Part shown: positions 1-64,000 of the stretch, piece by piece
How positions within the stretch are numbered: the stretch's first letter is position 1
How the letters are laid out: the number at the start of each line of letters is the position of its first letter
From: Bacillota bacterium
GTDB lineage: Bacteria; Bacillota_I; Bacilli_A; RF39; UBA660
Direction of reading: 5' to 3'
Length of the DNA: 64,000 bases
Assembly: GCA_015059425.1 (NCBI GenBank)
Contig: SVAM01000009.1
Location: 3,543 to 67,542 of the forward strand
Program-made: the position numbers and the translations under genes
Notes under the pieces: model-generated
What the model was told of the DNA's origin: nothing
The model's database searches: none
What the model saw: only the letters and a program-made list of their open reading frames with translations

Positions 1-647
1 TACTTGAAAAATATAATTTAAAATGTAACATAACAACAAACGGGACTTTATTAAAAGAAAAATTAGATGTTTTAAAAAATGCTAAATGTTTACGACAATT
101 AAACATATCAATACATAGTATGACTCAAAATAAAGAGCTGGATAAAGAATATTTAAATAATACATTTGAAAGTGTTGATAAATTAGATAATGTTATAATA
201 TCTTATCGTTTATGGAATATAAACAATAGATTAGAAAATAATATAAATAAAGATATTATAAAAAGTATAGAAGATTATTATAATATAGAAAATATTAGTA
301 ATAGTTTAAAAGAAAATAATTATTATAAAATAAAAGAAAATATTTTTATAAATCAAGACCAAGAATTTATATGGCCAAATCTAAATAATAAGGAAATAAT
401 TGAAAAGGGAAGATGCCTTGCTTTAAAAGAACAAATAGCAATACTAGTAGATGGCACAGTAGTGCCTTGTTGTTTAGATAACAATGGAGATATACCTCTA
501 GGCAACATTTTAGAGGAATCATTAGAAGAAATTTTAAATAAAAAAGAAACAATAAAAATAAAAAATAATTTTGAAAGTAACATCATAACATGTAAACTAT
601 GTAAGACATGTGGGTTTTTAAAAAGATTAGAAGAAAAAAGAAAATAA
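1..647 (+). CDS. radical SAM / SPASM-domain protein, C-terminal part (5' end outside window)
   Basis: Open frame from the window edge (NLKCNITTNGTLL...). Cys-rich C-terminal motifs CCLDNNGD...CKLCKTCGF are typical of SPASM/twitch auxiliary Fe-S domains. Confidence 0.6.
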   Translation, partial: LEKYNLKCNITTNGTLLKEKLDVLKNAKCLRQLNISIHSMTQNKELDKEYLNNTFESVDKLDNVIISYRLWNINNRLENNINKDIIKSIEDYYNIENISNSLKENNYYKIKENIFINQDQEFIWPNLNNKEIIEKGRCLALKEQIAILVDGTVVPCCLDNNGDIPLGNILEESLEEILNKKETIKIKNNFESNIITCKLCKTCGFLKRLEEKRK

Positions 648-818
648 AATATAAAAATATAACTAATTTAAGCTAGTTATATATTTTTAATCGTATTGAC
701 GTACAATTGTACTTTTGATATACTATATATATCTTGAAAAAAATGTTATAAAAAAAATTAAAAATGATAAAATACATATGATTTAAGTATCAATTATTAA
801 ATGAAAGGATGAAAAAAA

Positions 819-1814
819 GTGAACGAACATGGGAATATAGTTATTTATAAAGATAAGAATGGTAATAATAATATAGAAGTAAAAATGAGAGATAATACTG
901 TTTGGTTAAATCAAGAACAGCTTGTAAAATTATATAATTCTAGCAAATCAAATATATCTGAACATATAAAACATATATTTGAAGAGGGTGAATTAGATGA
1001 AATGTCAACTGTTCGGAAATTCCGAACAGTTGCATCAAATGGTAAATCATATAATATGAATTATTATAATCTTGATATGATTGTAGCAATCGGTTTTAGA
1101 GTTAGATCAAATGTTGGTACGAATTTTAGAAAATGGGCAAATGAAAGATTAATTGAATATATGACTAAAGGATTTACGATGAATGATGATTTACTTAAAC
1201 GTGCTGGTGGAGGATTATACTTTGATGAATTATTATCTAGAATACGTGATATCAGATCATCAGAAAAAGTTTTTTGGAGAAAAATATTAGATATTTATGC
1301 AACTTCCGTAGATTATGATCCTAAAGCAAAAATAACACAAGAGTTTTTTAAAACAGTTCAAAACAAAATGCACTGGGCTGTGCATGGCCATACTGCAGCT
1401 GAGATTATAGTTGAAAGAGCAAATAGTGATAAAGATTTTATGGGAATGACTACTTTTGGTGGAGATTATCCAACGTTAACAGATGCAGCAATTACCAAAA
1501 ATTATTTAACAGATAAAGAATTGGATATTTTAAATAGAATTGTTTCTATGTATCTAGATTATGCAGAATTACAAGCAATTGAAGAAAAAACTATGACAAT
1601 GGAAGATTGGATTAAAGAATTAAATTATTTTTTAACAATGAATAAAAAAGATATATTAAAAGATTCTGGTAAGATAAGTCATGAAACGGCAATGAATCAT
1701 GTAAAGAAAGAGTATGATAAATATAAAGACAGGATTTTATTAAAACCAAGTGATGTTGAACTTCATTATTTAGAAAGCATAAAAAATTTAGAAATGATTG
1801 ACACTAAAAATTAG
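819..1814 (+). CDS. RhuM-family virulence/cytoplasmic protein
   Basis: 331 aa, GTG start with RBS aaaggatg. The sequence ...RKFRTVASNGKSYNMNYYNLDMIVAIGFRVRSNVGTNFRKWANERL... is characteristic of the RhuM family. Confidence 0.75.
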   Translation: MNEHGNIVIYKDKNGNNNIEVKMRDNTVWLNQEQLVKLYNSSKSNISEHIKHIFEEGELDEMSTVRKFRTVASNGKSYNMNYYNLDMIVAIGFRVRSNVGTNFRKWANERLIEYMTKGFTMNDDLLKRAGGGLYFDELLSRIRDIRSSEKVFWRKILDIYATSVDYDPKAKITQEFFKTVQNKMHWAVHGHTAAEIIVERANSDKDFMGMTTFGGDYPTLTDAAITKNYLTDKELDILNRIVSMYLDYAELQAIEEKTMTMEDWIKELNYFLTMNKKDILKDSGKISHETAMNHVKKEYDKYKDRILLKPSDVELHYLESIKNLEMIDTKN

Positions 1815-1927
1815 TTGTGTCATTTTGATTAAACAAATTAGCAAGAAGCTACAGATGAAATATAACATAACATTAAAAAAAAATAGTAAAAATAAAAAAA
1901 GATTTATAATAAGAAAAGAGGTGTATT

Positions 1928-3871
1928 ATGTTTGAGTTAGTATCAAAATATAAACCATCAGGTGATCAACCTAAAGCAATTGAAGAACTTGTTAAAGGTA
2001 TAAAAGATGGTAAAAAAGAACAAGTATTATTAGGGGCTACAGGGACAGGTAAAACCTTTACTATAGCAAACGTAATAAAAGAGGTACAAAAACCAACTTT
2101 AGTTTTAGCACATAATAAAACTCTTGCAGGTCAACTTTATGCTGAATTATGTGAATTATTTCCAAATAATCATGTTTGTTTCTTTATATCATATTATGAT
2201 TATTATCAACCAGAAGCATATGTTCCATCAAGTGATACTTATATAGAAAAAGATGCATCTATAAATGATGAAATAGATGAATTAAGGCATGGCGCTACAA
2301 GTGCTTTAATTAATTATGATGATGTAATTGTAGTATCTAGTGTATCATGTATATATGGAATTGGTGAAAAAGAAGAATATGAAAAATCCATGTTAATATT
2401 AAACCTAGGAGATAATATCAAAAGAAATGATATCATTAATCGATTAGTTGATATGACATATGAAAGAAGTGATTTAGACTTCCACCGCGGAACATTTAGA
2501 GTTAAAGGTGATATTATAGATGTTATACCTGCGAATGAACATGCTCATGGGATTAGAATTGAATTATTTGGTAATGAGATAGATAGAATATCAACATTCG
2601 ATCCCGTAACAGGTGTTATCATATCTGATAAAAAAACAATTACTATATCACCAGCTTCCCACTTTGTAACTAGCCCTGAAAAATTAGAAGAAGCAGTCAA
2701 AAGAATAGAAGCAGAGTTAAAAGAAAGATTAGAAGAATTAAAAGATGAAGGGAAGTTATTAGAAGAGCAAAGATTAAGAGAAAGAACCAATTATGATTTA
2801 GAGATGTTAAAAGAAACTGGTTTTTGCAATGGTGTTGAAAACTATTCAAGGCATCTAGCATTACGCGAAGCAGGAGAAACTCCTACTTGTTTAATAGACT
2901 TCTTTCCTAAAGATTTCTTATTAGTAGTTGATGAATCACATGTTACATTACCTCAAGTAAGAGGGATGTATAATGGGGATAGAATGCGAAAACAAACCCT
3001 TGTAGACTATGGGTTTAGATTACCTAGTGCCTTAGATAATAGGCCACTTAATTTTGAAGAGTTTGAAAATAAAATCAATCAGGCGATATATGTATCAGCA
3101 ACTCCAGGTGATTATGAATTAGAACACACTAATCATGAGTATGCAGAGCAAATTATAAGGCCTACTGGGTTACTTGATCCAACAATTGAGGTTAAAGGTA
3201 CTGAAGGGCAAATAGATGATATAATTGAACAAATAAAATTAAGAAAAGAAAAAAACGAACGAGTTTTAATAACTACACTAACTATAAGAATGAGTGAAGA
3301 ATTAACTAATTATTTAAAAGAAATGGGTATAAAGGTTGCATATCTTCATAGCGAAATAAAAAGTTTAGAAAGATTAGAAATAATAAGACAGTTAAGATTA
3401 GGTGTATATGACTGTGTAGTAGGCATAAACTTATTAAGGGAAGGGTTAGATATACCAGAAGTAAGTTTAATTTGTATTTTAGATGCTGATAAACAAGGAT
3501 TTTTAAGAAGTGACAGGAGTTTAATCCAAACAATTGGAAGATGCGCCAGAAATGAGTATGGGCATGTAATAATGTATGCTGATACTATAAGTGAAGCCAT
3601 GGACAAAGCAATAAAAGAAACAGCAAGACGTCGTGAAATTCAAGAAAGATACAATAAAGAAAATAATATAACACCTAAAACTATAATTAAAGAAATAAAA
3701 GAAGTAGTAACAAACGAGGTTGAGTCTAAAGCTAAGAAACCTAAGATGAGTAAGAAAGAAAAAGAAAGTATTTTATTAACTATAGAATCTGAAATGAAAG
3801 AGGCAGCTAAAAACTTAGATTTTGAAAGAGCTATGGAACTTAGAGATATATTATTTGAAATGAAAAAATAG
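1928..3871 (+). CDS. uvrB: excinuclease ABC subunit B
   Basis: 647 aa. N-terminus [22 protein letters not shown]..., Walker [11 protein letters not shown], UvrB helicase motifs and a C-terminal UvrB/UvrC-interaction helix ([14 protein letters not shown]). Confidence 0.95.
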
Positions 3872-3898
3872 TTACATTTTCATTTCAAATTTTTTTTA
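3857..3898 (+). terminator. intrinsic terminator after uvrB
   Basis: 10-bp stem gaaatgaaaa/ttttcatttc followed by a T-tract. Confidence 0.6.
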
Positions 3899-3927
3899 TT
3901 TTGATATAATAAAAATAGGTGGTAAAC

Positions 3928-5856
3928 GTGAAAAAAACAAATAGAATTATATATATAACATTTTTAATAATTTATTTAGAAATTATATCAAAGATATTTA
4001 TTACAAATAGTTTAAATGGGCTATTTTATACATTGATATTTAGTATTCCATTTATCTTCATAATATATTTATTAACAAATATATTTAAAGAAAAAGGAAA
4101 TAAAATACTTACTTTTATAATTAGCTTTATTTGTATATTTTTCCATGGTTTCCAATATGTTTTTTACAAGTTATTTAGCAATATTTTTTCATTTAACTCA
4201 ATAGCTTTGGCAGGTAATGCAATAGACTTTATTGATATAGCAGTTAAAGAAACTATAAAATGTTTACCAGTTATAGCTATCTATTTAATACCATTCATAT
4301 TACTAATAATATTTAATAAAAAAATATCATTTAAAAGAATAACTAAAAAAAGATTACTATTAAATTTATTATTAATATTTATAACTTATGGAGCATCATT
4401 ATTAAGTTTACAAATTAATAAAAACGAGTTATATTCTGCTTATAATTTATATTATAACGTAAATAGTGAATTAAAGATATTAGAAGAATTTGGTGTAGTA
4501 ACATATACTAAAGTAGATATCAAAAGAGTTATATTTGGTTTTGAAGAAAAGATAATAAATTTAGAACATTCTAATAGTACAACATTTGAAGAAAATGAAA
4601 ATAATGAAGTAGATAAACCCATAACATACAATAAAGTAGAAATTGGCTTTGAATCATTAATGAATAATGAATCTAATGAAAATATAAAAAGTATTTTAAC
4701 ATATTTTAAAGATAGTAATCCAACAAATAAAAATGAATATACCGGTCTGTTTAAAGGTAAAAATTTAATATTTATCTTAGCAGAAGGTTTTAATATGATT
4801 GCAGTCGACAAAGAAATTACTCCAACACTATATAAATTAACAACTGAAGGATTTGTCTTTAATAATTTTTACTCACCAGTATTTTTAAGTACAACTGGTG
4901 GAGAATTTCAAGCAACAACAGGAATGATACCTACCCAAGAAATATTAAGTGATTGGAAAAAGTATCAACCAACAATTAAATATGGCTTAGGACATAGTTT
5001 TAAAAATATTGGCTATGAAGTTCAAGCTTATCATAATTGGACATATGACTATTACAATAGAGATAAAACTATGAAGACATTAGGATTTGACAATTATATG
5101 GGATGTAGGAATGGCTTAGAAAAACTAATGAATTGTGGCTGGTTGCCAAGCGATATAGATTTATTTGATGTAACACTTCCAATGTATAAAGATTATGATA
5201 AATTTGCTACTTATTATGTATCGGTATCAGGGCACTCACCATATGTATTAGGAATAACAGGCTTTGATAATACTAAATACGTAAAAGACTTGCCTTATTC
5301 AAATAATGTTAAAGCTTATTTAGCAAGTCAAATTGAATTCGATCGTGCTCTTGAAAAATTAATTAATGATTTAGATGAAGCTGGGATATTAGAAGATACG
5401 GTAATCTCTTTTGTTGGTGACCACTATCCATACACTCTTACCATGGATGAAATAAACGAATTAAGCGATTACACAAGAGATAGTATAGTAGAAGTTAATA
5501 GAAGTAACTTTGTTATTTGGAACAGTGAAATGACTAAACCTATTACCGTAGATAAAGTGGGAAGTCAAATAGATGTTTTACCTACGTTATTAAATTTATT
5601 TGATATCGAATTTGATTCAAGACTAATAGTAGGGAAAGACATATTAAGTGAAGAACCTGGAGTAGCGATATTTTCCAATAGAAGCTGGGTATCAGATTAT
5701 GGAACATATAGAAATGGTAAATTCACACTAAAAGAAGGAAAAACTTTAGAAAATGAAAGTGAATACATAAATTATATGAATAGTTTAGTAGCAACTAAAT
5801 TTACTTTATCAAGCCAAATTATCAAATATAACATATATGAATATATATTTGAATAA
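3928..5856 (+). CDS. LTA synthase (LtaS)-family sulfatase-domain membrane protein
   Basis: Several N-terminal TM helices followed by an extracellular sulfatase-like domain (FNNFYSPVFLSTTGGEFQATTGMIP..., GDHYPY). GTG start 5 nt after aggtgg. Confidence 0.75.
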   Translation: MKKTNRIIYITFLIIYLEIISKIFITNSLNGLFYTLIFSIPFIFIIYLLTNIFKEKGNKILTFIISFICIFFHGFQYVFYKLFSNIFSFNSIALAGNAIDFIDIAVKETIKCLPVIAIYLIPFILLIIFNKKISFKRITKKRLLLNLLLIFITYGASLLSLQINKNELYSAYNLYYNVNSELKILEEFGVVTYTKVDIKRVIFGFEEKIINLEHSNSTTFEENENNEVDKPITYNKVEIGFESLMNNESNENIKSILTYFKDSNPTNKNEYTGLFKGKNLIFILAEGFNMIAVDKEITPTLYKLTTEGFVFNNFYSPVFLSTTGGEFQATTGMIPTQEILSDWKKYQPTIKYGLGHSFKNIGYEVQAYHNWTYDYYNRDKTMKTLGFDNYMGCRNGLEKLMNCGWLPSDIDLFDVTLPMYKDYDKFATYYVSVSGHSPYVLGITGFDNTKYVKDLPYSNNVKAYLASQIEFDRALEKLINDLDEAGILEDTVISFVGDHYPYTLTMDEINELSDYTRDSIVEVNRSNFVIWNSEMTKPITVDKVGSQIDVLPTLLNLFDIEFDSRLIVGKDILSEEPGVAIFSNRSWVSDYGTYRNGKFTLKEGKTLENESEYINYMNSLVATKFTLSSQIIKYNIYEYIFE

Positions 5857-5993
5857 TTGGCAAAAAGAGGTTTAATATAAAAATAATAATTAATCAAACT
5901 AAAAATATGTACACAGGTATTACTTAGTACATATTTTATTTTTTGATATCAATCTAATATTAAAAGTATTAACGATATTAAAAAGTAATATCT

Positions 5994-6020
5994 AAAAGGA
6001 ACGAACTAGTTCCTTTTTTA
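5994..6020 (+). terminator. intrinsic terminator
   Basis: Hairpin aaggaac-gaacta-gttcctt followed by ttttaa. Confidence 0.6.
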
Positions 6021-6092
6021 ATAATTTTTAATTTTTTATGGTTTATAATAGTAAGAATTTTTAGTATAATATAAAAGAAATGAGGCTATAAT

Positions 6093-6902
6093 ATGAATCC
6101 GATAATGATAAATCTATTTGGTATAGAAATTAAATGGTACTCTCTTTTAATATTAATAGGTATTATATTAGGAATGTTATTAGTAATAAAAGAATCAAAA
6201 AAATTTAACATAGCTAAAGAAACAATATTTGATTTATGTTTTTATGCAGTTATATTGGGTATTTTAGGTGCAAGACTTTATTATGTATTATTTAATATAT
6301 CATATTATAAATACAACATATCTGAAATATTTGCTATATGGAATGGTGGTTTAGCTATTCATGGTGGTATAATAACCGGAGCCATAACAATTATTTTATA
6401 TTGTAAAAAGAAAAATTTAAATTTCATAAAAATATTTGACATAATAGTACCAGCTTTAATTTTAGCGCAAGCTATAGGTAGATGGGGAAACTTCTTTAAT
6501 AGTGAAGCCCATGGCTTTGCCACTACATACACATTTTTAAAGGATTTATACATACCAGAATTTATAATTAAAGGCATGAATATTGGTGGAGTTTATTATT
6601 TGCCAACATTCTATATAGAATCTTTATGGTGTTTATTAGGATTTATAGTGCTTTTAATTATAAGAAGATTTAAATATATTAAAATAGGAACAATTACAAG
6701 TATATATGTTATATGGTATAGTATTGGAAGATTTTTTATTGAAGCCTGGAGAACAGATTCGTTAATGTTAGGAGGCTTTAAAGTAGCGCAAATAGTTTCT
6801 ATCGCATTAATAATGGGTGCAATAATATATTTAATATATATAAGTAGAAAAGGTAAATATGAAGTCTTATATAATGATATAAATAAAGGTAGAGTGATCT
6901 AA
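6093..6902 (+). CDS. lgt: prolipoprotein diacylglyceryl transferase
   Basis: 269 aa polytopic membrane protein with the Lgt signature GRWGNFFNSEAHG. Confidence 0.9.
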   Translation: MNPIMINLFGIEIKWYSLLILIGIILGMLLVIKESKKFNIAKETIFDLCFYAVILGILGARLYYVLFNISYYKYNISEIFAIWNGGLAIHGGIITGAITIILYCKKKNLNFIKIFDIIVPALILAQAIGRWGNFFNSEAHGFATTYTFLKDLYIPEFIIKGMNIGGVYYLPTFYIESLWCLLGFIVLLIIRRFKYIKIGTITSIYVIWYSIGRFFIEAWRTDSLMLGGFKVAQIVSIALIMGAIIYLIYISRKGKYEVLYNDINKGRVI

Positions 6903-7781
6903 ATGTATGATTTAATAATAATTGGGATGGGAGTCTCTGGGATCAGCGCAGGTATATATGCTAAAAGGGCAGGATTAAAAGTATTAATGATAGAAGAAAG
7001 TGCACCTGGCGGTATAATTAACAGTATTCCTAAAATTGAAAATTACCCTGGAATAAAAGAAATAAGTGGACCTGATTTAGCTTATAATCTTTTTGAACAA
7101 GTTAATAATTTAAATATAGAATATAAATTAGAAAAAGTAACAGATGTTATTTTAGAAGATATAAAAACTGTAAAAACAACTAATGATTTATATCAGTCTA
7201 AGTATTTACTTATAGCAAGCGGAAGAAGACCTAGGTTATTAGGTTTAGAAAATGAATTAGAGTATTTAGGAAAAGGAATAAGTACATGTGCATTGTGTGA
7301 TGGCTCTTTATATAAAGGAAAAGATGTTGCAGTAGTAGGCGGTGGGTCTAGCGCTTTAACAGAAGCTATATACTTATCTAAAATAGTCAATAAAGTCTAT
7401 TTGATTCACAGAAGAGAAGAATTTAGAGGGGAAGATACTTTAATTAATGAAGTTAAAGAAATTTCTAATATAGAATTAGTTTTAAATAATGAGATAACTG
7501 ATTTAATTATTAAAGATAATGAATTTAAAGGTATTATTTTAAAAGATAATAAGGAGTTAATTGTAAGTTGCTTATTTGAATACATAGGATACATTCCAAA
7601 TACAGAGTTTTTAAAATCTACAAATATAAAACTTGATCATCAATATATAGTTGTGAATAACAAACATCTTACTAACATTAAAGAGGTATATGCATCTGGT
7701 GATGTTACCCAAAAAGAAATATATCAGATAGTGAATGCTGCAAGTGAAGGTGCAGAAGCAATAATAAATATTACTAAATAA
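6903..7781 (+). CDS. trxB: thioredoxin-disulfide reductase-like flavoprotein
   Basis: FAD-binding GxGxxG (IIIGMGVSG), redox CxxC (CALCDG) and NADPH-binding GGGSSA motifs. Short, at 292 aa. Confidence 0.75.
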   Translation: MYDLIIIGMGVSGISAGIYAKRAGLKVLMIEESAPGGIINSIPKIENYPGIKEISGPDLAYNLFEQVNNLNIEYKLEKVTDVILEDIKTVKTTNDLYQSKYLLIASGRRPRLLGLENELEYLGKGISTCALCDGSLYKGKDVAVVGGGSSALTEAIYLSKIVNKVYLIHRREEFRGEDTLINEVKEISNIELVLNNEITDLIIKDNEFKGIILKDNKELIVSCLFEYIGYIPNTEFLKSTNIKLDHQYIVVNNKHLTNIKEVYASGDVTQKEIYQIVNAASEGAEAIINITK

Positions 7782-7933
7782 CTTGATAGAGAATAAATAC
7801 AAGTTATAATAATATTTACAGGGGAGATAATAATGAAGTTAGAAGAAATTAAAAAATATATGAATATTATGATAAAGAAATAAACGATATCAGAGATAAA
7901 ATTACTGCAGGGGACATATCTTATTATAAAGGC

Positions 7934-8488
7934 TTGCTTCTTATGAAAAAATTGCTTTTAATAGCTTATGTATATCAAGAAATAACTAGACAAATTAATA
8001 AATCGCAAAATCAAGAAAAGAAATTATATGCTTATATTGCTTCTTCAGTATTAGCTATAGCTTTATTAGGATTTTTATTTAAAAGTATGGGCTTGATAAT
8101 ATTTTTAGGCTTAGTAAAACTACCTATAGATGCTAAAGTAATAAGTGCTTTAAGCGATTTACAATATGAATGGGACAATTTTGCTAAAACATATAATGAA
8201 AGTGTAGATAAATTTAATAATACTGATCAATTATTAACTCAAAAATTAAATAAAAAGATTCCAAAACAAGAAGTTATAGAAGATAAAAATGCGATAATAA
8301 GTCTTTATTTATCAAATATAGAAAATAATCAAATCTATAAATTACCAGATTGTCTTAAAGATGAAGTGATATACATATTGCAACAAGATTTAGGTGTAGA
8401 TATAACTGATTACAATGAATTAATAAAATTAGCGCAAGAAAAACTAAGTGATGATACGCTAAAGCGTGAATTAAAAATAATAAACTAA
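7934..8488 (+). CDS. hypothetical membrane protein
   Basis: ORF with TM helices; no recognisable motifs. Confidence 0.35.
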   Translation: MLLMKKLLLIAYVYQEITRQINKSQNQEKKLYAYIASSVLAIALLGFLFKSMGLIIFLGLVKLPIDAKVISALSDLQYEWDNFAKTYNESVDKFNNTDQLLTQKLNKKIPKQEVIEDKNAIISLYLSNIENNQIYKLPDCLKDEVIYILQQDLGVDITDYNELIKLAQEKLSDDTLKRELKIIN

Positions 8489-8507
8489 CCATTGCTGGTT
8501 AGTTTTC
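8481..8507. terminator. bidirectional terminator between convergent genes
   Basis: Hairpin aactaacc-attgct-ggttagtt flanked by T/A runs. Confidence 0.5.
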
Positions 8508-10442
8508 GTTTGGTAATAAAATATCTGGCAATTCTGCAATCTCTTCTTCATTATTTTCCATATTATTATCAGAAGTATCTTCTTGTATAGGAGCTGAATT
8601 ATTAATATAAATAGTCAAAGTTTCTATTTTTTTTAGTAATAATCCTCCAGCATAGCTTTGATTTGCTATTAAACCAGGAGTAATATTTTGGTTATAATAA
8701 TTACTAGTATTATCAACAAATTCTTTTTCTAAAGTGACATTATTTTTATTTGCCCAAGCCTCAGCTTCATTAACACTTAACCCAACAAAATTAGGCATAA
8801 CTTTAAGTGTTTCTCCAGTTTTAATGCCTTGACCAGCTATTTTACTAGTATATTCTTCGTTGGTATCAAAACTAAAGGTTTTTATAAGTTCTTTATCTTG
8901 TAATTCAAGGTTAACCTTCATTAAGTCAGATATAGCTTTTAAAGAATCTGGGTAATGACCAATCGCTGAAGTATAAATACCATTAGCACTTAATTTAACG
9001 TTTAAATCATAGTATTCTAAATAAGTTTTTTCTATAGTAATAAAATCGTCATTACTTAAAGATTTAACTACCATATCCTTTAATACTTCATAAAAAGATA
9101 ACATTTGATTACGAGACATATTTGTAGCAAGATTATTAGTAACAGCATTTAATAATTCTTCAATTTTATTAATATTTGAAGGGCTAGCAACTTTTTTAGT
9201 TAAAGCTTCAATAACTTGTTGTTGATGTTTATTACGTGCTATATCACTTTGAATATAAGCATGTCTACATCTCGCATAAGCTAAGGCTTGTTCACCATCT
9301 AAATGTTGATAACCAGAATTCATACAAATTAGATTATCATAGTTTCTTAATGAATCTTGTTCACAAATTTGACCATTATATTTATTTAAATAAACACTAT
9401 AATCTGGAGCTTCTACTTCTACATCTATTCCTCCTAAAGCATTGACTAGATCAACAACACCTTTAAAATTAATCTTAACATAGTAATCAATTGTAATATC
9501 AGTTAACTGTTCTACTGTATCTATTACACAACTTGTTCCATAAACTGCAGAAGAATTAATTTTAGCATACTGATTATTATTACAAGCGATAGGTACGAAA
9601 GTATCACGAGGAATAGAAAACATTGTTGCATTTAAAGTTTTAGGATTAAAAGTAATAAGCATTAATGTATCTCCATTAAATGACGCATTAGCATTTAAAC
9701 CATCTTTTTCACTATCAACACCCATTAGTAAGATAGAAAAAGGTTCTGTTAGCTTTTTATTGCTACTAACTATAGTGGTATCTTGATTTTTTAATTTTTT
9801 ACTAAATGAGTAATAAACTTTTGTATTTTTAAGTTCTTCAAATCCAGTTTCATTTCCGAATATAGTCATATAGTTTGAATTTAAAAATATGCCATCAATC
9901 TTTTTATTTAAAAGATCGTATATCATTTCATAATAACTAGAATAATATTCTAATTTGTTATTATTAAGTTTTTTATCTTTAATTAAATCTTTAGCAAGTT
10001 CATTTCCTTCTAAATCATCACTACTATTAATCATGCCTAAAATACTCTTAGAATTTATTTCTGTATCCTTTAAAGTAACTAAATTAGAAGTATATGTAAC
10101 AAACTCACTTTCTGCTAAGTTATCCATTCCGTTATTTAATATATTTATATAATAGTTTCCTATAGAAAATATGCCAATAAATAAAATTGTAATAACAGTA
10201 GTAATAGTTAAAGCTACATACTTTTTAAGCAATAAATTAATTAAACTCCATAATAAATAAACAAATAACCATATTCCAAATAACACTATAACTACAATTC
10301 TTATAATAGTTTCTATACCAGCTAAATTTAATATATTATAAGCTATAAGAAAATAATTAACTAAATATAAAACAAATGTAATTAGAAAAATGATTAAAAA
10401 AGCTTTATTAGTTTTTTTTAATTTATTAAGAAGTACTTTCAT
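8499..10442 (-). CDS. LCP (LytR-CpsA-Psr) family cell-envelope phosphotransferase with N-terminal TM segments and C-terminal PASTA-like domain
   Basis: LCP core (...NGDTLMLITFNPKT...FSIPRDT...) and a C-terminal PNFVGLSVNEAEAWANKNNV PASTA-like segment. Confidence 0.75.
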   Translation of the reverse strand: MKVLLNKLKKTNKAFLIIFLITFVLYLVNYFLIAYNILNLAGIETIIRIVVIVLFGIWLFVYLLWSLINLLLKKYVALTITTVITILFIGIFSIGNYYINILNNGMDNLAESEFVTYTSNLVTLKDTEINSKSILGMINSSDDLEGNELAKDLIKDKKLNNNKLEYYSSYYEMIYDLLNKKIDGIFLNSNYMTIFGNETGFEELKNTKVYYSFSKKLKNQDTTIVSSNKKLTEPFSILLMGVDSEKDGLNANASFNGDTLMLITFNPKTLNATMFSIPRDTFVPIACNNNQYAKINSSAVYGTSCVIDTVEQLTDITIDYYVKINFKGVVDLVNALGGIDVEVEAPDYSVYLNKYNGQICEQDSLRNYDNLICMNSGYQHLDGEQALAYARCRHAYIQSDIARNKHQQQVIEALTKKVASPSNINKIEELLNAVTNNLATNMSRNQMLSFYEVLKDMVVKSLSNDDFITIEKTYLEYYDLNVKLSANGIYTSAIGHYPDSLKAISDLMKVNLELQDKELIKTFSFDTNEEYTSKIAGQGIKTGETLKVMPNFVGLSVNEAEAWANKNNVTLEKEFVDNTSNYYNQNITPGLIANQSYAGGLLLKKIETLTIYINNSAPIQEDTSDNNMENNEEEIAELPDILLPNEN

Positions 10443-10616
10443 AACATCACCTTATTATAACAATATATATTATATAATATATCCCAAATACTTTCAATTA
10501 ATTTATAATATTTACGATAATTTTACAAAGTAAATAAAAAATGAAATAACTAAGTTGAGATATCTTTGTATTTAGTATATAATTATTATGAGTAACTATG
10601 ATATAAGGAGGCTAAT

Positions 10617-12371
10617 ATGAAGAGAAGTATTATAAAATCATTATTCTTTATATTTGTCTTTTTTTGTCTAACTATGCATGTTTCTGCCAGTTCAAAATAC
10701 GTTGTATTACAAGATGCGGTAAATATAAGAAGTGGCCCTGGGACATCTTATCAAGTACATACTGTTGCTAAAATCGGCAGTAAATATTACTTAAAGAATG
10801 AAAATTTAAATAATATTGGAGATACTGACTGTACGCTTGGCTGGTATGAAATAAACTTTAATGGTTCTAGTGCTTATGTATGTAGTGAATACGTTAAAGT
10901 AAATGATTATAATGTTATAGATAACGTAGAACCTCAAAATGCTTGTGAAATAGAATTAAAAAGCAAAGGATTTACAAGTTCCTATTTTGTGCCTTTATGC
11001 AAATTAAAAGAGAAATATCCTGAATGGAATTTTGTTCCTATAATGACAGGATTAGATTTTAATGTCGTAGTAACACAAGAAAGTAAATGTGGAAAAAGTT
11101 ATGTTGAAACAAATGATCCAAATTATATAGACTCTAGTTGCAAAAGTGTGTATTCTCCAACGAGTATTTGGAAACCAGCCTCTACTGGTGCAGTTAAATA
11201 CTATATAGATCCAAGAAATTTCTTAGATGAAAAATCAATATTTATGTTTGAAACATTATCATATGTAAATGAATTAGAGAGTGTCTATAGTACAGCCATA
11301 GAAGCAGTATTAAAAAAGGCAGCTTTCTATTCTTATCATGCCAATATAGGAAATAATTTAGGTGATATAATTAATAGTGTTGGAAAAAGTTTAAATGTAA
11401 GCCCAATATTTACAGCATCAAGAATTTATCAAGAAATAGGAGCTAGTACCAATTCTTATGATTTATATAGTGGAGTATATCCAGGATATGAAGGATATTA
11501 TAATTTCTATAATTACGGTGTAAGTGATTCTTGTGCACAAGTAAGTGTAGCAGTATGTGGATTAGAATACGCTAAATCAAAAAACTGGTATGGCTTAGAA
11601 GCAGCAATAAATGCCGGAGTAAAAAGTATAAGTGAAGGTTATATAAATGTTGGTCAAAATACCAGATACTTACAAAAGTTTAATATAGCACCATTCGATA
11701 TAAATAAACTTTATACCCATCAATATATGACTAATATAAGGGCGCCTTATGGCGAAGCATCTACTGCATATAATTCCTATAGCAAAAGTGAATCGTTAAA
11801 TAATAATTTTACATTCTCAATTCCAGTATTTGAAAATATGCCAGCATTTACTGAATTACCAAATGACAATGAAGATAACAATAGTAGTGGAGCAGTAGAT
11901 AATGAACAAAATAAGGAACCAAACGTTGTGGATATAGCGCCTAAAACTGTTATAACTACCGCTGGTTACAAACACTCTAATAATAAAATTTTAGGAATTA
12001 AACCAGAAACTAATGCGGAAGCAATAAAAAGTAGTTTAGAAAGTGTAAGTGGTAATAGTTCGGTAATAATTAAAAATTCTAAAGATGAAGAAGTATCAAA
12101 TGATACAAAAATAGGTACGGGTTATAAAATAACAATAAAAGGAAGTACTGAAGAAACATTTGAAGTAGTAATATATGGTGATGTTTCTGGTGATGGTAAC
12201 ATTGGCCCTTTAGATTTATTATTAGTTCGAAGAGAATTATTAAAAACTGAAAATTTAAGTGGTTCATATGAGTTAGCTGCGGATCCAAATAAAGATAATA
12301 ATATAACCGCATTGGACTTATTATTAGTTCAAAGGCATATATTAAAAGCAGAAAGTATTGAACAGGGATAA
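10617..12371 (+). CDS. secreted SH3b-domain peptidoglycan hydrolase-like protein with C-terminal type-I dockerin
   Basis: Signal peptide, SH3b-like (YVVLQDAVNIRSGPGTSYQ), a glucosaminidase-like region (FTASRIYQEIGAST), and duplicated dockerin Ca-binding segments (GDVSGDGNIGPLDLLLVRRELL / ADPNKDNNITALDLLLVQRHIL). Confidence 0.65.
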   Translation: MKRSIIKSLFFIFVFFCLTMHVSASSKYVVLQDAVNIRSGPGTSYQVHTVAKIGSKYYLKNENLNNIGDTDCTLGWYEINFNGSSAYVCSEYVKVNDYNVIDNVEPQNACEIELKSKGFTSSYFVPLCKLKEKYPEWNFVPIMTGLDFNVVVTQESKCGKSYVETNDPNYIDSSCKSVYSPTSIWKPASTGAVKYYIDPRNFLDEKSIFMFETLSYVNELESVYSTAIEAVLKKAAFYSYHANIGNNLGDIINSVGKSLNVSPIFTASRIYQEIGASTNSYDLYSGVYPGYEGYYNFYNYGVSDSCAQVSVAVCGLEYAKSKNWYGLEAAINAGVKSISEGYINVGQNTRYLQKFNIAPFDINKLYTHQYMTNIRAPYGEASTAYNSYSKSESLNNNFTFSIPVFENMPAFTELPNDNEDNNSSGAVDNEQNKEPNVVDIAPKTVITTAGYKHSNNKILGIKPETNAEAIKSSLESVSGNSSVIIKNSKDEEVSNDTKIGTGYKITIKGSTEETFEVVIYGDVSGDGNIGPLDLLLVRRELLKTENLSGSYELAADPNKDNNITALDLLLVQRHILKAESIEQG

Positions 12372-12382
12372 AAGGAGGAAAA

Positions 12383-13960
12383 ATGAAAAAGATATTTTTA
12401 ATAATAACAATTATACTAAGTTTAATAATATCTCCAAGTATTGTAAATGCTAGTAGTGGAAGTATTAAAATAAGTTCATCATCATCAAGGGTAATTGTTG
12501 GTAATACAGTTACAGTTACAGTTACATTATCTAGTAATAGTGCTTTAGGAGCATGGGAATTTGATGTTAATTATGATTCAAGCTATTTAAAGTTAACCTC
12601 ATCTAATGCTGAAAATAACGGAACATACTTTGTTAATGCTGGTGATGGTTCATCTAAAACTAAAACCTATACTTTAAAATTTAGAGCTTTAAAAAGTGGT
12701 GTAACAAATATTACTGTAGGAAGTTATGATGTATATGCCTTTGATAAAAGTAGTATGAGTATATCAAAAAGTAATAGTAAAATTACATTAATGACTCAAG
12801 CTGAATTAGAAGCTACATATAGTAAAGATAATAACTTAAAAAAATTAGTAGTAGAAGGTTATGAATTAGATAAAGAGTTTAGTAAAGATACATTAGAATA
12901 TACAGTAAATGTTCCAACAGGAACTACTAGTGTTAAAGTTATTGCTACAGAGCAGGACTCTAAAGCAAGTGTATCAGGCGATGGAATTATTGAAGTTACA
13001 GAAGGATTAAATACTATCCCTATAACAGTAACAGCTCAAAATGGTTCTGAAAAAACATATACTTTAACAGTTAATGTTGAAGATTTAAACCCAATTGAAG
13101 TAAAAGTAGGTAATGAAACTTATACAATTATAAAAAACAAAGCTTTATTAACCGCGCCAGCAACATTTACTGAAAGTACAGTAAAAATTAGTGAATTTGA
13201 TATTCCAACATTTGTTAATAAAAGTGCAAATCTTACTTTAGTAGGGTTAAAAGATAAACTAGGTAATATTAAATTATTTGTATATGAAAATAATGAATAC
13301 AAAGCATATAATGAATTAAGTTTAAAAAATTTATTATTAATTCCAGTTAAATTTGATACTGAATTAGATTTAATAAAAACAACCGTTACTATTAATAATG
13401 AGAGTATTGATGCTTATAAATACAGTGAAAATACAGAGTTTGTAATTATAAATGCCAAAAGCCTAGAAGATGGTAAAACTAACCTTTATTTATATGATAC
13501 TGTTAATAAAACAGCATCTAGATATGATGATACACTAGTTAATGAAAAAATAGAATTAACAAAAACATTTACTTTTGCACTTATTGGTGTTGCAGGTATC
13601 ATATTAGTAATGTTTATTATAATTCTTTGTTTAATGCATAGTTTAAGAAAGAAAAAGAAAAAAATAAAGAAATTTATTGAAAAACAAGAAGCTAAGATGG
13701 AAGCTACAAGAAAATTAAATGATGTAGTAGAAGAAGTTAAAAAAATAACTGAAAGTGAAAAACCAAAAATTAAACAAGATACTACAGAATTAAAAGAAAA
13801 AGAAACAAAAGAAGAAGTTAAACTCGTTAAAAAAGAAAAGAAAAAACAAGAAAAACTAGAAGTAACAAAAATAAAAATTGAAGAAAATAAAGAAGAAGAT
13901 ACGGAAGAAGTATATGACTTGTTTGGTGATGATAAAAAGAAAAAGAGGAAGAAAAAATAG
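12383..13960 (+). CDS. cohesin-domain surface protein with cadherin-like domain, C-terminal TM anchor and Lys/Glu-rich tail
   Basis: Signal peptide, cohesin-like beta-sandwich (SSGSIKISSSSSRVIVGNTVTVTVTLSSNSALGAWEFDVNYDSSYLKLTS), cadherin-like beta-sandwich (YTVNVPTGTTSVKVIATEQDSKASVSGDG), a TM helix at about aa 398-420, then a KKEKKKQEK-rich tail. Confidence 0.65.
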   Translation: MKKIFLIITIILSLIISPSIVNASSGSIKISSSSSRVIVGNTVTVTVTLSSNSALGAWEFDVNYDSSYLKLTSSNAENNGTYFVNAGDGSSKTKTYTLKFRALKSGVTNITVGSYDVYAFDKSSMSISKSNSKITLMTQAELEATYSKDNNLKKLVVEGYELDKEFSKDTLEYTVNVPTGTTSVKVIATEQDSKASVSGDGIIEVTEGLNTIPITVTAQNGSEKTYTLTVNVEDLNPIEVKVGNETYTIIKNKALLTAPATFTESTVKISEFDIPTFVNKSANLTLVGLKDKLGNIKLFVYENNEYKAYNELSLKNLLLIPVKFDTELDLIKTTVTINNESIDAYKYSENTEFVIINAKSLEDGKTNLYLYDTVNKTASRYDDTLVNEKIELTKTFTFALIGVAGIILVMFIIILCLMHSLRKKKKKIKKFIEKQEAKMEATRKLNDVVEEVKKITESEKPKIKQDTTELKEKETKEEVKLVKKEKKKQEKLEVTKIKIEENKEEDTEEVYDLFGDDKKKKRKKK

Positions 13961-14007
13961 TTTTCTTTCTTTTTATTTGTTATAATATTTTTAAGGAGTA
14001 AGGTATT

Positions 14008-15993
14008 ATGGAATTAAGTGATATAAAAGGAGTAGGACCCAAACTATTAAAAAGTTTAAATAACTTAAATATAAATACAATAGATGATTTATTATCATAT
14101 TATCCATATAGATATGAAATATTTGAACCATTAAATTTAACAGACGATTATAATGGTGAGCGAATTGCTATTAACGCAACAATTGAATCTTTACCAACAG
14201 TAGCATTCATCAAAAAGAACTTTAATAGATTACAATTTAGAGCTATTCATAACAATAAGATAATGCAAGTAGTAATATTTAATAGAGCATTTATGAAGCA
14301 ACATCTAACTATTAATAAAACTATAACTTTAGTAGGTAAATATGATAGTAAAAAAAATACATTTACATGTGATGATATAAAGTTAACTCCTATAACTAAA
14401 AAAGAAATAATTCCTATATATCACATTAATAAAAATATAAAGAATAATGAACTAAGAAAAATATATGAAAGTTTATTTTCTAACAAACTTGAAGTAAGTA
14501 AATATATACCAGATGAATATTTAGAAAAGTATAAGTTTTTAGATAAATTAGAAGCTTTAAAAAAGATACATATGCCAACTAATTATAATGATATAAAAAG
14601 TGCTAGTCTTTATTTAAAGTATGAAGAGTTATTCTTATTTTTATTTAAAATAGCATATATGAAAAAAGGGAATGATAATATATATAAAACACCAAAAGAG
14701 TTTAATGATAATGATATAAACGAATTTATTAGTACACTACCATTTACTTTAACAGATAGTCAAAGTGATGCCTTAAATTTAATATTAGAAGATTTAAAAA
14801 GTAATAAAAAAATGAATAGATTAGTTTTAGGAGATGTTGGTAGTGGTAAAACAATAGTAAGTTTTATTTCTATGTATGCATCATTCTTATCAGGCTACCA
14901 AAGTGTTTTAATGGCCCCTACAGAGGTTTTAGCGCGTCAACACTATGAAAGTGCTTTAAATTACTTTAAAGGCTTTAAAATGAATATTGGACTACTTGTA
15001 GGTAGTATGACTAAAAAAGAAAAAGACATAGTAAAAGAAAAACTTAAAAATAAAGAAATAGATATACTTATAGGAACACATGCGATTATTGAAGAAAGTG
15101 TAGTATTTAATAAATTAGGATTAGTTATAACAGATGAACAACATAGATTTGGTGTTAAACAAAGAGAAATATTAAAAAGTAAAGGTGAGATTCCAGATGC
15201 ATTATATATGAGTGCTACACCTATACCTAGAAGTTATGCTTTAACTTTATATGGTGATTTAGATGTATCTTTTATTACGCATAAACCAGGTGGTAGAAAA
15301 GAAATAGCAACCAAGATAAAAAAATATACAGCGTTAAAAGATGTTTTAACTCATGTATTAGAAGAAATAAAAAATAATCATCAAGTATATGTAGTAGCAA
15401 GTCTAATAGATGATAACGAAGAATTAGATTTAAAAAGTGTTGAAACATTAAAAGAAAAGTTTAATATAGCATTTAATAATAAAATACCTATTGAAATATT
15501 ACACGGTAAATTAAAACAAAAAGAAAAAGATGAAGTAATGACTAGATTTAAAAACAATGAGACTAAAATACTTATATCAACAACGGTAATAGAAGTGGGA
15601 GTAGATGTTAAGAATGCTACTATAATGGTTATATTTGATGCAGATAGATTTGGTTTAGCAACACTTCATCAGTTGCGTGGTAGAGTAGGAAGAAATTCAC
15701 TTGAAAGTTATTGTTATTTAATATGTGATGAAGAAAAAGAACGTTTAAAAGTATTAGAAGAAAGTAACGATGGTTTTTATATTTCTGAAAAAGATTTAGA
15801 ATTAAGAGGCGAAGGAGATCTATTTGGTATAAGACAAAGTGGGGTTAAAACATTTAAAATAGCAAACTTAAAAACAGATCTAAAAATCATGATGCAAGCT
15901 AAAAAAGATACAGAAGAATATATAAATCAAGAAAATTATAAAAATAACAAATATTACACAAAAATAATAAATGAATTAGATAGTTTAAATTAA
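14008..15993 (+). CDS. recG: ATP-dependent DNA helicase RecG
   Basis: 661 aa. Wedge domain, Walker A GDVGSGKT, DEQH box and helicase C motifs (QLRGRVGR). Confidence 0.93.
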   Translation: MELSDIKGVGPKLLKSLNNLNINTIDDLLSYYPYRYEIFEPLNLTDDYNGERIAINATIESLPTVAFIKKNFNRLQFRAIHNNKIMQVVIFNRAFMKQHLTINKTITLVGKYDSKKNTFTCDDIKLTPITKKEIIPIYHINKNIKNNELRKIYESLFSNKLEVSKYIPDEYLEKYKFLDKLEALKKIHMPTNYNDIKSASLYLKYEELFLFLFKIAYMKKGNDNIYKTPKEFNDNDINEFISTLPFTLTDSQSDALNLILEDLKSNKKMNRLVLGDVGSGKTIVSFISMYASFLSGYQSVLMAPTEVLARQHYESALNYFKGFKMNIGLLVGSMTKKEKDIVKEKLKNKEIDILIGTHAIIEESVVFNKLGLVITDEQHRFGVKQREILKSKGEIPDALYMSATPIPRSYALTLYGDLDVSFITHKPGGRKEIATKIKKYTALKDVLTHVLEEIKNNHQVYVVASLIDDNEELDLKSVETLKEKFNIAFNNKIPIEILHGKLKQKEKDEVMTRFKNNETKILISTTVIEVGVDVKNATIMVIFDADRFGLATLHQLRGRVGRNSLESYCYLICDEEKERLKVLEESNDGFYISEKDLELRGEGDLFGIRQSGVKTFKIANLKTDLKIMMQAKKDTEEYINQENYKNNKYYTKIINELDSLN

Positions 15994-16018
15994 TTTTTGT
16001 AAAATTGCAATAAACCAA

Positions 16019-16047
16019 TTGACAAACATCTAAAAACATAATATGAT
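16019..16047 (+). promoter_or_regulatory. sigma-A-like promoter followed by a 20-bp palindrome (16054-16073)
   Basis: TTGACA - 17 nt - TATGAT, followed by the palindrome gacatgataaacatcatgtc. Confidence 0.45.
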
Positions 16048-16068
16048 TATTATGACATGATAAACATC

Positions 16069-16158
16069 ATGTCCGAATCACTTTTACGACTTTATGTGAA
16101 AGTGAGTCAACCAAAACCCCCTGAAGAGAGCCCTAGTGGCTCTCATTTTTTTGTGTAA
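16069..16158 (+). CDS. small ORF (29 aa) ending in the repeat-X hairpin; doubtful
   Basis: MSESLLRLYVKVSQPKPPEESPSGSHFFV. The C-terminal PPEES is encoded by the 15-mer ccccctgaagagagc that recurs at 29091. Confidence 0.2.
   Translation: MSESLLRLYVKVSQPKPPEESPSGSHFFV
16126..16152 (+). terminator. intrinsic terminator (repeat X, copy A)
   Basis: gagagcc-ctagtg-gctctc followed by atttttttg. Confidence 0.6.
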
Positions 16159-16484
16159 AGCCAGTATTTATAAGGGGTTGTGAAAGAATTATTGTTTAAA
16201 TTTAAAAGTATCAGGAACCATTTAGGAACCATTCGTATATAAAATAGCCAAAAAGTGGTTTTTTTCAATGCTTTTAATTCCTTTAACTATAATAGCTTAA
16301 TATGTTTAAAAGAACACATTGAAGAGAACAATAAAACCATAAAAATTTTGAGTTAATAAAATCTTAATATAAAGACAAAAAACTAAAAATTTGATATAAT
16401 TTAATTAGTAAAAAGGAAGCGCTAGTACAGGCTTATTTTATAGTTTTTGTATTGGTGTTTTTTTGTGCAAAGGAAGTGATAAAT

Positions 16485-17546
16485 GTGAAAAAAGTAAAGT
16501 TAAAATATGAGTTTTTAGTTACTGGTATATATCCATTTGATGGGGATTATCAAAAAGGTGAATATGTTTTAAAAAAGAATACTATTGATGAAAAGAAATT
16601 TGAAACACATATTAAAGGTGATATTTTATATATAAACCCAATTATTGGATATTGTAGTTATCCATTTAATGGACAAAATGTATATTTGACATTTGAAAAA
16701 GAAGTGGTTACAGAAATTGATATCTCTGATTATAATGAAACAGAAAAAATCAGTGAATTCATAAATAAAATTGACTTGTTAAAAGAGAGTAAAAATTTAG
16801 AGCAAATGTTAGTCTTAGAAATAAATAATAGTATTATTTTTCCAATAAAAATGTTAAAAGTTTATGATTTGGATAATAATTATTTAACAATGAATATCAA
16901 TTTTTCTAAACTAAATGTTCCATCTTTAATTAATTTTGAACAAACTTATAGTATGGAAAAAATAGAACGTCAGAATAATCGAATAACATTTGGATTTAAT
17001 TATGACTTATTAACAGAATTAAAAGAAAAAAATAATTTGTTTGCTAGAGCTTTATCATTATATTATTCTTCTTTCATAGCTAATGATTATAATATCGGAT
17101 TCATATTACTTATTACCGCTTTGGAAACGTTGTTTAATCGAGCTACGTATTCAAAAGTAGAAAAATGTAAAAGTTGTTCACAATTAATTTACGAAATTGC
17201 ATCTTCAGTTTCAAATAATGTTAGTTTAATATTGATGGATGAGTCAGAAACGATTAAGAAAGTTATTAAAGAAAAATATAAAAAAAGAAGTAAATATCTA
17301 CATGGTGAGAAAGTGGAAATCACGTCAAAAGAAGACCAAGAGTTACAAGAGTATGTTAGAAAAGTTTTGTTAATGTACTGGTATATATTCATCAATATAA
17401 AAACAAACGAACATAAAAGCATAATTGCTGAGTTTCAAAAACAAGATTATAAAACTAAATTAACTTATATAAGCTTTTTAAAAGTTTTAGAACTTAAAAC
17501 ATTTGATGAAAAAAAAGATGATATATTACAAGCTTTTATAAAATAA
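16485..17546 (+). CDS. hypothetical protein with HEPN-like Rx4HG motif (Abi-like candidate)
   Basis: GTG start 8 nt after aaggaag. Helical C-terminal half containing KKRSKYLHGEKV (R-x4-H-G). First gene after repeat Z_A. Confidence 0.4.
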   Translation: MKKVKLKYEFLVTGIYPFDGDYQKGEYVLKKNTIDEKKFETHIKGDILYINPIIGYCSYPFNGQNVYLTFEKEVVTEIDISDYNETEKISEFINKIDLLKESKNLEQMLVLEINNSIIFPIKMLKVYDLDNNYLTMNINFSKLNVPSLINFEQTYSMEKIERQNNRITFGFNYDLLTELKEKNNLFARALSLYYSSFIANDYNIGFILLITALETLFNRATYSKVEKCKSCSQLIYEIASSVSNNVSLILMDESETIKKVIKEKYKKRSKYLHGEKVEITSKEDQELQEYVRKVLLMYWYIFINIKTNEHKSIIAEFQKQDYKTKLTYISFLKVLELKTFDEKKDDILQAFIK

Positions 17547-17575
17547 TTACAAAAGAGTAAGGAAGAATAAAAATT

Positions 17576-17950
17576 ATGGAAGTAATATTAGAAAAAATAT
17601 ATAATGATTTATTTGACATAAAAAAAGATAAACATATAGAAAAATTATTAGAACGAGATATTATAAAAATAATATATTTGTTATCTAAATATAAAGACAA
17701 AAAATAGACTTAAAAAAAATTATTGAACATTATAATAAAGAAAGAATTGAAAAATTACTTGGTTTTTCTAATACAACTATTCAAGATAGTTTTATTTGTG
17801 AAAAAGAGACCATGCATTTTACTTATCCAATACAAGAGACATTAAATAGAACAGAAGTGCTTTTCAAAATTACTGGAGAAAAAATGTGGAAAGATATATT
17901 TGGTTTTGATTACGAAATATTATATAGTTAAATTATTGTTATCGTACGCA
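17576..17950 (+). pseudogene. degraded gene fragments (multiple frames)
   Basis: Short ORFs in shifting frames (MEVILEKIYNDLFDIKKDKH...), consistent with a decayed gene. Confidence 0.3.
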
Positions 17951-17955
17951 GGCTA

Positions 17956-18255
17956 ATGTATTATAATGCGTATAAAAGCAATGTAGATGAAGAATTTTGT
18001 AGTAATTATGAAAACGTTTGGGAAAAGTCTTTGAATTGCTTTTTTACAAAAGAAGAATTTTATTCTTTTTTTAGAAATCCGGATGAACAATTAGATAATA
18101 TTTTAAAATTAATTTCAATTGATTTTTATGAACAAAACGAAATTAAATTAGCAATAGATCAAGCAGTTTATAACAATAAATTATTTTTAGCTTATGCTAT
18201 AGGTATTTTACAAAATAGAAATGAATGGGGAACAGAAGAATATGAGTATGTATAA
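17956..18255 (+). CDS. phage-related small protein / fragment
   Basis: 99 aa. C-terminal ...LAYAIGILQNRNEWG resembles DnaD/replisome-organiser-type helices. Uncertain. Confidence 0.3.
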   Translation: MYYNAYKSNVDEEFCSNYENVWEKSLNCFFTKEEFYSFFRNPDEQLDNILKLISIDFYEQNEIKLAIDQAVYNNKLFLAYAIGILQNRNEWGTEEYEYV

Positions 18256-18295
18256 AAACTTGTTCTATTTGTAATAGGATTCATGATATAAATAT

Positions 18296-18617
18296 TAATT
18301 GTAAAAGACCATATAGGTATAAAAAAAGATGTAGCTCTGATAGATTTAGAAGCACGTATGAAGGGAAACAAAAAAGAGAAGAGATTAAGAAAAGAGATAG
18401 ATACTTGTGTTTAGCTTGTTTAAATAATATTAACAATACAAATCATATGTAAAACTATAAAAACTTACAAGTACATCATATAATTTCTATAGAAGAAGAT
18501 TATGATAAAAGACTTAATAGTACCAATTTAATAACTTTGTGTCCGTGTCATCATAAGATGGCTGAACAAAAAGAAATTAGTTTAGAAGTACTATTAAAAT
18601 TAGTACCAAAAGAATAA
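18296..18617 (+). pseudogene. HNH endonuclease pseudogene (phage-type), interrupted by in-frame stops
   Basis: Translation gives ...RYLCLACLNNINNTNHM*NYKNLQVHHIISIEEDYDKRLNSTNLITLCPCHHKMAEQKEI... The HNH Cys/His pattern is broken by stop codons. Confidence 0.6.
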
Positions 18618-18813
18618 CCCCCCCGGAGGGTAGAAGTGTGAAAATAAAATCTTTTTCTCAACCCACAGCCTACCTACATTCACACAATTATAAATTTTCC
18701 GTGAGTTTTTTGGAAAATGGTATACCAATTGGATACTTAGATAAGAATAGTATAGATTAGTAAAGTATAGTATAGAATATATATATTTCATGTTGATGAA
18801 AAAAAGAATAAGT

Positions 18814-19143
18814 TTAACACTCATACTCAATTCTTTTAATTTCTAAAGGATTTTCATTAGTAATAAGTAATGCATATTTAACACGTAATAACTTATAGAA
18901 TTCTGCTTTTACCTTTTCAGAATCTTCTCCGAAATAATTAATTACATCTTTAGCAGAATTATAATGTTGTAGAAAAGAACCTTTATACATAGAATGCGTA
19001 TAATAGGAATTAGCTATATAATAGGCAATAACTTCAGGTATTATATAATTTTCTAAATATTCGTTATAATTATCTGCAAAAGGTTTAAGTAGTTTTTCAA
19101 ATTCCTCGTTACTAATATCGCCATTAATATTTTCTCTAATCAT
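18814..19143 (-). CDS. hypothetical protein
   Basis: ORF with ggaggtg RBS; no recognisable motifs. Divergent from the 19379 operon. Confidence 0.45.
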   Translation of the reverse strand: MIRENINGDISNEEFEKLLKPFADNYNEYLENYIIPEVIAYYIANSYYTHSMYKGSFLQHYNSAKDVINYFGEDSEKVKAEFYKLLRVKYALLITNENPLEIKRIEYEC

Positions 19144-19326
19144 ATACACCTCCAGTTGATTGTATTAATCACTTAATTATTCTATTATTGCAAGATTTAA
19201 TTTGGAAATTAAAAAAATTTATAATAAAAGTGATATAAAACTATGAAATATATAATAAAAATTTATTTTTTAAACAGCAATTTATACAAAATGAAGTACT
19301 ACATTTTAAAAATATAGTACAAATAT

Positions 19327-19355
19327 TTGACAAATATGTTGAAAAGATGTAATAT
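19327..19355 (+). promoter_or_regulatory. near-consensus sigma-A promoter of the 4-gene operon
   Basis: TTGACA (19327-19332) - 17 nt - TAATAT (19350-19355). RBS aaagaggg precedes the ATG at 19379. Confidence 0.6.
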
Positions 19356-19378
19356 AGTCGTAGAAAGAGGGCGTTATT

Positions 19379-19597
19379 ATGAATGAAAAAGAAGAAAGGT
19401 TTATAAGGATTGCTGAAAAAAGGACAAATAAAATATTGGAACAGATAAGATTGTTAAGTAATTGTTCAAATAAAAATAATTATTCTTATGATGATCAACA
19501 AGTTGATAAAATTTTTAAAGCTATTGAGAAAGAGTTAGATTTGGCTAAAAAGAAATATATAATGAATAAAGATAAAAATAAATTTAGTTTGAGGTAA
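19379..19597 (+). CDS. small hypothetical protein (72 aa), gene 1 of candidate system
   Basis: Helical, charged. Its stop lies 4 nt before the next start. Confidence 0.5.
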   Translation: MNEKEERFIRIAEKRTNKILEQIRLLSNCSNKNNYSYDDQQVDKIFKAIEKELDLAKKKYIMNKDKNKFSLR

Positions 19598-19601
19598 TGA
19601 T

Positions 19602-20234
19602 ATGAGTGAAATTGATAAATTAAGAAAAATAAAAGAAATAGATTATGACAGATATGTTGATATAAGTAGTTTAGAAAAAATGGCTGCTTATGCTATCAAA
19701 TATTTAGAAGACAATCAAGTGAACACAACTTGGACGAATGTAGTTATAGCTACATATAGTTTGTTTCCAAGAAGATTTGCAATTAGTGAAGATTTTTTAG
19801 ATTTTCCAAATGCTGAAAGAATTAGTAGAACTTTAATGCATCTGGTTCCACCAAAAGGGAGAAACTATGCGATAGGTAGTAGCAAAATTGATTATGCTTT
19901 AACACCACTTGGAAGGGAAGTTGCTAATGAAGTTGAAATTATTATTAATAGAGAGGCTACAATAAAAAACAGAAAACAAGAAGTTATTTCTTCAATTAAA
20001 ACTACACCAATGACAACTTACACTGATGTTAAGAATTCATCAGAATTTAAACAATATTGTGGTAATAATGAATACTCTGTAGATATGATATGGACTTTAT
20101 ACAAAGTAATACCATTTACACAACAAGATAAAATATTAAAAAAATTAGTTAGTGCTTTAAGATTTTCACAGGAATGTGGAGATGTTAAATGTGAAGAATT
20201 TATTAGTAAAATGATAAATTCAATTCAAAAGTAG
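19602..20234 (+). CDS. hypothetical protein (210 aa), gene 2 of candidate system
   Basis: RBS gaggt; no recognisable motifs. Confidence 0.55.
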   Translation: MSEIDKLRKIKEIDYDRYVDISSLEKMAAYAIKYLEDNQVNTTWTNVVIATYSLFPRRFAISEDFLDFPNAERISRTLMHLVPPKGRNYAIGSSKIDYALTPLGREVANEVEIIINREATIKNRKQEVISSIKTTPMTTYTDVKNSSEFKQYCGNNEYSVDMIWTLYKVIPFTQQDKILKKLVSALRFSQECGDVKCEEFISKMINSIQK

Positions 20235-20247
20235 GGAAGTGATTTAT

Positions 20248-22407
20248 ATGACAGATGTACAATCTTTTATTATTGAAGATTCAGCCAGAAAAAAACTCAT
20301 GGATCAAAAAAATATTTTTGGTCAAAATTTTGTAGAAATGCTTGCTGAAATTATTACAAATGCAGATGATAGCTATTCTAGAATAGAAGATAATACTGGA
20401 GATTATTCTCCTAAAAAAATTGATATCTATTTTGACAGAAGAAAAGACGAATTTACTGTAGTTGATTTTGCTGAAGGTATAGGTGAAAATGAATTAATAA
20501 AAATTTTCAGAAAATATGCAGATGATACTTCTAATACGAATGCAACAAATAAGGTGCGTGGCATGTTTGGTAGAGGTGCCACAGACGTTATGATAGAATC
20601 ATCATTAGTTGGTAAAGAAAATTTTTTGATATCGTTTAGGGATGATGAATCCACAAGACTTGTGTTTAAGTTTGACGAAAACAATAATAAAACATTTACC
20701 AGAGACACATTGACTGAAGAAGAAATAAGATTTTTTAGAAATGAATATAACATTACCGAAAATGGAACGATTGTAAGATTTGGTACAGGAAGAAAATATC
20801 CAAAAGATGTTATTGGTGCAATTGAAGATTATTATATGCTAAGATTTATTTTTGATAATGAAAACAGAAAAATAATATTTCATGATTTAAATGAAGAAAC
20901 AGAAAAACAATTACAAAATGATATGTCTTATTTTGATTATTGTGATGTATTGTGTGAGGAATCATTTGATATTAAATATAAAAATTATAAGTTAAAAGCT
21001 AATTTAAAAATAGTAAATAATCCGAACAAAATATCAAATCATTATATTTTGATATATGATGAAAAAAAAGCTGTTTATGATGATTCTAATTTTAACAGAG
21101 CCACAGAAGCAGGAATAGATAAGATTGAAGGTAGACTTGAGATAATTAATTTAACAACATTTGCTAAACAAATGATGAATGAATTTGGAGAAACAATAAT
21201 AACTCCAACTCGTGATGGATTTGAAACGAAAAATGATTTCTATAAAGACTTGAAAAATAAAGTAGACAAATATATTATTAATGCCTGTGCTATGGTATCA
21301 CAATCAACAGAAAAATCTCAATCAGGTTTAAGAGATAGAAAAGAATGGCGCAATTTCTTTAAAGATATTAATAAATATTTTAAAGATGAATTAGATACAA
21401 TTATTGATGGTGGTGAGGGCGATACAATAAAAGAACCTCCAGAAGAAGGTATTAAATTTGCTAGAAACAGTATTCCTGTTAAAATTGGTAAACATTACTT
21501 AATTAAATTATTGATTAATCCTAATTTAATTACTCTAGGAAGTTTAATTCAAATCCAACATGAAGGTGAATATATAACTCTAGCTCAAGATAAAATTATA
21601 TTTACTAATAATGGAGGAGAAGAAGTCCCTTCGGTATTAGTTGATATTCTCGGCTTAGAAAATACACCGGAACAACAATTTATTACTGCACATTGTGGAA
21701 TTTACGAAGCTAATTTATATTATGATGTTAGAGATGAAGAAGTTCACTTGCCAGCATATGGTTTTGATTTTTTTCCAAATGAATTAAGAAAAAAACCAGA
21801 GGTTACTAGAACAGCTACAATGTATGTTGATACTAACAAATTTGAAATAGGATCTATTATTGAAATTGAAAACAATAATAGTGAAATTGAATTAGAATAT
21901 GAGAACATCGTTATAAGCACGGAACAATTAGTAAATGATAATATAGCTAAAATAAGTCTTAATATTTCTGGTGGTATATTAGGTAAAACCTATTATATTA
22001 GTGCTATGTTAAATGCTAGAAAAATTGAATTTCCAATTATAGTACAGGAGAAAGATGATACAACAAATAATAAAACAGGTATTATTAATGATATACTTCC
22101 AAAAGAATCCCCGGTTAACTATGTACAAAGTTACTACGATAATGATAGAAATATAATCATAGTATCAAATAACGTTGCTAATAAACAACAAATCTCAACT
22201 TGGTTAGAAAAGAAAGAATATGCTACTATTGCAGAAAAATTTGCATTCTATAGTATTTTATCAGAAGAGCTTGCTAGAATAATGATAAGAGAAAAAAGTA
22301 GAAAAGATAAAATTGCAATATCATCAGATCCAGATGAGTTTTTCAGAGTAATAAGTGAAGAAAAAGATAAAATGTATAAGATGCTTTTAAAATCTTTTGA
22401 GGAATAG
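20248..22407 (+). CDS. GHKL (HSP90/sacsin/MORC-type) ATPase-domain protein, 719 aa, gene 3 of candidate system
   Basis: Bergerat-fold boxes: N-box EIITNADDSY, G1 DFAEGIG, G2 GMFGRGATD. The C-terminal ~500 aa are uncharacterised. Confidence 0.6.
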   Translation: MTDVQSFIIEDSARKKLMDQKNIFGQNFVEMLAEIITNADDSYSRIEDNTGDYSPKKIDIYFDRRKDEFTVVDFAEGIGENELIKIFRKYADDTSNTNATNKVRGMFGRGATDVMIESSLVGKENFLISFRDDESTRLVFKFDENNNKTFTRDTLTEEEIRFFRNEYNITENGTIVRFGTGRKYPKDVIGAIEDYYMLRFIFDNENRKIIFHDLNEETEKQLQNDMSYFDYCDVLCEESFDIKYKNYKLKANLKIVNNPNKISNHYILIYDEKKAVYDDSNFNRATEAGIDKIEGRLEIINLTTFAKQMMNEFGETIITPTRDGFETKNDFYKDLKNKVDKYIINACAMVSQSTEKSQSGLRDRKEWRNFFKDINKYFKDELDTIIDGGEGDTIKEPPEEGIKFARNSIPVKIGKHYLIKLLINPNLITLGSLIQIQHEGEYITLAQDKIIFTNNGGEEVPSVLVDILGLENTPEQQFITAHCGIYEANLYYDVRDEEVHLPAYGFDFFPNELRKKPEVTRTATMYVDTNKFEIGSIIEIENNNSEIELEYENIVISTEQLVNDNIAKISLNISGGILGKTYYISAMLNARKIEFPIIVQEKDDTTNNKTGIINDILPKESPVNYVQSYYDNDRNIIIVSNNVANKQQISTWLEKKEYATIAEKFAFYSILSEELARIMIREKSRKDKIAISSDPDEFFRVISEEKDKMYKMLLKSFEE

Positions 22408-22411
22408 TAAA

Positions 22412-24175
22412 ATGGTTTTCTATTATTATAATCTAGATACTCTTGTTGAAAGTTATTTTGATAATGTAAGAATTATTAATATTTTACATAATAATGGGAT
22501 TAAAAATTTATATGATTTGTTTGTGTGTGATATTAATGAAGTATTAAACTCAAATGCATGCGGAAATAAAAGTAAGAGTATTATAGAAGAAACTTTTTAT
22601 TATTTACAAGCATTAGCAAGAAATAAATTTGATACTACAAAGATATATGAAAAATATGATTATTTATTAAATGATATGATTATTGTTTCAAGAAATTCAG
22701 ATAACGGAGAATTAAAAACAGAAGTATTATTTAAAAGATTCCTAGAAATATATGAGTTAGAAAAATTATCCCCCAAAGATTTTGTTAATTCAAATATGAT
22801 AATTCAATTTCTTGAGGTTTATGAGGGTAGTGCACCGTTAGATTATATTAGTCAAGAAACATCAAAATTTAAAAATTATAAAGAAGCTTACGCTTATTTA
22901 AATGATATTATTAATAATAATAAAGCCGATAAAGCAAATATTTTTAAAAGATATAATGGTATTTTCGTTGAAAGAGAAACATTAGAAGAAATAGGTAAAG
23001 ATTTTGGTGTAACAAGAGAAAGAATAAGACAAATTAATAAACGTACTACAGAAAAAATATATAACGCACTAGATACTATATATAGAAAAATAAAAAATAC
23101 ATTTGATAAAGCTTATTACATCCCTTTATCAAATCCAATGTTAAGAATATATTGTGAATATTTATATGAAAGAGGTTTTTTAAAACTAGAAAGAATTTTC
23201 GATGAAAAGGTTTATGTTAGAAACGAAGAATTAATAAATATAGTTAATAAAATAGAAATAGCTCTTGAAGAAAATAATGTATATAGTGATGAAATGGATA
23301 GAAATGTTTTAAAACTCTTTGAAAAAAAATATTTAATTAAGGATGGTAAAATCCTAAAGAATAATACGTTAATTAATTATGTTCCAATGGTTCTAGATGA
23401 AATAGGAAGAGCAGTAAATTTAAATAGTGAAAATGATGTTAATCTGATTTATGACATTTTAGAGCGAGAATATAGTGTAACCACAGAATATAAGGATTCA
23501 AGAAATATTGAGAGAGTATTAACAGATACAAGTATATTAATTGATTCAAGGACTTATATTTCCGAAAAATATCAAAAGAAAGCAGATATGACTGAAGTTT
23601 TTGAATACATAGAAAAAAGTGAAGTTACAAATGCTCAAATTATTTATTCAACTTTCATAAAATTATGGAATAATATTGATATATATAGTCATGTGGGTGT
23701 ATATGGATATTTAAAATATTTTTATCCTAATAAATATAATTATGCAGGAAGAAGTTTCCTTATAAATGTAATTGGCAAAAGTACAACTTGGGGGGAGATT
23801 GTAATTGATATGATTAAAGAAAAAAAGGCCCCAGTAACGTTTAACTCGGTTAATGAATTATATCCGGCATTAAATAATATGATATGGATAAATCTTGAAG
23901 CAAACTTTACTGATTTAATATTTTGGGGAGATAATTCATATTATTGCAATAGTATGTTAAAACTTAGTCCTGAAGATATGAGTTTTATTACTATTTATAT
24001 TTATAACAATGGAACAGTTACAGATAAAGATTTATATACTTACATATTAAATAATAAGGAGTATATAATTCACGATAATTATTTACATAGCGAAAAACAA
24101 TTATTAAAATTTATCAAAGTTAAGTTTGATGGGGTTATTAATTATAATTCTGACTTGAGAACTTATTATATATAA
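22412..24175 (+). CDS. protein with RNAP alpha-CTD-like HhH and sigma-70 region-4-like HTH, gene 4 of candidate system
   Basis: N-terminal VRIINILHNNGIKNLYDLFVCDINEVL (alpha-CTD-like). Mid-protein LEEIGKDFGVTRERIRQINKRTTEKIYNAL (sigma70 r4 HTH). Start overlaps the upstream stop. Confidence 0.55.
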   Translation: MVFYYYNLDTLVESYFDNVRIINILHNNGIKNLYDLFVCDINEVLNSNACGNKSKSIIEETFYYLQALARNKFDTTKIYEKYDYLLNDMIIVSRNSDNGELKTEVLFKRFLEIYELEKLSPKDFVNSNMIIQFLEVYEGSAPLDYISQETSKFKNYKEAYAYLNDIINNNKADKANIFKRYNGIFVERETLEEIGKDFGVTRERIRQINKRTTEKIYNALDTIYRKIKNTFDKAYYIPLSNPMLRIYCEYLYERGFLKLERIFDEKVYVRNEELINIVNKIEIALEENNVYSDEMDRNVLKLFEKKYLIKDGKILKNNTLINYVPMVLDEIGRAVNLNSENDVNLIYDILEREYSVTTEYKDSRNIERVLTDTSILIDSRTYISEKYQKKADMTEVFEYIEKSEVTNAQIIYSTFIKLWNNIDIYSHVGVYGYLKYFYPNKYNYAGRSFLINVIGKSTTWGEIVIDMIKEKKAPVTFNSVNELYPALNNMIWINLEANFTDLIFWGDNSYYCNSMLKLSPEDMSFITIYIYNNGTVTDKDLYTYILNNKEYIIHDNYLHSEKQLLKFIKVKFDGVINYNSDLRTYYI

Positions 24176-24190
24176 AAAAGAAGATTTCTA

Positions 24191-25429
24191 TTAATCTTCT
24201 TTTTTTATTATATTTTCAATCTCTTCTCCAATTTTTTCAATAATACCTACAACTAATGCATTACCCATCATAAAATTTCTCTTTTTTTGAGTCATTCCTG
24301 TGTTTGTCCAATTATCAGGAAATCCGTTTATTCTTTCACATTCAATAGGTGTTAATAGTCTTGGCTTTTTTGTTCTTAAATCTTCAATAACATGAGTTGT
24401 TCGGCTAACGCCACCTTCGCTAGTAAGCATTGTTCTAGCTGGAGCATCTAGGTTGTCAGGGAAAGGCATTGCCCCTTCACTATAGTAATAAGGCTCGCCA
24501 TTAGGTTTAACTCTTGGTATTTTTTTGCTTCCTTTTAAAAATATAAATTTTTCGATTTGAACATCAGATAAGAAATATTTTTCTTCAACTTCATTTTCTT
24601 CTCTAATTTTTCTTAATGGATATACTAAATTATAATCAGCTCTTGTTTTTACTGTATATATACCGCCATCAGCCATAATACCTGCATTATAGAATTCGCA
24701 TTTAAACATGTTACTAACTTCTATTAGATCCTTATATTCTTTTATACTTGATTTAGTTATTGCTTCATAAGCATCTTTGATAGGGAATTGTTTTACAAAT
24801 AACCCTTTTTTAAAAATGACATCTCTATCATTTAAGTTTCTCATTTCTTTATAGTAATTGGTAGATTTGTGATATGCAAAAATATAGGTTCTTCTTCTTT
24901 TTTGTGGCAGACCATATTCACCAGCATTTATAACTCTCCATTGAACATCATAGCCGTTTTCATAGAAACTCCTTAATATCATTCCGAAATCTCTTCCCCT
25001 TTGTTTTGCGGGAGAAAGTAATAATCTATCTACGTTTTCTAACAAAACAAATGGAGGTTGCTTAATAGCTAGGATTTCTTCGATAGCCCACCAAAGGACC
25101 CCTTTTTTTCCTTCAATACCTTTGCTATTTGATAATGTTTGCGCTACTGAATAATCTTGGCATGGAAATCCACCAACTAATAAAGTGTGGTCTGGAATTT
25201 CTTTTTTATCAACTTCAAATATATCGACATTGCTAACATCTTTAAAACCAAATCTTGTTCCGTAACAAATATATGCATCTTGAGTTTTAGTAGCAGGTTC
25301 CCATTGATTTGCCCAAACAAATTTCCAATTTCCGTTTTCTTCAACTTTATTATCTATTAATGTAACCTTATTTAATCCGCATCTAAAACCACCAACACCA
25401 GCAAATAGTTCTACACATGTTTTTTTCAT
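24191..25429 (-). CDS. DNA (cytosine-5)-methyltransferase, M.Sau3AI-like
   Basis: 412 aa. Motif I FAGVGGF, motif IV GGFPCQDYS, ENV motif. Same length as M.Sau3AI and adjacent to the Sau3AI-like endonuclease. Confidence 0.85.
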   Translation of the reverse strand: MKKTCVELFAGVGGFRCGLNKVTLIDNKVEENGNWKFVWANQWEPATKTQDAYICYGTRFGFKDVSNVDIFEVDKKEIPDHTLLVGGFPCQDYSVAQTLSNSKGIEGKKGVLWWAIEEILAIKQPPFVLLENVDRLLLSPAKQRGRDFGMILRSFYENGYDVQWRVINAGEYGLPQKRRRTYIFAYHKSTNYYKEMRNLNDRDVIFKKGLFVKQFPIKDAYEAITKSSIKEYKDLIEVSNMFKCEFYNAGIMADGGIYTVKTRADYNLVYPLRKIREENEVEEKYFLSDVQIEKFIFLKGSKKIPRVKPNGEPYYYSEGAMPFPDNLDAPARTMLTSEGGVSRTTHVIEDLRTKKPRLLTPIECERINGFPDNWTNTGMTQKKRNFMMGNALVVGIIEKIGEEIENIIKKED

Positions 25430-25484
25430 TTATATACCTCCTATTTATTGTGAAAAATCGTTATATATATTATAATATAGTTAG

Positions 25485-25541
25485 TTGTAAAGATCAACCA
25501 TGCAATTAGTATTATAACTTAATTTTGTTAAAAGATCAACT
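25485..25541. promoter_or_regulatory. divergent R-M promoter region with two direct repeats containing GATC
   Basis: ttgtAAAGATCAACc (25485-25499) and ttgttAAAAGATCAACt (25526-25541). A third GATC lies at 25583, near the RBS. Confidence 0.4.
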
Positions 25542-25600
25542 TTTCTTAATAATATTTTACTATAAATTTGAAATTAAAACAAGATCGAAAGGAGAATTTT

Positions 25601-26989
25601 GTGAAAAAAGGTAGACATTATTTGGTAGATGAAATTGCTTTTATAGCTCAAACTGCAATTGGAAAATCCTTTAGAGAAATTAGGGATGCAGATATAGTAA
25701 CGCTTGAAGATGATAAAGTTACTAAAGGATCTTTGGGTGGAATAGTGGAGGAGGCATTATTCGGAATTGAAGCTAACGGTGATTCAGCACCAGATTTTAT
25801 TGATGCTGGTGTAGAATTAAAAGTAACTCCTTATAAAAAAAATAAAAATAACACTCTTTCTGCAAAAGAAAGATTAGTATTAAATATAATCGATTACATG
25901 ACTGAATATAAGAATGAATTTTTTTCGAGTCATTTCTGGTATAAAAATAATCTATTAGAAATAATATGGTATCTTCATGAAGATGGTAAAGACAAACTTG
26001 ATTTAAAAATTACTAATGAAATTTTAATGGATTTATCTGAAAGCGAAGACATTAAGCAAATAGAACAAGACTGGTATACGGTTATAACCAAAATAAAAGA
26101 AGGTAAGGCTCATGAAATATCAGAGGGAGATACAATGTATCTTGGGGCTTGTACTAAAGGCGAAAATTCCCTATCATATCGCAGACAACCATTTAGTAAT
26201 ATGATGGCAATGCAAAGAGCATTTTGCTTTAAACAAAGCTATATGACGCAGTTGGTTAGAAAATATATTGGAGATTATTCTAATGTTGAGAAAATATTAA
26301 CAAATACTGAGCAAACATTTGATGAGTTTGTAAATAATGTAGTTAATAAATATAAGGGTAAAACTCAAAGTGAATTAATGGAATTATTTAATATTGAATC
26401 ATCCGCTAAAAATATAAACTCTATTATTGTTAGTCGAATGTTTGGGGTTAAAGGTAGCTTAAATGAAACAGAAGAATTTTTAAAAGCTAACATTATCCCA
26501 AAGACTGTTAGGATAGAAGAAAATGGAAGAATCAAAGAGTCAATGTCTTTTCCAGCTTTTAAGTATATTGAGATAATAAATCAAGAATGGGAAACATCAG
26601 AATTAAGGGAAAGTTTAGAATCGACTAAATATTTATTTTTTGTTTTTAGAATGGATAATAATGAATATGTATTTAAAGGAATTAAATTGTGGAATATGCC
26701 GGAATTAGTAATAGATAATGAAGTTCAAATTATGTGGCAAAAAACCGTTGATATTATAAAGAGTGGTAATATAGTGAAATCTATCACTAATGGTATTAGG
26801 GAAACTAATTTTCCAGGAGTTGCGCAAAATAAAGTGTGTCATGTTAGACCTCACGCAAGAGATGCACAAGATACATATCCATTACCAGTTGTTGATAAAT
26901 TAACTGGATTAACAGATTATACTAAACATTGTTTCTGGTTTAATAGGGGTTATTTAGAAGAAATATTAGAAGAGTATATTAATGAATAA
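25601..26989 (+). CDS. type II restriction endonuclease, Sau3AI family (GATC)
   Basis: GTG start after aaaggaga. Strong similarity recalled from R.Sau3AI: AGVELKVTPYKKNKNNTLSAKERLVLNIIDYM; EGKAHEISEGDTMYLGACTKGENSLSYRRQPFSNMMAMQRAFCFKQSYMTQLVRKYI. Duplicated MutH-like architecture. Confidence 0.8.
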   Translation: MKKGRHYLVDEIAFIAQTAIGKSFREIRDADIVTLEDDKVTKGSLGGIVEEALFGIEANGDSAPDFIDAGVELKVTPYKKNKNNTLSAKERLVLNIIDYMTEYKNEFFSSHFWYKNNLLEIIWYLHEDGKDKLDLKITNEILMDLSESEDIKQIEQDWYTVITKIKEGKAHEISEGDTMYLGACTKGENSLSYRRQPFSNMMAMQRAFCFKQSYMTQLVRKYIGDYSNVEKILTNTEQTFDEFVNNVVNKYKGKTQSELMELFNIESSAKNINSIIVSRMFGVKGSLNETEEFLKANIIPKTVRIEENGRIKESMSFPAFKYIEIINQEWETSELRESLESTKYLFFVFRMDNNEYVFKGIKLWNMPELVIDNEVQIMWQKTVDIIKSGNIVKSITNGIRETNFPGVAQNKVCHVRPHARDAQDTYPLPVVDKLTGLTDYTKHCFWFNRGYLEEILEEYINE

Positions 26990-27102
26990 AATACATTAAT
27001 AAGCTGTAAAACTGGATAAAATTATGATATAATATAAATATGAGAATAGAGCATAATTTCATTTTTAATAATGGAATATGCTTTTTTTGATTGGAGGTAA
27101 CT

Positions 27103-28584
27103 ATGAATAAATTAACTAGAGTTAACGAATATTTAAATGTTTCTGAGAAAGATTTAGAAGAATTGGGTGTTTATAATGGATATGCTAATATAGATTCTGA
27201 ATTATATATTAATCCAAAATTATTAATAGATTGTGAAATAGATGAATTTAAAAATTCTTATAATAAAATTACCAATCATTTTGAAAAAATAATTGAACTT
27301 TTAAGAAAAAGTGAAAAAGCATCAAAAGATGATTTGATGTGGAATCTTGCATTAAAGTTATTTTGTTTTCCTGAACCTAATGGGGTTGCACTGGGTACAT
27401 CTGGATTATCAATAAATGGAAACGGTTTAAGCGGAGAAACAGCAGAGAGTGCATTATTAAAATTAAAAGAAATGATTGATAACGACATAGATGATCCACA
27501 AATTTTTGGGATGTTGGCGCTTATTCAAAAGAATATAGGCGTTGATCGTATAAGTGATATGATAAGCAATATAATATATGATGATTTATTACTTTATACC
27601 GAAAATGTTATACAAAAATTAAATATTACATCTTGTGTTGAAGTAGAATATAATAAAAAACAATATAAAATAAAAATTAGAGAAAATGGTTCAAATTTAA
27701 TACTTATTCCAAAGAAAATATTAAGTAATATTCCACCTTTTGTTGATTATCATTCTATCCAAGATATAATAGATGAAAATGTAAAAATAAAACAACAAAT
27801 TTACGAGATGTTTTATGAGATAAATAAGAAATTAAAAAAGAAAAAAGTTTCTCAAGTAAACATAAAAGATTTAGATAAAGACCAAGTTTATGAGATTATT
27901 AATAAATTTAATTTACATAGAATAATTTTAGATGCAAGTTCTAATATTAATGTAGAACCTTATGATTTTGAAACAGATGTTGAGGGCATTCATAAACCGA
28001 TAGAAAAGATAACAAATTTAATTGCAAAAAAGGAACAACAAGTTTTAGGTAATATTTTAAAAATGAGAAATGAAAATTTTTCTGAGTTAGTAGAAGATTT
28101 AATTAACAATTATAAGTTTATTATTGAAAATAAAGGATTAAATCAAGACTTATATCATAAAGTTCCTACAAAAACAGGTAAATATTATTATAGACCTAAA
28201 CATGAAGGTGTATCTCATCGCTTATTCATTGCTACATTAGAAAATACAAAACAAATTTTTAACTATGATTATACTTACGAACCTAAATCTTCAAACGGAG
28301 AAGTAGATTTTAGATTTTATCGTAATGGTGAAGTTATTGTAGTTGAATTTAAACTAAGTACTAACAAGTTAAAAGATGGATATGATAAACAATTAGTTGA
28401 ATATATGAAAAGAGAAAAGAGTGATAAAGGGTATTATGTGATAATTAAAGTAAAAGATGATAACGCAATTGATAATTTTCTAAAAAATACAAAAATCACA
28501 AATAATAGACCTATTGTAGTAGTAGATGGATTATTAAAATCTAGTCCATCACATTTGCACTCTGAAGAATCGGAGGAAATGTAA
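27103..28584 (+). CDS. hypothetical protein with C-terminal PD-(D/E)xK nuclease-like motif
   Basis: RBS ggaggt. C-terminal GEVDFRFYRNGEVIVVEFKL (D...ExK) followed by QLVEYMK. N-terminal 350 aa unassigned. Confidence 0.5.
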   Translation: MNKLTRVNEYLNVSEKDLEELGVYNGYANIDSELYINPKLLIDCEIDEFKNSYNKITNHFEKIIELLRKSEKASKDDLMWNLALKLFCFPEPNGVALGTSGLSINGNGLSGETAESALLKLKEMIDNDIDDPQIFGMLALIQKNIGVDRISDMISNIIYDDLLLYTENVIQKLNITSCVEVEYNKKQYKIKIRENGSNLILIPKKILSNIPPFVDYHSIQDIIDENVKIKQQIYEMFYEINKKLKKKKVSQVNIKDLDKDQVYEIINKFNLHRIILDASSNINVEPYDFETDVEGIHKPIEKITNLIAKKEQQVLGNILKMRNENFSELVEDLINNYKFIIENKGLNQDLYHKVPTKTGKYYYRPKHEGVSHRLFIATLENTKQIFNYDYTYEPKSSNGEVDFRFYRNGEVIVVEFKLSTNKLKDGYDKQLVEYMKREKSDKGYYVIIKVKDDNAIDNFLKNTKITNNRPIVVVDGLLKSSPSHLHSEESEEM

Positions 28585-28938
28585 ATGAAGAAATTTATGT
28601 TTGATTTAATAGCATCACCATTATCATTGTTTGAAAATCAACTTTACAATTATGTTGCCATGGCAATTATAGGATTTATAGCATTTAAAATAGCTTTTAG
28701 TACGGTTGGAGATTTAGGATTAAGAGGAGAGGCCGGTTCAATAGCCCATTGGATAATAAGATTTTTTGTTTTTGTATTTATATGGTTTATATGTTGTGTG
28801 GCAATTACCTTAATTACATTTATTATTAACAACTGGATTATTATTACGATTAGTGCTATATTGCTATTAGTAATATACACTTTAAAGATATATGCAAATA
28901 AGAATCCAGAAAGCATATTAAACAAAAAAATATTATAG
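28585..28938 (+). CDS. small 3-TM membrane protein, translationally coupled to the upstream nuclease-like gene
   Basis: Stop and start abut (gtaaATG). Three hydrophobic helices. Confidence 0.5.
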   Translation: MKKFMFDLIASPLSLFENQLYNYVAMAIIGFIAFKIAFSTVGDLGLRGEAGSIAHWIIRFFVFVFIWFICCVAITLITFIINNWIIITISAILLLVIYTLKIYANKNPESILNKKIL

Positions 28939-29090
28939 GAACCGTTTTGAATGTAGATTTTTATGTCAGGAACCACATAGGAACCGATATACTAATTTAT
29001 AGGGGTATTAGTCAACAAAAGTAGGATAAATTAGTGATGTTTAAAACGAAAATAACATTGCTTAACACACAGAACAATCGTTTGGCTGAG

Positions 29091-29124
29091 CCCCCTGAAG
29101 AGAGCAGAGAGTCTCTCATTTTTG
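29091..29124 (+). repeat. repeat X copy B (15-mer ccccctgaagagagc plus terminator-like hairpin)
   Basis: Exact 15-mer shared with 16117-16131, plus the shared ctctcattttt. Confidence 0.6.
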
Positions 29125-29353
29125 TTTATATTAAAGTTTTTAAAAACACTTAAGATATAAATTTAAAATAAGTTAATATTTTCTATGACAAACTTACTAA
29201 TAATTACATTTTTATCAGTAAATTATTAAAGGTACAAAAGTGCAAATAATGATTTCTAAAGTGCAAAAATTGCACTTTGAAATTTCTTTTTTTATGTATT
29301 AAACTGACAAATAGTAACTTTTTTGTTATAATGTTATTAATGGAGGTGCTAAG

Positions 29354-30202
29354 ATGTCTGAGAGAGAATTAGATTCAAGTATAAACAATTATATTGAAAC
29401 AGAAACACCTAAAAACTATGTAAAACAATTAGCATGGGATATGGCTATTGGACTTCAAGAAGTTGATAACTTAAAACCTTCTAAGTATTTAGAAAAATTG
29501 TTACAAGAAAACGTAACAGGTGAAAAAACAATTTATGAAGTTGAACATGAATTAAAGCAATATTATGTAGAAAAAGATAAAACAGATAAAACAATTCAAG
29601 ATGAATTTGAATGTGATTTAGTTTCTACTAGAATAGTTCAATTATTGAGTATTGATAATTTTGAACTATCAGTAGACTATATAAAATATATTCATGAATA
29701 TTTATTTAAAGATATTTATGAATTTGCAGGTGAATTTAGAAAAATAGATTTTTCTAAACATGAAAGAATATTAAATAATGATTCAGTTGCATACGGAGAT
29801 TGTAAATTATTAGAACAATCATTAGATTATGATATATCATTAGAAAAAACTAAAAATTATAGTGAAATGAACATAGTTGATGTAATTAATAATATAACTA
29901 ATTTTACTTCAAATATATGGCAAATACATCCGTTTAGAGAAGGCAATACTAGAACTACTGCATTATTTATAGAAAAGTATTTAATATCACTTGGATATGA
30001 TGTAGATAACACTATGTTCAAAGAAAAATCTGTATATTATAGAAATGCATTAGTAAGAAGTAATTATTTTAATAATTATTTAAATATAAAACAAGATAAT
30101 AGTTTCTTAATTAAATTTTATGAAAATTTATTATTAGGTAAAAATAATAATTTACATTCAAGAGATTTAATTATAGAAGAATTATTTAATAAAGAAAATT
30201 AA
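29354..30202 (+). CDS. Fic/DOC-family protein
   Basis: Fic motif HPFREGNTRTTAL. Confidence 0.8.
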   Translation: MSERELDSSINNYIETETPKNYVKQLAWDMAIGLQEVDNLKPSKYLEKLLQENVTGEKTIYEVEHELKQYYVEKDKTDKTIQDEFECDLVSTRIVQLLSIDNFELSVDYIKYIHEYLFKDIYEFAGEFRKIDFSKHERILNNDSVAYGDCKLLEQSLDYDISLEKTKNYSEMNIVDVINNITNFTSNIWQIHPFREGNTRTTALFIEKYLISLGYDVDNTMFKEKSVYYRNALVRSNYFNNYLNIKQDNSFLIKFYENLLLGKNNNLHSRDLIIEELFNKEN

Positions 30203-30381
30203 AAGAGGTGCCAGTACAGGCTTATTAATTTAATAAGTTTTTGTATTGGTGTTTTTATTAAAAATAACTAATTTAAAGGTAAAAAAAAGGATCAAGAAAA
30301 ATTAATTGTTTTATTAGAATTGTAAATGAATAATAAAAACATAAAACACTCTATCAAACAACAAAAAGAAAGGAAATTACT

Positions 30382-30900
30382 ATGGATAAAGATATTAAAC
30401 CATATAAACAAAGAGGCGAGACTTGTGCCATAGCGTGTTTAATGATGGCTTTAGAATATTATAAAAAGATTGAAAAAGCTAATTGGTATGTAAATTTATC
30501 TAAAAAAGGTTTAAATACAACAATATATCATTCAGAAAAAGATTGTTTTACAAACAAAAATAAAGCATTATCTGATTTAGATTTTGAGTATGCGATGAAA
30601 GAATATAAAGAATATTTGAATATTGCTAAATCATTAGGTACAGAAATAAAAAATGGCATAATTATAAACACAGAGTTAATAAAAGAAGAATTGAAAAAAG
30701 ATAATTTAGTTATTTTAGCAGGAAAATTGTCAGGTGGATATCACGCAATTCTAATTTCAGGATATGATAATAATAAATTCATAGTTTGTGACCCTCTTTA
30801 CAAAAATAAACAAGAAAAAACAGAAACAGAATTAGAAAAATTTATGAATACAGGAATTGGTAAATGGTTTATTAGTGTAAACAATAAAAAAGTATATTAG
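30382..30900 (+). CDS. papain-like Cys peptidase (C39-like / BtrH-like)
   Basis: Catalytic Cys in QRGETCAIACLMMALEYY; His in GGYHAILISGYD. Confidence 0.55.
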   Translation: MDKDIKPYKQRGETCAIACLMMALEYYKKIEKANWYVNLSKKGLNTTIYHSEKDCFTNKNKALSDLDFEYAMKEYKEYLNIAKSLGTEIKNGIIINTELIKEELKKDNLVILAGKLSGGYHAILISGYDNNKFIVCDPLYKNKQEKTETELEKFMNTGIGKWFISVNNKKVY

Positions 30901-30920
30901 AAATAAAAAATAGGTGAATT

Positions 30921-31460
30921 ATGAAAAAATTATATATTGTCCGTCATGGTCAAACTGATTGGAATGTACAAAAATTATTACAAGGTAAAACAGACATAGA
31001 ATTAAATGAAGAAGGAATTAAACAAGCTAAAGAATTAGCTAAAGTAATAGACTTAGATAAAATAGATATTTGTATTTGCTCCCCTTTAAAAAGAACTAGA
31101 AAAACAGCTGAACTAATTGTAGGTGATAAAGTACCTATTGTTTATGATGAATTAGTTCTTGAAAGAGATTTTGGCAATTATGAAGGGAACCCTATTATAT
31201 TTGATTTAATTGCTAAACAATGGGACTACAAAATAAATGATAGAGAAGAAGGCATAGAACCAGTACAAGATTGTTTAAAAAGAGCAAAGAAATTTTTAAA
31301 TAAAATTAATAATGAATATAAAAATAAAAATATATTAATAGTCTCACATGGAAGCTTTATTAAAGCATTACACTTTAATTTAATAGGATACAATGAGAAT
31401 ACTGATTTATTATCATTTAATCCTAAAAATGCATTGATTTATGAATACGAAATAGAATAA
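30921..31460 (+). CDS. histidine phosphatase (phosphoglycerate mutase-like) family protein
   Basis: RHG motif in LYIVRHGQTDWN; C-terminal catalytic His in VSHGSFIKAL. Confidence 0.8.
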   Translation: MKKLYIVRHGQTDWNVQKLLQGKTDIELNEEGIKQAKELAKVIDLDKIDICICSPLKRTRKTAELIVGDKVPIVYDELVLERDFGNYEGNPIIFDLIAKQWDYKINDREEGIEPVQDCLKRAKKFLNKINNEYKNKNILIVSHGSFIKALHFNLIGYNENTDLLSFNPKNALIYEYEIE

Positions 31461-31554
31461 TTATGGGCCTGTAACATTATCGCATTAATTAAAAGATTTT
31501 AATATAATTTAAATTTAACTTTAAAATCTGTTATAATTAACTTAGGTGATAAAA

Positions 31555-31944
31555 ATGATAAAAGTAGTCGCAGCATTAATAGAAAAAGATGATAAAATTC
31601 TTATTGCCAAACGTTCTACTGGAGATGAATATGTATTTGGTAAATGGGAATTTCCTGGCGGCAAAGTAGAACCCAATGAAAGTGAATTAACTGCTATAGA
31701 AAGAGAAATATTAGAAGAGTTTGAACTAAAAGTTAAAGCTAAAGAATTTATAACAAATAATGTTTGTATTTATCCTACAAAAACAGTTGATTTAAGATTA
31801 TATAGATGTGATTATATAAATGGAGAATTTAAGTTACATGATCATTCAGAATATAAATGGGTTAAGAAAGAAGAAATAATGAATTATGATTTAGCACCTG
31901 CTGATATACCACTTGCAAATTATATTAGAACACAAAACAATTAA
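31555..31944 (+). CDS. NUDIX hydrolase (MutT-like)
   Basis: Nudix box GKWEFPGGKVEPNESELTAIEREILEEFEL. Confidence 0.8.
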   Translation: MIKVVAALIEKDDKILIAKRSTGDEYVFGKWEFPGGKVEPNESELTAIEREILEEFELKVKAKEFITNNVCIYPTKTVDLRLYRCDYINGEFKLHDHSEYKWVKKEEIMNYDLAPADIPLANYIRTQNN

Positions 31945-32008
31945 CTACCAAATGGTAGTTTTTTTTACAAAATAAAATTTTGTGTTATAATATATCGCAG
32001 GTGGTTTT

Positions 32009-33844
32009 ATGTCTAAGGAGACATTTAGTGAAAAAATAAGTGAATCAATGTATAGAAAAACAAAAGCTATTGAGTATATTTACCCTAATATATTTTTAGA
32101 ACATGACGATAATTTTGAAATAGCATTATGTTTAGCATACATGACGCTATCAAAAGAAAAGATAATAGATAAAGATATAAAGAGTAAAGATAGATTAGCA
32201 AGATTAACCGAGCATGTAGATATGTCGGAAATTAATAAACTATTTACTCCAGGCTTTGCCATTGAAATGCCAAATATAATATTTGCTAAAGAAAATAATT
32301 ATTTATGGATTTTAGATAATATTAGAGATTCTATAATGCATGGTGTATTTGATATAGATGAAGAAAGAAAATGTTTCATAATTAATAACACCCAATTTGA
32401 TAGAGAGCTAAGTGCTGAAATACCTTTTTCTTGGTTTATCGCATATGCAAAAAACGATATATTAAGTAAAAAAACTACAGATAAATATACAATAAAAGGT
32501 TTTTATTATAATAAAAATAAAAGTAATAAAAGAAATTTAGAAACGAAAAAAGAACTAGTATCTAACATTTTGTATAGAGTAAATATAACTGGTACATCAT
32601 TCAATAATAAAAAGATAAAAACTAGAATAATTGAACTATTTGAATTATATTCTAAGAGTGATATAAGTAATGAAGATGTTGAAAAGTATAGAAGCAATAT
32701 AGAAAAAGAAATAATTAAATATAATGAGAAATATTTAGTATCATTTTATATAGCACGAGAAGAAATAAAAAAAGTTGTTGAAAAAGAATTCCCTGGAGTA
32801 ACAATTGATATTATATTGGATAACAGGAAATATCGATTTATTAATAAAACTTTAAAAAGATTACCTAAAAACTATACAGATTATGATTTAATGTATAATT
32901 CATTTAACAAAGAAGCATCACCTAAAGGTATGATGCTACTAGAATATTTAACTAATATAATTGAGGCTTTAGATAATAAAGATATAAAAGAATTAAGTAT
33001 TAATGAAGGCTATAATGAAAGAATTAAATTATTTAATTTTATATTAAATGGAGATAACATAGACTACAATAATATTAAAAATAAAAATATGCTTTTAGAA
33101 CAAAATTTAAATATATTAAGATCAATATGTTTAAATGTATATGGTTTAGCAACTCTTGTTATCAATCATGAAACATTATATAACAATCATTTCTTAAATG
33201 AACATCCATCAAAATATAATATTAAAGCTTGTATAAAAAGACCTTTTATTGAATATGTAACAAAAAGAAAAAGTTTATTACTAAAAATACTAGAAATAGA
33301 TTTAAGACTTTTTGAAAAAAACGAACAATATAGTAAATGTCAAAATGAAACAGGTAAACAAAAGATACAATCAACTATTAATGCTTTAAATAATGTTAAA
33401 CTAACTTATCAAAATGAATTAGCTAATTTACAAACAATAACTGGCTATGAGCCAGTATTAGTAGGAGATGTAAATTACGAAAAAAAACAAGAATTAGAAA
33501 ATATAATAAGAGTTTATTTTAATCATTTTTATAATGCTCAAACTATAGAAGTAAAGAAAAAAATATATAAAATAATTAATAATCTATTAACAAAACAAAT
33601 AGAAGAAGAATCAAAATATACATTTAGTCAATGTAGTAATATGAAAGATGTTTTAGAAATAATTAGAAATAGTTTTTCACACATAGGAAGAATAAGAATG
33701 AAAAAAAATAGAGGAACTAATACTATTATTAAATTAAATGATTATGACAACAATAATGAAAAGAGTGGAGAAGTAAACTGTGAATATATGGATTTGATAC
33801 AAGTCTTAAATGCTCCTTATAATCAAGAAGAAATAAAAAGATGA
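32009..33844 (+). CDS. 611-aa hypothetical protein with two HEPN-like R(N/D)xxxH motifs
   Basis: NIRDSIMHG (near aa 103-111) and IRNSFSHIG (near aa 553-561). Extended -10 promoter ttgtgttataat upstream. Confidence 0.5.
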   Translation: MSKETFSEKISESMYRKTKAIEYIYPNIFLEHDDNFEIALCLAYMTLSKEKIIDKDIKSKDRLARLTEHVDMSEINKLFTPGFAIEMPNIIFAKENNYLWILDNIRDSIMHGVFDIDEERKCFIINNTQFDRELSAEIPFSWFIAYAKNDILSKKTTDKYTIKGFYYNKNKSNKRNLETKKELVSNILYRVNITGTSFNNKKIKTRIIELFELYSKSDISNEDVEKYRSNIEKEIIKYNEKYLVSFYIAREEIKKVVEKEFPGVTIDIILDNRKYRFINKTLKRLPKNYTDYDLMYNSFNKEASPKGMMLLEYLTNIIEALDNKDIKELSINEGYNERIKLFNFILNGDNIDYNNIKNKNMLLEQNLNILRSICLNVYGLATLVINHETLYNNHFLNEHPSKYNIKACIKRPFIEYVTKRKSLLLKILEIDLRLFEKNEQYSKCQNETGKQKIQSTINALNNVKLTYQNELANLQTITGYEPVLVGDVNYEKKQELENIIRVYFNHFYNAQTIEVKKKIYKIINNLLTKQIEEESKYTFSQCSNMKDVLEIIRNSFSHIGRIRMKKNRGTNTIIKLNDYDNNNEKSGEVNCEYMDLIQVLNAPYNQEEIKR

Positions 33845-33870
33845 ACATAATAATCGTTCATCTATTTTTG
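33842..33870. terminator. bidirectional terminator
   Basis: gatgaac-ataataatc-gttcatc followed by a T-tract. Confidence 0.55.
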
Positions 33871-34611
33871 TTCATAAAAGTTTTCAATCGAAATTAAAGC
33901 TCTTTTAATTCTATCTGTAGTAAAAGGTTTATTTAAAACATCTAGTATTGGATAAGTAAAAGCTTTTTTTATAGTTTCTTCTGAATCATCACCAGTGATA
34001 ATAATTACTGGTATTTTTTCTATTAATTCATTTTCTTTTAAATAAGATAATACTTCAAAACCATTTTTAGTAGGCATATTAATATCTAAAAATAATGCAT
34101 ATATATCATTTAATTTAATATGTTTAATAGCGTCTCTACCATCATTGGCTCTAAGTATATTATAATCGTCATTTATATTATCTTGCATAAAGTTAATCAT
34201 AATATTTGAATCATCCGCAATAATTATATTTTTTTTAATAACATCTGTTTCTGTACTATTGAAATATTCATTTAAAAGCTTTTCTATTTTAGAAATAGTA
34301 TTTTTTAAATCATCAAAGTTATTATTTATAAAATCTATATCGTTTGCTTTTCCTTTTAATTCATGTTCATAAAATACTTCAGCATCTTTCATAAAACCTA
34401 AGTATTTAGCTTCACTTTTAATACTATGAGCAATAATAGCATAATTACTACAATCTTTATTATTTTTATAATATTCCAAGTTTTCAAGTTTTTCTTTAAA
34501 TGAATCTTTAAATTCTTTTAAACTTTCTTCATATGATTCCATATCTCCCCAAAACTCTAAACTCTCATTCACTAAAACATTATTTTTAATTAATAAATCT
34601 ACTTTTCCCAT
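33862..34611 (-). CDS. HPt plus receiver-domain phosphorelay protein
   Basis: HPt-like AHSIKSEAKYLGF. REC domain with DD pair and phospho-acceptor in FLDINMP. No output domain. Confidence 0.7.
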   Translation of the reverse strand: MGKVDLLIKNNVLVNESLEFWGDMESYEESLKEFKDSFKEKLENLEYYKNNKDCSNYAIIAHSIKSEAKYLGFMKDAEVFYEHELKGKANDIDFINNNFDDLKNTISKIEKLLNEYFNSTETDVIKKNIIIADDSNIMINFMQDNINDDYNILRANDGRDAIKHIKLNDIYALFLDINMPTKNGFEVLSYLKENELIEKIPVIIITGDDSEETIKKAFTYPILDVLNKPFTTDRIKRALISIENFYEQK

Positions 34612-34614
34612 TTT

Positions 34615-36441
34615 TTATTTTCCTCCTAAATGTTTATTTAGTACTTTATTTAATTGATATCTATCAATAGGTTTTGATAAATAATCATCAAATCCAGCAT
34701 TTAAATATTTTTCATCTTGACCTTCAATTGCATCGGCAGTTAAAGCAATAACCGGTATATCAAAACCTTCATGTTCTTTTAATCTTCTAAGTGTTTCGAT
34801 ACCATTCATCTTAGGCATCATAATATCCATAAAAATCAAATCAAAAGTACTAGTTTCACATTTTTCTAAAGCTTCATAACCACTTTCTGCTAAAACAATA
34901 TTAAAGTTGTAAGGTTTTAATATATTTTGAGCAACTTTAAGATTAATTTTAGAATCATCAACAATTAATATTTTCATACCTTTATGTAAAGAGTAATCAA
35001 TTTCTATTTCTTCAGTTTTACTTTCTGGGATTTCCATGCTTATAATATCTTGTTCTAAATATACTCTAAAAGTAGAACCTTCACCATAGTTACTAGCTAC
35101 ATTAATTCTACCACCCATCATTTCGGTTAAACTTTTTGTTATTGCAAGACCTAAACCAGTACCTTCTGAAGTAGTGTTTTTATCTTCATCAAATCTTTGG
35201 AATTTATTAAACAGTTTATCCATATCTTCTTTTTTAATACCACGTCCAGTATCTTTAACTGAAATATTTAGTAAGCATTTATTAGATTCAATTCTATTTA
35301 TACAAGATATGTTAAATACTATTTCACCTTTTTCCGTATATTTAACAGCATTAGTTAAAATATTTAAAATAATTTGTTTTAATTTACCAACATCACCTTT
35401 TAACACTCCAGGCAAATCTTTTGGAACATCCATTTTAAATTGAATATCTTTTGTACCAATTCTAGGTACTACAAGTTTTTGTAGTGAATTAAATACTTCT
35501 CTAGGATTATATTCTACAGAAACTATATCCATTCTATTAGCTTCTATTTTTGAAATGTCTAAAATACCATTAACTATATCTAATAAGTTATGTGAAGCAT
35601 CAACTATATCTTTAGCAAATCCTTTAGAATCATCATCTAACTTAGGAGCTTCAAGTAGACATTCACTAAAACCTACAATCGCATTTAATGGAGTTCTAAT
35701 TTCATGAGACATATTAGATAAGAATTCTGATTTGGCTTGATTAGCTTTTTCAGCTTGATCTTTAGCTAGATTAAGCTCTTTAATAATTTTTAAATCTGGA
35801 TTTTCAATAGTAAAATACATTATAATAACTACTAAACATAATAGAAAATTTATTAAAAATAAATCAGGAAAAAAGTTTTGAACAAAGAAGTTTACAATCA
35901 TTAAACCAACAAAAGCATATAATGGTTTAGTTTTATTTTTAGCAATATTTTTTCTATATCTAATCGCAACATATAATGAATAACCTATTAATAAGAATGT
36001 TAAAAGATAAGTTAAATTAACAGATAATCCTTGAGGAACAATTACTCCATCCATTTCTAAAAAGTTAACTGGAAGTATTAATATAAAGGGAACAAATATA
36101 ACAAAAAGAAATAAAAACACATAAAAAGTATTAGTTAACATTTTAGTTTTATTCTTTTTAGATACACTAATAGATTTTATATAGAAGGAAAATAATAAAA
36201 CCCATGATACAAAATAAACAAATACTAGTTTTGAAGTAATCATATAAATAAAATCTTTATAATCAAATCCACAATTATATAAGACAGATGTTAATATATC
36301 TAAAGATAAACCTACAGTAGTTAAAATAAGTAAAAGCTTATATATGGAAGTTTCAATATTTTTAACTCTTTCTTTAGAAAAAAATACAATCATCAAAATA
36401 ATAATAAAACAAAGCCCACTAATTGAAAAATATAACCCCAT
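34615..36441 (-). CDS. hybrid sensor histidine kinase (TM sensor, HisKA, HATPase, C-terminal REC)
   Basis: H-box [14 protein letters not shown]; N/G boxes; C-terminal receiver [14 protein letters not shown]...[11 protein letters not shown]. Confidence 0.85.
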
Positions 36442-36510
36442 ATTTACACATCCTTACTATTATCTAAATTTTAACACATATAACAATCATTTTCAATTAA
36501 AAAAGAGACA

Positions 36511-38283
36511 TTAATATCCCTTTCTAACTAAAGTTAAACCTTCGTTTTTCTTATATAATTCTAAATCTTGTTGTTCCAAAATAGTTGCATTAATTTTTCC
36601 GTTATCAGTTCTAGGTAGTGGAGTATAAGTATATTCAATATATCCAGCTAGTGCGCTAGAACCTAAAGTACCTTCAATTAAAACATCTATTTTATTTTTT
36701 AATATTTCAACATTACAATTTTCATCTATTAAACTAATATGATATTTTGGTAGATATTGATATTTATCATCAGGTATTTTAGTTACAGCAACTTCTCTAA
36801 TTTCTGGAAACCGTAATAATAATGCTTCAATTTGTTCCGGATAAATATTATCAACACCCGATACAAAGTTTCTCTTTTTTCTACCAGCAAATTTAAATTC
36901 ATTATTATTTATACCACAACGGATAACTAAATCTCCAGTAGAGTACCATCTTTTGCCGTTTTCATCATTAATAAATACTTTATTAGTTTCATTAATATTA
37001 TCATGATAACCAAGCATCATACCCGGCCCACTAACAATAAGCAAACCAACTTCACCAACAGGTAATTCTTCAAGGTTATATTTTGCATTTGGATTAAAGC
37101 TCTCAAATATTTTTGGATCAACAACTTTTGATTCAACAAATGGTATTGCAAATCCTACAGTACCTGGAGTATTTTTACCACCCATATTAACATGAGTTGG
37201 AGCCCACATTTCAGTTAAACCTAAACCATCCCCAATATAAGCACTTGAGCCGCCAATTCTTAATGCTTCCTCTGCTTGTTTTCTTTTTTCTGGTTTAAAC
37301 ATTTCGCCACCAGATAAAGGCTGGATTAATTCGCTTAAACTTCCTGGCTTAATATTAGGATTACCTATTAATGATTCCCAGTGAATAGGGCCACCCATTG
37401 CGCCATGCGCTTTTGTTCTAGCTAATTCATCATAAAATTTATTAGGTAAAGCATTTAGAGTTAAAGCAAATTGTAAATTTTTACATAAAGCATAGTGTAA
37501 AACTAATCTTCCAAAAACCATATGTCCAAAAGGGATATTACCTAAATGAGTCATACCCGGCTCTAATATTAAAACATTATCTAAAGCTTTAACTACAGAG
37601 TTTAAACCGTTTCCATTTAAGTCAACACCTTTATGAACACCACTGGAACCACCTGTAAACATAATATCAGTTACTTGAGTAGGATCAAATTCTCCTAATT
37701 TTGCATCAACATATTTTCCATTTTTAACAATACTTTTTAAATTATGATCTAAGCCAAAAAGTTTATTACCTTTTTTTAACTGCATAGCACTATAACCAAG
37801 CTTAACAATTGGATTACTAACTGACTCTAAAGGAGAATAAAGAATAGGTGTAATGTTTAATGCTTCACAACTATTTTTAAATTTATCATAAAACATATCA
37901 ACAGAAATAATTTTTTGTGGTCTAACCATTTCTATATCTCTTTGCATTTTATATTCGTTATTCAAAGGACTTAAACCAACTACAGTAGCCCCAATTCTAT
38001 CTAAAGCATAAAGAAGATAAACTGATTCTGGTGTATTAACTACACATACCCCAATAACGTCACCTTGTCTAATTCCGTTGCTATATAAAGCTCTAGTATA
38101 TTCATCTATTCTTTGATGCAATTCTTCATAAGTTATTCTTCTTTTATCAAAAGTAAGCGCAATTTCATTCATATAATCTTTATTTCTTTCATATAAAAAA
38201 TCATATTTAGAAGAGTTAGGTAATTCAGTTTCAACTTCTTTACCAGTATAATTATCAACAAATTTTATTTTTTTATTTTCCAT
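36511..38283 (-). CDS. AMP-dependent synthetase/ligase (acyl-CoA synthetase-like)
   Basis: AMP-binding motif TGGSSGVHKGV and adenylation-domain architecture. Confidence 0.75.
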   Translation of the reverse strand: MENKKIKFVDNYTGKEVETELPNSSKYDFLYERNKDYMNEIALTFDKRRITYEELHQRIDEYTRALYSNGIRQGDVIGVCVVNTPESVYLLYALDRIGATVVGLSPLNNEYKMQRDIEMVRPQKIISVDMFYDKFKNSCEALNITPILYSPLESVSNPIVKLGYSAMQLKKGNKLFGLDHNLKSIVKNGKYVDAKLGEFDPTQVTDIMFTGGSSGVHKGVDLNGNGLNSVVKALDNVLILEPGMTHLGNIPFGHMVFGRLVLHYALCKNLQFALTLNALPNKFYDELARTKAHGAMGGPIHWESLIGNPNIKPGSLSELIQPLSGGEMFKPEKRKQAEEALRIGGSSAYIGDGLGLTEMWAPTHVNMGGKNTPGTVGFAIPFVESKVVDPKIFESFNPNAKYNLEELPVGEVGLLIVSGPGMMLGYHDNINETNKVFINDENGKRWYSTGDLVIRCGINNNEFKFAGRKKRNFVSGVDNIYPEQIEALLLRFPEIREVAVTKIPDDKYQYLPKYHISLIDENCNVEILKNKIDVLIEGTLGSSALAGYIEYTYTPLPRTDNGKINATILEQQDLELYKKNEGLTLVRKGY

Positions 38284-38365
38284 AAATACCTCCCTGTATA
38301 TAAATATTATAAATTAATGAATATTTTAAAGTCAAACAAAATAACAAACTTTTATTAAAAAGTAC

Positions 38366-38393
38366 TTGCATTTATAATATAAAGTGTTATAAT
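38366..38393 (+). promoter_or_regulatory. strong sigma-A promoter upstream of the leader ORF / rel-like gene
   Basis: TTGCAT - 16 nt - extended -10 TGtTATAAT. Confidence 0.55.
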
Positions 38394-38426
38394 GAATAGC
38401 AATATAAGTTTGAAAGGGCGATGTTT

Positions 38427-38531
38427 ATGAAACATTTAAAAACTATTCATTCTATATATGATACAAAAAAAGTTTTAACATGCTTCTGCTGCTGTGTTCT
38501 TTCAACTGTAAAAATAACTGCGACTAAATAG
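38427..38531 (+). CDS. putative Cys-cluster leader peptide (34 aa)
   Basis: MKHLKTIHSIYDTKKVLTCFCCCVLSTVKITATK. RBS aaggg. Stop codon lies inside the terminator hairpin. Confidence 0.3.
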   Translation: MKHLKTIHSIYDTKKVLTCFCCCVLSTVKITATK

Positions 38532-38556
38532 ATTGATTCTGTTTGGTCGCTTTTTT
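38520..38556 (+). terminator. intrinsic terminator/attenuator hairpin 17 nt upstream of the rel-like start
   Basis: gcgac...gtcgc stem followed by ttttttg. Too close to the rel start to leave room for a separate promoter. Confidence 0.5.
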
Positions 38557-38572
38557 GTTAGGAGTGAGGAAT

Positions 38573-40012
38573 ATGAGTAATTTAACAATTGATGATTTAA
38601 TGCAGTTAGTCAGTAATTATAGTACTGAAGAAAAAAAACAAATATTAAAGGCTTACAAACTAGCCTGTGAATTACATCATGGCCAAATGCGTGAAAGTGG
38701 AGAACCATATATAATTCATCCACTTAGTGTTGCCTATATTTTAGCAGAAATGCACGCTGATGCTGATACTATTAGTGCTGGCCTATTACATGATACCATT
38801 GAAGATAGTGATATTACAAAAGAAGATTTAAGAGAAATGTTTAATAAAGATGTAGCGACTTTAGTAGATGGAGTTACAAAATTAGCTAAAATGAATTTTT
38901 CGTCTAAAGAAGATAAGAATGCTGCGAATACTAGAAAGATAATAACAAGTATTACCGATGATGTAAGAATAATTATTATTAAACTAGCAGACAGACTACA
39001 TAATATGAAAACCTTAGAACACAAAAAAAAGTTTAAACAAAAAGAAAATGCATTAGAAACAATGGAAGTATTTGTTCCTCTAGCATACTACATCGGTGCA
39101 TATAGATTGAAAAGTGAATTAGAAGATTTATCACTTAAATATTTAAAACCAGAAGCATATCAAAATATAAGTGAAAAAATAGAGATTATTACCAAAGAAA
39201 ATGATGAATGGTTAAAAGAAATGCTATATAAAATAAAAGTATTATTAGAAGAAAAAAACATTCCTAATGAAATAAAATTTAGAGTAAAAAATGTTTATGG
39301 AGTATATAAAAAATTAGAACACGGATTAAGATTAAATGATATCCATGATTTATTTGCTATAAAAATAATGGTTAAAGAAATAGATGATTGTTATTTAACG
39401 TTATCTAATGTTCATAGATTATACAATCCAATAAATAGAAAATTTAAAGATTACATATGTAACCCTAAAACAAATATGTATCAAAGCTTACATACAACAG
39501 TATTTGCGCCTAATGATACATTAGTCCAAACTCAAATAAGAACATTTGACATGGATAAAATAGATAATTTTGGTCTAACAGCCTACTGGGATATACATAA
39601 TGAAGAAGCAAGAAATGTTATGCAACAAACTTTAAGAGAAAAGTATCAATTTTTCAAATCACTTGTAGAAATAAATAGAGTATTTGGTGATAATAAAGAA
39701 TTTATAAATCAAATAAAAAAAGAATTATTTGGAGGGCAAATCTATGTATATACAACAGATGGAGATATAAAAGAATTTCCTGTTGGAGCAACACTAATAG
39801 ATTTTGCTTATGAAATTCATACAGACATAGGAAATACTTTAATAGGTGGATATGTAAATGATGAATATGTAGGAGTAGATCATGTATTACATAATCAAGA
39901 TAGAGTTAAAGCAGTAACAAATGATTTAGCATTCGGACCAAAACCCGAATGGGAGAGTATTGCAGTAACGACAAAAGCTAAAAGAAGAATAAGAGAATTT
40001 AATAGAAAATAA
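38573..40012 (+). CDS. RelA/SpoT-family (p)ppGpp synthetase/hydrolase, short form (HD, synthetase, TGS; no ACT)
   Basis: HD motif (HPLSVAYIL...LLHDTIED), synthetase motifs (RVKNVYGVYKKL, YQSLHTTV), TGS (GGQIYVYTTDGDIKEFPVGATLIDFAYEIH). Ends at about 480 aa. Confidence 0.8.
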   Translation: MSNLTIDDLMQLVSNYSTEEKKQILKAYKLACELHHGQMRESGEPYIIHPLSVAYILAEMHADADTISAGLLHDTIEDSDITKEDLREMFNKDVATLVDGVTKLAKMNFSSKEDKNAANTRKIITSITDDVRIIIIKLADRLHNMKTLEHKKKFKQKENALETMEVFVPLAYYIGAYRLKSELEDLSLKYLKPEAYQNISEKIEIITKENDEWLKEMLYKIKVLLEEKNIPNEIKFRVKNVYGVYKKLEHGLRLNDIHDLFAIKIMVKEIDDCYLTLSNVHRLYNPINRKFKDYICNPKTNMYQSLHTTVFAPNDTLVQTQIRTFDMDKIDNFGLTAYWDIHNEEARNVMQQTLREKYQFFKSLVEINRVFGDNKEFINQIKKELFGGQIYVYTTDGDIKEFPVGATLIDFAYEIHTDIGNTLIGGYVNDEYVGVDHVLHNQDRVKAVTNDLAFGPKPEWESIAVTTKAKRRIREFNRK

Positions 40013-40029
40013 AAGAAAAGAGGTAAATA

Positions 40030-41142
40030 ATGAAAATTGAAAAAATAAAAAAAGGTGATAAAGTAGCAATAGTGAGTTTATCAAGTGGTATTTTAGGAGA
40101 AGAATTTATTAAACACGAATTAGAAATAGGACTTAAAAGATTAAAAGATTATGGACTTATTCCAGTTATAATGCCTAATTCATTAAAGGGTGTTGAGTAT
40201 ATCAAAGAGCATCCAGAAGCTAGAGCAGAAGATTTAAAAAAATCTTTTATAGACCCAGATATTAAAATGGTTATTACAGCAATTGGAGGAAATGATACAT
40301 ATAAAACTATACCATATTTAATGGAAGATAAAGAATTTATAGAAACTGTAAAAAACAACCCAAAAATATTTATTGGATTTTCTGATACCACAGTTAATCA
40401 TCTTATGCTTAACAAAATAGGAATACCTACTTTTTATGGACCAGCCTTTTTAGTAGATATATGTGAGTTAGATAATAATATGTTGCCATATACCGAAAAG
40501 TATTTTTCTATGTTTTTCGAAGACATAAACGAATATGAAATTGCAATAAGTGATTATTGGTATTTAGATAGAACCGATTATAGTGAAAAGGCAATCGGAG
40601 TGCCAAGAACAAAAATGCAAGAAAAACATGACTTTGAATTAATAAATGGAAATGGTATTAAAACAGGAAAATTATTTGGAGGGTGTATAGAATCATTATA
40701 TGATTTATTAACTGGAGAGCGTTATGGTGAAGAAAATATAATTGCAGAAAAATATGAATTAATACCTTCAACAGAAGATTTTAAGGACAAAATATTATTT
40801 ATAGAGACTTCAGAAGAAAAAGCCACTCCTGAAAAACTTGAAAAAATGCTAGAAGAATTTAAAAAAAGAAATATATTTAGTAGTGTTCAAGGAATATTAG
40901 TTGGCAAACCTTGTGACGAAGTATATTATGAAGAATATAAAGAAGTATACAAAAAAGTATTTAAAGGCTTAGACACTCCAGTGCTTTATAATATAAATTT
41001 TGGCCATTCATATCCTAAATGTATTATCCCTTACGATGCCATGGCTACAATAGATTTTGATAATAAAAAAATATCTGTGGATTTAAAAAATATATATGAG
41101 TTGGAAGATAATCATAAAAAAGTACTAACAAAAAACAATTAA
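40030..41142 (+). CDS. S66 LD-carboxypeptidase (LdcA/MccF-like)
   Basis: GDKVAIVSLSSG N-terminal motif and overall S66 architecture. Confidence 0.7.
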   Translation: MKIEKIKKGDKVAIVSLSSGILGEEFIKHELEIGLKRLKDYGLIPVIMPNSLKGVEYIKEHPEARAEDLKKSFIDPDIKMVITAIGGNDTYKTIPYLMEDKEFIETVKNNPKIFIGFSDTTVNHLMLNKIGIPTFYGPAFLVDICELDNNMLPYTEKYFSMFFEDINEYEIAISDYWYLDRTDYSEKAIGVPRTKMQEKHDFELINGNGIKTGKLFGGCIESLYDLLTGERYGEENIIAEKYELIPSTEDFKDKILFIETSEEKATPEKLEKMLEEFKKRNIFSSVQGILVGKPCDEVYYEEYKEVYKKVFKGLDTPVLYNINFGHSYPKCIIPYDAMATIDFDNKKISVDLKNIYELEDNHKKVLTKNN

Positions 41143-41166
41143 ATTGTTTAAAAAGGAGTAGAAAAA

Positions 41167-41841
41167 ATGCATAGTGTATTTTTATCAAAAGCAGAAATAG
41201 GATTTTCGATTATTAAAGAAAGATTAAAAGAAATTGTTGATATAAACTCAAAAGTTGTGATAATACCATGGAGTTTTCCTATAGAAACAGATGAATTCGG
41301 TGTAGAAGAATACTACAAAAATAAAATAGAACCAAAGTATACAAAGCAATTATTAGAAATGGGAATTAAAGAAAAAAATATAAAATACTTAAACTGTTAT
41401 AAAGATTCATTAGAATATATGAAAAAAGAAATTAATTCATCAGATATTTTAGTACTAACTGGAGGTAATCCAGAAATGTTTTATAATAAAGTAGAATCTT
41501 GTGGTTTATTAGATACACTAAAGAATTATAAAAAAATTATTATAGGTTCATCAGCAGGAACAGAATTACAATTAGAAGATTATTTTATAACTGCTAAAAA
41601 TAATTATTATAAAAAGTTTGATTGGTATAAAGGTTTTGGAATAATTAATAATACATTTTTTACGGATGTACACTCTATTAATGATGAAGAATATTTAGAA
41701 CAATTAAAAAATATAACAAAAAATAAAAAGAAAGATGTTTATGCAATATTTGATGATGGTGCTATAATTTATAATAGAATTTCTAATCAAATAGAAACGT
41801 ATGGCAACGTAATAAAATATTCATATAAAGATGTTATGTAA
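41167..41841 (+). CDS. S51 peptidase (dipeptidase E-like)
   Basis: LVLTGGNPEMF...GSSAG motifs of the S51 family. Confidence 0.6.
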   Translation: MHSVFLSKAEIGFSIIKERLKEIVDINSKVVIIPWSFPIETDEFGVEEYYKNKIEPKYTKQLLEMGIKEKNIKYLNCYKDSLEYMKKEINSSDILVLTGGNPEMFYNKVESCGLLDTLKNYKKIIIGSSAGTELQLEDYFITAKNNYYKKFDWYKGFGIINNTFFTDVHSINDEEYLEQLKNITKNKKKDVYAIFDDGAIIYNRISNQIETYGNVIKYSYKDVM

Positions 41842-41866
41842 GAATAAAATTGAAAAGGAGGATTAT

Positions 41867-42574
41867 ATGAAAGTATTTTTAAATGGTGGGGGCTGTGGAA
41901 AACAAACAATTGAAACATATAAAGTAATAAATAAAATAATAGACCATACTAAACCGGTGTTATATATCCCATTAGCTATGGACGAAACTGGTCACCCATA
42001 TGACGATTGTTATAAATGGATTAATGAAGAAATTTCTGTTATTGACATTCCAAATATTGAGATGGTTAGAACGTTTAATGAACTATATGAAAAAGATTTT
42101 AATAATTATTCAATGATATATATAGGTGGAGGAAATACCTATAAATTATTAAAAGGAATTAAAGAAAGTAATTCTTTTAATAAATTCAAAGATTACATTA
42201 TAAATGATGGAATAATATATGGTAGTTCTGCAGGTTCGGTTATTTTTGGTAAAGATATTAACAGCATAGAAATAATGGATAACAATGATGTTTCATTAGA
42301 AGATACTAAAGGGTTTGATATATTAGATGGTAAATCTATATTTGTTCACTATATCAATTATAGATCTAAATTTACTGAAGAAGAAAATAAACAACTAGCT
42401 AAAAAATATACTGATTTTTTAATAAAGTACACAACTAATAATGAACGAGTTATAGCATTTCCTGAAGAAAACTCTATTTTTATAGATGGAGACAATTTTA
42501 AAATGATTGGTAAATCACCATATTATATATTTGAAAATGGTACTAAAGAAAAAATAGATGTAAATAACAATTAA
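41867..42574 (+). CDS. S51 peptidase (dipeptidase E-like), second paralogue
   Basis: IYIGGGNTYKLL...GSSAGSVIFG. RBS aaaggagg. Confidence 0.6.
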   Translation: MKVFLNGGGCGKQTIETYKVINKIIDHTKPVLYIPLAMDETGHPYDDCYKWINEEISVIDIPNIEMVRTFNELYEKDFNNYSMIYIGGGNTYKLLKGIKESNSFNKFKDYIINDGIIYGSSAGSVIFGKDINSIEIMDNNDVSLEDTKGFDILDGKSIFVHYINYRSKFTEEENKQLAKKYTDFLIKYTTNNERVIAFPEENSIFIDGDNFKMIGKSPYYIFENGTKEKIDVNNN

Positions 42575-42650
42575 CAAGGTAACGCAAGTTATCTTTTTCT
42601 ATACTTTAAAATGATTTTAATGTATGCTATACTTATAATTGGAGGACAAT

Positions 42651-43442
42651 ATGAAATTAGAAAATAAAACTGCAATAATTACCGGTGGGGCAATGGGTAT
42701 AGGAAAAGGAATAGTAAGTGTATTCTTAAAATATGGAGCAAATGTAATCATACTTGATTATAATGAAAAATTAAAAGACACATTAAATGAATTTAATGCT
42801 ATATATCCAGGTAAAATAAATGGATTTATCGTAGATGTTAGTAAAAAAGAAGTAATTGAAGCCTGTAAAAACGAAATTGAAAAAAGATATGACAAAATAG
42901 ATATTATTGTTAACAATGCTGGGGTATGTAAATTAGAAACATTTGAAAATATGTCAGACGAATTAAGAGATTTCCATTTTAACATTAATATATTAGGAAC
43001 TTGGAATGTAACTAAATTATTTTTACCATTAATGAAAAAAACGGGTAAAGGAGCAATTGTTAATTTATCAAGTGTAACAGGTCCAATGGTAGCAGACCCA
43101 GGAGAAGTAGCTTATGCTGCATCTAAAGGAGCAGTACTTGGATTCACAAAAAGTTTAGCAAGAGAACTAGTTGATTATGGAATAAGAGTAAATGCTATTC
43201 AACCAGGATATGTAAGAACACCTCTTATAGATACTATGGCAGTTGATTCAGATAAAGAAAATCCGAATTCTGTTATTGATAGTATAGCAGCTGCAATCCC
43301 TATGAAACGTATGGCAAATCCTGAAGAAGTTGGAGAACTAGCAGCATTCTTAGCTAGTGATGAATCAAGTTATATAATTGGACAAGGAATAGTAATTGAT
43401 GGAGGCTCAACTTTACCAGAAACAAGTTCAATGGGAGTATAA
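42651..43442 (+). CDS. SDR-family oxidoreductase
   Basis: TGGAMGIGKG Rossmann motif; YAASK catalytic motif. Confidence 0.85.
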   Translation: MKLENKTAIITGGAMGIGKGIVSVFLKYGANVIILDYNEKLKDTLNEFNAIYPGKINGFIVDVSKKEVIEACKNEIEKRYDKIDIIVNNAGVCKLETFENMSDELRDFHFNINILGTWNVTKLFLPLMKKTGKGAIVNLSSVTGPMVADPGEVAYAASKGAVLGFTKSLARELVDYGIRVNAIQPGYVRTPLIDTMAVDSDKENPNSVIDSIAAAIPMKRMANPEEVGELAAFLASDESSYIIGQGIVIDGGSTLPETSSMGV

Positions 43443-43443
43443 C

Positions 43444-43956
43444 ATGGAATTAAGTAAAGTAATATACGATAGACGTAGTATAAGACATTTTAATGACAAA
43501 AAATTAGATAATGACTTAATTAAAGATATATTAGAACACGCTATAAAATCTCCATCAGCTCATAATAGACAACCATGGAATTTTGTAGTATTAACTGATC
43601 AATCTAAAAAAGAAGAAGTAGCAAATATTTTAGAAACTAACACAGGGGACTATACAAAGCTAACATGTGATGCCATTAAAGATTCAAGTGCATTTATATT
43701 GGTTTTTGCAGATATAGAAGATGATGTAATGGACATCCAATCAGTTGGAGCATGTATAGAAAATATGATACTTAGAGCTACTGATTTAGGAATTGGTTCA
43801 TTATGGGTTGGCTATATTGTAAAAGTAGAAAAAGAATTACAAAAGTTATTTAATAAAGATAAAAAATTAATTGCAGGGGTAGCTTTAGGATATACAGATA
43901 CAAATCCTAAAGAAAGGCCTAGAAAAACTTTAGAAGAAGTATTAGAGTGGTATTAA
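43444..43956 (+). CDS. nitroreductase-family protein
   Basis: RRSIRHF...SPSAHNRQPW. Confidence 0.8.
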   Translation: MELSKVIYDRRSIRHFNDKKLDNDLIKDILEHAIKSPSAHNRQPWNFVVLTDQSKKEEVANILETNTGDYTKLTCDAIKDSSAFILVFADIEDDVMDIQSVGACIENMILRATDLGIGSLWVGYIVKVEKELQKLFNKDKKLIAGVALGYTDTNPKERPRKTLEEVLEWY

Positions 43957-44055
43957 ACTATTAGTGATAAAAACTAATAGTTTTTTAAACAAAAATAATA
44001 TTCAAAAAATAATTATTTTGATATAATGTATTAGCACTATAAAGGATTTGATAAA

Positions 44056-44931
44056 ATGAATAGATATGAAAGCACAAGAAAAGTAGGCATATTTGGAATA
44101 ATAGGCAATGTATTTTTAGTTATAATAAAATTCTCAGTGTCATTAGTAAGCCATAGCCAAGCTTTGCTTGCGGATGCTATAAATTCTGCAGGAGATATAT
44201 TTTCGTCTATTATGACTGCTATAGGAAACAAAATAGCCAGTACTCCGCATGATGAAGATCATAATTTTGGCCATGGTAAAGCTGAATATATATTTTCTTT
44301 AATAATAAGTATATTTATGTTATTTATAGCCTCAAAAATATTAATAGATTCAATAATATCAATAATTACTAAAAAAGTGTTTATATTCTCATATTTTTTA
44401 GTAATAGTATGTATGTTAACAATTATTACTAAATTTATATTATATATATACTGTAAAAAAGTATATAAATCACATCAAAATATATTAGTAAAAGCTAGTA
44501 TGAAAGATCATCGTAATGATATGTTGTTAACGTTTGGTACTTTAATTTCAGTCTTATTAGGCAACTATGGTTTATATTTTTTTGATGGTATATTCGGTTC
44601 TATAATTTCTTTATACATAATGTATAGTGGAATAGGAATATTTTTAGAAAGTTATAAAATCCTTATGGATGTATCCCTAGTTAAAGCAGAAAAAGAAAAT
44701 ATAATAAGTTATATTTTGAAAAACAAACAAATAAAAAGTGTTAATGATTTTAACACAGTAGCTATAGGATATAAATATATAGCAATATTAACAATAGATG
44801 TTGATGGTAATTTAAATACATTTGATTCTCATGTTATCGCAGATAATTTAGAAAAAAGTATTCCTAAAGAATTTAAAAAAATATCAAAAGTGATAGTTCA
44901 TGTAAATCCGATAAAAATTGATAAAGAATAA
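44056..44931 (+). CDS. cation diffusion facilitator (CDF) transporter
   Basis: SLVSHSQALLADAINSAGD CDF signature; 6 TM helices plus a C-terminal cytoplasmic domain. Confidence 0.8.
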   Translation: MNRYESTRKVGIFGIIGNVFLVIIKFSVSLVSHSQALLADAINSAGDIFSSIMTAIGNKIASTPHDEDHNFGHGKAEYIFSLIISIFMLFIASKILIDSIISIITKKVFIFSYFLVIVCMLTIITKFILYIYCKKVYKSHQNILVKASMKDHRNDMLLTFGTLISVLLGNYGLYFFDGIFGSIISLYIMYSGIGIFLESYKILMDVSLVKAEKENIISYILKNKQIKSVNDFNTVAIGYKYIAILTIDVDGNLNTFDSHVIADNLEKSIPKEFKKISKVIVHVNPIKIDKE

Positions 44932-45403
44932 TAATTGTATTTAACAAAAAACTATGATAAACTTATTTTAGTAGAGCGTTAGAAACTCTAATGCCTACTT
45001 AAATTACTTTGAGAAGACATTAACTTCTATTTTATCCATATGGATATAAATATTAGTTGATGTCGTTTTATTTTGTCTACAAAATAGACTTTTTATAAAT
45101 GTAAGAATTGCTTCTTTCATTAACCAGAAAACTCCTTTCTGTGAGCAACCACACCCCTGTACTAGCAAAGGAGGTAACCCAATAGAAATTTGCCTTTTGG
45201 TAGACATCAGTTCTAACGCTCAAGTTAATATTCTAAAAATAAAAGTCATAAATATCAAGAAAAACCGTTCGACACTTTTCGACAGTCAAGTAATTATCAA
45301 TAGAAATTAAATTAAATTCATGTTAAAATTTAAAGACAAAACAAAAATAATATGATAAAATATTTTTAGTTATGTAATAATTTTATAAAGAGGTGTAGCA
45401 TAA

Positions 45404-46189
45404 ATGGCAAAAGTAATATCATTAGTAAATCAAAAGGGTGGAGTTGGTAAAACCACTACAAGCATAAATTTAGCTGCAGCTTTGGGAGTAGAAGGGAAAA
45501 AAACACTTTTAATAGACCTTGATCCACAAAGAAATGCTACTACTGGACTAGGATTTTCAAATGGTGATTACAAGCATGATGTATATGAAGTTTTAGCGGG
45601 AGTTTGCAGTATTAAAGAAGCTATAAAAAAAACTAAATTTAAAAATTTATCAATTTTACCATCGACAATTAATTTAGCGGGAATTGATGTAGAATTTGTA
45701 AAAAAAATGTTAGAAGATCCTGAATTTCACCAAAATGAACAATTAAGATTAGCGATAGAAGAAATAAAAGACGTATATGACTATGTAATTATAGATTGTC
45801 AGCCAGCTTTAGGTTTAGCAACTATGAATGCCTTAGTAGCAAGTGATTCAGTAATTATTCCAGTACAATGTGAATTCTTTGCATTAGAGGGAATTACTCA
45901 ATTATTAAATTCAATTATAATGGTTCAATCTAGTATGAATCCAAATTTACGTATTGAAGGTGTATTACTAACAATGTTAGATGGAAGAACAATAATAGGG
46001 TTAGAAGTTATTGAAGAAGTAAGAAAATACTTTAAAGACAAAGTATTTAATACAATTATTCCACGTTTAGTAAGATTAGTTGAAGCGCCATCTCATGGTA
46101 AACCAATTAATGAATATGATCCAAAAAGTAAAGCAACTATAGCTTATGCAAATTTAGCAAAGGAAGTGATTTTACGTGACGGAAACTAA
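45404..46189 (+). CDS. soj: chromosome partitioning ATPase ParA/Soj
   Basis: Deviant Walker A KGGVGKTTT. Confidence 0.92.
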   Translation: MAKVISLVNQKGGVGKTTTSINLAAALGVEGKKTLLIDLDPQRNATTGLGFSNGDYKHDVYEVLAGVCSIKEAIKKTKFKNLSILPSTINLAGIDVEFVKKMLEDPEFHQNEQLRLAIEEIKDVYDYVIIDCQPALGLATMNALVASDSVIIPVQCEFFALEGITQLLNSIIMVQSSMNPNLRIEGVLLTMLDGRTIIGLEVIEEVRKYFKDKVFNTIIPRLVRLVEAPSHGKPINEYDPKSKATIAYANLAKEVILRDGN

Positions 46190-47072
46190 CAGAAAAAAAG
46201 CTTTAGGAAAGGGCTTAGAACAATTATTTTCAAATGAAGTAATTAATTTTGAAAAATTTGAAAATGAAATCGTAAATGAAGGTAAGAAAAATGATGGAGT
46301 TATCGATATACCTATTGATGAGATTAGAAGTAACCCATATCAACCAAGAGTAATATTTGATGCAAAAGCATTAGAAGAATTATCTGGTTCAATTAAAGAA
46401 CATGGAATAATACAACCAATAATTGTTAAAAAAAGCATTAAAGGATATGAACTTGTTGCCGGTGAAAGAAGAACACGTGCTGCAAAACTAGCAGGTTTAA
46501 AAACTATACCAGCAATAATTAAAGAATTTAATGATGTTGAAATGATGGAAATAGCTTTAATTGAAAACATTGAAAGAGAAAATTTAAATCCAATTGAAGA
46601 AGCTAAAGCATATGATAATATTATTAAAATCAATAATATAACTCAAGAAGAACTAGCTCGTAAATTCTCAAAAAGTAGAAGCTATATAACAAACATGTTA
46701 GGATTATTAACTTTACCAGAGACAACAATTAAATTAGTTGAATCAAAAGAATTATCTATGGGCCATGCAAGAGCATTAAGTAAACTTGAAGATGAAAATA
46801 AAATAAACGAATTAGCATTTAAAATAGTAAGAGAAGGTTTAAGTGTTAGAGAAACAGAAAAACTTATTAACACCCAAGCGTTACCAAAAAAACATAGTAT
46901 AAATCGTAATTCTAACTATGATATTAAATATAGTATTTATGAAAATTTATGTCGTGAAAAATTAGGTGTTAAAGTAAAAATAAATAATAAAAAAATCGAA
47001 ATACCTTATAAAGATGAAGAAGAATTAACAAGAATTCTAGAACAAATAAATATAGATATCGAAAATGATTAA
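46176..47072 (+). CDS. spo0J: chromosome partitioning protein ParB/Spo0J
   Basis: ParB box GERRTRAAKLAGL; HTH domain. Confidence 0.9.
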   Translation: MTETNRKKALGKGLEQLFSNEVINFEKFENEIVNEGKKNDGVIDIPIDEIRSNPYQPRVIFDAKALEELSGSIKEHGIIQPIIVKKSIKGYELVAGERRTRAAKLAGLKTIPAIIKEFNDVEMMEIALIENIERENLNPIEEAKAYDNIIKINNITQEELARKFSKSRSYITNMLGLLTLPETTIKLVESKELSMGHARALSKLEDENKINELAFKIVREGLSVRETEKLINTQALPKKHSINRNSNYDIKYSIYENLCREKLGVKVKINNKKIEIPYKDEEELTRILEQINIDIEND

Positions 47073-47095
47073 ACCATAAAATAAGGAGATTAATT

Positions 47096-47302
47096 ATGGA
47101 TAAAACATTTAAATTAAATGATATAGTAATAATGAAAAAACCACATGCTTGTGGAACCAATGAATGGCAAATCATAAGAATGGGCGTGGACATAAAAATA
47201 AAGTGTTTAAATTGTGGACGTGAAGTAATGATTGATCGTTTAGAATTTACAAAAAAACTTAAAAAAGTAATAGGAGGAAATAATGAGAAAGAGATCAATT
47301 AA
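47096..47302 (+). CDS. DUF951-family small protein
   Basis: MDKTFKLNDIVIMKKPHACGTNEWQIIRMG... with a CxxC pair; conserved downstream of spo0J in Firmicutes. Confidence 0.8.
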   Translation: MDKTFKLNDIVIMKKPHACGTNEWQIIRMGVDIKIKCLNCGREVMIDRLEFTKKLKKVIGGNNEKEIN

Positions 47303-48830
47303 GGATCGAATAACATTAGATCCTATAATGACATTAATTGTATTAATAATAGGGACTTTAGTTTTAAGTGGATTTCTGTCACTTTTAGGAGTTCAAGTTA
47401 CTTATAATACAATTGCAAATGATATAACAATTGAATATACTCAAAGCTTAGTAAGTGTAGACTCATTGTTTAACTTAAGCGGTTTAAAATACATATTTAC
47501 TAATACTGTTTCAAACTTTGTATCATTCACCCCTTTATCAAGTTTAATAATTATACTAATTGGTATTGGTGTAATGGAAAAAAGTGGTTTTTTGAAAACC
47601 ATAATTACTTTGCTAACCAAAAAAGCTAAAAAGAAAAATGTAACATATGCAATTGTATTAATATGTTTATTATCAAGTATAATGGGTAATTTGCCATATG
47701 TAATAATGATACCATTAAGCGCCTTAATATTTGAGTATGGTAGACGTAATCCTTATATAGGGATTATAGCATCTTTTGCAGCATTAAGTGCAGGTACAGG
47801 ATTAAGTATATATCTAACTGGGACTGACTCAGAATTATTAACAAGCACTTTACTAGGATCACATATGTTAAACCCTTCATATAGTTTAGGAACAGGATCA
47901 TTTTTCTTAATAATGTTAGTAGCAATTATCATATTATCAATTGTTATAACAATAATTACAGAAAACTATATTGCACCTAGATTACCTAAGTATGAATTTC
48001 AAGAAACGGATATAGAAGAAGAATTAATTATTACTAAAAAAGAGTTAAGAGGATTAATAATTGCAGGTTTTGCAGGTATATTATATTTATTATTCTTTAT
48101 TTATTGTATAATTCCAGGCTTACCATTATCTGGAGCACTACTTGATTATTCAAAAGAATTATATATAGACATGTTGTTTAGCCCAACATCATTCTTTAGT
48201 CATGGATTTGTATTTATAGTAACAATGTTCTTTGTTATATTAGGTTTGTTTTATGGAATTGGAGCCAAAACAATAAAAAATAATAAGGATTTATGTGATG
48301 ATTTAGGTCATAGTTTAGATGGGGTAGGAAAGACATTAGTATTAATATTTTTTGCCTCAATATTTATAAGTGTATTTAAAAGAACAGGAATAGGCATAGT
48401 TATAACTGCCGGCTTAGCTAATTTATTAACAATAGAATCTTTAGGAGCTTTTCCTTTAATAATAATATTGTTTATAATAAGTGCTTTATCAACAATTGTA
48501 TTACCTAATTCGACTATGAAATGGGGAATAATGGCAAGTATTGCAGTTCCAACATTAATGAATGTAGGAATATCACCAGAGTTTATACAAGTTATATTTA
48601 GATTTGGTGAATCGGTTACAATGGGATTAACTCCATTAATGGCATATTATGTAATTTATCTTGCATATTTAGAAAAATATAATCAAGATAAAAAACCAAT
48701 AAATTTATTTCAAACATTAAAATATCAATATCCATACACTATAGTTATTGCAGGCATTTTATTATCTTTATTAATAGTATGGTTTATAATAGGATTACCA
48801 ATTGGAATAGGTGGAGTAACAAGAATATAA
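47283..48830 (+). CDS. AbgT-family transporter
   Basis: 515 aa polytopic. Similarity to AbgT recalled at the N-terminus and the C-terminus (...GLPIGIGG). Confidence 0.6.
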   Translation: MRKRSIKDRITLDPIMTLIVLIIGTLVLSGFLSLLGVQVTYNTIANDITIEYTQSLVSVDSLFNLSGLKYIFTNTVSNFVSFTPLSSLIIILIGIGVMEKSGFLKTIITLLTKKAKKKNVTYAIVLICLLSSIMGNLPYVIMIPLSALIFEYGRRNPYIGIIASFAALSAGTGLSIYLTGTDSELLTSTLLGSHMLNPSYSLGTGSFFLIMLVAIIILSIVITIITENYIAPRLPKYEFQETDIEEELIITKKELRGLIIAGFAGILYLLFFIYCIIPGLPLSGALLDYSKELYIDMLFSPTSFFSHGFVFIVTMFFVILGLFYGIGAKTIKNNKDLCDDLGHSLDGVGKTLVLIFFASIFISVFKRTGIGIVITAGLANLLTIESLGAFPLIIILFIISALSTIVLPNSTMKWGIMASIAVPTLMNVGISPEFIQVIFRFGESVTMGLTPLMAYYVIYLAYLEKYNQDKKPINLFQTLKYQYPYTIVIAGILLSLLIVWFIIGLPIGIGGVTRI

Positions 48831-48857
48831 TATCAGTTTAAAGCTGATATTTTTTAA
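48829..48857 (+). terminator. intrinsic terminator after abgT
   Basis: aatatcag-tttaaag-ctgatatt followed by ttttt. Confidence 0.6.
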
Positions 48858-48886
48858 TTGCAATAAAATAATTAAATTGTTATAAT
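48858..48886 (+). promoter_or_regulatory. consensus sigma-A promoter driving the retron ncRNA
   Basis: TTGCAA - 17 nt - TATAAT; predicted TSS about 48893. Confidence 0.6.
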
Positions 48887-48891
48887 ACAGG

Positions 48892-49068
48892 AAAGCAGTA
48901 GATTTATCTAATTTATTTAGATAGAAAGACGAGTCGTCTGTTCGAAAAGAATTTATTATACATATTTGCTTATATTGTACGAAGTAGAGCGCCTAAAGGC
49001 TATAGTATATTTCCAATATACTTATCTACATCTTAACAATACAAGATAATTTTAAAGTACTGCTTTTT
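48892..49068 (+). ncRNA. retron msr/msd-like non-coding RNA
   Basis: Perfect 9-nt inverted repeats a1 AAAGCAGTA (48892-48900) and a2 TACTGCTTT (49058-49066) flank about 160 nt with multiple hairpins. The RT gene follows immediately. Confidence 0.55.
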
Positions 49069-49083
49069 TTAAAGGTGATTAAA

Positions 49084-50025
49084 ATGTGGAAATATTTAAC
49101 TAAGGAGCATAAAAAAGAATTTATATTATCCCTAAATTTAATAGGTGGTAAATTTTCTGATACAGAAAAATTAAATATTTTATATGCTATAAGTAACAAT
49201 AGTGAAAAATACTACACAACTAAATATATAAATAAGAAAGATGGAACTAAGAGAGAATTATTAGTACCAAATAAAACATTAAAAAATATTCAAAAAAATA
49301 TCTTAAATAATGCTTTAAATGATTTAGAAGTATCTAAATATGCATGTGCTTATATTAAAAACAAATCTTTAAAAGATAATGCGAGTCCACATATAAATCA
49401 AAAAGTGGTATTAAAATTAGATATAAAAGATTTTTTTACAAGTATTACATTTGAAGAAATATACAAAGTAATACCTAATGAGTTATTCCCGACATCTATA
49501 AAAGTATTAATGTTAAAGCTATGTACATATTACGATTATTTACCTCAAGGAGCACCAACCAGTCCTTATTTATCAAATTTAGTATTAAAAAACTTTGATA
49601 ATTATATAGGAACATATTGTAAAGAAAGAAATATTAATTACACAAGATATTGTGATGATTTAACCTTTTCGGGAGATTTTGACGTGAAGAAATTAAAAAA
49701 CAAAGTTCAAGCTTTCTTAGAAGAAATAGGTTATAATTTAAATGATAAGAAGACAAAAGTTATAAAAAATAATAAAAGACAAATAGTAACAGGTTTAGTA
49801 GTTAATGAGAAAGTTAATATACCAATATCTTATCGCAAAAAAATAAGGCAAGAAATGTACTATATTAATAAGTATGGAATTGACAGTCACTTAAAATATA
49901 TAAATAATACTAATAAAGAAAAATATATCAACAGTCTAAAAGGCAAAATTAATTATTGTTTAAATATTAATCCAAATAATACAGAATTTCAAAGTTATTT
50001 AAAAAAATTAAATAATTTGTTATAA
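49084..50025 (+). CDS. retron-type reverse transcriptase
   Basis: 313 aa. RT motifs LPQGAPTSPYLSNL (motif 4), YTRYCDDLTFSG (motif 5, YxDD), IVTGLVVN (motif 7). The size and the upstream a1/a2 ncRNA fit a retron RT. Confidence 0.75.
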   Translation: MWKYLTKEHKKEFILSLNLIGGKFSDTEKLNILYAISNNSEKYYTTKYINKKDGTKRELLVPNKTLKNIQKNILNNALNDLEVSKYACAYIKNKSLKDNASPHINQKVVLKLDIKDFFTSITFEEIYKVIPNELFPTSIKVLMLKLCTYYDYLPQGAPTSPYLSNLVLKNFDNYIGTYCKERNINYTRYCDDLTFSGDFDVKKLKNKVQAFLEEIGYNLNDKKTKVIKNNKRQIVTGLVVNEKVNIPISYRKKIRQEMYYINKYGIDSHLKYINNTNKEKYINSLKGKINYCLNINPNNTEFQSYLKKLNNLL

Positions 50026-50056
50026 TATTTTTACATATCACTGGAGGTATTATAAA

Positions 50057-51157
50057 ATGAGTTTAAAAGCAGGAATAGTAGGACTACCAAATGTTGGAAA
50101 ATCAACTTTATTTAATGCAATAACAAAGAAAAATATTTTAGCGGCAAATTATCCATTTGCAACAATAGATCCAAATGTTGGAATGGTAACAGTGCCAGAT
50201 GAAAGATTAACATACTTAGAAGAGTTATATATGCCTAAAAGTACAGTACCAACAACATTTGAATTTACTGATATTGCAGGTCTAGTAAAAGGAGCAAGTA
50301 AAGGAGAAGGTTTGGGTAACAAATTCTTAAGTCATATAAGAGAAACAGATGCTATAGTGGAAGTAGTAAGATGTTTTGATGATGAAAATATTACTCATGT
50401 AGAAGGTAAGACTGATCCAATAAGAGATATAGAAATCATTAATTTAGAATTAATTTTTGCAGATTTAGAAATAATTGAAAATAGACTTAATAAGATAATT
50501 AAAAAGGCAGAAACAACAAAAGATAAGGATGCAGTATTGGAAGTTAGTACTTTAACTAAATGCAAAGAAAGTTTAGAAAATAATATTCCACTTAGAAGAG
50601 TAGAATTTAGTGAAGAAGAATTACTTGTTATGAAACCCTTTAACTTTATAACTTTAAAACCCTTAATATATGCTGCAAATGTTACTGAAGAAGATTGTAT
50701 TATAGGTGATAATGATTATACTTTAAAAGTTAAAGAGTATGCAGATAAGGAAAATAGTAGTGTAATAGTAATGTGTGCTAAAATGGAATCAGAATTATCA
50801 GAATTAAGTGATGAAGATAAAAAAGTATTTCTTGAAGAACTAGGTATAGCTAACAGTGGTTTAGATAGACTTATATTTGCAACATATAATCTTTTAGGCT
50901 TAGAAACATTCTTTACTAGTGGGCCAGATGAATGTCGTGCCTGGACTTTTAGGAGTGGTATGAATGCTAAATCATGTGCTGGTATAATTCATAGTGATAT
51001 TGAACGTGGTTTTATTAAAGCAGAAGTTACAAGTTTTGATGATTTAAAAGAATATGGAACAGAATTAAAAGTAAAAGAAGCTGGTAAATTAAGATTAGAA
51101 GGTAAAGATTATTTAATGCAAGATGGCGATATAGTATATTTTAGATTTAATGTATAA
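50057..51157 (+). CDS. ychF: redox-regulated ATPase YchF
   Basis: GIVGLPNVGKSTLFNAIT; TGS domain at the C-terminus. Confidence 0.93.
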   Translation: MSLKAGIVGLPNVGKSTLFNAITKKNILAANYPFATIDPNVGMVTVPDERLTYLEELYMPKSTVPTTFEFTDIAGLVKGASKGEGLGNKFLSHIRETDAIVEVVRCFDDENITHVEGKTDPIRDIEIINLELIFADLEIIENRLNKIIKKAETTKDKDAVLEVSTLTKCKESLENNIPLRRVEFSEEELLVMKPFNFITLKPLIYAANVTEEDCIIGDNDYTLKVKEYADKENSSVIVMCAKMESELSELSDEDKKVFLEELGIANSGLDRLIFATYNLLGLETFFTSGPDECRAWTFRSGMNAKSCAGIIHSDIERGFIKAEVTSFDDLKEYGTELKVKEAGKLRLEGKDYLMQDGDIVYFRFNV

Positions 51158-51182
51158 GTATGTTTATAACATACTTTTTTAG
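51158..51182 (+). terminator. intrinsic terminator after ychF
   Basis: gtatgtt-tat-aacatac followed by tttttt. Confidence 0.6.
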
Positions 51183-51246
51183 TGTAACTTTGCAAGTTTA
51201 CCGCATACTAAAAATATGATATACTATAATAGTAAAGGAGGAAAAA

Positions 51247-51888
51247 ATGAATAAATTAATGTCAAAAACATTTTTATGGATGTTTCTAGGTTTAATAGTA
51301 ACATTTATGACAGGTTATATTGTTGCAATTAACGAAAATATGCTTGAGACTGTATTTGGAGGGCCGTTATTTTATATATTAATAATTTTAGAATTAGTAT
51401 TAGTAATATTTTTTTCTGCAAGAGTACACAAGATGCAACCAACTACTGCTAAGATATGTTTCTTATTATATTCATTTGTTAGTGGTTTAACTTTTTCAAG
51501 TATATTTATAGCATTTGAATTAAGTTCTATAATGTTTGTATTTTTAATTGCAGCATTAGTATTTGCAATATTTGGAGCATTAGGTTATTTTACTAAAATT
51601 GATTTAAGTAAACTAGGAACTATATTATTTATGGGACTTATTGCTATTATAATATGCATGATTGTAAACATGTTTTTAAGCAATTCAACATTTGATTTAA
51701 TAATATCAATTATAGCATTATTAGTATTCTTTGGATATGTAGCATTTGATATCCAAAAAATAAAAAGATATTATGAAGCAGGAATTGACAGTGAAAATGT
51801 TGCTATATTAGGAGCATTTGAATTATATTTAGATTTTATAAATATATTTATCCATTTATTACAAATTATTGGAGACGCAAAAGATTAA
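51247..51888 (+). CDS. Bax-inhibitor-1/YccA-family membrane protein
   Basis: 213 aa, 7 TM, C-terminal ...YLDFINIFIHLLQIIG. Confidence 0.7.
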   Translation: MNKLMSKTFLWMFLGLIVTFMTGYIVAINENMLETVFGGPLFYILIILELVLVIFFSARVHKMQPTTAKICFLLYSFVSGLTFSSIFIAFELSSIMFVFLIAALVFAIFGALGYFTKIDLSKLGTILFMGLIAIIICMIVNMFLSNSTFDLIISIIALLVFFGYVAFDIQKIKRYYEAGIDSENVAILGAFELYLDFINIFIHLLQIIGDAKD

Positions 51889-51944
51889 AGCGTCTTTTTT
51901 ATTGCACGTAAAAAAATCAATAAAATATTGATTTGAAAAAAATC

Positions 51945-53030
51945 TTATTTTCTTCTGCATTTTGCTTGAAAGTTGTTTTGTTGTATAAATTCTATATATT
52001 CTTTATTAAAAAAACCACAATCAAATTTTAAGTTTAATATTCTATATACAGAATCATTAATTCTATCAATAGAAATGGTGCCATTATTAACATACTGATA
52101 TATAGTACTAAATGCTTCATAAATACTTTGTGGCATTAATAAAAAATCATTTCCTGCAGCTATTGTCCTTAAATATATTTGATTATTTGTATAATAATTT
52201 GATAAAGCTTTCATTTTTAGAGAATCTGGAATTATTAAGCCATCATAACCCATCTTTTTTCTAAGTAAATCAGTTACCATTATTTTTGATAAGCTTGAAG
52301 GGGTATTATCTAAAATGACTTTAGGTACCGCTATATGAGCTACCATTAACGCTGGAAATTTTTTCCTTACAGCTTCGATAAATGGAATTAATTCTAATCT
52401 TTTAAGTTCATCGAACTCTTTATAAATTATAGGTAAATCAACATGTGAATCCTTTGAAGTATCGCCATGACCCGGAAAATGTTTTCCGACAGGAATTATA
52501 TCCTCACTTAATAGCCCTTCAGCATATGCAAAAGCCATTTTTTTTACTGTTTCGCTATCACTACCAAAAGCTCTATCCGAGATAACATAATTTTGATAAT
52601 TTGAAAAAATATCCAATACTGGCGCCATATTCATATTAATCCCAATTGTTTTTAATTCTTTTCCCATTTTTTTTCCAAGTTCAAAAGCTATATTTTCATC
52701 TTGCGTTTTACCAATTTTAAACATGCAAGAGTATTTTTGAAAACCAGCTCTTTCATCAAACCTTTGAACTCTTCCGCCTTCTTGATCAACGCAAATTATA
52801 GCAGGAATTTTACCTATTTCTTTTATATCTAATAATAATTTTTTTGTTTGCTCAAAATTAGCAATGTTACTTTTAAAAATAATAAAACCACCTGGATTAA
52901 ACTTTGCTAATAAGTTCTCCAAATCTACATTCATTTCTATTGTATTACGATAATCGATTATAATCATTTGGCCTATTTTTTCAGATAGTGACATATTGCC
53001 TAGCTTATATTTTAAAAATTCTTCTTTCAT
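51945..53030 (-). CDS. GH3 beta-N-acetylhexosaminidase (NagZ-like)
   Basis: KIGQMIIIDY, DQEGGRVQRF and GHGDTSKDSH motifs. Confidence 0.75.
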   Translation of the reverse strand: MKEEFLKYKLGNMSLSEKIGQMIIIDYRNTIEMNVDLENLLAKFNPGGFIIFKSNIANFEQTKKLLLDIKEIGKIPAIICVDQEGGRVQRFDERAGFQKYSCMFKIGKTQDENIAFELGKKMGKELKTIGINMNMAPVLDIFSNYQNYVISDRAFGSDSETVKKMAFAYAEGLLSEDIIPVGKHFPGHGDTSKDSHVDLPIIYKEFDELKRLELIPFIEAVRKKFPALMVAHIAVPKVILDNTPSSLSKIMVTDLLRKKMGYDGLIIPDSLKMKALSNYYTNNQIYLRTIAAGNDFLLMPQSIYEAFSTIYQYVNNGTISIDRINDSVYRILNLKFDCGFFNKEYIEFIQQNNFQAKCRRK

Positions 53031-53167
53031 AACATATTTAGTCCTTTTACGTACAAGTTTAACACATAAATATATAAAATACAAATATTTGTATTTTAAT
53101 TAAAAAAATATTAAATAAAACACTATTCATTAACATTACATAGTATATAGAGAATGGAGTGTTTAAA

Positions 53168-54112
53168 ATGAATTATGATTTTTATTATTCAAATATTAAT
53201 GGAAAAGACGATTATGGTTTAAAATATATTGATGAAACAGGGTATGGATATAAATGTAAAAAATATAAAGTAAAATATCCACCACAAGAACAAAATGAGC
53301 AACCAGGATTAGAATATAAAATGGAACCAAGACCAATATTTTATAACCCAGAATATAAAGCTAGTGGAAAATTAAAAGATAAAGTAGCAATAATTACAGG
53401 AGGAGATTCTGGTATAGGTAGAGCAGTAGCCTTACATTTTGTAATGGAAGGAGCAAAAGTAGTATTACCATATTATAATGAACATGAAGATGCTAGAGAA
53501 ACACAATATTATATAGAAAAGCTTGGTGGTGAATGTTTATTATTATGTGGCGATATTCGAGATAAAGAATTTAGTGAAACAATAGTCAAAGAGACAATAA
53601 AAAAATATGGAAAAATAGATATATTAATAAACAATGCTGGCGTACAATTTCAACAAAAGAGCTTATTAGATATAAGTGATGAACAATTTGATAAAACTAT
53701 GAAAGTAAATGTATATGGAATGTTTTATTTAACTAGATGTGCTTTAAAACACATGAAAGAAGGAGCATCAATCATAAATGTTACTTCAATAACAACTTTT
53801 TATGGTGAACCAGAATTAATAGATTATGTTACAACCAAAGGTGCAATTGTAGGATTTACTAGAAGTTTAGCAACTAATTTAGCAGATAAAAAAATTAGAG
53901 TTAACGCAGTAGCGCCAGGATTTTTCTGGACAGCATTACAACCAGCTTGTTGGGAAGCAGCTAAGATACCAACATTAGGTGCAGATGCCCCAATGAAAAG
54001 AGGAGGAGAAACATATGAGATAGCGCCATTATTTGTTTATTTAGCAAGTGACGATAGTTCATATGTTACAGGACAAGTAATGCATATTAATGGTGGAGAG
54101 TATAAAGGCTAA
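53168..54112 (+). CDS. SDR-family oxidoreductase (YhdF-like)
   Basis: TGGDSGIGRA; YVTTK catalytic motif. Confidence 0.8.
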   Translation: MNYDFYYSNINGKDDYGLKYIDETGYGYKCKKYKVKYPPQEQNEQPGLEYKMEPRPIFYNPEYKASGKLKDKVAIITGGDSGIGRAVALHFVMEGAKVVLPYYNEHEDARETQYYIEKLGGECLLLCGDIRDKEFSETIVKETIKKYGKIDILINNAGVQFQQKSLLDISDEQFDKTMKVNVYGMFYLTRCALKHMKEGASIINVTSITTFYGEPELIDYVTTKGAIVGFTRSLATNLADKKIRVNAVAPGFFWTALQPACWEAAKIPTLGADAPMKRGGETYEIAPLFVYLASDDSSYVTGQVMHINGGEYKG

Positions 54113-54180
54113 TTTTTTCTTGACAAAACCTCTAAAAAAGCTTAAGATAAATAACTACAAATCAGGGGAGGTTTTAAATA

Positions 54181-54557
54181 TGAAAAAATTAATAGTTTTA
54201 GTAGCAGTTTTAGTAGCTTTAGTAACGCCAACAAAAGTTTTAGCAACTACAGAAAATAAAGTTTGCGCTATAGTAGACGATATTTATTATGGAAAGAATG
54301 GTAATGTAGTAGATGAAGCTACATACTTTGAAGAATGTTGTGATTATGTATGTACAGTAGTTGATAATAAATATTATTTTAATTCTAAAGGAGAATCTGT
54401 TACATACGAAGCAATGTTAGAAGATTGTAAAACAACAGAAGTAGTTAATCCACAAACAGGTATTAATTTTGGATATATTTTATTACCTATAGGAATATTA
54501 TCTATTATAGGAATAATTAATTTTTCTAAGAAAAATACAAAAATTTATAAAATATAG
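54181..54557 (+). CDS. small secreted protein with NPQTG sortase-type sorting signal
   Basis: Signal peptide MKKLIVLVAVLVALVTPTKVLA. C-terminal VNPQTG plus a hydrophobic stretch and a KKNTK tail. Confidence 0.5.
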
Positions 54558-54604
54558 TTGAATTTTTTGGATAATATGATATAATTTATATTATCCAAAC
54601 AAAT

Positions 54605-54678
54605 GCGGATGTAGTTTAATGGTAGAGCTTCAGCCTTCCAAGCTGATAACGTGGGTTCGATTCCCATCATCCGCTCCA
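54605..54678 (+). tRNA. tRNA-Gly (anticodon UCC)
   Basis: Cloverleaf GCGGATG...anticodon loop CTTCCAA...GTTCGATTC...CATCCGCTCCA. Confidence 0.93.
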
Positions 54679-54689
54679 TTTAAAAATAA

Positions 54690-54720
54690 AAGTACACATT
54701 TAGTGTACTTTTTATTTTTT
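54690..54720. terminator. bidirectional terminator after the tRNA
   Basis: aagtacac-attta-gtgtactt followed by ttttatttttt. Confidence 0.6.
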
Positions 54721-54749
54721 GTCGAACATTACATTTAGCTTGGAAGGAA

Positions 54750-55637
54750 TTATTTCTTATTTAATAAATTATTTGCAACTTTTACATTATCATTTATATA
54801 ACTAGTAAAATCACCTTTATATCTTTCTTGACAATCAAATATTACACATTCCATTAAAAAGTGTAAAAATGGTATTTGTGCACCGGTTTTTAAATATACA
54901 AAATCACGAATTGGAAAATATGGAAGTACTATTTCTTTAATATACTTTTCTGCGGTAATGGTATTACCGTCTGGCAAAATTAATTTTTTATTTAAAATTG
55001 CAGGGGGAATTTGTGAAAACAATTCTACTATTTTCTTTTTTTGTTGAAAAGTATTTATTTCATCATCAGACAATGGAAATTCACAACCAACTATTTTTAA
55101 AATTTCCTTGTATTGTTCAATATCAACGGCATCAGTAACAACATTAAAGTAATTTTCTTTTACTTTAATAAAAAGACTTTCTTGTTCCTGCATTGATAAA
55201 TTTTCATAATATTTTGGATTTGGGGTATAAGAATCGTTTTGTGAATTATAGTAACCAGCGATAAATTCAGGCATAACATATGGTGAATTTGTTAATTCTA
55301 TATATTTATTTCTGAGATTTTCAGCAGGTATATAATAAAAGGCTGCATCACCGTTTCCTTCTATTCCCAAACCTACTACATCTAATGTTCTATACTTTAT
55401 AGGTAATGAGACTATCACAATAATTTTTGAATCTAAATGCGGCCAGTTTCTAAGCAGTTCTTGTTCGGAATCTGCTATTTGTGAACCTATCCCTAAAGAA
55501 ATACTAGTAAAATATAAAGAACCGTGACTACAGCGTAAACCGTTATTCAAAATAGATTGTATTACTTCACTTTTGCTACCTGTACCATGTCCAAAATACA
55601 TATTTTGATTGTTATTTAAAAATGCATTAATATCCAT
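54750..55637 (-). CDS. hypothetical protein
   Basis: 295 aa ORF with no recognisable motifs. Confidence 0.45.
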   Translation of the reverse strand: MDINAFLNNNQNMYFGHGTGSKSEVIQSILNNGLRCSHGSLYFTSISLGIGSQIADSEQELLRNWPHLDSKIIVIVSLPIKYRTLDVVGLGIEGNGDAAFYYIPAENLRNKYIELTNSPYVMPEFIAGYYNSQNDSYTPNPKYYENLSMQEQESLFIKVKENYFNVVTDAVDIEQYKEILKIVGCEFPLSDDEINTFQQKKKIVELFSQIPPAILNKKLILPDGNTITAEKYIKEIVLPYFPIRDFVYLKTGAQIPFLHFLMECVIFDCQERYKGDFTSYINDNVKVANNLLNKK

Positions 55638-55787
55638 ATTTTTTATCTCCTTATAATAATTATAAAATATGAATATTTAAAAAACAAGTTTTAAGCCTAA
55701 AAAAATACCTATACAATTTTAATATATATATAATAAAAAGAGGTTTATGTCAAATAAACCTCTTTACTATTAAGTTGAAAAAGAAAT

Positions 55788-58400
55788 TTAATCTTTAAAA
55801 TAATTATTAACTAAAGGTTTAATAAATTCATCAACCAAAAATACTATAATAACTATGGTAAAACAATATAAAAATTGAATGAAACTTAAATCAGTAATAT
55901 TAAATATATTTTTTATTGGGGTTAAGAAAACTATAAGTTGAACAATTATTAATAGTAACATGCTTTTATTCATATAACTATTATCAAAAAACTTTTTATT
56001 AAGTACATTTATTTTTAAATTTCTACAAGTTAGTGCATAAATCATTTCCAACATTACTAAAGTTAAAAATGCCATAGTAGTAGCTGTATTAAAATCATAT
56101 ATTTTTAAATTAACAAAATATATTAATAAGATAGCAAAAGTTTTTAAAATTGCTCCACCACAAATTTTGGCTATTAAGAATGGAGTAAAGAATGAACTAT
56201 CATTTCTTCGTACACCACGATTCATAATATTATCTTCTTCTTTTTCAAAAGCTAAGGCAATTGCAGGTAAAGAATCTGTTATTAAGTTTAAATATAAAAG
56301 TTGTATAGGAATAAATATTTCAATACCAAATAACATACTAATAAATACAACTAATATTTCTGCTATATTACCAGCTAATAAATAAACTAGAACATTTCTA
56401 ATATTATCAAAAATTCTTCTACCTTCTTTAACAGCAGTAACAATTGTAGAAAAACTATCATCTGCTAAAACAATATCAGCAACACTTTTAGAAACTTCAG
56501 TTCCAGTAATACCCATACCAACACCAATATTAGCAGCTTTTAAGGCAGGGGCATCATTTACACCATCACCAGTCATAGCAACTATTTTATTATTTTCTTT
56601 CCAAGCTTTAACAATATTAAGTTTATTTAATGGACTAACACGTGCATATACAGAATATTTATGAACAGATTTTTTTAATTCTTTTTCGCTCATTTTATCT
56701 ATTTCGGCGCCAGTTATTGCTTCTTTATCATTTTCAAGAATACCGATTTCTCTAGCAATAGAAGTAGCTGTAGATAAACTATCACCCGTAATCATAATTG
56801 GTTTAATATTAGCGCTTTTACAAGCAAATATTGCTTCCTTTACATCTTCTCTAGGAGGATCGATCATCGCGGTCATACCTACAAATATTAAATCGTTTTC
56901 TAAATTTTCATCTAATATATAATTATTATCTAATTCTTTACAAGCGTACGCTAGAATACGATAAGCTTTATTTGATTCAGTATTTTCTACATTAATTAAA
57001 TCATTTTTAGTTTTATTTGTAAGTTTAACTACTTTATTATTTTTATAAATATGAGAACAATGCTCTATTATAGAATCAAAACTACCTTTAGTGTACATAA
57101 ATATTTTATCTTCATATTTATTTATTGTAGACATCATTTTTCGTTCGGAATCAAATGGCAGTTCATCAATTCTTTTATGATTTTTTCGGAAACCTTCTAC
57201 ATCCATATATTTTTCACAACATTCATAAATAGCTATTTCGGTTGGATCACCTATATAAGTATTATTACTTTTTTCAACATCATTATCTAAAGCCATAATA
57301 TCAAACAAAAGATTTGTTTCTTTTAAATCATCGATATTATATTTATTTCCATTATAATATATTTCTCTAATTTTCATTTTATTTTGCGTAATAGTACCAG
57401 TTTTATCAGAACATATTACTTCAGTACATCCTAAGGTTTCAACACTAGCCATTTTCCTTACTATAGCATTTTTCTTAGCTAGATTAGCCATACCTAAAGA
57501 AAGCGTAATGGTAATTATAGCAGGTAAGCCTTCAGGTATTGCAGCAACAGCTAAAGAAATAGTAAGCATAAATAATCTTAAAAAATCAATATCTTTAATT
57601 ACACCTATAAAGAACATGATAACGATAATTATTAATATAACAACTGAAAGATATTTACTTATTCCATCAATCTTTTTTTGAAGAGGAGTAACTTCATCTT
57701 CATTATTATTAAGTGAACCAGCAATAAGTCCAAATTCAGTATCCATTCCTATTTCACATACTACAGCTTGGCATTTACCATAAACTATATTAGTACCTGA
57801 ATAAATCATATTTGTTCGGTTAGATAAAGAAGTATTATCAGAAACAACATCTGTATTTTTAGTAACAGGAACAGACTCGCCAGTTAAAGATGCCTCATCT
57901 ACTTTTAAAGAAGCCTGCCAAATTATTCTAGCATCAGCAGGAACAGTATCACCAGCTTCTAAAACTAATATATCACCTTTAACAACATCTTCGCTATTTA
58001 TTACAGATATTTTATTATCTCTTTTAACTTTTACCTTTGTTACTTGCATCTTCTTTAATGCTTCAATAGCTTTATCAGCTTTTAACTCTTGAATAAATCC
58101 AAGTATTGCATTTAAAACTACAATTGCAAGAATAACTATAGTATCAATAAAAGATTCATTGTTAACTATTGATAAAATAAAAGAAATTAATGCTGATAAT
58201 AATAATATAATAATCATTAAATCTTTAAATTGTTCTAAAAATTTAAGTATTTGTGATTTTTTCTTTGTTTCGGCTAGTTTATTTTTTCCGTACTTGTTTA
58301 ACCTTAATTGAGATTCTTTTGATTCAAGACCGTTTTCATTAGATCCTAAAGCTTCAAAAACTTTATCAATATTTAAATTATAATATTTCATTTTAACCAT
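55788..58400 (-). CDS. P-type Ca2+-transporting ATPase
   Basis: DKTGTITQN phosphorylation motif, TGDGVNDAPALK hinge, 10 TM helices. Confidence 0.9.
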   Translation of the reverse strand: MVKMKYYNLNIDKVFEALGSNENGLESKESQLRLNKYGKNKLAETKKKSQILKFLEQFKDLMIIILLLSALISFILSIVNNESFIDTIVILAIVVLNAILGFIQELKADKAIEALKKMQVTKVKVKRDNKISVINSEDVVKGDILVLEAGDTVPADARIIWQASLKVDEASLTGESVPVTKNTDVVSDNTSLSNRTNMIYSGTNIVYGKCQAVVCEIGMDTEFGLIAGSLNNNEDEVTPLQKKIDGISKYLSVVILIIIVIMFFIGVIKDIDFLRLFMLTISLAVAAIPEGLPAIITITLSLGMANLAKKNAIVRKMASVETLGCTEVICSDKTGTITQNKMKIREIYYNGNKYNIDDLKETNLLFDIMALDNDVEKSNNTYIGDPTEIAIYECCEKYMDVEGFRKNHKRIDELPFDSERKMMSTINKYEDKIFMYTKGSFDSIIEHCSHIYKNNKVVKLTNKTKNDLINVENTESNKAYRILAYACKELDNNYILDENLENDLIFVGMTAMIDPPREDVKEAIFACKSANIKPIMITGDSLSTATSIAREIGILENDKEAITGAEIDKMSEKELKKSVHKYSVYARVSPLNKLNIVKAWKENNKIVAMTGDGVNDAPALKAANIGVGMGITGTEVSKSVADIVLADDSFSTIVTAVKEGRRIFDNIRNVLVYLLAGNIAEILVVFISMLFGIEIFIPIQLLYLNLITDSLPAIALAFEKEEDNIMNRGVRRNDSSFFTPFLIAKICGGAILKTFAILLIYFVNLKIYDFNTATTMAFLTLVMLEMIYALTCRNLKINVLNKKFFDNSYMNKSMLLLIIVQLIVFLTPIKNIFNITDLSFIQFLYCFTIVIIVFLVDEFIKPLVNNYFKD

Positions 58401-58491
58401 CCTTTATTATATAAGTAATTATATCATAAATAATACAAATTTAATAACAAAACTAAAATAATATGTTATACTAAAAAAGAGGTAGTAAGTT

Positions 58492-58722
58492 ATGCGAAAA
58501 ATAAAAGTAGGAAAAAAATATAAACATTTTAAAGGCAACATTTATGAAGTATTAATTATAGCCAAAGATTCTGAAACATTAGAGGATGTAGTAATATATA
58601 AAGAAATTGGAAAGAATAATTATTGGGCTAGGCTATATAATATGTTTAATAGTGAAGTAGACCATGAAAAGTATCCTGATATTAAACAAAAATATCGTTT
58701 TGAAGAAATTGAAACAAATTAA
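58492..58722 (+). CDS. DUF1653-family protein
   Basis: YKHFKGNIYEV...WARLYNMF. Confidence 0.65.
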   Translation: MRKIKVGKKYKHFKGNIYEVLIIAKDSETLEDVVIYKEIGKNNYWARLYNMFNSEVDHEKYPDIKQKYRFEEIETN

Positions 58723-58775
58723 TAAAACTTGTAAAGTTAATTATTATATATTAAAATAAAGGTGTGGTGATAATT

Positions 58776-59216
58776 ATGGGACAAGTATATGATCATGTTA
58801 TGTTATATAAGAAAAAATTTCCGGGAGGAATCACTTGGTGGCGTCTAAGAAAACATAGTGCGGTAATTGAAGAACATTTAAATCCTGGCGAAGAAGTAAA
58901 ATATGCCTTTGCGGGCCAAAAAAATGATAAATTTTATGATGTTTCTGCTACTGCGGTTGTAGCAATAACAAACAAAAGGATTTTAATAGGTCAAAAAAGA
59001 GTGGTATGGGGATATTTTTTAAATAGTATAACACCAGATTTATATAATGATATGACAATATATCAAGGGTTAATTTGGGGACAAGTTACACTTGATACTG
59101 TTAAAGAGGAAGTTACGTTTAGTAACTTAGCTAAAGATTCATTAAGGGAAATAGAAACTGTGATTAGTGAATTTATGATGGAAGAGAAGAAAAAATACGG
59201 AAAAAGAGACGAATAA
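58776..59216 (+). CDS. bacterial PH-domain-like protein
   Basis: Small cytoplasmic ORF; fold inferred weakly. Confidence 0.3.
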   Translation: MGQVYDHVMLYKKKFPGGITWWRLRKHSAVIEEHLNPGEEVKYAFAGQKNDKFYDVSATAVVAITNKRILIGQKRVVWGYFLNSITPDLYNDMTIYQGLIWGQVTLDTVKEEVTFSNLAKDSLREIETVISEFMMEEKKKYGKRDE

Positions 59217-59227
59217 CTGGAGTAAAG

Positions 59228-60322
59228 ATGAAAAGAGTACATATATTATGGTTAATCTTAATACTTTCTTTTATTCTTTTTTTAATTTTTATATTTTTTC
59301 CAAAGAATTATACTCAAGAATATAAAATAAATGAGGTAAAAATAAAAGAGAGTTATAATAAAAAAGATGGAATCTATTATTTTACGTTTATCTACAAAGA
59401 CATAACTTTGGATTATTTAATAGAGTCAAAATATATACATAAAAGAACATTTATTAATAATATTGAAATAAAAAAAGATGAAGAAGGTAATTTTTGTTTA
59501 ATTCCTAAAGGAGAAGAATTAAAATTTATTCCATTATGCTATCAAGATAAAGAAATAATACATTATAGTTTAATAAACGAGACATTAAAAAAAGAGTTAT
59601 CAAAAGATTTATTTAAAGATAGTAAGTTAATAGGTAATTTTCAAGATATAGAAATATATAATATAGACTATACATATTTAATATGGCATTATGATGGTTT
59701 TTATTATATAAAAAATAATGAAAAGAAAAAAATAGATTTGTTTGAAAAAGAATTATATAGTATTAATTTAGTGGGATACACAAAAGATTACTTAGTAATC
59801 GCTGATTATGATTCCAATTATACATTTAATAACTTATATACTTTAAATATTAAAAACGGGAACTTAAAAAAATATGGATTAGATAGGAATATATATTTTG
59901 ATAGTTATTATATTGGTTATGTTAAAAACAAATTATATATTATAGATAACAAAGAAAGTTTAATGTATGAATTTAATGCTAAAAATGGCGATATTGATAA
60001 AATAGAAAGTAAAGTTTACAAAAAAGGTAAATGGGAAAGAGCAAGCATTAAAACATTAATAAACAAAAAACAAGAATTTGATTATAATAGCAATTACAAA
60101 TACGAGTTAAAAGATAATAATTTATATATGAATTATAGTAATAAAAATAATAAAGTATTAATATCAAGAAATGTAAAAGATGTAGTAAGAATTAAAGATA
60201 AAGACATATTCTATATAAAGGATGATATTTTATATCATTTTAATAATAATTTAGGTGAAGAAAAATTATTAAGTTACTATGAATGGAATTTCAATTATGA
60301 AAATATAATATATATTAATTAA
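59228..60322 (+). CDS. hypothetical N-terminally anchored protein
   Basis: N-terminal TM helix; no recognisable motifs. Confidence 0.45.
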   Translation: MKRVHILWLILILSFILFLIFIFFPKNYTQEYKINEVKIKESYNKKDGIYYFTFIYKDITLDYLIESKYIHKRTFINNIEIKKDEEGNFCLIPKGEELKFIPLCYQDKEIIHYSLINETLKKELSKDLFKDSKLIGNFQDIEIYNIDYTYLIWHYDGFYYIKNNEKKKIDLFEKELYSINLVGYTKDYLVIADYDSNYTFNNLYTLNIKNGNLKKYGLDRNIYFDSYYIGYVKNKLYIIDNKESLMYEFNAKNGDIDKIESKVYKKGKWERASIKTLINKKQEFDYNSNYKYELKDNNLYMNYSNKNNKVLISRNVKDVVRIKDKDIFYIKDDILYHFNNNLGEEKLLSYYEWNFNYENIIYIN

Positions 60323-60356
60323 CCAAATTAGACATTTATCATATCTTATACTAGGA

Positions 60357-60680
60357 GTGATAAAGTTGAACGAAACAAATACTTATTTTACATATTATAC
60401 TATTGAAAAAGGGGATAATTTATATGCAATATCTAAAAAGTATAATATTAACCCAAAGCTACTTGCGGCCATAAATGGTATAAAAGATAATGAATATATT
60501 TATCCTGGCCAAGAAATAATGATACCAAAGAGTGGCTATAGTTATTATATAACTGGTGAAGGAGATACATTAAGTGGTGTTGCTGGAGCATTTAGAACCA
60601 ATACTGAGAATTTAGCAAGACTTAATAATACAATATATTTATTACCAGAACAAATACTAGTCTATAAAGATGGCAGATAA
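60357..60680 (+). CDS. tandem LysM-domain protein
   Basis: Two LysM repeats (YTIEKGDNLYAISKKYNI...; YYITGEGDTLSGVAGAF...). Confidence 0.7.
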   Translation: MIKLNETNTYFTYYTIEKGDNLYAISKKYNINPKLLAAINGIKDNEYIYPGQEIMIPKSGYSYYITGEGDTLSGVAGAFRTNTENLARLNNTIYLLPEQILVYKDGR

Positions 60681-60751
60681 TCTTTATAGACTTTTTTTCT
60701 TGATATAAAATAATTAATAATATATAATAAATCCGAGAAAGAAGGATTAGA

Positions 60752-61213
60752 ATGTTATTTATAAATTATAGTAATGATATATATTTTTTTATAAAAAAAA
60801 GTTTAAAACTTCAAGGCTTTAATGACATAAGAGAAGTACCAATCGATACTTTAAAAGAAACAATCAGAAAATATATAATGTTTAAACTAAGAAATAAAGA
60901 TGAAAAAATTTATGAACAGGATAATATAGATTTAGATATATTATTTCAAAAATATGAGAATTATATAGAAAAAAGAGATAAACCTATAATTATGGGTAAT
61001 TTCATTCATTGCATATTATCATACATTTCTTTAATTCAAGGTTGGGAAATAGTTTGGGAAATTGATGATAAACAAGACGAACCAATATTTAAATGCAATT
61101 TTGAACCTGGAAAAATTGATCGCTTAGTTACTAAAGAAAATATAAACTACCTAGCAACTTTTAACTTTTGCTTAGAAGAAGCGAGAAAATTAAAAGAAGA
61201 AAGAACAAGATAA
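60752..61213 (+). CDS. hypothetical protein
   Basis: 153 aa ORF. Confidence 0.4.
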   Translation: MLFINYSNDIYFFIKKSLKLQGFNDIREVPIDTLKETIRKYIMFKLRNKDEKIYEQDNIDLDILFQKYENYIEKRDKPIIMGNFIHCILSYISLIQGWEIVWEIDDKQDEPIFKCNFEPGKIDRLVTKENINYLATFNFCLEEARKLKEERTR

Positions 61214-62094
61214 TGGTAACTATAGTAAAAAATATTGAAGAAGCAGATTATGTAACACATGCTGGAAACTTTCATGCTGATGATGTATTAGGGACAGTTT
61301 TTTTAGAAAAGTTATATGATAATGTTAAATTAATAAGATTAAAAGAATATAAAGATGATGGTAGAAAAATAGCTTATGATATAGGATTAGGAAAATTTGA
61401 TCATCATCAAGCTGGATATAACAAAAAAAGAGAAAATGGAATACATTATTGTGGATTTGGTTTATTATGGCAAGAATATGGTAGAGATTATCTAAAGAAA
61501 ATAAATGTAGATGATATCGAAAAAACATTTAAAGTATTTGATTACTTATTAGTAAATATGATAGATGCTTTTGATAATGGGGAGTATAGTATTAATAGCG
61601 ATTTTAATATTTATACAGTTTCAGGTTTAATAGAATTATTTAGAGCAAAATTTGATGAAGATAAAGATGAGAATGAATGTTTTTTAGAAGCAGTTAAATT
61701 TGGAAGCATAATTTTTGATTTAGTTATTAAAGAAGCAATAAGCAAAGTTAAACAAATAAATATAATTAAAGATAAGGCTAAAAACGTAAAAGATAAGATT
61801 TTGATACTTGATGAATTTGTACCTTATGAATATGCCATATTTAAACTTAACTTAGAAGTTGATTTTGTGGTGTACCCATCTACTAGAGGAGGCTATGCTG
61901 CACATACTGTTTCAACTTACTATAAAGGTTTTACACCTAGAGTACCTTTTAATAAAAATTGGGCTGGATTAAGAGATGAAGAATTACAAAAAGTAAGTGG
62001 AATAAAAACTGCTAAATTTTGTCACAATAAACTATTTTTAGTCACTGCTGAAACTAAAGAAGATGTATTAAAATTAATTTATTTATCAAAATAA
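61213..62094 (+). CDS. MYG1/UPF0160-family metal-dependent hydrolase
   Basis: HAGNFHADDVLG...GKFDHHQ. Start overlaps the upstream stop (taATGg). Confidence 0.7.
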   Translation: MVTIVKNIEEADYVTHAGNFHADDVLGTVFLEKLYDNVKLIRLKEYKDDGRKIAYDIGLGKFDHHQAGYNKKRENGIHYCGFGLLWQEYGRDYLKKINVDDIEKTFKVFDYLLVNMIDAFDNGEYSINSDFNIYTVSGLIELFRAKFDEDKDENECFLEAVKFGSIIFDLVIKEAISKVKQINIIKDKAKNVKDKILILDEFVPYEYAIFKLNLEVDFVVYPSTRGGYAAHTVSTYYKGFTPRVPFNKNWAGLRDEELQKVSGIKTAKFCHNKLFLVTAETKEDVLKLIYLSK

Positions 62095-62138
62095 AAAATG
62101 CATGTTATCATGCACTTAAATATAAAGAAAATGACCTC

Positions 62139-62345
62139 TTAATGATGGTCATTTTCTATATGAGAGAATAATAAGAAAATATTTATTATTCCGCAAACAC
62201 CAACAATAGAGTAAATAATTCTTTCAATTACATTTGAATTTTGAAATAAGCTAGCAACTAAATTGAAATCAAAGAATCCAATTAATCCCCAGTTCAAAGC
62301 TCCAATAATTGTAAAAATTAATGCTACTTTTTGTAATGTTTCCAT
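62139..62345 (-). CDS. DUF378-family small membrane protein
   Basis: LIFTIIGALNWGLIGFFDFNLV. Confidence 0.65.
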   Translation of the reverse strand: METLQKVALIFTIIGALNWGLIGFFDFNLVASLFQNSNVIERIIYSIVGVCGIINIFLLFSHIENDHH

Positions 62346-62471
62346 TTAATCACACCCTTTGCTATTATAATACACTAAATATTAAAAATTATACGCTTAA
62401 AAAATAATTTAAATAATAAAGAATAATTTAGATAATAAACAATATATTTAAATTAGAAAAGGAAGTGTGTT

Positions 62472-63602
62472 ATGAAAAGAATAGCTATATTAGCTATAAG
62501 TTTATTATTAGTATTAACAGGATGTGGTAAAAAAACACCAGAAGATTTAGTAAGCAAATTTGAAAAGAATGTTAAGGGAGCTAAATCATATGTTGTAAAG
62601 GGTAATATGGAAATATTAAGTAACGAAGAAACATATACTTATAGTTTAGAAGCAAATTATTTAAAAGATAATTATTATAAGGTAACATTAGTTAACCAAA
62701 CAAACAACCATGAACAAATAATACTTAAGAATAAAGATGGTGTATATGTAGTAACACCAGCACTAAACAAAAGTTTTAAATTTCAAAGTGAATGGCCAGA
62801 TAATAGCAGCCAGTCTTATATATTATCTTCCTTAGTAAATGACATAAAAAATGATAAAAAAATGAGTATTGAAGAAAAAAATAAAGGATATATTTTAAAA
62901 ACTAAAGTAAATTACCCCAATAACAATAACTTAAGTTACCAAAAAATATATTTTGATAAAGACATGAACTTAGAAAAAGTTGAAGTATATAATAAAGAAG
63001 ATATAGTAAATATTAAAGTAATGTTTTCAGCGATAAATTTAAAAGCAGGGTTAGAAGAAAAGGATTTTGCTTTAGAAGATTTAATTGATATAAATAATGA
63101 ACAAGAAAATAATAATGAAAGTGAAAATAAAAATGAACAAGAAAACAATAAAGAAACAAAAGATAAAGAAACATGCGATACTGATGTATGCGATACAAAT
63201 GATAATGAAGAAACTTGTGAAAATGAAGAATGCGATACTAAAACAAGCAATATTTTAAATAATATTATTTATCCTTTATACATACCTAGCGAAACATATT
63301 TATCTAATAGCGAAAAAATAGATACTGAAGAAGGAAATAGAGTTATTCTTACATTTGCTGGTGATAAAAATTTTGTTTTGATCGAAGAAGTAGCAAATAT
63401 TTCAGATGAATTTGAAATAATACCTGTATATGGGGAACCAGTAATGCTAGGAGATACAATCGCAGCTAAGAGCGCTAACTCAATGTATTGGACAAGTGAG
63501 GGATTATCATATTACTTGACAAGCAGCGACTTATCAACAGAAGAAATGGTTACAATTGCTGAAAGTTTAGGAAATACAAAGCTAGTTTTGGGAAGCAAAT
63601 AA
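62472..63602 (+). CDS. lipoprotein with acidic Cys-containing repeat insert
   Basis: Lipobox LLVLTGC. Insert ...ETCDTDVCDTNDNEETCENEECDTK. Confidence 0.6.
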   Translation: MKRIAILAISLLLVLTGCGKKTPEDLVSKFEKNVKGAKSYVVKGNMEILSNEETYTYSLEANYLKDNYYKVTLVNQTNNHEQIILKNKDGVYVVTPALNKSFKFQSEWPDNSSQSYILSSLVNDIKNDKKMSIEEKNKGYILKTKVNYPNNNNLSYQKIYFDKDMNLEKVEVYNKEDIVNIKVMFSAINLKAGLEEKDFALEDLIDINNEQENNNESENKNEQENNKETKDKETCDTDVCDTNDNEETCENEECDTKTSNILNNIIYPLYIPSETYLSNSEKIDTEEGNRVILTFAGDKNFVLIEEVANISDEFEIIPVYGEPVMLGDTIAAKSANSMYWTSEGLSYYLTSSDLSTEEMVTIAESLGNTKLVLGSK

Positions 63603-63676
63603 TGCTTTCCTTTTTTTATTTGCATTTTAAAAAAATATGTGTTAATATATAAAATCTAAAAACGGAGGGGAAATTT

Positions 63677-64000
63677 ATGAACGTAAATTTATGTGACATT
63701 TTAGGAAATGAAATTAAAGATTTAATAAAATTAGTAAAAACTGAAACTATAAAAAGTACAACTATATCATCATTCAAAATGAATGAATATAATTTTTCTA
63801 ACAATGGCCAAAGAATTAATGCTTATACATTAATACCTGGAATGGAAGAATGTATATTAATTGAGTTTACTTCTTTTGAAGTTGGTAACAGAGTTATCAT
63901 GATAAAAGATAGATTTTTTTCAGAAATATCAAAAGAAACAATTGAATTATTAAAAACTAGAAATGATAAAATGGAATTAAATGAAAATAAGAGTGATGAG
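63677..64000 (+). CDS. hypothetical protein (3' end outside window)
   Basis: Open frame from the ATG at 63677 to the window edge. Confidence 0.4.
   Translation, partial: MNVNLCDILGNEIKDLIKLVKTETIKSTTISSFKMNEYNFSNNGQRINAYTLIPGMEECILIEFTSFEVGNRVIMIKDRFFSEISKETIELLKTRNDKMELNENKSDE

Follow-up and report, generated by a model that had tools for sequence, protein, structure and literature searches.

A retron cassette between abgT and ychF

We examined a 64-kb stretch of DNA (hereafter the window, meaning the whole stretch analyzed) from a gut Bacilli MAG. Between its abgT and ychF genes lies a retron-type reverse transcriptase (RT) gene, preceded by a structured msr-msd region with a promoter-like site of its own. 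The promoter, the inverted repeats, the RT ORF, and the AbgT and YchF flanks are all found where the original prediction had placed them, and are set out below.

47283-48830: AbgT gene, upstream flank (Pfam, 3.5e-95)
48829..48858, + strand: abgT intrinsic terminator, a 10-bp hairpin (48829-48851) with a T run after it; bounds the retron unit on the left, given as context only
48858..48886, + strand: putative retron promoter, TTGCAA (48858-48863), a 17-nt spacer, and TATAAT (48881-48886) with a TG extended -10
48892..48900, + strand: a1, the 5' arm of the a1/a2 inverted repeat, AAAGCAGTA; extendable to 48889 via G-U pairs
48901..48901, + strand: predicted branching (priming) guanosine, from the family alignment and the covariance-model alignment
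48903..48925, + strand: msr hairpin 1, with a 9-bp stem, from the MFE structure; present in relatives with different sequences by inspection of the alignment
48927..48939, + strand: msr hairpin 2, AGACG-AGU-CGUCU, with a conserved CGAGUCG apex, from the MFE structure and covariation
48953..49057, + strand: msd, a long imperfect hairpin and the predicted template for an msDNA of ~105 nt, from retron geometry and mapping of Ec107
49058..49066, + strand: a2, the 3' arm of the a1/a2 inverted repeat, TACTGCTTT; extendable to 49069
49074-49078, + strand: RBS GGTGA, upstream of the RT ORF
49084..50025, + strand: retron RT ORF of 313 aa, from the ATG at 49084 to the stop at 50025 (Pfam RVT_1, 1.3e-24)
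49998..50026, + strand: ychF promoter-like site, extended -10 TGTTATAAT, overlapping the 3' end of the RT gene; given as context
50057-51157: YchF gene, downstream flank (Pfam)

The abgT terminator folds as RNA at -8.2 kcal/mol (z = -2.3), and an ATCAG...CTGAT hairpin with a T run is kept 5' of the retron promoter in related loci. The RT start at ATG 49084 is conserved in relatives and an upstream GTG at 49075 is not. When G-U pairs are counted, the a1/a2 stem reaches 12 bp (48889-48900 with 49058-49069).

The reverse transcriptase resembles that of Ec107

The best PADLOC model for the RT was RT_Ec107-like, matched over the full length (3.1e-127, 422 bits), with the RT_III-A models second (360 bits, 4e-108). 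The protein is 39% identical over 309 aa to the RT of E. coli Ec107, found at the pyrE-slmA locus (E 1e-91), and its closest solved relatives are all retron RTs, Ec86 being the best (1e-35) and a group II maturase and Drt2 matching at 1e-8 and 2e-7. It carries the motifs NASPH at residues 99-103 (the retron "region X"), QGAPTSP at 155-161, YCDD at 189-192, and VTGLVVN at 235-241; across 27 homologs the catalytic and retron-specific residues (NASPH, YCDD, VTG) are invariant or nearly so. The YCDD box has been described as a peculiarity of Ec107 (PMC6868368). By profile scores and identity, the RT appears to group with Ec107 over other retron types. A grouping with group II intron, DGR, or Abi RTs, which the original prediction had set against its own retron call, was not seen in the profile comparisons, with retron models scoring far higher.

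A structured ncRNA of the Ec107 type

A 9-nt inverted repeat on its own is weak evidence for a retron: when the 253-nt spacer was dinucleotide-shuffled, perfect inverted repeats of 9 nt or longer came up in 30% of the shuffles, and only 1.4% had one with the right geometry (a 5' arm followed by G, and a 3' arm ending within 25 nt of the spacer end). It is the comparison with relatives that decides the case for a retron ncRNA. The claim of a structured non-coding RNA was borne out by folding, with 48887-49072 reaching -43.4 kcal/mol (z = -4.5; zero of 200 shuffles matched this value).

Most of the 81 sequences compared (the window and 80 related loci) have an a1/a2 stem 5' of the RT, with a G right after it and with arms of differing sequence; the repeats are thus kept at homologous loci through compensatory changes, as the original prediction would have them. 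After fitting of the alignment to the structure in the model, a step that somewhat inflates such counts, 96.6% of cells were paired (vs. 73.9% in shuffles and 32%-46% in slid controls) and compensatory changes were present at 19 of 21 modeled pairs. These included all eight modeled pairs of the a1/a2 stem (97.7% of cells paired), five of seven pairs in msr hairpin 2 (99% of cells paired), and six of six at the base of the msd stem. The CGAGTCG motif is invariant in 10 close loci and is also present in E. coli Ec107. The msd folds as DNA at -11.8 kcal/mol (z = -2.8).

Rfam, which had been suggested for finding a retron msr, gave no retron or intron family when 48700-50200 was searched with E values up to 10, and only two chance matches (mir-465 and plastid psbM). 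A covariance model built from the close clade only (R1) nevertheless recovered the msr-msd of E. coli Ec107 over its whole length (contig L084, 2859-3038; 40 bits, E ~8e-6), and in 43 sources, the window among them, it matched once, immediately upstream of the RT and on the same strand. In the covariance-model alignment, G48901 is matched to G2869 of E. coli Ec107, which comes right after the Ec107 a1 arm. This cross-detection, together with the CGAGUCG apex and the junction of ...CAATA with G common to both, suggests an ncRNA of the Ec107 type. The retron call itself is upheld by the RT_Ec107-like match, by retron RTs as the closest solved relatives, and by an msr-msd with covariation behind it.

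We predict that the element makes an msDNA of ~105 nt from a template at 48953-49057. The msd start was taken from retron geometry (the base 5' of the 3' arm), and the end, mapped from Ec107, is approximate. The predicted msDNA ends rest partly on the RNA and DNA lengths of Ec107; its RNA length and branch position agree with the L084 sequence, where a 17-nt 5' arm is followed by a G.

Vertical inheritance at a fixed site

The retron sits between abgT and ychF in all 11 related gut Bacilli lineages among the matches listed (YchF at least 84% identical). No empty abgT-ychF site was found among these close relatives. The synonymous divergence of the RT tracks that of its flanks, and dN/dS was 0.13-0.24 for the RT and 0.03-0.07 for YchF, indicating purifying selection on the RT that is looser than the constraint on the flanking core genes. 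The RT ORF is intact in 10 of the 11 lineages, the other case being a metagenome contig (L085) with a truncated RT of 253 aa. The gap between RT and ychF is -3 to 70 nt in 10 of 11 lineages, with a stop/start overlap in two (L007 and L011), and a 177-aa GNAT ORF lies between the two genes in L009. On viral contigs, the best relative was only 40% identical, with no sign of phage carriage of this lineage. Taken together, the fixed site in 11 lineages, the divergence in step with the flanks, and the purifying selection argue that the retron is old, maintained, vertically inherited, and fixed in the clade. They speak against a recent insertion, and the lack of an empty site among these relatives qualifies the discrete insertion that had been proposed.

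Promoter-like matches are common in the region (a scan found 19, with 14.9 ± 4.2 expected). The retron TATAAT is invariant in 12 of 12 close loci, 5-6 nt 5' of the a1 repeat, and a conserved extended -10 precedes the ychF ATG by 25-30 nt in 11 of 11 lineages. The two regions form a direct repeat (48857-48887 and 49997-50027, 81% identical). We rejected the reading of this repeat as a target-site or promoter duplication made by insertion, because both copies are extended -10 promoters (TGTTATAAT) conserved in position in relatives, one belonging to the retron and one to ychF. Another short repeat, D2, does not run collinear with this pair. There is no terminator between RT and ychF, and retron transcription probably reads through into ychF.

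No linked effector

When the four genes to either side of the RT in 80 loci were clustered by BLAST, nothing recurred beyond local synteny. PADLOC and Pfam searches of 139 immediate neighbors of the relatives found the commonest family in four of them, and no PRTase or retron effector. Most neighbors across the family are housekeeping genes, the genes tightly coupled downstream of related RTs are heterogeneous, and a few family members adjoin defense genes (AbiQ/ToxN, DpdF, and SspH). Neither the window nor any of the 80 related loci has a PRTase-like or winged-helix gene next to the RT, and the families listed for the 64-kb window in the PADLOC and Pfam searches, up to 25 in each, include no unlinked effector. 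With no recurrent gene family in 80 loci and no effector model matching the neighbors, the statement that the element has no obvious effector holds. The original prediction had, in addition, started from retrons normally needing a cognate effector; that one is missing here is no surprise, since lack of an effector is a published trait: the Ec107 branch of RT clade 2 comprises msr-msd-RT cassettes that stand alone and has effector absence as its hallmark (Mestre 2020, PMC7736814). Ec107 was omitted from the 2020 defense screen.

AbgT and YchF, neither of which had PADLOC matches in the window, were rejected as general effectors because they adjoin the RT in a single syntenic clade only, and each is a core gene under constraint. 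We also rejected several extra ORFs as lineage-specific effectors, namely those of 309 and 89 aa in L006/L088 and, in L009, the 361-aa ORF upstream and the GNAT ORF downstream; they had no effector or defense matches and are not shared across lineages.

Comparison with known retrons

Retron-Eco5 (Ec107, from E. coli), the founding stand-alone member of clade 2, is likewise an RT-only cassette with its msr-msd upstream, and likewise has housekeeping genes on both sides and neither a mobile element nor an effector close by. The RTs are of similar size (313 aa here vs. 319 aa in Ec107) and have the YCDD box in common. The ncRNAs follow the same plan: a 5' arm ending in ...CA(A/G)TA with the priming G right after it, a pair of msr hairpins of which the second has the CGAGUCG apex, and a long msd hairpin, with an arm-to-arm distance of ~157-159 nt in both. 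The two differ in host (a gut Bacilli MAG vs. Gammaproteobacteria), in stem length (9 nt here vs. ~17 nt in Ec107), and in base composition, this locus being very AT-rich (~22%-28% GC) unlike Ec107. Ec107 is followed by a convergent slmA, whereas ychF here is co-directional and begins 32 nt downstream. Moreover, Ec107 is variably present (382 of 5426 complete E. coli genomes), whereas the retron studied here is in every related lineage sampled.

Type III-A retrons, composed of an RT, a PRTase-like effector, and a winged-helix protein, are a sister RT lineage within the same RT clade 2 (Mestre 2020, PMC7736814); the genes for the latter two proteins are absent beside our RT. Retron-Eco1 (Ec86) is the closest relative with a solved RT, and by analogy the a1/a2 stem, priming from the 2'-OH of a branching G, and the msDNA hairpin are presumably common to both. 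Ec86 resides in a prophage and belongs to type II-A3, its effector being nucleoside deoxyribosyltransferase-like; the element here has neither a prophage context nor an effector.

A class named clade2_Ec107like in the SPIRE preprint (10.64898/2026.05.14.725207) is, going by its description there, the same group. The preprint assigns 178 of its 192 members to Bacillota, finds 91% of them host-associated and no accessory module that recurs, and grades the class low in novelty; our 80 loci likewise come mostly from gut Bacilli and Lachnospiraceae. The Ec107-like class, its ncRNA, the absence of an effector, and the abundance in host-associated Bacillota are thus already described, and our advance is incremental. 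What is new, and a modest step beyond the known class, is the fixed abgT-ychF position and the co-divergence with the flanks, neither of which the preprint is known to describe (10.64898/2026.05.14.725207).

A functional stand-alone retron and its alternatives

In our view the locus is very probably a functional stand-alone retron of the Ec107 (Retron-Eco5) lineage in RT clade 2, vertically inherited at abgT-ychF under purifying selection. By this account, a sigma-70-type promoter would start a single RNA, comprising msr, msd, and the RT message, at or just 5' of the a1 arm. Pairing of the repeat arms would bring G48901 beside the 3' end of the msd, and the RT would recognize the msr hairpins, with hairpin 2 and its CGAGUCG apex as the likely determinant. 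The enzyme would then prime on the 2'-OH of G48901 and copy the msd from 49057 leftwards to ~48953 while host RNase H trims the template, yielding a branched RNA-DNA with ~105 nt of hairpin-forming single-stranded DNA. Our best guess is that the RT-msDNA complex acts with a host-encoded or unlinked partner and is not inert.

A tentative refinement of this explanation, possible though less than even in our judgment, is a defense retron whose effector is encoded in trans, or a host protein held in check by the RT-msDNA complex. Retrons of known function are reported to require an effector; this option was raised for the Ec107 branch by Mestre et al. (PMC7736814), the element is under purifying selection, and a few family members do adjoin AbiQ/ToxN, DpdF, or SspH. 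Against it, Mestre et al. found most orphan-retron genomes to be without homologs of known retron-associated proteins (PMC7736814), the 64-kb window has no such effector among the families listed, and the family's neighbors are mostly housekeeping genes. We consider it unlikely that the retron has been co-opted for housekeeping or for a stress response outside defense, perhaps in connection with ychF, the two being probably co-transcribed. Its single core-genome site in 11 co-diverging lineages would fit such a role, as would the terminator-free, mostly short gap to ychF. Expression of Ec107 rises in starvation and stationary phase (review, PMC6868368), and domestication has been suggested for vertically inherited clades (Mestre et al., PMC7736814). 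However, ychF retains its own conserved promoter, encodes a universal housekeeping protein under strong constraint (dN/dS as above), and adjoins no other member of the family, and tight spacing is general in this compact genome, where DUF951/abgT and parA/parB also overlap.

Decay is harder still to reconcile with the data. PRTase-linked RTs and the Ec107 branch meet at a common node, and the associated protein is proposed to have been lost (Mestre et al., PMC7736814), so a non-functional type III-A remnant that has lost its PRTase-like effector could be imagined, and the second-place RT_III-A models and the truncated RT on L085 point the same way. Yet 10 of the 11 lineages keep an intact ORF, dN/dS is 0.13-0.24, the catalytic and retron-specific residues hardly vary, compensatory changes keep the ncRNA helices, and the promoter -10 is invariant, and we regard a remnant as very improbable. 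Lowest of all we rate an RT of another class (group II intron, DGR, Abi, or DRT) beside an inverted repeat that arose by chance in AT-rich DNA, a reading to which we give almost no weight. The frequency of 9-nt repeats in shuffles would allow it, and there are weak NCBIfam matches to group II (7.5e-20), Drt2, and Drt3a; but group_II_RT_mat scored 71 bits against a cutoff of 300, far below the retron models, and 48700-50200 gave no Rfam match to a group II intron RNA at E up to 10. Nor is there a DGR-type template/variable repeat pair, with no direct repeat above 31 nt in 48780-50120 and the 31-nt one accounted for by the two promoters, and the ncRNA both covaries and cross-detects Ec107.

Implications

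The minimal cassette, its fixed core-genome site, the co-divergence, and the purifying selection make this locus a clean natural case, and argue that effector-less Ec107-type retrons have some use without a linked toxin. A more speculative proposal, which we think improbable, is that in small-genome gut Bacilli the retron has ceased to be an accessory defense element and has become a fixed, origin-proximal core module transcribed into ychF, with a housekeeping or stress-signaling function or with a universal host protein, for instance YchF, as partner; were it true, effector-less retrons would gain a function other than sequestering a toxin. Clade 2 retrons are reported to rank with the top RT-DNA producers when expressed in E. 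coli (10.1101/2024.01.25.577267), and the compact, AT-rich 1.17-kb cassette may therefore suit retron editing in low-GC Firmicutes. Finally, the 11 orthologous ncRNA/RT pairs provide a set for structure-function work.

The retron locus and its reverse transcriptase

Reading of positions 48500–50400 confirmed all the features that the original prediction had reported for the retron: a promoter, inverted repeats, a ribosome-binding site and an RT ORF with its motifs. These are summarized below together with the flanking genes, which were assigned with Pfam.

Features of the retron locus
47096–47302, flank: DUF951
47283–48830, flank, upstream of the retron: AbgT-family transporter
48858–48863 and 48881–48886, plus strand: promoter, TTGCAA and TATAAT with a 17-nt spacer, TG preceding TATAAT
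48892–48900, plus strand: a1 arm, AAAGCAGTA
48901, plus strand: G directly 3' of the 5' arm
49058–49066, plus strand: a2 arm, TACTGCTTT, exact complement of the a1 arm
49074–49078, plus strand: ribosome-binding site, GGTGA
49084 (ATG) to 50025 (stop), plus strand: RT ORF, 313 aa, with motifs QGAPTSP, YCDD and VTGLVVN and the retron "region X" NASPH
50057–51157, flank, downstream of the RT: YchF
51247–51888, flank: Bax1-I protein

A 10-bp hairpin followed by a T run (48829–48858) is plausibly the abgT terminator. Only 32 nt, with no terminator, lie between the RT stop codon and ychF, and retron transcription probably continues into ychF by read-through. The GC content of the cassette (21%–24%) is slightly under that of its flanks (25%–30%). 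The retron is bracketed by a 31-nt direct repeat (48857–48887 and 49997–50027; 81%), which we rejected as a target-site duplication because its copies are two extended −10 promoters (TTGTTATAATA), the retron's and that of ychF, each conserved in relatives. The retron TATAAT was invariant, 5–6 nt 5' of the repeat in 12/12 close loci, and ychF's own extended −10 was kept among close loci, at or just past the end of the RT gene.

Sequence comparison assigns the protein to the retron RTs, within the Ec107 lineage. Its top PADLOC model was RT_Ec107-like (3.1e-127, 422 bits, matched over its full length), with RT_III-A models ranking next. The NCBIfam retron St85 RT model scored 229.6 bits, just below its cutoff of 235, compared with 71 bits (cutoff 300) for the group II maturase model. 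Among solved structures, the top matches were all retron RTs (Ec86 at 1e-35, Kva2, Ec67, Ec78 and Ec83), well ahead of a group II maturase (1e-8) and Drt2 (2e-7), in keeping with the retron identity first proposed. The E. coli Ec107 locus, found between pyrE and slmA in 382 of 5426 complete genomes, encodes an RT with 39% identity to ours over 309 residues (E 1e-91). Both share the YCDD box, the Ec107 variant of the usual YADD according to a 2019 review (PMC6868368).

Conservation of the ncRNA

Taken singly, the sequence features were partly no better than chance. A perfect inverted repeat of at least 9 nt arose in 30% of dinucleotide-preserving shuffles of the AT-rich spacer, and promoter-like matches were not commoner than in shuffles (19 vs. 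14.9 ± 4.2). A repeat with retron geometry, defined as a 5' arm followed by G and a 3' arm ending ≤25 nt from the end of the spacer, was seen in only 1.4% of shuffles. An unusually stable fold was predicted for the 186-nt RNA (−43.4 kcal/mol, z = −4.5), made up of a stem that closes the structure, small hairpins on the 5' side and a single long hairpin on the 3' side. What carries the argument is comparison with relatives.

We scanned one genome per species and recovered 80 related loci (RT identity 43%–73%), hosted by gut Bacilli MAGs, Lachnospiraceae, a few Enterobacterales (Pragia, Budvicia, Leminorella), Neisseria, Enterococcus and Vagococcus. Their RTs were all ∼310–340 aa, that is, RT only, if over-extension of the mechanically called ORF starts is allowed for. 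Just 5' of the RT, most had an inverted repeat whose 5' arm ended in CA(A/G/C)(T/C)A and was followed by G, with 120–205 nt from arm to arm; the rest of the stem varied in sequence (AAAGCAGTA, GAGCAATA, CAGCAGACA, CCGGGGACA and others). RNAalifold on the 10 closest sequences returned three helices. Two are the a1/a2 stem and the base of the msd stem; the third belongs to a hairpin whose CGAGUCG apex is invariant.

We derived a covariance model from these 10 sequences and searched 1.03 Mb of loci with it. Forty-three sources, including the window, had one full-length match directly upstream of the RT and on its strand; matches elsewhere were limited to four weak ones (E > 0.5). The model also detected the E. 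coli Ec107 msr-msd (locus L084, 2859–3038; 40 bits, E ∼8e-6), which by eye is organized alike: its 5' arm spans 17 nt and ends in GCAATA, a G follows, and then come two hairpins, the second tipped with GCGAGUCGC. Standard pairs filled 96.6% of cells in the model alignment, compared with 73.9% when shuffled and 32%–46% in slid controls, and 19/21 pairs had compensatory changes; fitting of the alignment to the model makes these figures look better than they are, but the margin over controls is large. The ncRNA is conserved at homologous loci, with the a1/a2 stem kept in most of them under differing sequence.

By nomenclature, the Ec107 msDNA is 107 nt long. For its RNA we take a length of 75 nt and a branch at G18, which fits the 17-nt 5' arm seen in L084. 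In the model alignment, the Ec107 junction G corresponds to G48901 and the base 5' of its 3' arm to 49057. Transferring these ends would give a template at ∼48953–49057 and an msDNA of ∼105 nt, presumably made by the standard retron mechanism; as DNA, it is predicted to form a long hairpin with imperfect pairing (−11.8 kcal/mol, z = −2.8).

Inheritance at the abgT–ychF site

At least 23 metagenome contigs carry the exact RT protein, and its context is the same on every one. Comparison of orthologous regions placed the retron between abgT and ychF in 11/11 distinct lineages (the window's, eight other species-level genomes and two reached via YchF proteins), including relatives of "Mycoplasma sp. 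CAG:776." Identity to the window was 75%–90% for flanking proteins and 61%–73% for the RT. Synonymous divergence of the RT matched that of its flanks in informative pairs (pS of 0.30 vs. 0.33 and 0.42; 0.42 vs. 0.50 and 0.54), with dN/dS of 0.13–0.24 for the RT and 0.03–0.07 for YchF. No retron-free site was found among the relatives listed (YchF ≥84% identical), and relatives were essentially absent from viral contigs (best match 40% identical). The fixed site, the co-divergence, the low dN/dS and the invariant TATAAT together argue for an old element that has been passed on vertically and maintained. This qualifies the original prediction of a discrete insertion: all 11 lineages carry the element, which is not a recent arrival.

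Several loci depart from this arrangement. One metagenome contig of the CAG:776-like lineage (L085, 4217–4978) has a truncated RT call at the site (253 vs. 310 aa), for which a frameshift, misassembly or occasional decay may account; the upstream MscS-like gene is also split on that contig. The site accepts other insertions too. In one lineage (L006, 4612–5779; L088, 2583–3765), unshared ORFs of 309 and 89 aa separate abgT from the ncRNA; in another (L009), a 361-aa ORF lies upstream (4466–5551) and a GNAT acetyltransferase of 177 aa separates the RT from ychF (6947–7480). None of these ORFs matched defence or retron-effector models. Two loci (L004, 5457–5808; L005, 4307–4659) have an abgT-to-ncRNA spacer ∼350 nt longer with no ORF called (abgT to RT start, 545 vs. 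254 nt in the window). Finally, a retron outside this context (L012, 150–1261) has an ncRNA that closely resembles the one in the window (AAAAGCAGTA then G; 140 bits with the close-clade model) and an RT 54% identical, followed by a 434-aa unannotated ORF and a 656-aa unannotated gene (UvrB-like by eye). Its 5.6-kb contig was binned as Muribaculaceae, so either it is mis-binned or the retron lineage has moved at least once.

Search for an effector

The element had been described as lacking an obvious effector, and this proved correct. When the four genes flanking the RT on each side were clustered for 81 sequences (80 loci and the window), no neighbor recurred beyond the closest clade's local synteny, and AbgT and YchF had no PADLOC defence matches. 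Among the 139 immediate neighbors of 72 non-syntenic loci, no family occurred in more than four and neither PRTase nor other retron-effector models recurred; the commonest family was DHDPS, a housekeeping enzyme common to related Lachnospiraceae. Downstream genes tightly coupled to the RT at other loci were mixed (GNAT, choline-binding protein, AAA-ATPase/PD-(D/E)XK protein, response regulator and topoisomerase-like protein). In the 2026 SPIRE preprint (10.64898/2026.05.14.725207), clade2_Ec107like likewise has 192 members (178 in Bacillota; 91% host-associated) with no recurrent accessory module, and is rated low in novelty. The missing effector is a known signature of the Ec107 lineage and not an anomaly of this element.

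These comparisons support a functional Ec107-type stand-alone retron, and both the original observation and its interpretation as a retron were right. Such a retron may act with a partner encoded in trans or by the host, or may have been domesticated for a role other than defence; the 2020 defence screen did not include Ec107. That it is a decaying remnant is far less likely because of the selective constraint on the element. The lineage and its lack of an effector were already known; what is new, modestly, is the apparent fixation and vertical inheritance of an Ec107-type retron in a reduced-genome gut clade.

Defence-like genes near family members and in the window

A few family members adjoin AbiQ/ToxN-type toxins (e.g., L055, 5088–5603; 2/139 neighbors by Pfam and PADLOC, three loci in the BLAST cluster) or further genes linked to defence (DpdF-like, SspH, PDC-S04), the majority lying among housekeeping genes.

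Within the window, a type II restriction-modification pair lies ∼22 kb upstream of the retron (24191–26986):

24191–25426, minus strand: C-5 cytosine methyltransferase (Pfam, 1.2e-61)
25568–26986, plus strand: MutH/Sau3AI-like restriction enzyme (PADLOC REase_II, 8.9e-103)

It is adjoined by two overlapping genes (20239–24172), one encoding a 722-aa GHKL-type ATPase (HATPase_c_3, weak) and the other a protein of 592 aa that has a weak MzaA-like match and an HTH resembling sigma-70 region 4. Together with nearby unannotated ORFs (16452–20231 and 27091–28935), these may form a small defence island. Among the PADLOC matches listed across the window were PDC-S05, PDC-S72, PDC-S23 and a RhuM-family protein.
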